DNA from: Hormiphora californensis
Lineage: Eukaryota > Animalia > Ctenophora
Reading direction: 5' to 3'
DNA: 64,000 nucleotides
Assembly: GCA_020137815.1 (NCBI GenBank)
Contig: CM035362.1
Location: 2,232,001-2,296,000 of the forward strand
The translations under genes and the position numbers were made by a program. Position 1 is the first letter of the stretch; each line of letters opens with the position of its first letter. The notes below the pieces were generated by a model. The model had not been told where the DNA came from and did not search any database. It saw nothing but the letters and a program-made list of their open reading frames with translations. Of this stretch, positions 1 through 64,000 are shown piece after piece.

Positions 1-321
1 GTTTCCCGTTGCATGCTAGGTCGTGTTAAAATTTCACCAGGCACGCCGTGCTCTATCCCTCTATCCCTCTATCCATCCCTCCCTATCTATCCCTCTATCT
101 ATCTTATCCTCCATACTTTTAGATCACTTGATGCTATTCAAGAGGAATGAGAGGACATATTTCTCTCTCTCCCTAGTTAAACACATGTCTCTCACTCCTG
201 CTGATGCGTTGCTTTGGCAAGAGAGCAGCATAGATCATCGAGAATAATATTTTATTTGTTGTTGGTCACGCATAGCAGAGGTTTAAAGTTTTATAACATT
301 GCCGCATCTAGCAATTATTTT

Positions 322-2873
322 ATGATACGAATCCTTCTCTTTACATCTCTATTGTGGAGGACTGCCATCTTCACAGGTTAGTCATGCTCAATTAATTGAT
401 TAGTTAATCAACTGTATAAAACAAGGTAAAATTTATAGCGCGCTGAGATGGGTCTGCAGCGCAATTAAACTCTAATTGCGTTGCAGACCCATCTGAGCGC
501 ACTGTCGCGTGCCCAATTTGAGAATTAAATCGGGGTCTGGCGCCGCCAGACAGATTTTTAGTGTGTTCTGACTTCTGACTACGCTCTTATGATTTCAATC
601 ACATCTCAGACTGGACAGCTGTAACGAGAGCTAAGCATATACCATGGGATCTAGAGGGAACACCCCTCCAGATAAAAACGGCCTCCACTACACTGGGCAG
701 TAATGACGTAATTCGGCTACATTTTTTTAAAACATCCGTTGATGGGACAAAAAATCAATTTGCCAGCAAGCTGATAGTGACGTTCAACTCGACTGCAGTA
801 ACCTACTCGTTAAGCGGCTGTGTGGACTCTCCCGTAGACCTGCCAGTACAGCCCCCAGATGGAGTTGAGAGTATCTGGGTGGTAGCCAAAACAGAGACCA
901 CCCTCATTGTCAAGTGTAATGGTGTAAAGGTGCTGAACTACCTGTTCGCAGATAGTTCAAATTCAGATGACCGCTGTGTTACTAAGCTGGGTGGTGATGT
1001 TGTGGAAACGATCACGTTTCACACCTCTGATACAATCTCTAAATTCTACAGAGCTGAACAAGGTATAGGCAGGGGTTATTCATCCTAGATATAAACTATA
1101 GGGGGGAAACAGTCGTACCTGAATCTCAGGTTCACGTCACGGCTATTTACACCTGGGACCTGAGATCTCAGGGCTCAGTACGTGACGGCTATTCCCTGAG
1201 ATTTCAGGGAAATTTTCAGGCAATAGCCAAGAATGATATATCAGGTCTTATATATCAGGTGTAAATTGCAGGCAAGACTGTTTCCCCATGATAGTAGTAT
1301 TATACATATTACAAAGTATACGTTTCCCAAATTAAACCTTGCTATCTACAACAACTAAAATATCCAATACCAGGATGGACAGCTGTAGAGCGAAATAAAG
1401 TCTACATACCCTGGGACCTGGAGGGAACTCCTCTCCAGATAAAGACGGACTCAGCACTGGGCAGTAATGAACTAATCAGGGTGGTTATGTACAAAACGAA
1501 AAGTACCTATACCGGTGTTCTTTCTGTGAATTTCCTCTCCCCGATGCAGTATTCTATAGGCAAGTGCACCACCAGCTTCACCGACCTTCCAGTACAACCC
1601 CCGGTGGAGGTGGAGAAGATCTGGACGATCAACAAAACACAGACCGCCCTCATCATCAGGTGTAATAATGTTGAGGTGCTGAACTACCTGTTCGCAGATA
1701 GTTCAGATAGCCGCTGTGTTACTGAGCATGGTGGAGATGTAGTGAGTGGGATCAAGTTTCATTCCGATGATGACACAGCATCTGACTTCTACAGAGCACC
1801 CGGTAAAGATAAAACTTATAATAACACATATTGGTCGGATTTTCAAATTGTATACCCCAGACCCCTAGTCATTTTGCAATAACCAAACCCTGCTGAAATA
1901 GATCATCCCTTTCAATAAATTTGCATTTTAATAAACCCTCCATTCAGTTGAGTGTCCCGCCTTTCCTGTTGAGGGATCAACACAAGGAAACTGGCCAGTC
2001 CGGACTGCCTCGACAACAGGGACAACGGTCTCCATCGAATGTACTGCCACTCATATCCTTGTGGGGAATGCGACATTGACTTGTCAGGATGATGGATCGT
2101 GGTCAAGTGAGGCACCACAGTGCGATAAAATCGGTAAGCTTTAAACTTCACTACTTTACCGACTACGAACGCTATAACGAGATTACCGACTTGATTCACA
2201 TGCCTTTTAATTTCCGAGAAATTGAAGAAAATTGTTTTTTCCCTAGTCGAGTGTCCTGCATTTACTGTTGAGGGATCAACACAAGGAAGCTGGACTGCCT
2301 CACCAACAGGGAAAACTGCCACGATCGAATGTGCTGCCACCCATATCCTTGTGGGAAGTGAAACATTGACTTGTCAGAAGAACGGATCATGGTCAAGTGA
2401 TATACCACAGTGTGACAAAATTAGTAAGTATAAAATTCACACTTCGATAGCTCAATTCACATGCCCTTTAATTTCCGAGAATTTGAAGAAATTTTTTTCC
2501 CTAGTCGAGTGTCCTGCATTTACTGTTGAGGGATCAACACAAAGAAACTGGACTGCCTCACCAACAAAGAAAACTGTCACGATCGAATGTACTGTCACCC
2601 ATATCCTTGTGGGAAGTGAAACATTGACTTGTCAGGATGATGGATCGTGGTCAAGTGAGGCACCACAGTGCGATGATATCGGTAAGCATATTTTAAACTT
2701 CACTACTTTACCGACTACGAACGATATAACGAGATTACCGACTTACGAATCACACGTGTGTACTGTGTACACACATTGCATTACACACGTCACACACATC
2801 ACACACGTCACACACACGTCACACACATCACGCATTCCATAACCAATAACAACAAAATAATCTAGATATCTAA
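322..2873 (+). CDS. Secreted protein, copy A: signal peptide + 2 uncharacterised ~145-aa domains + 3 Sushi/CCP domains (spliced)
   Basis: Phase-1 GT-AG exons: 322-376 (MIRILLFTSLLWRTAIFT), 610-1062 and 1374-1802 (both WTAV..IPWDLEGTPLQIKT...CN.V.VLNYLFADS...C), and 1948-2133, 2247-2423, 2505-2681 (ECP...IEC..THILVG...LTCQ..GSWSS..PQC, the Sushi consensus). The tiny last exon 2866-2873 is a guess. Confidence 0.8.
1100..1288. mobile_element. Dispersed MITE-like family with GGGAAACAGTC...GACTGTTTCCC ends
   Basis: Inverted termini; related copies or fragments at ~4496-4678, ~11005-11248, ~13070-13194 and ~15115-15154. Confidence 0.65.
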
Positions 2874-3752
2874 ACTACGGTAAAAAGGAGCTGAGGGGTC
2901 AGATGCCCTCTGTAGTCTGTTGCCTTGTAAAAAGGTTTGAACAAAACAAGTAGTCTGTACCGAATATCCACTTTTCTTTTCCACCCCTTTCCACTTTAGG
3001 TAAATGAAATGGAGCCACCTCAGAGATCTTTCAAAAAACACTTTTTGGGAATGGAATAACTGCAGATCATTTCTTGCAGATTCAACCGCAGAAGTCATAC
3101 CCGAATCACTCTCCACCCACTCCTAATAAGTTTAATTCCTTTACTAGTGCAGAAAAATTGAAATATAAAAATTACGATGATAACGTAACGGTATCATTTA
3201 ATAAGAGGAGCCTTCATTTAGTGGAACCTTAAAACCTTAAATTAACAAAGTTTTGACCACTTTCGTTAATTAAAGGTTCCGTTAAATTCCGGTAATAATT
3301 AGGTATTGCATGTTATAGTATGCACATGCCTCTCTCTATCCCTCTATCTGTCCCTATATCTATCCCTCTATCCATCTCTATCCCTCTATCCATCTCCATC
3401 CCTCCCTCTCTATCCCTCTATCCATCTCCATCCCTCCCTCTCTATCCCTCTATCCATCTCCATCCCTCCCTCTCTATCCCTCTATCCATCTCCATCCCTC
3501 CCTATCTATCCCTCTATCCATCTTATCCTCCATACTTTTAGATCACTTGATGCTATTCAAGACGATTGAGAGGACATATTTCTCTCTCTCTCTCTCCCTA
3601 GTTAAACACATGTCTCTCTCTCCTGCTGATGCGTTGCTTTGGCAAGAGAGCAGCATAGATCATCGAGAATAATATTTTATTTGTTGTTGGTCACGCATAG
3701 CAGAGGTTTAAAGCTTTAATATTGCCGCATCTAGCAATTATTTTATCTACTT

Positions 3753-6700
3753 ATGATACGAATCCTTCTCTTTACATTTCTATTGTGGAGGACTGCCATC
3801 TTCACAGGTTAGTCATGCTCAATTAATTAATTAATTAATCAATATTTGTAACATTTATAGCTGTCTAATTGTGCTGCAGACCCATCTGAGCGCACTGTCG
3901 CGTGCCCAATTTGAGAATCAAATCGGGGTCTGGCGTCTGACTACGCTCTTATGATTTCAATCACATCTCAGACTCACTCTATTCTCATTTTATTTCAATC
4001 ACATCTCAGACTGGACAGCTGTAACGAGAGCTAAGCATGTTCCATGGGATCTAGAGGGAACTCCCCTCCAGATAAAAACGGCCTCATCTACACTAGGCAG
4101 TAACGACGTAATTCGGCTGCATTTTTTTAAAACATCCGTTGATGGGATCAAAAATCAATTTGCCAGCAAGCTGATAGTGACGTTCAACTCGACTGCAGTA
4201 ACCTACTCGTTAGGCGGGTGTATCGACTCACCCACAGACCTGCCAGTACAGCCCCCAGATGGAGTGGAGAGTATCTGGGTGGTAGCCAAAACAGAGACCA
4301 CCCTCATTGTCAAGTGTAATGGTGTAAAGGTGCTGAACTACCTGTTCGCAGATAGTTCAGATGACCGCTGTGTTACTAAGCTGGGTGGTGATGTTGTGGA
4401 GACGATCTCCTTTCCCACCTCTGATACAATCTCTAAATTCTACAGAACAGCTGCACCAGGTAGGCAGGGGTTATTCATCCTAGATATAAACTATAGGGGG
4501 GAAACAGTCGTACCTAAATCTCAGGTTCAGGTCACGGCTATTTACACCTGGGACCTGAGATCTCAGTGCTCAGTGACGGCTATTCCCTGAGATTTCAGGG
4601 AAATTTTCAGGCAATAGCCAAGAATGATATATCAGGTCTTATATATCAGGTGTAAATTGCAGGCTAGACTGTTTCCCCATGATAGTAACGGGTGACAACT
4701 AAAAATTGTTACTAATTTAAAACAGCTGTAGAATTTTTCCCTTTTGAGATACAGCTTCGGGCCAGTGATAGAACGATTTTTCGGACAATTTTGAATCATG
4801 ATAACATAACGGCGATGACTAAAACGTTCATTCTCATAGCGATATCGGATCATTTCCTCTTGCCCCACCAAAGCATATAGTACGGAGATTTGAAATTTCT
4901 ATGTTATCAGAAACGACCTTCCCGATGAGATAGAATTCTCATAATTGGAAGTCTGGTTGTTCATGTCATAACCAACATAACTGCCAAGTTTGAAGATTTT
5001 GGCTGATTAGGAAGTTGGGTTTCCACGGTCATTAATGTTTCGAGAGATGTCGAAATGGCGATTTCTCAAATTACCTGTAAACTACGCTTTGTTACAGAAG
5101 ATTCTGATCAGGAATTGAGATTTATGAAGTTTGAAGCAAAGTTAATTTCGTTCAAAATTGTCTGAAAAATCATTCTATCACTGTCCCGAAGCTGTATTTC
5201 GACTAGAACAGGCGCTAGAGGTGCTAGAAAAACGTGTAGATTTCACGGACTATATACTTTGGTGGGGCAAGAGGAAATGATCCGATATCGCTATGAGAAT
5301 GAACGTTTTAGTCATCGCCGTTATGTTTTTCTGATTCAAAATTGTCTGAAAAATCGTTCTATCACTGGCCCGAAGCTGTATCTCAAAAGGGAAAAATTCT
5401 ACAGCTATTTTAAATTAGTAACAATTTTTAGTTGTCACCCGTTAGTATTATACATACATAGTATACGTTTCCCAAATTAAACCTTCCTATCTACAACAAC
5501 TAAAATATCCAATACCAGATTGGACAGCTGTAGAGCGAGATAATGTCTACATACCCTGGGACCTGGAGGGAACTCCCCTCCAGATAAAGACGGACTCAGC
5601 ACTGGGCAGTGATGAACTAATCAGGGTGGTTATGTACGAAACGGACAGCACCTATACTGGTAGTCTTTTTTTGAAGTTCTCGTTCCTCAACTTCCTCTCC
5701 ACAATGCAGTATTATATAGGCAAGTGCACCACCAGCTACATCGACCTTCCAGTACAACCCCCGGTGGAGGTGGAGAAGATTTGGACGATCAACAAAACAG
5801 AGACCGCTCTCATCATCAGGTGTAATAATGTTGAGGTGCTGAACTACCTGTTTGCAGATAGTTCAGATAGCCTCTGTGTTACTAACCATGGTGGAGATGT
5901 AGTGAGTGGGATCAAGTTTCATTCCGTTGAATCAACGGTTGATGACACAGCATCTGACTTCTACAGAGCACCCGGTAAAGATAAAACTTATAATATCACA
6001 TATTGGTTGGATTTTCAAATTGTATACCCCAGACCCCTAGTCATATTTACTAAGTACAGTTAGGGAGTAGTCAGGGCATATGATGCCAAAATAAATTAAA
6101 AATGGGCATAATTGTTATCAAGCTAATTTCACTTCTAGTAGGCTCTATGAGGTCCTTAGAAACACCAAAAAAATTGGCCGCGGTTTTATCAATGAGGAAG
6201 TTGGGTTTTTGGGCCACGCCCTTTTACCTATGTTTTTAGCCTTCTGGCGAAACCCAAAATGGGGCTTAGGAAAGGAGTAGAGACAAATCTAAGGACACTA
6301 AAATGTGTAGCGTCCTCGCATTAGTGGGGGTAGGTGCGGAAATTAAGTCTCTATCTCATCTGGTTAATTAGATAATTGGATAATTAGATATGCGCATAAC
6401 CGTATTTTGGCTAAATGGCTATAGCCACTTAGGAATGGGTTAGAGACTTTTCACTGGTGCTATTTTGTAGGCAATAGCCAAGTTATGGGGGGTTGACGTC
6501 GAACTTTTAAGCTCTATCTCCAACCGTTTGACCGCTATTTGGCATTAAAGATGCTCAAAATGAGCAAAAAACGGTAAAAAGCCCGATTTTGAGCATTTTT
6601 AAAGCCAAATAGCGGCCAAACGGTTGGAGATAGAGCTTAAAAGTTCGACGTGGACCCCCCATAACTTGGCTATTGCCTACAAAATGGCACCAGTGAAAGT

Positions 6701-9700
6701 CTCTAAACCATTCCTAAGTGGCTATAGCCATATAGCCAAAATACGGTTATGCGCATATCTATCTTGTCATCAATCTACTAAACTCGCTATAATGCAATGC
6801 TCCCTCAATTTATTTGTGGTTGAGCTCTCTTGTGGATCTGAGGACACGTACGACGTCTGATTTTGAGGAACAATGATCAAAATGGAATACAGATTACACA
6901 CTCCAAGAAAGGGAAATGGTTGACGTACTTTGAAACTGGGGAATCTAGAGGTCCAAGATACGAAGATGTGACGTGAAATGGAGCTACTAATTCTAACTAG
7001 GAACGTTTGACTGACTGTTTTTATGAAGGAGTCATACTTTATCCCAATTCATTCTCATTTTGATCTTTGTCTACTGATGATTGGTGCCTCCTCGTGGGGC
7101 ACCATGAAACATGTGTATAGACCTTAAAAACTGCTGTTGTTTTTAATTTGTATAATTATCCAATTATCTAATTAACCAGATGAGATAGAGACTTAATTTC
7201 TGCACCTACCCCCACTAATGCGAGGACGCTACACATTTTAGTGTCCTTAGATTTGTCTCTACTCCTTTCCTAAGCCCCGTTTTGGTTTTCGCCAGAGGGC
7301 TAAAAAAGCAATTAAGGCCAATTAGACCCAATTATACTCAATTAGGGCACTTTATCGACCTCAGACGGATTGGAAAAGTTGCTTACGTGATTCAACGTAT
7401 CGAAATTAGTCGGGTTAAGTGGTTTTCGCTATGATATGATCTGCAGGGCAAGCGAGTCTGGTAACTTGAAACACCGCGGAGGGCTATTTGAAACACTTTT
7501 CTCCAAATCCGCTGTCGGAAATTTTTGATGTTAATTTTGAGCATAGGGAGGATATGAATTATGAGTTTAGCCATTTCCGCCAAAAATTGGCCGAATTTGG
7601 GGCAAAAACTGTTTTCCTGGCTATTTGAAACACTTTTCGGAAACATTCACTGGACCAAGCACATGTAACAAAATTCAGATTTCAGACATGGAATAGCTCT
7701 GTACAACCCTTTTCTAACTATTCCATGTCGAAAATCTCGGTTTCGTGGACAAATTGAGGGAGATACGGCTGTTTCAAATTAGCAGACTGAGGCGGGCTAA
7801 TTGAAACACCAAATTTGGATAGATATCACGTGACCCTGACCCCGGAAGACAAAATGAGACATCTCAAACCACTTCAAAAACTACCCTGGGACTGTCTCGG
7901 TAACATAGGGTGAAAAAAATTTGGGTTCGACTTGATTTGTGGACACACAAAGGAAAAAAGTGAAAAACTGTTTCAAATAGCCAGTGGCTACCCTATTGGT
8001 TGGATTTTCAAATTGTATACCCCTAGTTATATTACTAAGTACTGCAGTTAGGGAGCGGATTACAGCTATAATCTGAGCCTTGGGTATGCTACCTAAGCGC
8101 CGAATATTATGGTTGAATTATGGTTGAATCAACTACCCAATTGGTGAAGCTGATTCATTGAATAGTTCAGATAGCCGTAATTCAACTATTCTGAATTGCA
8201 ATAACCAAACCCTGCTGAAATAGATCATCCCTTTCAATAAATTTGCATTTTAATTAACCCTCCATTCAGTTGAGTGTCCCGCCTTTCCTGTTGAGGAGTC
8301 AACACAAGGAAACTGGCCAGTCCGGACTGCCTCGACAACAGGGACAACGGTCTCCATCGAATGTACTGCCACTCATATCCTTGTGGGGAATGCAACATTG
8401 ACTTGTCAGGATGATGGATCATGGTCAAGTGAGGCACCACAGTGCGATAAAATCGGTAAGCTTTAAACTTCACTACTTTACCGACTACGAACGCTATAAC
8501 GAGATTACCGACTTGATTCACATGCCTTTTAATTTCCGATAATTTGAAGAAAATTTTTTTTCCCTAGTCGAGTGTCCTGCATTTACTGTTGAGGGATCAA
8601 CACAAGGAAGCTGGACTGCCTCACCAACAGGGAAAACTGCCACGATCGAATGTACTGCCACCCATATCCTTGTGGGAAGTCAAACATTGACTTGTCAGAA
8701 GAACGGATCATGGTCAAGTGATATACCACAGTGTGACAAAATTAGTAAGTATAAAATTCACACTTCGATAGCTCAATTCACATGCCTTTTAATTTCCGAG
8801 AATTTGAAGAAATTTTTTCCCCTAGTCGAGTGTCCTGCATTTACTGTTGAGGGATCAACACAAAGAAACTGGACTGCCTCACCAACAGGGAAAACTGCCA
8901 CGATCGAATGTGCTGTCACCCATATCCTTGTGGGGAATGCAACATTGACTTGTCAGGATGATGGATCGTGGTCAAGTGAGGCACCTCAGTGTGATAAAAT
9001 CGGTAAGCTTTAAACTTCACTACTTTACCGACTACGAACGCTATGACGAGATTACCGACTTGATTCACATGCCTTTTAATTTCCGAGAATTTGAAGAAAA
9101 ATGTTTTTCCCTAGTCGAGTGTCCTGCATTTACTGTTGAGGGATCAACACAAGGAAGCTGGACTGCCTCACCAACAGGGAAAAATGCCACGATCGAATGT
9201 GCTGCCACCCATATCCTTGTGGGAAGTGAAACATTGACTTGTCAGAAGAACGGATCATGGTCAAGTGATATACCACAGTGTGACAAAATTAGTAAGTATA
9301 AAATTCACACTTCGATAGCTCAATTCACATGCCTTTTAATTTCCGAGAATTTGAAGAAATTTTTTCCCCTAGTCGAGTGTCCTGCATTTACTGTTGAGGG
9401 ATCAACACAAAGAAACTGGACTGCCTCGACAACAGGGACAACGGTCTCCATCGAATGTACTGCCACTCATATCCTTGTGGGGAATGCAACATTGACTTGT
9501 CAGGATGATGGATCATGGTCAAGTGAGGCACCTCAGTGCAATGATATCGGTAAGCATATTTTAAACTTCACTACTTTACCGACTACGAACGATATAACGA
9601 GATTACCGACTTACGAATCACGTACACACACACATCACACACACACATCACACACATCACACATTCCATCACACATTCCATCACCAATAACAACAAAATA

Positions 9701-9714
9701 ATCTAGATATCTAA
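3753..9714 (+). CDS. Secreted protein, copy B: same architecture with 5 Sushi/CCP domains
   Basis: Exons 3753-3807, 4010-4459, 5519-5974; Sushi exons 8270-8455, 8568-8744, 8826-9002, 9115-9291, 9373-9549. Near-identical to copy A, introns included. Confidence 0.8.
4688..5442. mobile_element. Non-autonomous TIR transposon with TA target duplication (Tc1/mariner-type MITE)
   Basis: TA|acgggtgacaactaaaaattg...caatttttagttgtcacccgt|TA with ~200-bp imperfect TIRs; the paralogous site in copy A (~1295) is empty with a single TA. Confidence 0.9.
6068..7993. mobile_element. ~1.9-kb insertion with nested inverted repeats (foldback-like)
   Basis: Absent from copy A. Inverted pairs ~6235-6386/7152-7305 and ~6387-6562/6586-6761; flanked by an imperfect ~65-bp direct repeat of intron sequence (~6001-6067 and ~7994-8055). 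Confidence 0.7.
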
Positions 9715-10354
9715 ACTACGGATAAAAGGAGGGGTCAGATGCCCTCTGTACCGATTATCCACTTTCCTTTTCCACCCCTTTCCACTTTAGGGAAATGAAA
9801 TGGAGCCGCTTCAGAGATCTTTCAAAAAACACTTTTTGGGAATGGAATAACTTTGATTTTAGTTTCGGTCTATAGCCACAATAATAATAACAATAAGGGT
9901 GGATAAACTTTACCCAATTTAAGATAATTTTGTAATCAGTTCTGTTAATTTAGTTGAAAGTTGCTCTATACTACTAGTAGTACTAGCACATGGTCCACTA
10001 GAGAATACCAAATAAAATAGACACACAAACTAGAAGAACGTTCTAATAGAACATGGAACTTCTATGTTCTTAACTTGTTTATATAGAATTATAGCTATTC
10101 TATGTGAACAAATTGAGTTTTTGTAAAAAAGTTAAGTTTTTAGTCAAGGAAATACACACAGGATATACACTTCCGCGTCTTCCAAATCGCCAATGAGCGC
10201 TAATAATTAGGCACTATTAATATTAAGCCACTATACAACAGTAAACTGAACTAGCTAATAATTTGATACTAGTTTATTACATGTAACTAATATTTCATAC
10301 GCGTTATATCCGAAAGATTAAATATATTACGTGTCCCTATACTTCACTATTATA

Positions 10355-13300
10355 CTAACTACTATAACTTGTCCCAGCAGCTACTGCACTATGACTCTTC
10401 AACACCAAGGCAGCACTGATCCTTCTATTCCCTGCAACACCCGGTGAATTTGCAGCTGCTGGGGATCCCGTGATGAGAGGACTTGAGGATGCCTCCATGG
10501 GAGTACCGGCACTGAATGACCTAAAATGGGATTATATCAACTTTTCTTCCAAGAACTGACGGTGCGGCGTAGAAATTGTAGAACTGATCATTTTAAAATC
10601 CAGGCAAAGGTCAGACAGAGTATCATATTTATTATATGGCCATTATATATATTACCTAAGGAAGGGTACTGCTCCTGCAACAGATTGTCTTCCTCCCGCT
10701 CTGCTCACCCTCCTAGGATCTCCTCCCGTGACAACAGATATCCGCTGGCCCGTTATCGCTGCAGCTATCTGACCGCTATTTGCACTCATACTCTCCCTTC
10801 TGGTCCGGGCTTGTTTTCGGTCAATGAACCCACATGATAGCGTGTGTAGAATCTACATGGGGTGCGAGGTGGTGTTTGTGGGTAGGTGTGGGGGGTTGAA
10901 ATAGAAATTATAGTCACTATCATTTTACTATTTTACTATTTTACTATTTTCTCAACTAAACCAGGAACAAGATGATAGCTCATTAAACCGGATCTATGAA
11001 TAATAGCCCTGAGACCTCAGATCAGGGGCCGTGATCAGGAGTTTACTCTCCCGAACCCGACACCTATAATAATGAGAACCTGCCTGTGTAGTTCCTGATG
11101 GTGGGAGGGGAGGGGGGCTATTCTCCTAGTGCCGGCGATATCGCTTTGCGATAGTCCCCTGTGGGCTTGCCGTTGGCAAGCCCAGGCACTCCGTAGATAG
11201 ATAGGGGCCGTGACCTGAATCTGAGGTTCAGTCACGACTGATTTCCCCCAAAGGACAAACCTGGAAAAGGTTGAAGACTGCAAAACTGCTCAACTCGCTA
11301 CTCCGATAGATTAGGACACAGGGATTTATTGCAGCATTTAGGTAAACAACTGAAATGAGAAACGTTTTTGAGAGTTCCCATCAGGTTTCCTAGTGTGAAA
11401 CTGTGAAACGTTGTGTAACCTCGATCAACCATGACATGTTCATATTATACCTGTCTGGCGCCGCGACCCATCTGAGCAATTTGAGAATCAAATGGGGTAT
11501 GGCGCCGCCATACAGTATTATACCTGTGTAATGGGAAAAGAAGAAGAGAGCTAGAAAGAATGAGTTTCCTTTCACGTTTTCCACCTTCTTTATCGTAGTG
11601 TAAACCCACATCACCGCACCAAACACTGAAAAGTGAAAAAGTGATCTATTTATGTCGAAATGTAGATTTATGAGCTGGGCCCCGCTGTTAAAACAGTCGT
11701 GCCTGTCACGGCAATTTACCCTTGAGACCTGGGGTTTCGGCCTCAGAGCTAGAGGTAGATAGCAGTGACCATTGTGAGGTGATTGCAAAACATAAGGCTG
11801 AACTTGGTGACATGAACACCTGTCATGTGAGATGGACGTCGCACGCAACTGAGATCGATCCCACAGGAACCTGTTACTCACGAAGCGAGAATAGGTAGCA
11901 ATGGCAAAACATAGGGCTGAACTTGGTCAACCGAACCCTTTCAGAAGTATGAGCTACACAAGGTAACTTACCAGCAAATGTGATGTTGCAGATGAGGAAC
12001 ACCACACTGATAATAACAATGGTTCGTGTGGTCCGGGACATTGTGGCATCCCTAACTGCTGTCTGCTCCTGCACTGTACGGGCCTTGATGAACCCTTTAG
12101 ATCTCTACATAAAGGGAGGATAAAGTGTCAGTGTGATGAGAGAATTTAAAAGAAGTTACCTGCTCAACTTTTATATGGGGATCTCCCAAATGAGCCTCCC
12201 GCGATGACTTCTAGTTAACCCAACGATCCTGGACACTAAACAGAGACTAACTATTTCTATAACTAACATGTAAATCAGAGTTCTACTGTATTTCTATAAC
12301 TAACAGGTAAATCAGAGTTCTACTGTATTTCTATAACTAACAGGTAAATCAGAGTTCTACTGTATTTCTATAACTAACAGGTAAATCAGAGTTCTACTGT
12401 ATTTCTATATTCTATCACTAACCCGGATGGCCCACAATGTGAGGAAGAGTGCACACATGACAATGACAGTAGGTAGGACATAGGGAACCCCGTATACCAG
12501 ATCCGGAGGGAGAAGATTGGTTAGACACTGGTTCACTGTCGTACATCTCACCACTCTTCTGTGACCTGTATGAAAGAGGTGATTAAACAATTGTTTAATG
12601 ACCAGTTATAGGAACAAATCTGTCATTTCAGCGCAATTCTTGACCACTCTCCTGATCGCTCCGCTCGCAGGGAGAAACCTCAGGATTAGATATAAAAATT
12701 ATAAACAGGGAGGGTGGTTTATAATTCCCTAGCTCACCCAGTATAAAGTTTTCAATTCCAATATAGACCATGAATATGAACCAGATGACTGTGTAAACTG
12801 CAATTGATATCCAGACTGGCCGATATAGTATCCTGGAAATGAATTTGAGGTGGATTATACACCAAGAAAACCTAGTTTAATTTACTTTTCTCTGCCCCAG
12901 GAACCGACCGAATCAGGAAATACTGGTCCCTGATTAGCCGATAACCAGTCACGTGACCTAAATAACGAGTTCTGATTGGTTGTTTACTTGTTTCGGTCGG
13001 TTCCTGCTCTGTCCCATCATACTCCTACCCATCGGTTGCCCAGTGCCCAGCTCCTCCGTTGCAGAAGGAGGAAACAGTCGAACCTGAATCTCAGGTTCAG
13101 GTTACGGCTACTTACCCCTAAGACCTGAGACCTCAGAAGTAAATTATAAATACCCGTTACTTGAACCTGAGGTTCAGGGGCGACTGTTTTCCCTCGGTAC
13201 CTGTAGAATGGCCTCCAAACCGCGATTGCTCGAGTGACGGCGAGAGTTGCATTGAGAAAACAGCTAACCCGGGAGGTAACATTGAACATCAGTAGAACAG

Positions 13301-15100
13301 TGTAGCAATAGAAACCAAAGGGCGTCTGGGGGATGGAGATACTGCTCCTTTGTAGTCCCGTCTGAGGTGCAATGAATTATTATTAGAGCGGATATATCCT
13401 GGTCATCATCATGATAAAGAAAGAAATAGGGGAGCTAGGAATCCTGGTAGGATTTAACAGCGTCCCTGATTGTCATACTGTAAATAACAGTCTAGGATTC
13501 GATTGGGAAGCCCCATTCGGGGCCTGGCAAGGCCCCCCGACCCGAATATAATCCAAACTCAACCCATCCCCCCTAAAACATCCCCCCTAAAACTAAAACA
13601 ACGGGGCCGAGCCGGCAGGCCCTTAATACCAGATGAAAAAAAAACCATTCGGGGCCTGGCAAGGCCCCCCGACCCGAATATAACCCAAACTCAACCCATC
13701 CCCCCTAAAACATCCCCCCTAAAACTAAAACAACGGGGCCGAGCCGACAGGCCCTTAATACCAGATGAAAAAAAAACCATAAACCATAAACCATAAACCA
13801 TAGATATTTTTAGAGTGAAAGTTTTGAAGCCCCCTGAAGTAGTAGAGAGGTGTTCTATGGCTCGTTGGAAAGGTCTCGAGGTCCCGCGACGTATAGGGGG
13901 TGTGGCGATGGCCATACCCAAACCTATAAGGGGTAGGACGCGAAAAACAGTCAAAATAAGGGGTATACAGAACTAGGCAATTGGAAGGAGTAGAAAGGTG
14001 TTCTAGGGTGCGTTCGAAAGCTCTCGAGGTGCTGAAGTAATTGGAATGTAATTGGAAGTAATTACATGTAATTAAAGGGTAATTACATGTAATTAAAGGG
14101 TAATAACATGTAATTAAAAGGTCTGCATGATCCCAAATGATAATTTAAACATATTTTGACGTATTTGGAGGCCCTGAGACCAGCGGATGGCCAAATTTAA
14201 TCCGGTTTCGGGTCGGCTGACGTAAAAACTCCGCGTTTTGGTCGAGGTAAAACCATAAACCATAACCATAGATATTTTTAGAGTGAAAGTTTTGAAGCCC
14301 CCTGAAGTAGTAGAGAGGTGTTCTATGGCTCGTTGGAAAGGTCTCGAGGTCCCGCGACGTATAGGGGGTGTGGCGATGGCCATACCCAAACCTATAAGGG
14401 GTAGGACGCGAAAAAACAGTCAAAATAAGGGGTATAAAGAACTCGGCAATTAGAAGGAGTAGAAAGGTGTTCTAGGGTGCGTTCGAAAGCTCTCGAGGTC
14501 CTAAAGTAATTGGAATGTAATTGGAAGTAATTACATGTAATTGGAAGTAATTACATGTAATTAAAGGGTAATTACATGTAATTAAAAGGTCTAAATGACC
14601 CCAAATGACAATTCAGACATATTTTGACATATTTGGAGGCCCTGAGACCAGCGGGTGGCCAAATTTAATCCGGTTTCGGGTCGGCTGACGTAAAAACTCC
14701 GCGTTTTGGTCGAGATAACACACAAAAAACATTTCAAGGGAACCACGCGTTTCAATATGTCACACATATACTCACATCGACAACTATGAACGATACAACT
14801 TGAAGAAGAGCGGTAATCGCAGTCAGGGAATCAGTGATAGCAATGCCAGAGTAGAGCATGGAAACAAGGGTGTTTCGACTGATCCAATAGTACTTGAGGA
14901 CGGTGTAGTTTCCAAAGAGCGCGAAACTACCGATAACCAAATTACTCAGGATTTGGAAAAGGAACATGTCTATATATGGGGAAAACAGTTGTGACTGAGG
15001 AACATGTCTATACATTAGTAGTTTAGAGTAGAATGTTAGTGGTTGCCAACCATTGGTTGGATTTCTTCTCAAGCCGAGTATATATATAACTAATCGGAGA
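10355..15100 (-). CDS. Rhodopsin-like (class A) GPCR, multi-exon
   Basis: TM1-2 (GSFALFGNYTVL...IAITDSL, ~14775-14960), TM3 (VSCFLNATLAVTRAIAVWRPF, ~13200-13360), TM5 (~12420-12570), TM6 (TTRTIVIISVVFLICNITF, ~11970-12105), TM7 (VYLNAAINPCVLIYRS, ~11262-11390), tail exons ~10656-10853 and 10355-10521. Start not resolved. Confidence 0.8.
12252..12408. repeat. 37-bp minisatellite, ~4 copies, intronic
   Basis: Unit tatttctataactaacaggtaaatcagagttctactg. Confidence 0.9.
12898..13006. mobile_element. 109-bp MITE, hAT-type (8-bp TSD)
   Basis: TIR caggaaccgaccgaa; flanks ctctgccc/ctctgtcc. Confidence 0.85.
13503..14720. repeat. Composite intronic repeat: 2x ~127-bp unit, then 2x ~470-bp unit with (aaaccat)n and (taattacatg) sub-repeats
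   Basis: Direct repeats ~13513-13645/13645-13780 and ~13775-14250/14250-14715. Confidence 0.8.
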
Positions 15101-16045
15101 AAAGACAAAAGTAGTCGTGCCTGGATCTCAGGTTCAGCCACAACTGTTTCCCTCTATGTGTTTCCAATGGAAGTTCTATGTGTTACCAGCAAGGTCCTGT
15201 CGACATACGGTTACACGGGACCTAAGTGCTTGGTAAAATTAATGGCAGAAAAACTATTTTGTACAAGCTCACTACTGAGAAATGAATGACAACCTAGGCC
15301 TAAAGAAAAATCGAATGAATTATCGCTTCCAGAAGGAAGTTACAAAATTCATTTTCTATTGGCTTATCGGAATTCGTTCCATTTGACAATTTATTATCAG
15401 TTGTGATGGTGACACACAACTTGCTTCATTATTTCAAACTGTTAATTAATAGCACGACCTACAGTCGGCTGTCGAGAGTTGGTCATAAAATTATTAGTGA
15501 TTTTAGCACATACATAGTACCTATGTAACATAAATTTAGGTAACTAAATATCATCACGATTCAATTACGTATCGATTCGGTATCAGCACATGGATTCAAA
15601 TAAGCTCAACTGCAATTAATATTTGGGAAACATATTTGGGAAAACTGAACTCACACAGTACCAAATGAAGCAATTTATTACCTCAATTTAAGTGATATCA
15701 ACCAGACAAATTACTGGTGTCGCCCACAACAACCCAGCGGGTGGTGAACCACACTATATATTATAGTTGGCTGTACCACTTCGTGTTGGCCGTTGGACTT
15801 CACCAATTACCCAATTATCTGGGTTCCCATAGCACACACACATATGTGAATAAAAGGTACACTGGGCCGGTATAAGCACATTAGGGAGTTTTCTCAGACC
15901 CGGCCGGCGTCACCAGTAGGATTCTCACATTTCCTACTTGTATTTTGCACTGGCTCCTAACTGATAAGATCCAGCCGCTGCAGCAGGCGACCTCGACCTT
16001 GCCTATCTACGTGAGAAATTCTTGGGCTGCCGGGGGTTGCCCACC

Positions 16046-17401
16046 ATGCCCTCTACACCCCCCACCCCGGCAGGCCCTCGACCTAATGGTAAGTTAGGAC
16101 TGACGAGACGCTACTCCACTGAATGCCCGACAAGAAAATCAGCAAGAGTTGCGAGTCAGAGAGTCAACAACAACAAAACTACAACCCCTGTGAAGAGAGA
16201 CCCTGTTATTGCAAAGGGTGTTAAGAGTAGCAAGGACACTAGAAAAGACACTAGCAAAGACACTAGCAAGGATGATATTTGTATGTGTAGTAAACAGAAG
16301 GACAGTAGGGATATGTGTGTTGGACCGGACAGAAGTATGTTGGGAGTGAGTGATAAGTGTGTGGGGACTGATGATATAGAACTTTTTGATAAGGGAGTGG
16401 TGACTGATTCTACGGAAGTAGAAGACAAAGGTGTAACGACAGAGCGAAAACAACTAACTGTCCATGTTAACACCCCCCTCTCTCTCCCCCCATACACGGT
16501 TGATATTGCATCTAGAGAAGAGGAATCTGTACCTGCACCTGAACCTGAACCTGTCAGAGAACCTGAACCTGTCAGAGACGCACCAGCTGCAGATCCTTAC
16601 CTCAACTCTCCGGTAAGATCCATCCATATTGAATCTGATCTCACTCACATCACTACGGAAGCCCTTGCCAGCACCATCAGTTTTATTAAGGAGGGGCACC
16701 GGGAAGTAGCCACGTTTGGTGTTGACTATAGCTATGGAGGGAAGGTACATCCCGCTACCCCATTTCCATCGGAGGGTCCTCTCCATGACATCATAACATC
16801 ACTGTTAGGTACCATTGGAGAGCATAACTCATGCCTCGCCACACTGTACAGAAACGGGGGTAGCTCAATTCCCTGGCACCAGGATGATGAGGTACAGATC
16901 GTCCCTGACTCAGATATTGTATGTGTGTCGTTTGGAGCCACCAGGTCACTCCACATTAGAACTGTGTTTGGGCCCAAAGCTAACCATACACACGTTCAAT
17001 CACATGGCTCGTGCTACGCCATGTCAGTAGCGTGCCAGAACCAGTGGGAACACTGTGTCCCAGCGGAACCTGAAATTGCCGGGCCTCGGATTTCGCTGAC
17101 TTTTCGGAAGCTCAGGCCTACCCCGACAGACTCGAGCACTAACATCGTGCCCCCTCGACTCAATATTCCCCCCATCAAGCAACCCGACATGCCTGAACAT
17201 CAACCGAAACGGATCCTCGTCCTTACTGACAGTGGGTTTTACCGTTTATCATCACCCATTGGCCGAGACACAGATAGAAATGCATTTCTAGCTATCCTTC
17301 TCAAAGGCTATCTAGCTATCTCTAAAAGAGTCTGGCGGCATCTACATAGTCACAACATTAGTATCTCACAATATATTGGTGATCTAGGTTCTCATCTTTA
17401 G
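16046..17401 (+). CDS. Intronless AlkB-family 2OG-Fe(II) dioxygenase ORF, probably a truncated retroelement ORF1
   Basis: ccaccATG start; NSCLATLYRNG..SIPWHQDDE (HxD), VSFGATR, QWEHCVP (distal H), RISLTFR (2OG-binding R-x5-R); basic low-complexity N-terminus; RILVLTDS just before the ORF loses coding character at ~17235. Confidence 0.85.
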   Translation: MPSTPPTPAGPRPNGKLGLTRRYSTECPTRKSARVASQRVNNNKTTTPVKRDPVIAKGVKSSKDTRKDTSKDTSKDDICMCSKQKDSRDMCVGPDRSMLGVSDKCVGTDDIELFDKGVVTDSTEVEDKGVTTERKQLTVHVNTPLSLPPYTVDIASREEESVPAPEPEPVREPEPVRDAPAADPYLNSPVRSIHIESDLTHITTEALASTISFIKEGHREVATFGVDYSYGGKVHPATPFPSEGPLHDIITSLLGTIGEHNSCLATLYRNGGSSIPWHQDDEVQIVPDSDIVCVSFGATRSLHIRTVFGPKANHTHVQSHGSCYAMSVACQNQWEHCVPAEPEIAGPRISLTFRKLRPTPTDSSTNIVPPRLNIPPIKQPDMPEHQPKRILVLTDSGFYRLSSPIGRDTDRNAFLAILLKGYLAISKRVWRHLHSHNISISQYIGDLGSHL

Positions 17402-19497
17402 GAAACTGAAAGCTGTCGACACCTGATACAAGATGAAATTTTCCAAAAATGAATTCCTTTTTCTTTCATGTTATAAAGTATAAAGGAAGCTGATATATGT
17501 TATAAGGAAAGCATACATAATACAATCTCTTTCTGGCCGTGGCGCCGACCCGATATAAGCACATTGCCGCTTTTGAGAATCAAAACGGGGTCTAGCTTGG
17601 ATATTGACACCTGGCGCGACCCCCCGCACCCTCCGCGCCAGGTGTCTATGTCACCAAAGGTCTAGCATGGTCGGACAAGCTTGTTCACAAGAAAGAGAAG
17701 GACGTGTCTGCAGCAGCAGGTCTTATAATTATACCAATTTCTCCTGGCACACTGTGACATTTCTTGTGCCGTGTCTACAATTCTCCCACAGCTTTTTCTT
17801 TTCTCCCCTTTCAGCTCTTGCTTCCTTAATTTACGTGTATCACAAGACTATTGCAGTTCAGCAAATTCCATGTATTTATCTCCTTCTCTTTTAGGGTAGC
17901 TGTATGCACATACAACTTCATACGGGCTGGGAATGATATCAATCGTCCGTTGTACTATGTGACGATTCGGAATCACATAGAGCCGGTAGACTAAATAATA
18001 ACACCTAAAACACAACGCAAGAACTGTAATTTTGGGGCTGTCAGAGCATTGGGCCAATGCCATTGGCCTGACAGTTTTGGCGCCAAAATGAAAGTTCTGT
18101 ACAATTATATAGTCGTTAAAACAGTAAACTGTAAAGTGTAACACTGTCACACCGAGTACACAAACAAAGTTGCAAAATAAAATTATAATTTTGTCCTAAA
18201 TGCATCCATTATAGAAAGTGGCCAGGTAGATGAATTAACGCCCTATCCGCATGTCATAAATTTCCGTAATTCAGGGCATGTCCGGCGCCTCAGTGGGCAC
18301 ACGAATCATTATATGGAAGTGTGACAGAAAAGAAAATTATATTTTCTGACACTATCCTGCCAGCAGTGCGGACACGGCAAATTAGGGATGGTGAGAAATA
18401 GCGAGAAAAGTATATGTGGGAGAGGAGCTGTTGGGAGTGAGAGGGATGGGACGCCTCCATGCTGTTTGTGGCTAACAGCAGAGATAGGCACAGTTGTCAA
18501 TTATACAGACATGGATTATAGAGATATGGAGAGACAAAGAAAGTTGACAGAGGGGCGGTGGTGGAGGCCAAGATGGTGAACTAGAAAATGGATGAGGTTT
18601 CAACAGCAGCTATCCGGACCAGATGATGCTGGCCCAACAAGATCAGGTGGTGGTTTTGTGGTGGATTTCGTGGTGGATTTCGATTCGTGCTTTGGAACTG
18701 ATTGCTGGTTCGTGAGTTAAGGACCCGAATTAAACATTTTGGAAGCGTTCATTTTGTTATTTCGTGAATCGTATTTTTTGTCCGCGTCTGAAAAATACGA
18801 TACGTTTTGCAAATGTGAAATTTACTCGTGGTTGACATAGTCTAACAGTAGCTGCCTGGCAAGGTCAGCTTGTTTGGACAACAGACTCAGAACAGAAAGT
18901 CACTGTCTGGCGCCGCCGACCCGATCTGATTGGGGTATGGGCGCCGCCATACAGGAGAGTCAGAGAATTTAAAGTGAAACATAGAGTTAGGGTCTGCATC
19001 TGATCAGTTGAGTTGGAATGGACCAGGAAACGTCTGGGATATCACCTCCGATTACCTGAGGTAATACCTCCCCAGTTCCCACACAAATCTCAAATCGAAA
19101 CGCAAGGATTTATTGAATTAAAACAGTTAAAACACAATACTCCACATTGCAGATACGCTTCCTATCACACATTCTGGTAATAATTATCTCTCTTTAAAAC
19201 ACTATTTAATTAGTATAGTAGGACTCTAGTATGAGGTAGGTATACAGCTGTGATACAACAATACAATACATATCTGTACATTTACAGCCCGTATAATAAC
19301 ACATGATAATATCGCAGAAAGTAAACTACAATTTCTTGAACTACAAGTTCACCTAGTTACAAATACAATGATTGCCTAGTTCACTAATGACCATGTCAGT
19401 TACCCTATATCTTCCATCTTTATCAATATAAGTCCCTTCGAATCCAGCTCCAGGGACCAAGTTACCACGACCTGACTGTGTAAAATATTAAACCACA

Positions 19498-31667
<12,170 letters not shown>

Positions 31668-32268
31668 GGTGTGTGTGTGGGGGATTGTAGGTGCTATAGG
31701 AAGGGTGGTTAGTTTAGTTCGGGGTCGCCGAGTCATGGTGTGTGTGTGGGGGATTGTAGGTGCTATATAAGGGAGTGTGGTTATGTAATAGTTAGTTAGG
31801 TTGATATCAGTCTAGTTGGAAGTGGAAGAGAGCCCTGGGAGGGGAGTGGGCAGACGTTCCAGAGTCAAAACTGAGTGAAAGACAGTTGTTGTTGTATAAC
31901 AGTTAAAAGAACATTTAAAAACAATAAATATTTTGCTGAAAATGGAAAAATAACTTCTCTCTCTTAGTGCGAAAAATAAATAGATCTCTTTTGATAAATC
32001 ATTAAAATAAACTACATCTGCCACAAATAGAGTAAATTTGTTGAGTGATGATTTGAAAATGAAAGAACGTGATGTGCTACTTCAACTTTAGTTTTCAGTT
32101 TGACTGTATAGAACATCTACCACAGTCACGGCGCATTCTTAAATAAACTCTGGAATAATCTTCTTCACAGTTTTGCACTAGTACTAGATAGTGGGGTGAA
32201 TAACACTTCATACTTTATATTTTCCTCTAACGTACGGTGAGAACGGGGTCGAGCAATTTAGAACTTCA

Positions 32269-33864
32269 TACGTTAACCAGGCTACACCTTGCACGGGGGT
32301 GTATCACACGTTAACCAGGCTACACCTTGCACGGGGGTGTATCACACGTTAACCAGGCTACACCGTGCACGGGGGTGTATCACACGTTAACCAGGCTACA
32401 CCGTGCACGGGGGTGTATCACACGTTAACCAGGCTACACCTTGCACGGGGGTGTATCACACGTTAACCAGGCTACACCGTGCACGGGGGTGTATCACACG
32501 TTAACCAGGCTACACCGTGCACGGGGGTGTATCACACGTTAACCAGGCTACACCTTGCACGGGGGTGTATCACACGTTAACCAGGCTACACCGTGCACGG
32601 GGGTGTATCACACGTTAACCAGGCTGCACCGTGCACGGGGGTGTATCACACGTTAACCAGGCTACACCTTGCACGGGGGTGTATCACACGTTAACCAGGC
32701 TACACCGTGCACGGGGGTGTATCACACGTTAACCAGGCTACACCTTGCACGGGGGTGTATCACACGTTAACCAGGCTACACCGTGCACGGGGGTGTATCA
32801 CACGTTAACCAGGCTACACCTTGCACGGGGGTGTATCACACGTTAACCAGGCTACACCTTGCACGGGGGTGTATCACACGTTAACCAGGCTACACCTTGC
32901 ACGGGGGTGTAACACACGTTAACCAGGCTACACCTTGCACGGGGGTGTATCATACGTTAACCAGGCTACACCTTGCACGGGGGTGCATCACACGTTAACC
33001 AGACTACACCTTGCACGGGGGTGTATCATACGTTAACCAGGCTACACCTTGCACGGGGGTGTATCACACGTTAACTAGGCTACACCTTGCACGGGGGTGT
33101 ATCACACGTTAACCAGGCTACACCTTGCACGGGGGTGTATCACACGTTAACCAGGCTACACCTTGCACGGGGGTGTATCACACGTTAACCAGGCTACACC
33201 TTGCACGGGGGTGTATCATACGTTAACCAGGCTACACCTTGCACGGGGGTGTATCACACGTTAACCAGGCTACACCTTGCACGGGGGTTTATCACACGTT
33301 AACCAGGCTACACCTTGCACGGGGGTGTATCACACGTTAACCAGGCTACACCTTGCACGGGGGTGTATCATACGTTAACCAGGCTACACCGTGCACGGGG
33401 GTGTATCACACGTTAACCAGGCTACACCGTGCACGGGGTGTATCACACGTTAACCAGGCTACACCTTGCACGGGGGTGTATCATACGTTAACCAGGCTAC
33501 ACCTTGCACGGGGGTGTATCACACGTTAACCAGGCTACACCGTGCACGGGGGTGTATCATACGTTAACCAGGCTACACCTTGCACGGGGGTGTATCACAC
33601 GTTAACCAGGCTACACCGTGCACGGGGGTGTATCACACGTTAACCAGGCTACACCTTGCACGGGGGTGTATCATACGTTAACCAGGCTACACCTTGCACG
33701 GGGGTGTATCACACGTTAACCAGGCTACACCTTGCACGGGGGTGTATCACACGTTAACCAGGCTACACCGTGCACGGGGGTGTATCACACGTTAACCAGG
33801 CTACACCTTGCACGGGGGTGTATCACACGTTAACCAGGCTACACCGTGCACGGGGGTGTATCAT
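32269..33864. repeat. 38-bp tandem array, ~42 copies
   Basis: Unit cacgttaaccaggctacacc(t/g)tgcacgggggtgtatca; no spacers. Confidence 0.95.
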
Positions 33865-36800
33865 AGCAGGGACCTCGTTCCAGGTGTCTGAGTGGACATC
33901 GTACCTGTAAACCTGCAGTAAGGAGACAGGGTGGTTAGAAATTAGTTGACATCGTACCTAATATCTTAGAGAGTGCGATTTCGGACTGTTTGTGACAACT
34001 AAAACAGGCTAGCCTAGGCTTAGATTAAATCCACGAACCAACCCCAAACCGTTTCCGTGTTTTGTGATGTTCAAAGATGGGCGGTGAGCAGCTAGTGGTG
34101 ATCAGTAGTTAGTAGTAAGTGGGTGTAGGGGATGTAAGCGGTAAGGGTTGGGGGAGGTAGTGGTGATCAAGTGAAATATTTCTATTGTACGAAAAAAAAC
34201 AAGAAAACTCAAAGATAATGGAAATACTAAAACACTTAGTAATCATATCAATTGATTGTTTGAATTTTAGTAATGCCAAATCGTCGTTTTCTTTAACTGT
34301 ATGTACTGACATCCGGGGCCGCCACATAATTAACAGTTATACCAAGCTTCATCTGACTCGTCCTGGCAATCTGGTTCTCCATCACAGAGCCAATATTTAT
34401 TAATACATTCCCTGTTATCACAGGTCCATTGACTCTCCGAGCAGCCACAGTCAGTCTCATCGCTGGAGCAGTCCACGATACCATCACACCACCAGACATG
34501 CCGGATACACTCTCCATCAGAACACCCTTTCTCCCCAGGGGAACATGATGGCTCAACGCATATAAATTCGTCTGACCCATCTTCACAATAATTCCACCCA
34601 TCGCACACTTTATCGACAGGGACACATCTACCGTTTGGGCACCTCCTCCCAGAAGGACAACAGCCAAGTATACCCTCGGGACAATCATAAAAAGCCTCCG
34701 AGGCTATGATACAATAAACGAAGATGAGAGCGATCATCATATTGTGTCAAGTCTAAAGAGAGAGAGAAGTGTTGTTTGAGATTAGAGTTGGTATTAGTGA
34801 GTGGTTTTAAAGAATTGTCACAGACTAAACATTGCATCTGCATCACGGTAGACTAAATAAAGTGTTCGAAAGGCGTCGTAACTCTTTGATCCCTGGATAA
34901 CTGCATTTAATAAGGGCACATACATCGCCAGGGTACATGCGTGTACAATGAGTGACAATCGAAAAATGTTAGCACGGAGAAGTCACAAAAAAAACTGCAT
35001 TTTAAATTGTTTCTATTCTTCTCAGTGGATTTGGCCGGGATCGCTATTTTTGGCAGGATCGGGTCCTAACTAACCCACAAGCAGAGTGAGTTGTGCCGGT
35101 AACGCAAAGAGTGCAGCCGTCTAACCGTCTGTCAACACTGCGATAATCGTGCATGCGGGGAAGTAGGCAGTGTTCTAACACTACAAAGACAGACCTGAAC
35201 ACGCTAGTGAACTTTGCTCAAGACAATGCAAATGACGCTGACGACAGACGGATAGGACCGTACCCCGTACCATTTGAGCCAGGCATCACAAATATTATTT
35301 GAAATGCGAGGTTCAGTAAAAACAACTATCCCCATGACAAGTACCGTAGTTACAGAAGCATATAGCAAGCAGGAAACGGGAGATACAACCGATTCCAACT
35401 ATACACTGTGTGCGGCTGGGTTGGTTTTAGATGTTGGGACACATTAGCCGGACCAAATTTACAAGAATAGCAGAAAAAATTGTGCGGCGGGCACCTTGAA
35501 CCGCCCTAGTCATTTTTCAGGGACTATAATCAGGCTTAGATCAAATCCAAGAACCAACCATCAGCCCAAACCGTTTCCGTGTTTTGTGATGTTCAAAGAT
35601 GGGTGGTGATTAGCTAGTGGTGATCAGTAGTATTAAGGGGAATATAGGGCGTGTAAGGGTTGGGGGAGGTAGTAAAGTGGTGATCAAGTGAAATATTTCT
35701 ATTGTACGGAAAATACAAGAAAACTCAAAGAATAATGGAAAAACTCAAACACTTAGTAATCATATCAATTGATTATTTGAATTTTAGCACTGCCAAATCG
35801 TCGTTTTCTTTAATTGTAATTTCCACATCCGAAACCGCCACATAACTCATTACAGTTAGTCCAAGCTTCATCCGACTCGTCTTGACAGTCTGGTTCCCCG
35901 TCACAGAGCCACCATTTAGTAATACAATCCCCGTTATCACAGCGCCATTGACTCTCCGAGCAGCCGCAGTCAGTCTCATCGTTGGAGCAGTCTGCAACAC
36001 CATCACACCACCAATTGGTTGGGATACACTCTCCATCAGAACACCGTTTCTCCCCAGAGGCACATGGCACAATAAGCCCAGTGCATCTAATTTCGTCCGA
36101 CCCATCATAACAATCATTCCACCCATCGCACACTTTATCCTCAGTGACACATCTACCGTTCGGGCACCACCTCGCACAGTGACTCGGATGTATCGCATTG
36201 TAACAGCCGAGCGTACCACCGGGGCAATCATCAGTATAAAAAGCCTCCGAGGCTATGATACAATAAACGAAGATGAGAGCGATCATCATATTGTGTCAAG
36301 TCTAAAGAGAGAGAGAAGTGTTGTTTGAGATTAGAGTTGGTATTTTTGGTGAGTGGTTTTAAAGAATTGTCACAGACTAAACATTGCATTTGCATCACGG
36401 TAGACTAAATAAAGTGTTCGAAAGGCGTCGTAACTCTCTGATCCCTGGATAACTGCATTTAAGGGCACATACATCGCCAGGGTACATGCGTGTACAATGA
36501 GTGACAATCGAAAAATGTTAGCACGGAGAAGTCACCAAAAAAACTGCATTTTAAATTGTTTCTATTCTTCTCGAAGGTTAGAGACACCTTACACCGGACC
36601 TATATCAATCAGAGTTGTGCTGGCAACGCAAAAAGTGCAGCCGTCTACCAACACAATAGGGGGTATGTATAAACCCGGATAACCCGGATAACCCGGATAG
36701 TCCGGATAATTGATGTTTTCGAGATATCCGGATAACCAAGCTCGGATATGGGATTCCGGATAACTCGGATACTGAAATCCGGATAACTCGGATATCTCGA

Positions 36801-39800
36801 ATAAGTATCCGGATAACTTGGATAACTCGGATAAGGGTCCGGATAACTCGGATAAGGTTCCGGATAAATGTCCGGATAACTCGGATAAATGTCCGGATAA
36901 CTCGGATAAGGGTCCGGATAACTCGGATAAATGTCCTGATAACTCGGATAAATGTCCGGATAACTCGGATAAGGGTCCGGATAACTCGGATAAGGGTCCG
37001 GATAACTCGGATAAGGGTCCGGATAACTCGGATAAGGGTCCGGATAACTCGGATAAATGTCCGGATAACTCGGATAAGGGCCCGGATAACTCGGATAAAT
37101 GTCCGGATAACTCGGATAAGGGTCCGGATAACTCGGATAAATGTCCGGATAACTCGGATAAGGGTCCGGATAACTCGGATAAGGGTCCGGATAACTCGGA
37201 TAAGGGTCCGGATAACTCGGATAAGGGTCCGGATAACTCGGATAAGGGTCCGGATAACTCGGATAAATGTCCGGATAACTCGGATAAGGGCCCGGATAAC
37301 TCGGATAAATGTCCGGATAACTCGGATAAGGGCCCGGATAACTCGGATAGGGGTCCGGATAATTCGAATTTGAGCTCAAATAACTCAAACCTAGCTATGT
37401 TTAGGTCATTTTTGGGTTATCCAAATCAGTTTTTGTTATGTTCTAATTGCAGAGTGCACGGAAAGAGGGTCGAGCAAGGCAAATCCATTCTAAGCTATTT
37501 CTTTATCATTTAGGTCAGCTATAGACCATTTATGGGTTATTTCTATGTTGGTTTGTCCAATTTTTGTGCGTTTCTGAAACATTCAGGTCAATTCAAGATA
37601 CTTAAAGGTCTCAAAAGGCTCAAAGGCCCCCCTACCCCCACAGAAAATGAAATTGAAGTGCCAAAAATAATTGGTGATGAGATCCCCTATTATGTTATAA
37701 TACACTCAGCCCGCTTCGCGGGCTTCGTTGCCGTGCTTCGCGCGGCCCTATGTAGGGGTGGCGGCGTCACCAACAAAAATAACTCAGAAATGGTCTACAG
37801 CTGACCTAAATGATATAGTGATATACATAGAAATAGCTTGGAATTGATTTTACCTTGCTCGACCCTCTTTCCGTGCACTCTGCAATTAGAACATAACAAA
37901 AACTGATTTGGATAACCCAAAAATGACCTAAACATAGCTAGGTTTGAGTTATTTGAGCTCAAATTCGAATTATCCGGACCCCTATCCGAGTTATCCGGGC
38001 CCTTATCCGAGTTATCCGGACATTTATCCGAGTTATCCGGACATTTATCCGAGTTATCCGGACCCTTATCCGAGTTATCCGGACCCTTATCCGAGTTATC
38101 CGGACCCTTATCCGAGTTATCCGGACCCTTATCCGAGTTATCCGGACATTTATCCGAGTTATCCGGACATTTATCCGAGTTATCCGGGCCCTTATCCGAG
38201 TTATCCGGACATTTATCCGAGTTATCCGGACCCTTATCCGAGTTATCCGGACCCTTATCCGAGTTATCCGGACCCTTATCCGAGTTATCCGGACATTTAT
38301 CCGAGTTATCCGGACATTTATCCGAGTTATCCGGACCCTTATCCGAGTTATCCAAGTTATCCGGATACTTATCTGAGATATCCGAGTTATCCGGATACTT
38401 ATCCGAGATATCCGAGTTATCCGGATTTCAGTATCCGAGTTATCCGGAGTCCCATATCCGAGCTTGGTTATCCGGATATCTCGAAAACATCAATTATCCG
38501 GACTATCCGGGTTATCCGGGTTATCCGGGTTTATACATACCCCCTAATAATAATTATGTGGGAAAGAAGTCACAAGGACAGGCCTGAACTAGTGAACTTT
38601 GTTCAATACCATGACGCCGACGACAGACGGATATTAACATTTAAGCGAGGCATCACAAATGTGATTTGCGGTGACCTGTGTGAAGTGCAGCCAACCAATC
38701 AAACGTGCTGAAAAGTACCTTATCGACAGAATTTAGTTTCTCCGTTCCTCCAAAGATGTACAGATGTTCACCAATACTGGCACAGGAACTATCATTCAGT
38801 GACAGGAGCTCCTTCTTACTTATCTCCACCCAGGTGTTATTCTAAAGGAGATATCATAATGTTATCATTTGGTTATCATTCGGTTATCATTTTGTTATAA
38901 ATCTGTTACCATGATTACGAGAGAAAGCAGTTACCATGACAACAGTGTTACCCCATATAATAGGTTACCTGTGTGTTGTATCTCTCCAGGGTGTTATGTG
39001 ACACCACATATATCAGATGGTCCAGTGCACAACAACTAATTCCACTCCTCTTCCCATGGTGTGGGGGTATCACAGTAGACCATTGGTTGGAGCTGTAACT
39101 CTCAACTGTGAGGGGGTTACCACCACACTCGTCCAGCCCTCCTACCGCCCACAATCTGGAGAGAGATGGGGTGGGTGAGGGAGAGAGGGAGGGTCATACA
39201 ATCTGCAAGTAGTATAGATTGCAAATCTTAGTTTGATACTTACCCCGTTTCTGGGATGCAGATGATTAGCAGGTATAAATTAAAAACTAAATTAATTTGG
39301 GAGACCTCTCAAGTCTCAAGAATTACCTGTTTTTGATAGCCATCAGCCCGAAATCCTTCCTTCTCTGATTCATGGGTGCCACTGCCCTCCACACATCAGT
39401 ACCCGGGTGGAGAACCTCTACAGAGGCGAGGGTGATGTAACCGTTATAACCTCCACACACAAACACCTTACCTAGAGTTGTTGTAATCGATTATCATGCT
39501 AATCATGCTAACTATCTAATCATGCTAATGAGGGGTTGAAAATTGAAATAGAAATGTGAAAAGCAGCATCATATTATAGGCGCTAAATTTAAGTTGGTTA
39601 GTTTTAATTCGGTGTTTGATAAACTTACCATCTAGGACGGCAGCGGATGCCTGCGATCTACACTCGTTAACTTTCCCTGCTGATGTAGACCAGGTGTTGT
39701 TGTAGGTACAGAACTTGAGGACCGAGTTTAGTACCAAACCGTCCCTGGGGGGAGATAATAGATAGTCAATAGATTTTAAACTGTAACTTGCCAACTAAGC

Positions 39801-42800
39801 TAACCCAACTACTGATATTGCATTATATATCAAATATAATGATAACTGAGGGAAGTTTCTGGCCGTCCCTAATATATAGGGGAGAGGTCTTTGGGGTGTG
39901 GTACAAGTACAATTGAGAAACAGGAAGTGATTAAATGTACTTCTAAACTTCTCTTAAAAATATGAAAACTGTAGAACTGGAGAACCATGACAGATGAGAA
40001 CTGTAGAACTGTACCCACCTATCCTTTCCACCAATAACATAGATGTATCGGCCTAGTTTAGCAACTGCTGCTCCCGTACTGTAACTTGCCAACTCACTCA
40101 ACTCTTGGGATTGTAATCCTGGGGGAGAGGTGTGATCAGTGTGTGATTAGTGTGTGATCATTGTGTGATCAGTGCATGATTAGTGAGTGATATTTTGTAC
40201 AACTCTTAGAGAGCAAGGTGTCAGTTTGTTTAGTTCAAACTCTTTATACCCTTTTTTTATAATATAAGGGTGCGGTGAGACAGGCTCAAGCAAGTCTCAG
40301 TGTGATCAATGTGACATGTCTGATTCAATTCACTGCCAAGATCGAAATATGACTGATATTGGCAGTCAAGTCTAATCAACAGTGAACCCAATTCCAATTA
40401 TTAACTTTTTACTGACTCCCCACTTACTGGATCCACCCCTTTACTGACCTGTTGGATCATACATCTCCAGTTTCTGATGCCCCTCGTCCCCTCCCAGGAT
40501 GTAGACCACGTTAGTGTAACAACCCACCCTGTGCCGCTTATTCAGCTCGCACCTGGATGGGAGATGGGTTAGAATTTAGATAGTTTATTGGGGTTTCAAG
40601 AGAGGGATAGGTACGAGGTGACCTCTCTTTTGAAAATGAATAGATCTTAGATTTGAAACAAATCGGATAAATAAATCGGTAAAAACATTCAAGAATTGAA
40701 CATAATGTATAAATGAAGATTGAACATATACCTGTTAGGATTGTAGCCGACACTCAGATTAGCCATGATATGGAAACTCTTTGTCTTGTCTAACAACGTC
40801 CTGTATCTAGTTGATTGCAGCAGGATCTGAGTAGTAATGTGAATATTAAATTAACAGGGTACGGAGAGAGGAGACAAGCAATAACATATCGTATTATTAG
40901 TTGGCTGATACTGAATCTTTTAGTAAATCATGTTGTATACTGAGCAGGATCTTTACTTACACTGTTAACTGATGCTGTCTCTATCAGGAACTCCACTGGT
41001 AGACATGGCAGTCTGATACACTCAATAAGAAGGTCAATAGCAGCCATCAGGTCAGATGGATTATCCTGGTTTTCAGCTCTTCTCTCCACCCAGTTTGTAA
41101 CACAGGAGTACACCTGGAGACGGGGGCATACTGAAACTGTCTAGTGTGTGGGGACATGCTGTCTCAGATCTCAGATGCAGCTGAACAATACAAGGGATTT
41201 GATGAATGATGGCAAACAAAAAGTATAGTGTCCAGCCGTAACTACCAAAACAAATGATTTGAAATGTTGACACCACTTTGGATCGTAGTCTAGTCTCACA
41301 GAAAACTCCCTACACATATCCGTCCCACTGTAATTTCACACATACCTGGGTTTCACAGACAGCGTTAAGTCGGTCCGATGATAGGAAGTTAACAAGAGCC
41401 TCAGCAGGGAGAGTCAAATATCTGCCACTATCAACAATCTCCCCAAAATGTTCCTCTCCCCACCTGAATATATAGAAATGTTGAAATTGACTCAACTTTT
41501 TTAGTGTTTAAGAGGGATTGTTTTATTTAGGTTGGGATTGTTACAAAAGCGAGTAAAATAGAGTACAACAAACGGCAACAAACACGTCTTTTTATATCTT
41601 GTTACCTCACGGCAGCACTTTTAAGAGAGGCACACGAATGTCTCTCACTGAAGAGGACCGTCTCCAGACAATTCTCAGTTGACAGATTGTGAATCAGGAA
41701 CTCACAACACGCCTCCTTAGCATCCAGTAGATGCAGCATGTCTGATACTATGAGCAGGGATTGGGCCTGAAACAGGTAGTGTTGTATTAGGGACCTCGAC
41801 CGTGTTAAATGGTTCGAATTACATCGTTATTCGTTACGTACATCGATCGAGTTACTAATAGCTTGAGGACATATCCCGAGTTATAAAAGTGTTCATAGAA
41901 CAAAGTTTTATCAACAACACCCTTTTATGCAGGAGCGGGAAATATTTTTCACCCGGATGCTTTTTACAAAAAGTTATTTTAGTGCTGGTTTGTTTACTAC
42001 TAAAGATCTAATTTCAAAATTCACTTTTTTGCCAGAATGTGAAAAAGGATGAAATCATTTGCATTATACACATTTCTGTCATTATGCCCGCCGCCCGGCT
42101 GGTTTCTCTTGTTCCCCCTACTCAAACACAAGTTTCACCAATCTCACTGCACTATAAAAACGGGTCAAGAGAGTGAATTGTCACAATCATGTTTGTCTCG
42201 CCTAGCAATCAATCATTTTATGAATTTGAAACCCCGGCTGTTCGAGAAATTTTCGCTCTATGGTGCTATGGGACCGGATTGCTAGCCATACTAGGTGAGC
42301 AGTTTGCACTATATTGATTGAATCAATTGTATTGGATCAATTTGATTCAATAGAGTATTGAACCCTCAGAAATAACATCTTTCATCACTTTCAGGAAATG
42401 GAGTAGTTCTAGTCGCGTCCCTGAAATACCAAGCAATAAAGTTGGATGAGGTTAGTAAAATACAATTTGGAAGGTCAGATCTAGCGCTATTAGTCATCTA
42501 GGGGGTCTTCAGTGGTTATCTTCAGTTGTTGTACACAGATATAATTAGTGCAACACAATTGTGTCAGAGCTTGTAATGGCCAAATGTTTATGAGCCGCAT
42601 GAAGATATATAGTGTTAGTAGAGTATACTCTACTAACACTATATAACAATTGTGTCACTTCCTGTTTATACACACCATGATCACCATGGATCTGGTTTCA
42701 GGTCACGAAAACGTTGGTTGAGGGAATAGCCATTTCCGATATGATATATGGGATTTTGGTTATTCTCCAAGTGGGAATCTCTCTAACCATTAACGGCTGG

Positions 42801-44613
42801 CAATACAGAGGAGCCCAGTGGCTTTGTGATTTATCCACCTACATTCAATATGCCTTCTGCTTGACCGATATCATGCTAATTTGTGCCTTGAATCTTTCCA
42901 AATTGGCCGTTCTGGTGAGGCCCTTTGCTGCCCGGTGCTGGACTAGGAAGCATGGGTTGATCTTTAGTGCTATTGCAGTTTTCCTTGCCCACTTCTACCC
43001 ACTAATCGGGATAAGAAGACCATCTCAGTTTGACTGGAGGAGCTACAGGTACACGTGTGACGTGTGTGACGTGTGACGTGTGACGTGTGTGTGTGACGTG
43101 TGTATGTACGTGTGTGTGGTACCTCCCGTCGTTCCACCCACTATAACAGCTTTGTGTATAGGTCCGCAGTCGACCAATGACCTCACTCCTCTCTTCTACA
43201 GGTGCAACTACAGCTCAATCAGCGGGGTCTGGGAATGGCTGGGACCCATCTGCATGGCTATCTTCCTACTCGGACCCAATGTTATCGTTGTCATAACAAC
43301 GGCAGCTCTCCTGTGCTACGTGAAGAAGGTTACCGGCGAAAACAGGCAAGCCATGTTAACACTCATCCCAGTTTCCCTGGTCTACATCATCTCTTATTGC
43401 CCCATAGGTAAATTGTTATAACATCTTGGGCCAGTAAAATGTCCCCTCTAGACTAGCATGGTTCCAGATCTCGTAGAGCCCTAAAATTTGACACAGTTAC
43501 TCAGTACTCTATGGGACAAACAAATAGGTTCCACATACATACTGATTACCTACTAGTCCAGTTTTGATATTGCATAAAATGCTGATTTCATAAATTCCAT
43601 GATGCTAATTTGATAGGTGTTTATTGGGTGGTAGAAAGTTCGCTAAAGGATGGTGCAGAAGATTACTACCTTCATCTGCACAGGTACTTTATATTGCTAA
43701 TAATACATAAATACTATCAATTTGATAACAATTACCCTGCATCATTGTGTAACATAGTTTTCTCTGAGGGTTGACTCCCCAAACTAACACAGTAAATGTA
43801 TTTGTAGGTATGCACTGTTTGTAAAGTTCCTAAACAACAGTCTGAACCCTCTTATCTACATGGTTACATTGAAGAGTTTCAGAAAGTTTGTAATGAAGTC
43901 TATTTCACCAAGGAACACCTTGACCAGAGTCTTCTTCTCCACTACTGCTACTTCTAGCAATGCTAGCACCTCTGGACTATGAGGATGAAACACGAATAAA
44001 AACAGAGTGAGAAACGGACAATGGTAGAATAAAAGACAGCCAAGTCAAGTCCAAAAATAATGATTAATGGCGAATTTTTTAGATATTTACGTTATGAATC
44101 AATTAATCCCCAATCATTACCGTTGCCATAGTAATCTCGAACTGTCCAGTGTAGATAAAGTTCACCAGCGTCTCTGCAGCTGCTCCATGAATTCCCTTTA
44201 GCTCAATTTTAGGCTGAGAACTCTCCAGAAAGGGCCCATCTAAAAGAGCAGCGAAATAGCTGCTGGTTGTAGCTAGTACAACACGATGGGCGTGGATCTG
44301 AAATAGGTTGATATGCTAACAAACCGACTGATTTTTTGAGTCATGCATCTTATTTGGTGATGCCATCCCCTATTATGTTATGCGCACGACTAGTGTAGGG
44401 GTGGCCGCGTCACCAAGTATCTTATCAAAGAACTTGATGTTTTTTCAATTAAGAATACAACTTTCCAACAAAATCGCTGAAACCCATCACACATACCTCT
44501 CTATCTCCAGCAACAAGGGTCACATCACAAAACCTTCCAGCGGCTTTTAACTCGTACAGACTACTCAGCACATCCTTAGCGTGTACACAGCTCTTGGAAA
44601 ATATAAACGACAT
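33823..44613 (-). CDS. BTB-BACK-Kelch (KLHL-like) protein, multi-exon
   Basis: BTB: FCDVTLV (44497-44613), IHAHRVVLA..SYF..LVNFIYTG (44121-44297), ~41606-41767; BACK exons ~40730-41460; Kelch exons with GG/W motifs ~38720-40550; last exon 33823-33912 VYRYDVHSDTWNEVPAMIHPRARCSLVNV*. Confidence 0.88.
34330..34740 (-). CDS. Small secreted protein with 3 LDL-receptor class A repeats (copy 1, early stop), nested in the last Kelch intron
   Basis: Signal MMIALIFVYCIIASEA; CDG..dC.D.SDE three times; intronless. Confidence 0.88.
   Translation of the reverse strand: MMIALIFVYCIIASEAFYDCPEGILGCCPSGRRCPNGRCVPVDKVCDGWNYCEDGSDEFICVEPSCSPGEKGCSDGECIRHVWWCDGIVDCSSDETDCGCSESQWTCDNRECINKYWLCDGEPDCQDESDEAWYNC
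35810..36289 (-). CDS. Small secreted protein with 3 LDLa repeats (copy 2), nested in the last Kelch intron
   Basis: Same signal peptide and LDLa motifs; flanks duplicated with copy 1. Confidence 0.9.
   Translation of the reverse strand: MMIALIFVYCIIASEAFYTDDCPGGTLGCYNAIHPSHCARWCPNGRCVTEDKVCDGWNDCYDGSDEIRCTGLIVPCASGEKRCSDGECIPTNWWCDGVADCSNDETDCGCSESQWRCDNGDCITKWWLCDGEPDCQDESDEAWTNCNELCGGFGCGNYN
36659..38544. mobile_element. 1.9-kb foldback element; arms built from 21-bp tandem repeats
   Basis: TA|gggggtatgtataaacccgg...ccgggtttatacataccccc|TA; arms ~36659-37527 and ~37792-38544; unit ccggataactcggataa(gggt/atgt). Confidence 0.88.
42189..43982 (+). CDS. Rhodopsin-like GPCR nested antisense in Kelch intron 2
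   Basis: Exons 42189-42294, ~42395-42450 (GNGVVLVASLKY), ~42702-43048 (IAISD; LNLSKLAVLVRPF), ~43202-43407, ~43617-43684, ~43809-43982 (FLNNSLNPLIY, NPxxY). Confidence 0.88.
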
Positions 44614-44933
44614 CTTTAGATTTCAGAGTCTCTCGAAGTTGATATTGGAATGCCCCGCCTCACAGTTCTTTCGTCACAAATGTGTGGGCTGTTGAGAAGC
44701 GGGTGCCCCTGCGAACCAAAACATCGCCCTAGAGAACACGTGATTAAAGGATAGGTAACTAACAATCCAACTTCCAAGATAAATCGGCTGTGTTTGTGAA
44801 ACATTTTTAATTTTCCCCAACACCGATTGGTTAGAGACGAAAAATAACCCCCATCTACCCGACAGCTTCTCCCCAGCTGCTGGAAAGTGACACTAATCGG
44901 TTGGCATATGCTACTGGCTCCTCACAGTGCAGA

Positions 44934-45090
44934 ATAAAGTCCATTTTTTTTCAACTGTTCACCCCCCAAAGTCGTGCGCGGAATTGTTTTGCGCGTTTAT
45001 CACATGTTAACGTGTAGCGCGCGCAGCGTAAATTTAAATATCGCACGCGCACGAGTTGAGGGGTGAACAGTTGAATAAAAATGGACTTTA
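44934..45090. mobile_element. Small MITE-like inverted repeat
   Basis: taaagtccattttttttcaactgttcacccc...ggggtgaacagttgaataaaaatggacttta. Confidence 0.6.
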
Positions 45091-45267
45091 ATGTGAAAAT
45101 TCAAAACAACAGGTGTTGAGGTTTTTAGTTTTTTCAAAAACGTTCGATCAAAAAAGTTCCGACGCGACGAAAATCACAGCGCGGCGCAAGGATTAAAGTC
45201 GGCGGTTAACCGGAATAATTCGCGCCTTACGTTTTGCGCGCAACTTGGCGTCGTATTTTGTGCGCAT

Positions 45268-45655
45268 ATAAGGAACCATAATAAAGTTCAAGAGCCTCCA
45301 AGAGCACCCAAGAGCGCACCCGATCGAAGAGAGACCACACCTGAGAGCGCACCACACCCAAAAGAGACCACATCCAAGAGCGAACCACCTCCAGAAGACA
45401 CCACTTCGAGAGCGCACCACATCAAAGAGAGCTCCCCATCCAGAAGATACCCCGCGCAGGGGACACCACGCGCAGAAGAGACCAGCGCGGCGTTGTATTT
45501 GCGCGTGCGGTCTCTTCTGCGCGTGGTGTCCCCTGCGCGCGGTATCTTCTGGATGGGGAGCTCTCTTTGATGTGGTGCGCTCTGGGAGTGGTGTCTTTTG
45601 GAGGTGGTACGCTCTTGGATGGGGTGCGCTCTTGAACTTTATTATGGTTCCTTAT
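45268..45655. repeat. GC-rich inverted repeat between the divergent Kelch and RPTP genes
   Basis: ataaggaaccataataaagttcaagagc...cgcgcagaagagacc and its reverse complement at 45508-45655. Confidence 0.75.
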
Positions 45656-46052
45656 CCAAATTTGTCGCGAAGTTTGGGTTGACGTTTTTAATTTTTAATT
45701 TTTCACTCCTTTTTTCAGCTTTGTGATTCGGTGCTGTGTCGTTGGCCGTTGTCTCGTTTTCAGGCTTTACATGCGTGGAGTTCTAAGAGTTCCGTAGCCC
45801 ATCAAAAGCAAGGCACTTTTTTATCTCAGGTCAACCCTATCGCCTCGTTTCATCCAAAAATTCAGCCCTGCCGGCTTGCAAAATGCAAATTAGAAACAAT
45901 GTCGCTCTTAAGTTGATCAATGTCAAAAATACGATGCAAAACTATAAGGCGGCCTAGCGAAAATCTTACATTAGTTAAAAATCTGTACTTTGTTTTTCGC
46001 ATGTGTCGATGATACATTATTCATCCCCGAATGAAATTTAATCTCCCAACAG

Positions 46053-47263
46053 ATGCTATGTTTGTTGTTAATCTTAGGCCGCCTTAGTCTTCTTACTGCT
46101 TTAACTCTCGGTAAGCTAACATTCGTCACTCAAAGTGATGTAATGACATCTAGATCTGGTCTCTACAACATTTCTTTCCCCAGATTTTTCAACATCTGTC
46201 TCGTGGATTCAACCTGACAATGAAACGATAACCTTGTCCTGTGTTCTCTCTGAACCTCTTACGGGAGAGGATTTCGAGATATCATGGTTTGGGCCACAGG
46301 ACGGTGAATTCAAATCACAAAACATAACAAATAACACAGCCACAACTCACACCTACACTTGGGACCTTTCGAGCTCGAAGCTGACCGGTGATTACTTTTG
46401 TGCGGTGACATGGAACGATACTACAACTGAAAGTAACACCCAGACTGTTCACTATCTGGATGTTACTATAACAGTCCATCAGAACTCTACTCCCATCTAT
46501 AAAGGGGACAAAATTACAGTGGAAGTGGAGGTTCAAGGTAATAATATTGGGTGTGTTGTTGGCATGATTAAAATTAAAATTTAATCGGTAGATCTGCAAG
46601 GCTAACTCCTGTATTGGGTTGGGACTGGAAGTGCTCGCCTAGTACCCAGTATTCCCTATCTCGCATAGACACATCTCGCACAGACACATGAAGGAGATGA
46701 ATTCTCGAACCAAATTAGCATTAGGAAAACAAACATCTCCCTCACATCAAAACAACTCCTTCACATCCCAGGTGACCTGGAAGTACTTGTCTGCTGGTAT
46801 AACAACCAAGGGTACACTTTGGACGGTTCTCAGGGACGGCAGAAAGAGTTTACTGTTATTGCAGAGGTGACAGGACCCTTCAATTGTACTGTCCAGTACA
46901 CATCAGTGGAACACAGCAAATGGGTGTCCATCAGTGTGACAGGTGAGAGAGATTGTGTGGCTCACATCGTCATTTTATTTCATAAAGCAGACTTTGTGAG
47001 GGTTTGGTAGATCATGTAGGAGATAGAATTTCATATCAATATTTCTTCTGTAGCACATTAATTTCGTATTATGTCATTGAACTTGTCATGGTTTAGTGAT
47101 GGCGTAGCATCTAACTCTGAAGCATCGTGTGTACTATGAAGAGAGAGATGTGTGTATAGTGTGTTTGTGTAGATGTGCGTGGATCAGTTTGTTTGGTTTC
47201 ACGGAGCTAACCATGGTTTCATGTAGAAGTGAGAGAGAGAGAGGGGAGAAAGGGAGAGAGAGG

Positions 47264-47360
<97 letters not shown>

Positions 47361-50300
47361 TAAGCCCTGAGTTATACATTGCAAATTGGGTGCACTCATT
47401 TTCTTTGCAACTTGTGCAACTCTCTCGGCTGCAGCAGTAGTAGTTAGTGTCTGAGTGTAAGTACAATAGTAGCCTGTCAACAGACTTAGAGAGAGAGAGA
47501 GAGAGAAAGTGAGATAGAAAGACACAGAGAGACAGAGAGAGACAGAGAGATAGGAGAGATAGAATGAGAGACAGGAAGAGAAAACGTCTCATTTTGAGAG
47601 ATGCGATACACACTATAACAGTACAGCATACTCAAATTCCTCTTTATTTCTTTTTAATACACCTCTGACACTAACCATATGTATCTACTATCTTTCTTTT
47701 TTAGTCTTTTTTAGTTTCTATCCTTTCATCAACTATAACAAAGCAATGCTCTCTCAGATGTATGATCTGTCCTTCTCCAAATCATATCTCTTTCTGGAAA
47801 TTTGTTCTTCCAGGAATTCCAATAAACCCCATAGTCACAAAGACAATAGGTAGACTCTCAGACTATCTGAAGCATAATACCACATCCAGTGTACAGATGC
47901 GCTACAAAGAAAGTAGTAATGAAGTGTTGTCTTCGTCAAGATTTTACTCCTTTATAAAACTTTTTAGTGCTCCTTTATAAACATAACTTTATTTCAGAGC
48001 CTCAATGGTCAGAGTGGGGTAACTATTCGGATACATGTGATATAAGAACGGAGTTTCAATACCGGTGTGTAAAAGTACGTGAGAGGACGTGTATTCCGGC
48101 TCATCTGAGCTGTGATGGGAAACCTCTTGATGAATTACCTTGTGACCCAGACGATTGTGGTAGGTTCAAATCATGTGCATTATAGACGTTGTAATAGATA
48201 ATAAAAACTGTTGAGATGCAGAGAGAAGTATAGATCCTGATATAAAATTCAAATCTGTACCATTTAACCAAGATCTAAAAATACTTTATTCAAACCCAAC
48301 CTAAAATATAAGTATAAATTTTGATATATTCAAGACACCTTGTCATTCTCGAGAAATAATTTAACATTTCAATTCTCTAGAACCTTCGTGGACTGAATGG
48401 AGTGACTGGAAAAAGTGTACCTATAACGCTAGCAATGGTTGCGAGCGGAATAGAAGGAGAGATTGTATAACCGCAGTGGATAGTACTAAAACTTGTACGG
48501 AAGAAAACGAGGAGGGTCAAGAGTGCACCGATTTGGCTGAATGCGGTACGTAGAACACACACATCTGTATTTGGTTGTTTCACAAAATTCCATTGTTCAT
48601 CCTTCGTTAAGTGCTTGCCTCGAGGCGAGCAACTCAACTTGATTTCCATTCTGATTTCTCCAGTCTCCACTTATCCCCCACTTTAGATCGGTGGACTAGT
48701 TGGGGTGAATGGTCGGAATGCGAAGAGAAAAGTAGACACCTGACCGAGTGCAATAAATACCGTGATAGAAGGTGTACCTTGACCAATGGATTAGACTGTC
48801 GCGATGTCACCCGGGAACACGAGAAATGCCATAACAACAAGTGTTGTAAGTTTACAGGTTATAGACCTACCTCTGCGGGTCGACTGGGTCCTTTGAAATG
48901 AACCACCGCGTCTGTTCTGTTTTGAATATTATATTCACACGAAGCGTGGCAGTCCGTGACACAGCCTTCTCAACCAAAGATATTACATTATATACCCTCT
49001 CCTTTTTTATCATCACTTCGATCTATATTTGAGGGTAGAATTTTCTTCTGTTTCCTCAAAAGCCAATATACAGTCGGACCCCGATTCACCGGGACGCTCG
49101 GAGGATTTGGTTAAGTTTTGCCCGGTAAATCGGGGTTCCGGTAAATAGAGGCCCGGTAAATCGGGATCCGACTGCAAATATCACGCATACTCAACCCCCA
49201 GATACACCGCTGAGATCACACCGTGACGTCACACCTCTCTCAGGTCCAACTATTAACGGTATCAAAAACCAAATAAATATCTACCGACCGTACAAGGGTG
49301 TTTTTACCCTGAGGTGTAATGTGAGGGAAAGCTTGGTGTCCGGGTATAAGAATATCAGTCTGGTCTGGAAGAGAAATGGCATGGAAATTGTGAAGGGTCC
49401 GGCACCCTATACAACCGAACTGAGCTCCTATGCAGGTGAGTTGAAGGGAAGTTCATCAGATAGCAGGAACCGACCGAGTCAGGAAATACTGGTCCTTGAT
49501 TGGCTGATAACCAGTCACGTGACCTAAATAACGAGTTCTGATTGGTTGTTTACTTGTGTCGGTCGGTTCCTTGCCAGATAGGTGGGGTAATAATTGACAA
49601 CTGTGGGTATTTGAAACCACTCTTTTTCTCGTTTCTTTTTTCCTTCTAGTCTGTCACCCCCTACAGATTTGATATGGTTTAAGAACAATCCCCTCGCATT
49701 TCAGGCAAGCTGACTGATAAGACAAAGGGCTTGTACGCGTGTTGTGCCCGAAACAGATTTGGACAAACCTGTAACCATGGATGGTTGCTAGAATTATCTG
49801 ACTATGGTAATGATCTCTCTGTTTATCTTTCTCTCTATATTTCTATTTCTCTTTCTCTCTCCCTCTCTATCTTTCTATCTCTCACTATCTCTTGCTCTTT
49901 CTCTCTCTCTCTCTCCTATGACCCCCGAATATCCACCTCCAATGCCTCTCTCTCTCGTCCACCAGGTCCAGTTAATACTAGCAGGGACAAACCAGACGTA
50001 CTGCGGATTATGGATGGTCAGAATTACACCATTTCATGTCCCTTGGACGGCATTAGACTATCTTACCAGGTGTGTTATACTTGGCAACCAACTAAATACT
50101 GTACTTTGTAGGCAACTAAACAGCCTGCACGGGGGGAGTCTTTTGGCTTTCTGCCTGAAACCCAGGCAATCAGAGAAGGAGGGGGAGCGTTTGTTTATTT
50201 GTTAGGAATGTCAAAGAGACCGGATTCTTCGCCTCGTTTATTGGTATTTGAAAGGCCAAGGAAGGGTTCCTGAAACATTTTTTCCTCAAATCTTGGGTCA

Positions 50301-53300
50301 TGTTTCCTTGTCATACCATGAGCCCAAAATTTCGGCTTCTTTGATAAACTGTTTTTTGTTATTCTTCAAAACCGTTTTCCTGTTTCTATGTGGTGCCCCA
50401 TGAATCCTATGCGGCTTGTTAACAGTCCCCATTTTAACAAAATGGGGGCTGTTCATTACAGGGTTATATATAGGGAACCGGAACGAGACCTTCAAAATAT
50501 ATAGAGCTTACTTTGTATAAACCCTTGATATAACTTATATTATCCGTTTTATCAAAACTGCTGACAACTTCCAATTTCCATAGCCGTCTTTCTTTCACTT
50601 TTGGGAGCATACCAGTACACAGTACGCTACTAGTACCACAAAATTCTAAAAAACTGTGAATTGGGTGTATTATTTAATTTGGAAAAGATATATGCCCCCC
50701 CCCCCCGATATATGTTTTCACTTACTATTTACTAACCCGACTAAAATATTCTAACACCCAACCCTAATTTGGGAAAAGATGTATGTTTTCACTTACCCTT
50801 ATCACTTTTCACTTACCCTTATTACTTTTTATTACCCCTTATTACTTTTTATTACCCCTTATTACTATCCCAGTGGTGGATGATACCAGATGGAAATATT
50901 GGAACAACGCCAATACCCATTTCCAAGTCTAAGGAAACTGAAAAGAATTTCAATATCATCAACATGAGAAAAGAGCTAAAGGGTTCATACTACTGCTGCG
51001 CTAAGGATATGTAAGTGTAATTAGCGATTTAGTTGATCGATAATGAGTCCCAATTAGCTATTTAATTGATCAATAATAAGTCCCAATTAGCGGTTTAATT
51101 GATCAATAACATGTCCCAATTATAAGCGATTTAATTGATCAATAATGAGTCCCAATTATAAGCGATTTAATTGATCAATAATGAGTCCCAATTATTGATT
51201 TAATTGATCAATAACATGTCCCAATTAGCGATTTAATTGATCAATAACATGTCCCAATTAGCTATTTAATTGATCGATAATGTGTCCTAATTAGCGATTT
51301 AATTGATCAATATCATGTCCCAATTAGCGATTTAATTGATCGATAACATGTCCCATTTAGCGATTTGATTGATCGATAACATGTCCCAATTAGCGATTTA
51401 ATTGATCAATAATGTGTCCCAATTAGCGATTTAATTGATCAATAACAGGTCCCAATTATAATGGTCTATGTATTTCCAGGAGAATTTCCGGGAAGAGAAT
51501 GTGTTCCCAACATATAACCGTCGCACAACAAGGTGAGTTTCGTGTTATTCTTTAATAAAATGGGGTGTAATTTGTAATACCGAGTAAATGAGAGAGGTTT
51601 CACTAGAATATATCGCCTCATCTTGATGCCCCCCTCTTGATGCTGCTATTGGTTAAGTAGTGAGCGGTTATAATGGTAATGAGCAGGAACCGACCGAATC
51701 AGGAAATACTGATCCCTGATTGGCTGATATCCAGTCACGTGACCTAAATAACGAGTTCTGATTGGTTGTTTACTTGTTTCGGTCGGTTCCTGGTAATGAG
51801 CGGTTATAATATTCAGTGGATTTCTCGCACATAAAGGCTTCATGGTAAAGCATGAATGAAGCTATGATAATTAGCATAGTTCTAGTAAATCTGTGTGTAG
51901 TAATATTGTAGCATTGTCGTGTAAATACATACAAGTACAAACACACATCTGCTGAGAGGGAGATGGAGTGAGATAGATAGGAGAGGGAGAGTGAGAGAGA
52001 GCGAGAGAGAGAGAGAGAGATAGGGAGAGTGAGAGAGAGAGAGTCTAGAGGGAGACAGAGAGAACACTATGTATGCACTCGGTAGCTACACAATACATTG
52101 TCACACTATTACACATTCACAGTAGGGAGAGAAAGGGAGACTGGAGAGGTAGGGAGAGGGAGACAGGAGAGGTAGGGGTAGGGATAGGGAGAGGGTAGAT
52201 AGAGTGAAAGGATGAAGTAATAGAAAGTACCGAGAATTTTTCTCATTTCTCTAGGATTATGAATTACAGATATATGATAGTACATGTAATACATATTATA
52301 TTGCCCACTTTTATTTCCTATTTTCGCATTGTCTGTCTGTATTGCAGCACACGCCTTTTCTATCTCTTTTTGTCTCTCTATCTTTCTCTCCCTCTCGCTC
52401 TGGCGCTTTCTTGTTCTCCATGTCTTTCTCTAGATCTCGATCTCCCGGAATTGCCATCTATCTATCTCATTTAAAAAGAACAAATGTTCTGAAATCTTTT
52501 CTAAGAAAGTGTGGCTGGAAAGTGGAAATCTGGACACGGGAATGAAATTAAAAAAGGTTCCCAATTTGGTCCTACATAATAAATTATATATTTTATGATT
52601 TCTAGTAAAAGAATATCCATTTCCCCGTAAATCTCTATCTGAATTTTGTTAGCTGTCACAAAATGAACCCCCCCCCCCCCCGTACAAACGAAACATGCAA
52701 TTCTTCTGTAGAACTCCAGTTATACAGGAGACACACGCTTAAAGGGGCGTGACAAGAGCCAGCTTGTATATACCAAAGTGTCCCCCGCCCTTTTTACGTA
52801 CACATCCCAACAGGAACTAAAAATCACGTGACTTGTGTTGCCATGGCAACAGTATCCATGACGACATACAGACCACGTGACCGGAACTGTTCCTTTCCCA
52901 GGGAGGGTGGGGTGTGTATATTTTTGACCAACTAGTACTATTAGGCATACTTGTGCTAACGCAGTTGTATCAGTAATGAGATAGAAGTAGTGAGAGAGGG
53001 AGAGAGGGAGGGAGAGAGAGAAAGGTAGAGAGAAAGTGCGTTCTGTAGATTTACATTGCAAATTTGTTAGGTGTGGGAAACAGCAGAGCTAGATTCTAGC
53101 ACTTTGTTTTCTCACTCTCCTTTTAATATCCCTCTTTTCTACATTTCCTTCCATTCTCGGTGATGTATTTCAAGCGACTTGTTTTTATTTTCTCAATGAG
53201 TGTCGTTGTTATTGAATTCTCGGTATTTTATTTAACGTTTTCTAATCGATTGTGTGGTTAAATGCACTGTGCCTTTCATCGGAAGCTTCTTTTTCTCTCC

Positions 53301-53383
53301 TGCTATCGCCAAAACGGCTTTATTTTCCGGTCAATTCTCCGAATTTTACATTTTCTCTTTCTCTCCCTTTCTTTCTTCTTTTT

Positions 53384-53421
<38 letters not shown>

Positions 53422-56400
53422 TTTGGCGCCAGACACAGAAAGTGTAGCAAGAAAGGTGAACAAAACCTTGCACTTCCGCCTCTCCCCCAACCTCCCTCTC
53501 CCTTTAGGGCCTTTAGTCTCCAAAATGGGGGATATCGTGTGTGTTCTGTATAATAGGGGGTATGGGAGATCTCTCTAGCATGATGGTTACCAATTATAAT
53601 ACTGCATTCCATCTTAACGTTTTATACCACATCATTTGTCAGTGGGTTCCATTAGCCGTCTTTAGTGTCGACTGTCGAATAAGGGGTGAGGGGGGGGGGG
53701 GTAAAGGCAACTTACCTAATTGCATAAATAAAAGCATAATCTGTCCGCTAAAATGTACAACAAATAAATATTATAATAAACATAAGCCATACGGCATACC
53801 CCTGTTTTTTCTAATATTTTTGGCCTTTTAGCCTCTCCAAAATCCGAGAAATCTCTAGCTCTTTTCCTTTCTTCCTCTATCTCCCTCTCTCTCGTCTGTC
53901 TTCCTCCCTGGCCTTCTCCTTTCTCTCTTTCCACACACTCTAATTCACACACTATCGCGGCTTATCACATCTAACCAAAAGGGCAGCGTGAGAGGGAGGG
54001 AGAGAGGAAAAATAAAAGAGAGAGAGAAACAAACACATATTCATGGCCCTACTCACATAGCGATTTCACATAAAATGAAGAAAAAACAATTTTTCTATAA
54101 CCCAGCCGTCTTATTCTCAGAAAATGTCCAACGGAAGTACTTGATTCTAACGATAAGCCTAATAGTTATCCTAGTCCTGGGGTTACTTCTCTACATAGCC
54201 TGGTAAGATCATCCCCCTCCACGCCCACTTTGTCCGCACACACAAAAAACCCAAAACAATCCTCTCTCTCTCGGCCAAACTGATTTTAATGTTAAGCTGA
54301 GGTGATCATTGACGTAACGCGCGGGACAGTTTCTGTGTGGGTTGGGAAGGCCACAATGCGCGGGGAGAGAGAAGTTTACCGCGCGCGCAGACACAATCTC
54401 TTCTGCGAATTTGGCGGCGGATCGGCCGGGCGACTTTCCGTCACCAGCAGCAGCTGCAGTTCATTGCAATTTGCATTTGTGGGCCATTTCTGAGTATTTA
54501 TGCACAGAGAAAGTGGGTGTTTGTGTGTAACGAGGTGTTACAATTGTTAACCGTGTTAATGATTATTCTCACTCAATAGGCTTACCCTATATCTCTGTAT
54601 TTCCTTCATGCTGTTCCTCATATTCATCCCCCTCCAGGAAACTACAGTTTCCAATTGTTGTTATTTATCTGCTAGTATGTATTATCCTGTCAACAGTCTT
54701 TTAGTAACTCATCTCCCCCTCCCTAAAAGCTCTGAACTCACCCCCCCCCCCCCCCCTCCTAGTGTCCACACCAACAAGATGGACAGTTTCAAGAGGAGAT
54801 TCCGAGATGTTTTCAAGAATAGTCACACTAAATACAACGGCCTCGAGGTGTACGAGGCTGGGCACATTATCCAGCGATCACAATCCTATCTCAAGCGGCT
54901 TTCCAAGTAAGAGGCAGAGAGAAGTTTGATGGGCGAGACGACAAGGAAATAATGAATTAGATTCGAGGGAGCTGGGGGCATTTCTTGGAATTGACTATTG
55001 CTCCATAAAATACCTCTCTCTATTTCCCACCCTGTCTTTCTCTCTCGGCCATTCTCCCCTCCCCTCTCAGCTATCGTCTCACCTCATACCACCTACACGT
55101 CCATTTTCTAACTGACAATATAATATTCAGGTCTCGGCCGCTGTCCAAGAGTGAACTAGCTGCACTTATTGATAAACTAAACGATCCGGAACCTGACTAC
55201 TCAGACGGGTGCGACTTGGGTAAGTAGCGAATCCTGATTTGGTTAGTATTACTAATATCACAATTAGCGAACACGATATCCGAACCTGAGTTCAGTTACG
55301 ATAGTTGATGTTTTGTGAATGTGTACAGCTGTGGTAGCTCCGTCCACTGTTTCAATTGAGGTACACCACCTGTTAATATTGTATTGTTATCAGGTGGAGA
55401 GTTTGAGGGTGTTCCCAACAACTGTATTTTAATAACCAAGACTCCTGCCGGTACAGAGAGCAAAAACAGGTATTCGGCCCGCTTTGGAGAGTGTACTGTG
55501 AAACAACAAATTGTGTAATCCAAACGTGGTCATGTTGCGAAATTAGGGTTGGGCTAATTCTCATAACACTATCATTTTCTATCCCCTTTGTGTACTGACG
55601 AATATATCTCCCTATATCAGATATGTAAACGTGTTACCTAACCCTCACTCGAGGGTGGTCCTTACTGAGCTAAATTGTGACGTAACAAGTACTTACATCA
55701 ACGCTAACTACGTCAGGTACAAGAGAGTGAGATAGTGTGTATCTGAATTTACACGTATTCTTCTGGGCAGGAACCGACCGAAACAAGTAAACAACCAATC
55801 AGAACTCGTTATTTAGGTCACGTGACTGGTTATCAGCCAATCAGGGACCAGTATTTCCTGATTTGGCCGGTTCCTGCTTCTGGGGTTCCTTTCCAGAAAT
55901 TTGAAGAGTAAATTTGTGGAAAATAATATGCCGTAAAGGATATTACAATTTGTCTACTCATGAAATTGTTTCTAGCCCCGCCTATAATGCACCCAAGATA
56001 GTGTAAGGTGCAGAAATAATTCTCTGAGTAAGGGAATTTTCATAATTTCTGGACAATATACCAGAGAACATCTCCCATTCCACATGTTCCTACATTGTGA
56101 ATTGAATTGACAATTGACTCCATGTTTTTCAGAGGCTACAAGTTGATCCCAAAGGATTACATCGCCACCCAAGGACCCCTTTCTTCAACAACATTCGACT
56201 TTTGGAGGCTACTCTGGGAAGAGGTGAGTTGGGGAATGCAATTTTTGCAAAATCATGCAATTTTTGCAAAATCATCAATCATTACCAATGAATTATAATT
56301 GATTAGTTGTAATCATAAACTACCTCCCATTCCTCAGAGATGCCGAATAATCGTGATGACAACTGGGTTGATAGAGAATGCTAGGGCCAAGTGTAACCTC

Positions 56401-59092
56401 TATTGGCCTGCCAGCGAACAAGGTATGTATCTGGATCCATTTTTGGGAAATTACCTCAATAACATTTGTCTCGTATAGTTGGAGATACTAGTCGACCCGG
56501 CAACCATACTTTTCAATCCTTCTCCTTGATGCACCAATCGGAGTATAACTGGCCCTATTTCCCCAAATTACAGGTAGTCCAGCAAGAATGGGGCCCTTTG
56601 AAATGGACCAGGTGGGTGCCTATCCCAGTAAATATTTCACCCTTACCATTCTGAAAATGTCGAAAGAGGAAAAGGAGGGAGGGAAAAGAGAGGAGAGGAT
56701 TCTTTATCATTTGTGGTAAGTCTAACCAACTTGAACTTCAAATTTCTGACAAAGTCCGTTTCCCCGAATCTCCTTGTTGTTGTTGTTGGCGAATCTCCTG
56801 GCAACTACCCAATATCTCCCTCTCCCAGGTATCACTCGTGGCCAGATTTCGGTGTTCCTGATGACACTACTCCCTTCCTTGATTTCGTGGAATGTGTGCG
56901 GGCCTTTAAAAAGAGTCTTCCTAATGTGCCTGTTCTGGTTCACTGCTCTGCCGGCATTGGGAGAACGGGAACATTCGTCGCCGTTAATTTAGGTAAGTTG
57001 AATATTTGGAAATGTTAAAATTTAGAGCAAAAACTAATTGAAATTAGTTCGCCAGAAAGGTGGCCCATTTTGAACTTACTCCTTCATTTCCGTTACCTTT
57101 GAGTTGAGGCTTCAAAGACATTGAGGTATCCATAAACTTTTCCGCCTTCAACTCAAAGGTGACGGAAATGAAGGAGTAAGTTCAAAATGGGCCACCTTTC
57201 TGGCGAACTAATTTCAATTAGTTTTTGCTCTAAATTTGTACTCTTTTTTGGTTGTTTGAGGTAATTTATGACATGACTAAGCTAGTTGACATTTGAAGCG
57301 TTAATATAATGTACTTGAAATATATCCTGGGTTATAGGAAACTGATTTGAAGAAATTTTCAAAATTCGACGTCATTTTGACGTCGTGACGTCACGACGAC
57401 GTCAAAAATTATGGCAGACTATTAGAGCTATGAAGCACTAAACGTGCAGAAAGCTTTAAAGGACACGGTAGTCAAGAACTGAAGTTATTGTACGAAATGT
57501 GAGTTTTGGATGTGGATTTTTATATCAAACTTTTGAGTTCCGACGCGTTTTAAGGTCTGAAAATGACACGTTACAGAATTTCACGATACAGTATCTGAAA
57601 GTTCAGACAATTTCCCACTAACGATTTTCCGTCAAATCAGGATTCAGAGTACGTCTTGAGGGTGTTAGAGGTGTTTGAAAATTTTTGGTATGATATTTTG
57701 CAATGACGTCACTTTGTGACGTCATTACACCCGTCATAGTGGACATTTTCTCTTGAAACCTTAACTAATGCATGCCCCGAACGATTTCCTAACGGATAAA
57801 ACTTGGTTCAAGTCTCTAGCTAGTATGGTTCGAGCTACAAGTGTTACACAGTGAAGCGTCTATATCTATATATCTATCTATCTATCTATCTATATATATA
57901 CCTATCGCCACACTGAATTTTCTGTTTTGGGGGTGGTGTCATAACTTGCGACCGGAATGAGCTAGCTACTTGAAATTTTTACCGTCAGTAGAGGTCTATG
58001 TGAAGCTTCTTGGTACCAAATTTCAGCCTCCTAGCTCATCTGGTTCTGGAGTTAGGAGGGGTCGAAAAGTGCCAAAATGGGCTAAAACTTCAAAATTGTT
58101 ATATCTACGCTGTTGGCAAGCGGGCCCACTTTTTCGGGAAAAGTTTTAGGGGGAGGGGATGGGGCCACCTTTGCGCTTGCCAGCGCAGTGATATAGGTTA
58201 CATGTTATTAGAATTTGGGCTGGGCACTAAGGAATCTCACACCACCAAGATCATTATTTTTTTGGAGCTAAGAATAGGACCCAAGATTAACTCCCCTCGT
58301 CCCCCAGGTATTGAGGAGCTAGAAGACACGGGTAGGGTGGATCCCCTCGGTTACATCTGTCAACTCCGCCAGGACCGGGGAGGGATGATCCAAACCCTCG
58401 ACCAATACGTCTTCGTCTACCGTGCCCTCCATGCCTACCTTCAACGCACAGCTGATCGAGACAGGGAAGATCTTCCCCGGATCAGTAACGGTTTTTACAC
58501 TCTCCGGGCGGATAACCCCTTACTACCCTCCTCTCTGGAACTACCCGTTGTTACTGATGAGGAGGGGTGTCGGGTGGGGGATGATTTCCTGACCACCATC
58601 ACCCAGGCCCAGCGATTTGTCAGCCGGTATAGTATCAGCAGTGTGGATAGCTATAAACACTCCACAACCGGGTCTATAGGTCCCCCACCTGACGATGATG
58701 GAGGTGGTGTTAATGGGAAGATTAATAGTTCCTCATCATCCCCACAAACAAGTCAGAAACCCCTCCTTACGTCATCATCCTCCCCGCCTAATTCTGAGCA
58801 TGACGTCACCAATAACACTACTCTGAGTTCCTCGTCACCGCCACAGAAGAAACAAAAACGCAAATCCAAGGTTAAATCACTCTTCTTCCCGGGGTCCAAC
58901 AAGGACAAGCTGAAGAAATCACAGACTGTCTCACATTCGAGTTATAACGTTTCCATGGAGATGGAACCGCAACATAAAAGATCGCTGTCGCTTAGCAACG
59001 TAAAACTCTCCCGAGACAATGTCCTGACTACAGGTTCTATTACTAGTAGTGTAGGGTCAGGGATAGATCAGAAGGAGAGTGCTCCCTGCTGA
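46053..59092 (+). CDS. Receptor-type protein tyrosine phosphatase: signal, Ig-like x2, TSP1 x3, Ig-like x2, TM, single PTP domain (PTPRR/PTPN5-like), Ser-rich tail
   Basis: Signal exon 46053-46110; Ig 46184-46537, 46772-46942; TSP1 (WSEW..W/Y..C...R.R.C) ~47998-48159, 48381-48545, 48687-48845; Ig exons ~49202-51532; TM exon 54121-54202 in matching phase; PTP motifs [56 protein letters not shown]. The join of ectodomain to PTP is inferred. Confidence 0.78.
49072..49154. mobile_element. Short MITE, CAGTCGGACCCCGATT family
   Basis: cagtcggaccccgattcaccggg...cccggtaaatcgggatccgactg; related sequence at ~63130-63200 and ~63894-63990. Confidence 0.65.
49464..49573. mobile_element. 109-bp hAT-type MITE
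   Basis: Flanks tcagatag/ccagatag. Confidence 0.85.
51018..51460. repeat. ~33-bp minisatellite, ~13 copies, intronic
   Basis: Unit cccaattagcgatttaattgatcaataacatgt. Confidence 0.9.
51684..51792. mobile_element. 109-bp hAT-type MITE
   Basis: Perfect 8-bp TSD GTAATGAG. Confidence 0.92.
52825..52879. promoter_or_regulatory. Candidate RFX X-box flanked by two E-boxes
   Basis: CACGTG 52825-52830; perfect GTTGCCATGGCAAC 52837-52850; X-box-like gtatccatgacgac 52852-52865; CACGTG 52874-52879. Confidence 0.5.
55768..55876. mobile_element. 109-bp hAT-type MITE
   Basis: Perfect 8-bp TSD CTTCTGGG. Confidence 0.92.
57018..57237. repeat. ~93-bp-arm hairpin at the start of a repeat-rich PTP intron
   Basis: aatttagagcaaaaactaattg...gagttgaggc / gccttcaactc...tttttgctctaaatt. 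Confidence 0.8.
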
Positions 59093-60721
59093 GGTGTGTG
59101 TGTGTGTTGTGTGATGTTATATTGTTGCCCAATCCAAGTGTGATTCACAAAGTTGAAATATGTGACAGGTATACACCTCAAAGCGAGTCTAGGAGTTGTA
59201 GGCAGGGGCTGTCTGGCGACCCTGATCTGAGCCGCTCAGATTTTGAGTATCAAAACGGGGCCTAGACAAGGGCAGGGCTGGGGGCTGAAGAAGAACCCCC
59301 TGTCTGTGTGCCTCTATTATATTCCCTTCTATTTTTTTTTGAAAGTTTGATATTTTAACTCAATCTCTCTCTCTCTCCACATCTCGACAACTCGGTTGAT
59401 ATACTACTTTCCTATGTTTTGCGTTTTTCACATTTTCCTCTTTTTACCATACCACCTTTGACATGGCTAAGGCTTGCTTTGTTCGACCCTCTCTCTCCAG
59501 TCTCCGCGCTCGGAGTAAATAAATGTAAAGGAGGGTTCAGGGTTAGAACTTAACAAGCTAAGGCAGTGAAAATGGAACAAGATGACATATTAGTTGAGTA
59601 TGGGACTGTGATTGTCACGTTGTCAATAAGTTATAAAGGGAACTATATTTTCCGACCTCTAGTCGTTGTCATGCCCAAACCTAAATTAAATGTTCCACCT
59701 CCCCCGGACCAAATGTGTTCGGTTTATATTTGTATTTGTATTTTGAATTGTTACGAAATAGAAAACGGTGAAAATATATTATATGTGAGAGAAATCTGGA
59801 TAGATGATTCTATCGCAGCTTCAAATTGGTTCAATTTTTAACGAATGCCCATATGTTTTTTGTGTGTTCTGTGTGTGCCTTATTTAGAGAGCTGTCCATG
59901 GTGGTAGTGCTGATATGTTTTTTTTTCAAAATAATGGGAGGAGGTTAGTTTGTGTGTGCATTTTCAGTATTCTGTTTTCGCGTTAAAAAAATGATTGGCA
60001 TTACTTTGCTTCAAGTTCACAGGAGTGCAACGTGATATGACTTTGTGTTGGCATTTGTTCGACACTTCTCTCGTCGTGACTCACCCAGAGCTGTAGCACT
60101 GCAGGGTCAAAGTGGGGTATAAGTGAAACGTGAGATATTAGGGGTCGTACGGTCGGCCAGTTTTTCCAATATTCTTTTACCATTGATTGTTGTATATATA
60201 ACATTCGTTAAAATGCTACTTCTTAAATCTCAATGTTTTGTTCTTTGCATTACAACAGGATATCATAAGTTGTCGCGCGGCTTTTGTTTTGCGCGTAGCT
60301 AAGTGCGCGCGCGTTTTATTAGAAAATGAATAAAGTTCAAAAATCAAAATTTTTGGTTTTTTAAATTCTGTTTTTTATCATTGATTGGTGGGCGTGACTT
60401 GATTGTGCATGACTTGAACATTTCCGAGGGGCCTCATTTTTAAAAAGGTTTTGGAATTTTGCGTTGTATCGAACGTCCAGTGATGCTCCAGCCCACATGA
60501 AGCGTTCCTAAAGACACGGTCTACGACGCCTAAGACACATTCTACTTGCATTGATTACTTTTTCACTCGTCGTAGACCGTGTCGTGGACCGCCCACGCCC
60601 CACCGTGGGCGGCGCTAATCGCTATGCAAGCGGCTAATGTAATGGAGCACCACTGGAAGATGGAAGGTTAAGTAAAATCGAAACTTAACATCAAATATTG
60701 TCTTCAGTTTATTGCAGTGAC

Positions 60722-61810
60722 ATGATTGAAAGTGAACGTCCAGAGAACTCCCTGCTGATCGATGCAGCCTTAGGGAAAATCGTGCCTCGTGTGCCTGTTT
60801 GGATCATGCGACAGGCGGGGAGGTACCTGCCTGAGTTTAAGGAGGTTTTCTCCCAGCATGACTTCTTTGAGATCTGTCAAAATCCCAAACTTTCTGCTCA
60901 GTTGACCGTACAACCTGTTGAGAGATTTGATCTGGATGCTGCGATCATATTCTCGGACATTCTCGTGATTCCCCAGGCTCTTGGGATGACGTGTATCATG
61001 AAGCCTGGTGTTGGTCCAACATTTGAAAAGCCCCTTGTGTCCAAATCAGATGTTCAGGAGCTCGCCCCCTTTTCCGTCTCCAAACTTGACTATGTTTATG
61101 AAGGGATCAAGGAAACGAAGAAACTTCTTAAAAACAGAATACCTCTCATCGGGTTCGCTGGTGGGCCATGGACGCTCATGAGCTACATGGTAGATGGTAT
61201 GACAAGTAAAACATGCTCCAAAAGTAAGCGTTGGATGTATGAGGACAAGACGAAATCTCAAGCCCTGCTAAAAATCCTCTCTGATGCAGTAGTCGAACAC
61301 CTCATCGAACAAGTGAGGGCCGGAGCTAACTTCGTCCAAGTATTTGAGAGTAACGCTGGACACCTCAGCCCTATGATGTTTAACAATGTCGTGTCGCCCT
61401 TCCTGTCGGATATTTGTAAACGTGTCCGTGACGCTGTCGGGGATCATATTCCAATAGCCCTCTATGCTAAAGGGTGTAATAATTCCCTCCCTACTATCAA
61501 CAAGTTAGGGTTCAACGTGGTCAGTATTGATTGGTTGCTGGACCCTGAAATAGCACGTGACTTCCTAACTACCACCCTTCAAGGAAATTTGGACCCCTGT
61601 GCGCTGTACTGCGGGAAGGAGGACCTTGAAGCGATTGTCAAGGAAATGTTGCTCAAGTTTGGAACTCGGAGGTACATCGCCAATCTGGGACATGGAATTT
61701 ATCCAGATATGGATCCGGAGCATGTGAAGTGGTTTGTTGATGCGGTCCACAGGATTTCAGAAGATATGATCGGAGGGAAGGATGTTGATGCGAACGTTAT
61801 GTACACTTGA
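60722..61810 (+). CDS. UROD: Uroporphyrinogen decarboxylase
   Basis: PVWIMRQAGRYLPE, DAAIIFSDIL, PLIGFAGGPWTL, LQGNLDP, IANLGHGI; uninterrupted ORF. A small upstream exon (~60642-60665) is possible. Confidence 0.97.
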   Translation: MIESERPENSLLIDAALGKIVPRVPVWIMRQAGRYLPEFKEVFSQHDFFEICQNPKLSAQLTVQPVERFDLDAAIIFSDILVIPQALGMTCIMKPGVGPTFEKPLVSKSDVQELAPFSVSKLDYVYEGIKETKKLLKNRIPLIGFAGGPWTLMSYMVDGMTSKTCSKSKRWMYEDKTKSQALLKILSDAVVEHLIEQVRAGANFVQVFESNAGHLSPMMFNNVVSPFLSDICKRVRDAVGDHIPIALYAKGCNNSLPTINKLGFNVVSIDWLLDPEIARDFLTTTLQGNLDPCALYCGKEDLEAIVKEMLLKFGTRRYIANLGHGIYPDMDPEHVKWFVDAVHRISEDMIGGKDVDANVMYT

Positions 61811-61998
61811 AAAATGAGTTCGTTACTTTGATATAGCGGAAAGGAGTTTTTTATGTGAAATTTATTTATAACTCTCTTTGTATTTTTATCCTTCAGAAAA
61901 ACTTTAAAATTGTATGCTATTATATATCGGGTTAGTATACACAATGCACATTATATGCTACTTGAATCGTGTGGGCGTGCTGCAGTGTGTGTTAGCTC

Positions 61999-62087
<89 letters not shown>

Positions 62088-62671
62088 CCTCTCTCTCTAT
62101 TGCGATGTTATGGCAAAGAACACGTGTAAACTTTTCCTTACTTTTGTGCGTGCAGGGCACATCGTGTGTTCTTACAAAAACGAAAGCCCTGTGACATTTG
62201 AGAAGATTAAAAAACCACACCGTTTATTATTTCAAATAATTGAAGCATGCCAAAATCCTGAACAAATAAATCCTGAATATAATATTATGCATGGTCTAGT
62301 ATGTATCACGTGTAAATTACGCCAGACGAACGATGTGTGAAACAATCATCCCCCCCCCCTCTCTCTCAAACTACACAATCCACTATTCCTCTCCCTCTCT
62401 AATCCCATTGAACTTCCTACCTAGCTCCGTTTGTAGAAGATGGTAAAAGAGAGATTATGACACTTGGAAGGGTAGATTATTCAGCCGAGAACAACTTTAC
62501 ACACCACCTCTACCTGGAGAAAATATTTTAGGAGCCCCCTTCTAACGAGACTACACATAATCCAGGGACATAATATATCACTGATCCTCCTGCTACTTCT
62601 TGTCTCTTTTTCTCTCCAGTTGAGAGACAGCTCAGATTTGAGTCTTTGGAGATCAAAAAGACTGAATCACC

Positions 62672-63780
62672 ATGAAGACGTTCGCGAAGTTATGTGCGGT
62701 CCTCTTGATCGCCTGTTTCTCCCTCATTTACGTGTTCACAATGCCAGCAGTCAGCGACCTCTCTCCCCTTGAACACGAGCGGAAACAACTCGATGTTGAA
62801 GACATGGTTCAGAAAATCAAGAAGGATTACAATTCTGTGTCTATTGCACAGCAACACAAACAGCAACAGCAACAGCAACAACAGCAACAGCAACAGCAAC
62901 ATCATGTTGTCAATATTGATAACGAAGACAGGACTGTCGATGAGAAAGCGTTGTATAACGATCCGTATATCAATGTGCAGTATCGAGTTGTTGATGATGG
63001 TGTGGTGGGAGTGAAGTTTGATGAAGTTAGTTATATTGAGGGTAGCCAGCATGATCCTGATCCCTTGAAGTTGAACAGTTTCGATCAGCAGAAGAGTGAT
63101 GCAATTGGTAAGTTAAACCTCGAGTTATACAGTCGGTCGTCGGACCCCGATTTACTAAATCTGGGTTCCGACTTTAGGTAAATCGGGGGCCAGTAAATCA
63201 AGGTTTCACTATATTGGGTGTTTTTGACATTTTCAATTGTCGGAAGATTTAGTGTCTGTTTAGATTCATAATCAGGCAATAAAATTTGTATAATTTGTTG
63301 TCGAATTTGTTGTCGATTTGTAGGTTGTTGTTGTCGAATTGTAGATGGCGTGTGTGCCCCAACTATGTGTGTGCAATGTTACTAATTATCATCCGGTCAA
63401 TTTGGAAAGTACTGGTGTTCACTGTCCTGTCAAGCTATGTCACACTGTTACCTCTCTATCTGTGTGTTTGTCTGTCTGTCTGTTTGTCTGTCTGTTTGTT
63501 GTGGTGCTAGTCTAATAGTTTTCATAACCTTTACTACAAAGACTTCTTTTTCCCTAATTGCCTCCCCCTCTTTAAGTATAACCCTCGCCTCTCCCATACG
63601 TAACGAACACCCTGTATAATAGCCCCTTCCTTCCCTACCAGGTTCAGACAGAGCGGTGCTAGATTCCCGGCACTTCTCCTGCCGTCAACACGCCCCCTGG
63701 GAAGCCATGGGTCTCCCTCCTACCAGTATTATCATGACCTTCCATAACGAGGCTCGGTCTGCTCTACTTCGATCAGTCGC
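62672..63780 (+). CDS. Polypeptide N-acetylgalactosaminyltransferase (GALNT2-like), 5' partial
   Basis: Type II TM anchor and polyQ stem (exon 62672-63107); exon 63642-63780 [13 protein letters not shown]...[22 protein letters not shown]; runs off the window. Confidence 0.9.
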
Positions 63781-63790
63781 GTAAGTAGTA

Positions 63791-63883
63791 CAGGAAACAC
63801 TGGTCCCTGATTGGCTGATAACCAGTCACGTGACTTAAATAACGAGTTCTGATTGGTTGTTTACTTGTTTCGGTCGGTTCCTG
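63791..63883. mobile_element. Left-truncated copy of the 109-bp MITE
   Basis: Lacks the first ~16 bp; flanked by gtaagtagta on both sides. Confidence 0.8.
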
Positions 63884-64000
63884 GTAAGTAGTACAGTCGG
63901 ACCCCGATTTACCGGGATGCTCATTGCTCGGGGGAAAGGGTTTTGACCGGTAAATCGGGGTACCCCGTACCCGGTATATAATCGGGGTCAAACACCGTGA

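Follow-up and report, generated by a model that had tools for sequence, protein, structure and literature searches.

The stretch of DNA analysed here, a window of 64,000 nucleotides from the genome of the ctenophore Hormiphora californensis, contains an ORF that encodes an AlkB-like dioxygenase domain. The locus raises the question of whether this is a host repair gene of the ALKBH2/3 type or part of a mobile element that carries its own demethylase and, if the latter, what kind of element it is and what the enzyme does. An initial annotation, made from the sequence alone, favoured the first ORF (ORF1) of a probable retroelement in which AlkB is followed by the start of an SGNH-like fold. The features of the locus, all on the forward strand, are as follows.

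15922..17229, +, inserted fragment of 1,308 bp: 5' part of the element, with the 3' end cut inside ORF1 (joint 15921->17230)
15922..16045, +, leader without ATG, 124 nt (5' UTR, possibly incomplete)
16046..17401, +, chimeric ORF of 451 aa, element-derived up to 17229 and flank-derived thereafter
16046..16600, +, N-terminal region, basic and of low complexity, with 12-bp and 18-bp tandem repeats
16682..17113, +, AlkB (ALKBH2/3-type) dioxygenase domain, aa 213–356 (R219, Y228/Y230, H278, D280, H336, R348, R354)
17114..17209, +, Pro-rich linker from AlkB to SGNH
17210..17229, +, SGNH esterase, initial strand only (block I through the Asp codon); the remainder of the domain is missing here
17230..17401, +, flanking host DNA, in frame until the first stop and outside the element; found in the allele without the insert, with the depth of the flanks and without homology to relatives

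The intronless ORF was confirmed, together with the reported basic N-terminus (16 K/R against 4 D/E in aa 1–70) and the Pro-rich linker ahead of the motif RILVLTDS (aa 389–396). The start needed revision in two respects: the foreign segment begins at 15922 and its leader measures 124 nt, not ~160 bp from a start at 15880, and the supposedly perfect Kozak context, with the A expected at −3 but a C at both +4 and −6, is good rather than perfect. RILVLTDS is present as described, but the insert stops within its Asp codon, so that the third base of this codon, the Ser and the final 56 codons are read from flanking host DNA. Homology to relatives ends at 17233–17239 in every frame, in keeping with the point at which coding character had been said to stop, and a continuation of SGNH by frameshift was rejected, as none was found in any frame. 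The idea that the leader holds an LTR with a primer site was likewise discarded, since by eye it matched a tRNA end over just 7 nt. A tblastn search with a LINE ORF2 query found no reverse transcriptase (RT) in the window, as the initial annotation had stated. By eye, the first 25 aa of the ORF look like the starts of two relatives, P0153 and P0154. Sixteen substitutions between copies were listed in the ORF, of which six were dropped as repeat misalignment and ten were classed, four as synonymous and six not, too few to read. Small shares of the words were found in the RNA runs X7 and X8.

Four public DNA runs (X1, X2, X5 and X6; two samples, two studies) were compared with the window over 14500–19000. 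The joint 15921->17230 was found in X1, X2 and X6, in X6 with 31 other letters between the two sides, replacing empty-site letters, while in X5 one 799-nt contig spans 15476–15921 plus 17279–17559. Since all four runs join across the segment, an allele without it is present in both samples. Summed contig depth, which is not copy number, was ~220–285 in the adjoining flanks and 2,600–16,700 inside the segment for X5, and 120–340 and 785–4,550, respectively, for X6; this is ~10x flank depth in X5/X6 and only ~2x in X1/X2. A contig of X1 aligned from 15922 onward with 76 unlike letters preceding, and therefore the segment also occurs in another context. Other copies have in-frame 42-bp skips (joints 16242->16285 and 16314->16357), and 4 nt are absent at 17011–17018 in X1 and X5 contigs. 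The segment is a real, polymorphic, truncated insertion, and the claimed mobile origin was upheld by the empty site in both samples and the raised depth over the segment.

None of the contig pieces listed spans the junctions of the filled allele, which is thus known from the window only. The window also has an error-like stretch at 25283–26247. The window copy keeps its 5' portion, stops within ORF1 and shows neither a 3' end with tail nor a target duplication. As it does not have LINE-type ends, we class it as a derived fragment instead of an intact member. An ordinary LINE insertion keeps the 3' end, is truncated at the 5' end and has a target duplication; the present copy is the opposite, and it likely arose by insertion followed by deletion, or as a fragment copied into a DNA break. 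It is unable to move by itself because the esterase and ORF2 are missing.

What the intact protein looks like can be seen from its relatives. The nearest are 51–57 % identical over the domain region and run on through a full esterase-like domain, the best full-length relative being 56 % identical to the window protein. Among 1.84 billion representatives searched, 5,532 matched at E<=0.001, ordinary AlkBs included. A profile of the downstream (SGNH) domain, made from 29 members of which 28 lie within the same set, was matched by 100 of the best 150 representatives at 50 % identity, some of them partial. When 30 long matches were scanned, AlkB was found in all 30, Pfam GDSL in 21 (all below the cut-off) and RT in none. 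The order in full-length relatives is basic tail, long helix, AlkB and SGNH esterase. It recurs in an AlphaFold model of P0153, the closest full-length relative (78-row alignment, mean pLDDT 82), in which a disordered tail is followed by a helix at 53–126 (74 residues in the model), AlkB and SGNH. The SGNH part of this model matched an SGNH fold with Z 16.8 (rmsd 2.5, 167 aligned), and the ZfL2-1 esterase was not among the 50 fold matches listed. The SGNH continuation predicted from the truncated ORF is thus borne out in relatives by Pfam, profile and fold search.

Conservation was counted over 78 members, ~30 % identical to one another. The AlkB iron ligands and the last Arg of Rx5R were present in 78/78 and the first Arg in 77/78. 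For SGNH, Ser and Gly were found in 78/78, Asn and His in 77/78 and the block I Asp-Ser in 78/78, while the block V acid position was Asn in 49/78 and Asp in 12/78. Judged from these alignments, both active sites appear to be under selection. Named members come from Pleurobrachia bachei (P0006) and Mnemiopsis leidyi (P0023), and Ctenophora was the commonest label of the Atlas clusters, with few recorded members. Two proteins of the family carry the names of bacterial MAGs and probably stem from contaminating contigs. No zinc knuckle or RT/integrase was found in standard-length members, a knuckle being seen only in the chimeric model P0023. In viral contigs the SGNH motif was found in 0 of 65 stretches; 11 stand-alone AlkB loci with AlkB motifs were identified there and served as tree outgroups. 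One search of prokaryote genomes gave 0/23, and another gave two loci, of which one (L024) is an ordinary bacterial AlkB.

The AlkB domain of the window protein matched Pfam 2OG-FeII_Oxy_2 over aa 225–354 (E 6e-17, above the cut-off), and the full catalytic set that had been reported is present (H278-Q-D280, H336 and R348-x5-R354). Matches to solved structures at E<=0.01 comprised 16 sequences, all ALKBH2 or ALKBH3, with human ALKBH3/2 as the best, and the family profile had no ALKBH5 match at E<=1. The lid Arg and Tyr-x-Tyr/Phe hold the flipped base; the corresponding residues R219, Y228 and Y230 are alignable to ALKBH2 and are kept in 78/78, 75/78 and 78/78 family members, respectively. By fold, the P0153 model was closest to ALKBH3 (Z 22.3, rmsd 1.9, 171 aligned) and ALKBH2 (Z 21.3), with lower matches to Escherichia coli AlkB (Z 15.6), FTO (Z 15.6) and ALKBH5 (Z 15.3), and Foldseek likewise placed ALKBH2/3 first. 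The lid hairpin was 8–10 residues shorter in all 18 element-type rows examined. Among ten stand-alone AlkB rows it was full in eight and ~7 residues in two, and the element-type deletion was seen in none. From its position, the shortened hairpin would be the equivalent of the human F1 hairpin. ABH2 and ABH3 repair m1A/m3C and act on ssDNA; their F1 hairpins set single- versus double-strand use and are needed for activity and specificity (PMC2965238, in part). Because the F1-like hairpin appears shortened, the substrate of the element enzyme may differ from that of ABH2/3.

The type of element was addressed with a metagenome scan, which gave 12 loci (L001–L012). In L008, an AlkB+GDSL ORF is followed directly by a 1,121-aa ORF with PHD/C1, endonuclease (E 1.6e-6) and RVT_1 (E 2.7e-36) matches. 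L010 has a PHD-AlkB-GDSL ORF followed by a PHD-endonuclease ORF, and L011 has an ORF1 of the L010 type followed by the start of a PHD-bearing ORF, both truncated where the contig stops. L012, which is short and related to L011, has <200 nt downstream, and L009 has a separate AlkB ORF ahead of a weak endonuclease ORF (E 0.024). L001 is a stand-alone AlkB ORF and L002–L007 are AT-rich stand-alone AlkBs. The RT itself was thus found in one of the 12 loci, L008, which belongs to a sister subfamily; it has a Mnemiopsis relative at 67 % identity, and its motifs look Crack/Daphne-like. PHD fingers occur in the sister ORF1s P0118 and L010.

The sister ORF1s are just 22–28 % identical to P0002, a member of the window's family, and the link to the window therefore needed testing. 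In an IQ-TREE phylogeny of 69 AlkB domains (68 of 172 plus L024; bootstrap not fully settled), the window protein, its family, L008, L010, L011 and L001 formed one clade with support of 99/96, which leaves out 27 stand-alone AlkBs and L009. The outgroups of this tree were stand-alone unnamed, bacterial and viral-contig AlkBs, without eukaryotic host ALKBH2/3 or plant-virus AlkBs. A FastTree reconstruction from the complete set of 172 domains recovered this grouping, though weakly (0.69). The family profile also aligns collinearly to the L008 ORF1 over AlkB and SGNH alike (99.8 %, 311 columns). Between the window and sister subfamilies, the SGNH parts are distant (22–29 bits).

None of the searches made turned up an RT next to the subfamily to which the window protein belongs. 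Among 4,468 candidates of 1,060–3,025 aa, no ORF1-RT fusion was found at E<=1e-10, which is weak evidence. By eye, RT contigs (120 clusters listed) showed no size match to ORF1 contigs, a comparison that is uninformative because these RTs lie nearest the sister subfamily. Many family contigs are 5–8 kb, circumstantially the size of ORF1 plus ORF2. The LINE context is shown for the sister ORFs, which have an ORF2 behind them (complete in L008, cut in L010 and L011); it was unseen for the window's own subfamily, although that subfamily very probably has an ORF2 too.

Taken together, the locus is best explained, with somewhat better than even confidence, as a 3'-truncated piece of the ORF1 of a ctenophore esterase-type LINE, with a captured AlkB that, by prediction, clears m1A/m3C from the RNA of the element itself. 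Counting against this reading are the presence of RT in only one of the 12 loci and the 25 % identity of that locus to P0002. As for ZfL2-1, the ORF1 protein (ORF1p) would coat the element RNA through its basic tail and oligomerise through its helix, and an AlkB domain within it would place many enzyme copies on that RNA. By removing m1A/m3C from the single-stranded RNA, these would allow reverse transcription to proceed. Both lesions stall reverse transcriptases. Repair of the RNA template is favoured because ABH2/3 and the RNA-preferring plant-virus AlkBs both repair such RT-stalling lesions; if the element is a LINE, m1A/m3C on RNA is probably the substrate. The initial annotation had left open protection of RNA/cDNA or the countering of methylation-based silencing, and the former seems the better fit, since the AlkB appears ALKBH2/3-like, not ALKBH5/FTO-like, by sequence and model. 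Esterase-type ORF1p forms coiled-coil oligomers, binds RNA probably through basic peptides and binds lipid (PMC3905857, in part). It is mostly single-stranded nucleic acid that acquires m1A/m3C lesions, and the plant-virus AlkBs that repair them prefer RNA (PMC2553587, in part).

Other explanations of the locus concern the nature of the element. It is highly improbable that the ORF is a host ALKBH2/3 gene, its processed pseudogene or an assembly chimera, even though its best solved-structure matches are human ALKBH3/2. The empty site, the ~100 clusters at 50 % identity and the SGNH fusion are unfit for a single-copy repair gene. The exclusion of a host ALKBH2/3 gene in the initial annotation very probably holds, the sequence being neither single-copy nor without paralogues that continue into SGNH or RT. 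A chimera could draw on the filled allele being known from the window only and on the error-like stretch noted above, but it would alter the story of this locus, not that of the family. We also regard it as very unlikely that the window subfamily is not a LINE ORF1 at all, its AlkB-SGNH cassette riding on another class of retroelement or on a non-autonomous element. This would account for the lack of an adjoining ORF2 and of LINE-type ends and for the distance between the SGNH parts of the two subfamilies, and GDSL ORFs are common to LINE, LTR and Penelope elements (PMC5408684, in part). The single clade, the common hairpin deletion and the collinear two-domain alignment nevertheless tie the window protein to a proven LINE ORF1 in L008. 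The contig sizes, circumstantially, and the absence of zinc knuckle or RT/integrase matches from standard-length members point the same way.

Two further explanations accept the same element and assign its enzyme another task; the two remain in contention since a change of specificity could follow from the shortened hairpin. Erasure of a host regulatory mark, either m6A on the element RNA or a DNA mark, with escape from silencing, is unlikely. In vitro, the AlkB of an orchid Gypsy element removes the methyl group of m6A in ssRNA, with silencing escape proposed there (PMC9289625, in part), and PHD fusions of the AlkBH3 clade, which the PHD fingers of P0118 and L010 recall, have been suggested as possible m6A demethylases (PMC4738411, in part). 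Such a role is difficult to reconcile with fold scores for ALKBH3/2 far above those for ALKBH5 and FTO, with solved-structure matches to ALKBH2/3 only and with the retained ALKBH2-aligned lid Arg and Tyr-x-Tyr. Quite unlikely, too, is a role in DNA, with 1mA/3mC being repaired on exposed single-stranded cDNA or, as the element inserts, on the target strand. It would agree with the activity of ALKBH2/3 on ssDNA (PMC2965238, in part), and the sister PHD fingers point to chromatin, but ORF1p packages RNA and is mostly on RNA through the cycle (PMC3905857, in part), and the hairpin that appears to be shortened, as mapped by position, is the one for duplex DNA.

Under the preferred reading, repair of RNA by a LINE ORF1p, the family resembles the esterase-type (type IV) ORF1p of CR1, L2 and RTEX elements, such as ZfL2-1, in its linker and C-terminal SGNH, with a basic tail in the window protein and a long helix in the P0153 model where those proteins have a basic peptide and coiled coil (PMC3905857 and PMC4120745, both in part), and the sister loci resemble CR1/L2/RTEX LINEs in having APE-RT behind ORF1. 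It differs from the ZfL2-1 type in an AlkB, catalytically complete by sequence, between helix and esterase, in a block V acid that is mostly Asn and in its ctenophore host. Ty3/Gypsy elements of Phalaenopsis are also retrotransposons that captured and kept an AlkB dioxygenase; they are LTR elements with a separate extra ORF, ALKBH5-like and with demonstrated m6A activity (PMC9289625, in part), whereas the ctenophore family is probably a LINE, with an ALKBH2/3-like AlkB fused to the esterase in ORF1, in ~100 clusters at 50 % identity. Plant RNA viruses, as mobile RNA genomes with their own m1A/m3C repair enzyme, provide the functional model used here, although their AlkB is embedded in the replicase polyprotein, unlike the ORF1 fusion (PMC2553587, in part). 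Human ALKBH2 and ALKBH3 (PDB 3h8o, 8jnr) share the fold, HxD...H, Rx5R and the lid Arg and Tyr-x-Tyr. In contrast to them, the element enzyme is multicopy, intronless, polymorphic and SGNH-fused, with 26–28 % identity over the domain and a lid hairpin ~10 residues shorter.

An AlkB in a retrotransposon is already known from the orchid Gypsy elements (PMC9289625, in part). No case in a LINE was found in the literature searched, outside of which lie Repbase and most subscription journals. The term AlkB is absent (0 occurrences) from the main texts of PMC4120745, PMC13343379, PMC3905857 and PMC12477816, and AlkB clades are discussed without LINEs in the relevant part of PMC4738411. The large AlkB-SGNH class of ORF1 in ctenophore LINEs thus apparently has not been described before. 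The chances seem about even that the family as a whole is a radiation of ctenophore LINEs with a two-enzyme RNA-packaging protein, in which an active AlkB proofreads the RNA for methyl damage or marks alongside a membrane-acting esterase, many lineages having a TQT dynein-light-chain-type motif. Meanwhile, ORFs of this kind will attract ALKBH2/3 annotations, so that ctenophore genomes and marine bins will seem to have more repair genes than they do.

If this is true, the family would be a new class of ORF1, and its members would be the first non-LTR retrotransposons to bring along an enzyme that repairs RNA or erases epitranscriptomic marks. The family also adds to the mobile RNA genomes that have independently captured an AlkB, known so far from plant viruses and orchid Gypsy elements, and its AlkB is from a subfamily different from that of the orchid. 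The iron and 2-oxoglutarate ligands of AlkB are near-invariant within ORF1s of members ~30 % identical, which offers a small, soluble, assayable domain with a single-residue knock-out. This touches on two open questions, namely the job of the enzymatic domains of LINE ORF1 and whether methylation of retrotransposon RNA, as damage or imposed by the host, limits retrotransposition. The radiation, if real, would mean that RNA methylation in the host restricts LINEs enough to keep an AlkB selected in >100 lineages.

The left junction of the insertion was compared with the empty allele, in which public DNA reads join position 15921 to 17230/17279 without the inserted segment. The 31 replaced letters of this allele are equal in length to 15922-15952 of the window, and by eye the final 16 letters of the two agree at about 10 positions. 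The sequence around the left junction (15912-15952) includes a 10-nt hairpin that bridges this junction, with a similar arm within the replaced letters of the empty allele. This likeness and the hairpin hint either at a capture guided by homology or at a site prone to breakage.

The following repeats, host genes and ORFs were identified elsewhere in the window:

579-9701, host gene with repeated Sushi modules and an unnamed domain of ~150 aa
13513-14718, tandemly duplicated units of 132 bp and 468 bp that contain 10-bp repeats
14500-14801, short repeat of very high DNA-read depth
17520-17670, short repeat of very high DNA-read depth, containing a 19-nt inverted repeat (17600-17652)
18426-19000, short repeat of very high DNA-read depth
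23918-24688, hydrophobic ORF
25283-26247, homopolymer-rich stretch, low-quality in appearance
27241-28266, hydrophobic ORF
35810-36295, host gene with LDL-receptor class A repeats
36589-38711, two arrays of a 21-bp unit in opposite orientation, open in several frames
58004-59092, host gene, tyrosine phosphatase exon
60689-61810, host gene, intronless uroporphyrinogen decarboxylase

The short very high-depth repeats are MITE-like. Both hydrophobic ORFs resemble membrane proteins and are GPCR-like by eye, with zero Pfam matches at E<=0.01. The appearance of the homopolymer-rich stretch calls for caution on this assembly.

Within the AlkB and SGNH/GDSL protein family, 27 of 77 members had a TQT motif in their N-terminal region, compared with a mean of 6.0 and a maximum of 13 in 500 shuffles, with kin not being independent. 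Examples are Pleurobrachia bachei P0006 (aa 139-144) and the N-terminus of P0130, and the motif resembles that of dynein light chain LC8. The window protein has no TQT and contains repeated D-K/M-x-V-x-T/P-like units at 16310-16445, in its N-terminal region.

Among the related proteins, P0133 (1,596 aa) combines two AlkB stretches with a C-terminal GDSL domain in a single protein. A subfamily comprising P0072, P0097, P0101, P0103, P0104, P0113, P0141 and others carries a ~250-aa tail that was missed by the SGNH profile and has SGNH-like motifs by eye. Among the metagenome loci, L002-L007 are stand-alone ALKBH2-like genes amid short unknown ORFs on AT-rich contigs, possibly from a large DNA virus. 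Locus L001 contains a stand-alone AlkB ORF (1194-1865) of the same clade as the window protein, without SGNH, and may represent the captured domain in a second arrangement; an upstream ORF (66-902) resembles an L1-type ORF1 by eye, a likeness to which Pfam gives no support. At L009 (914-2800), a separate AlkB ORF lies directly 5' of a weak endonuclease ORF. In the AlkB-domain tree this AlkB falls outside the window-protein clade on a long branch and may therefore represent an independent capture by another LINE.
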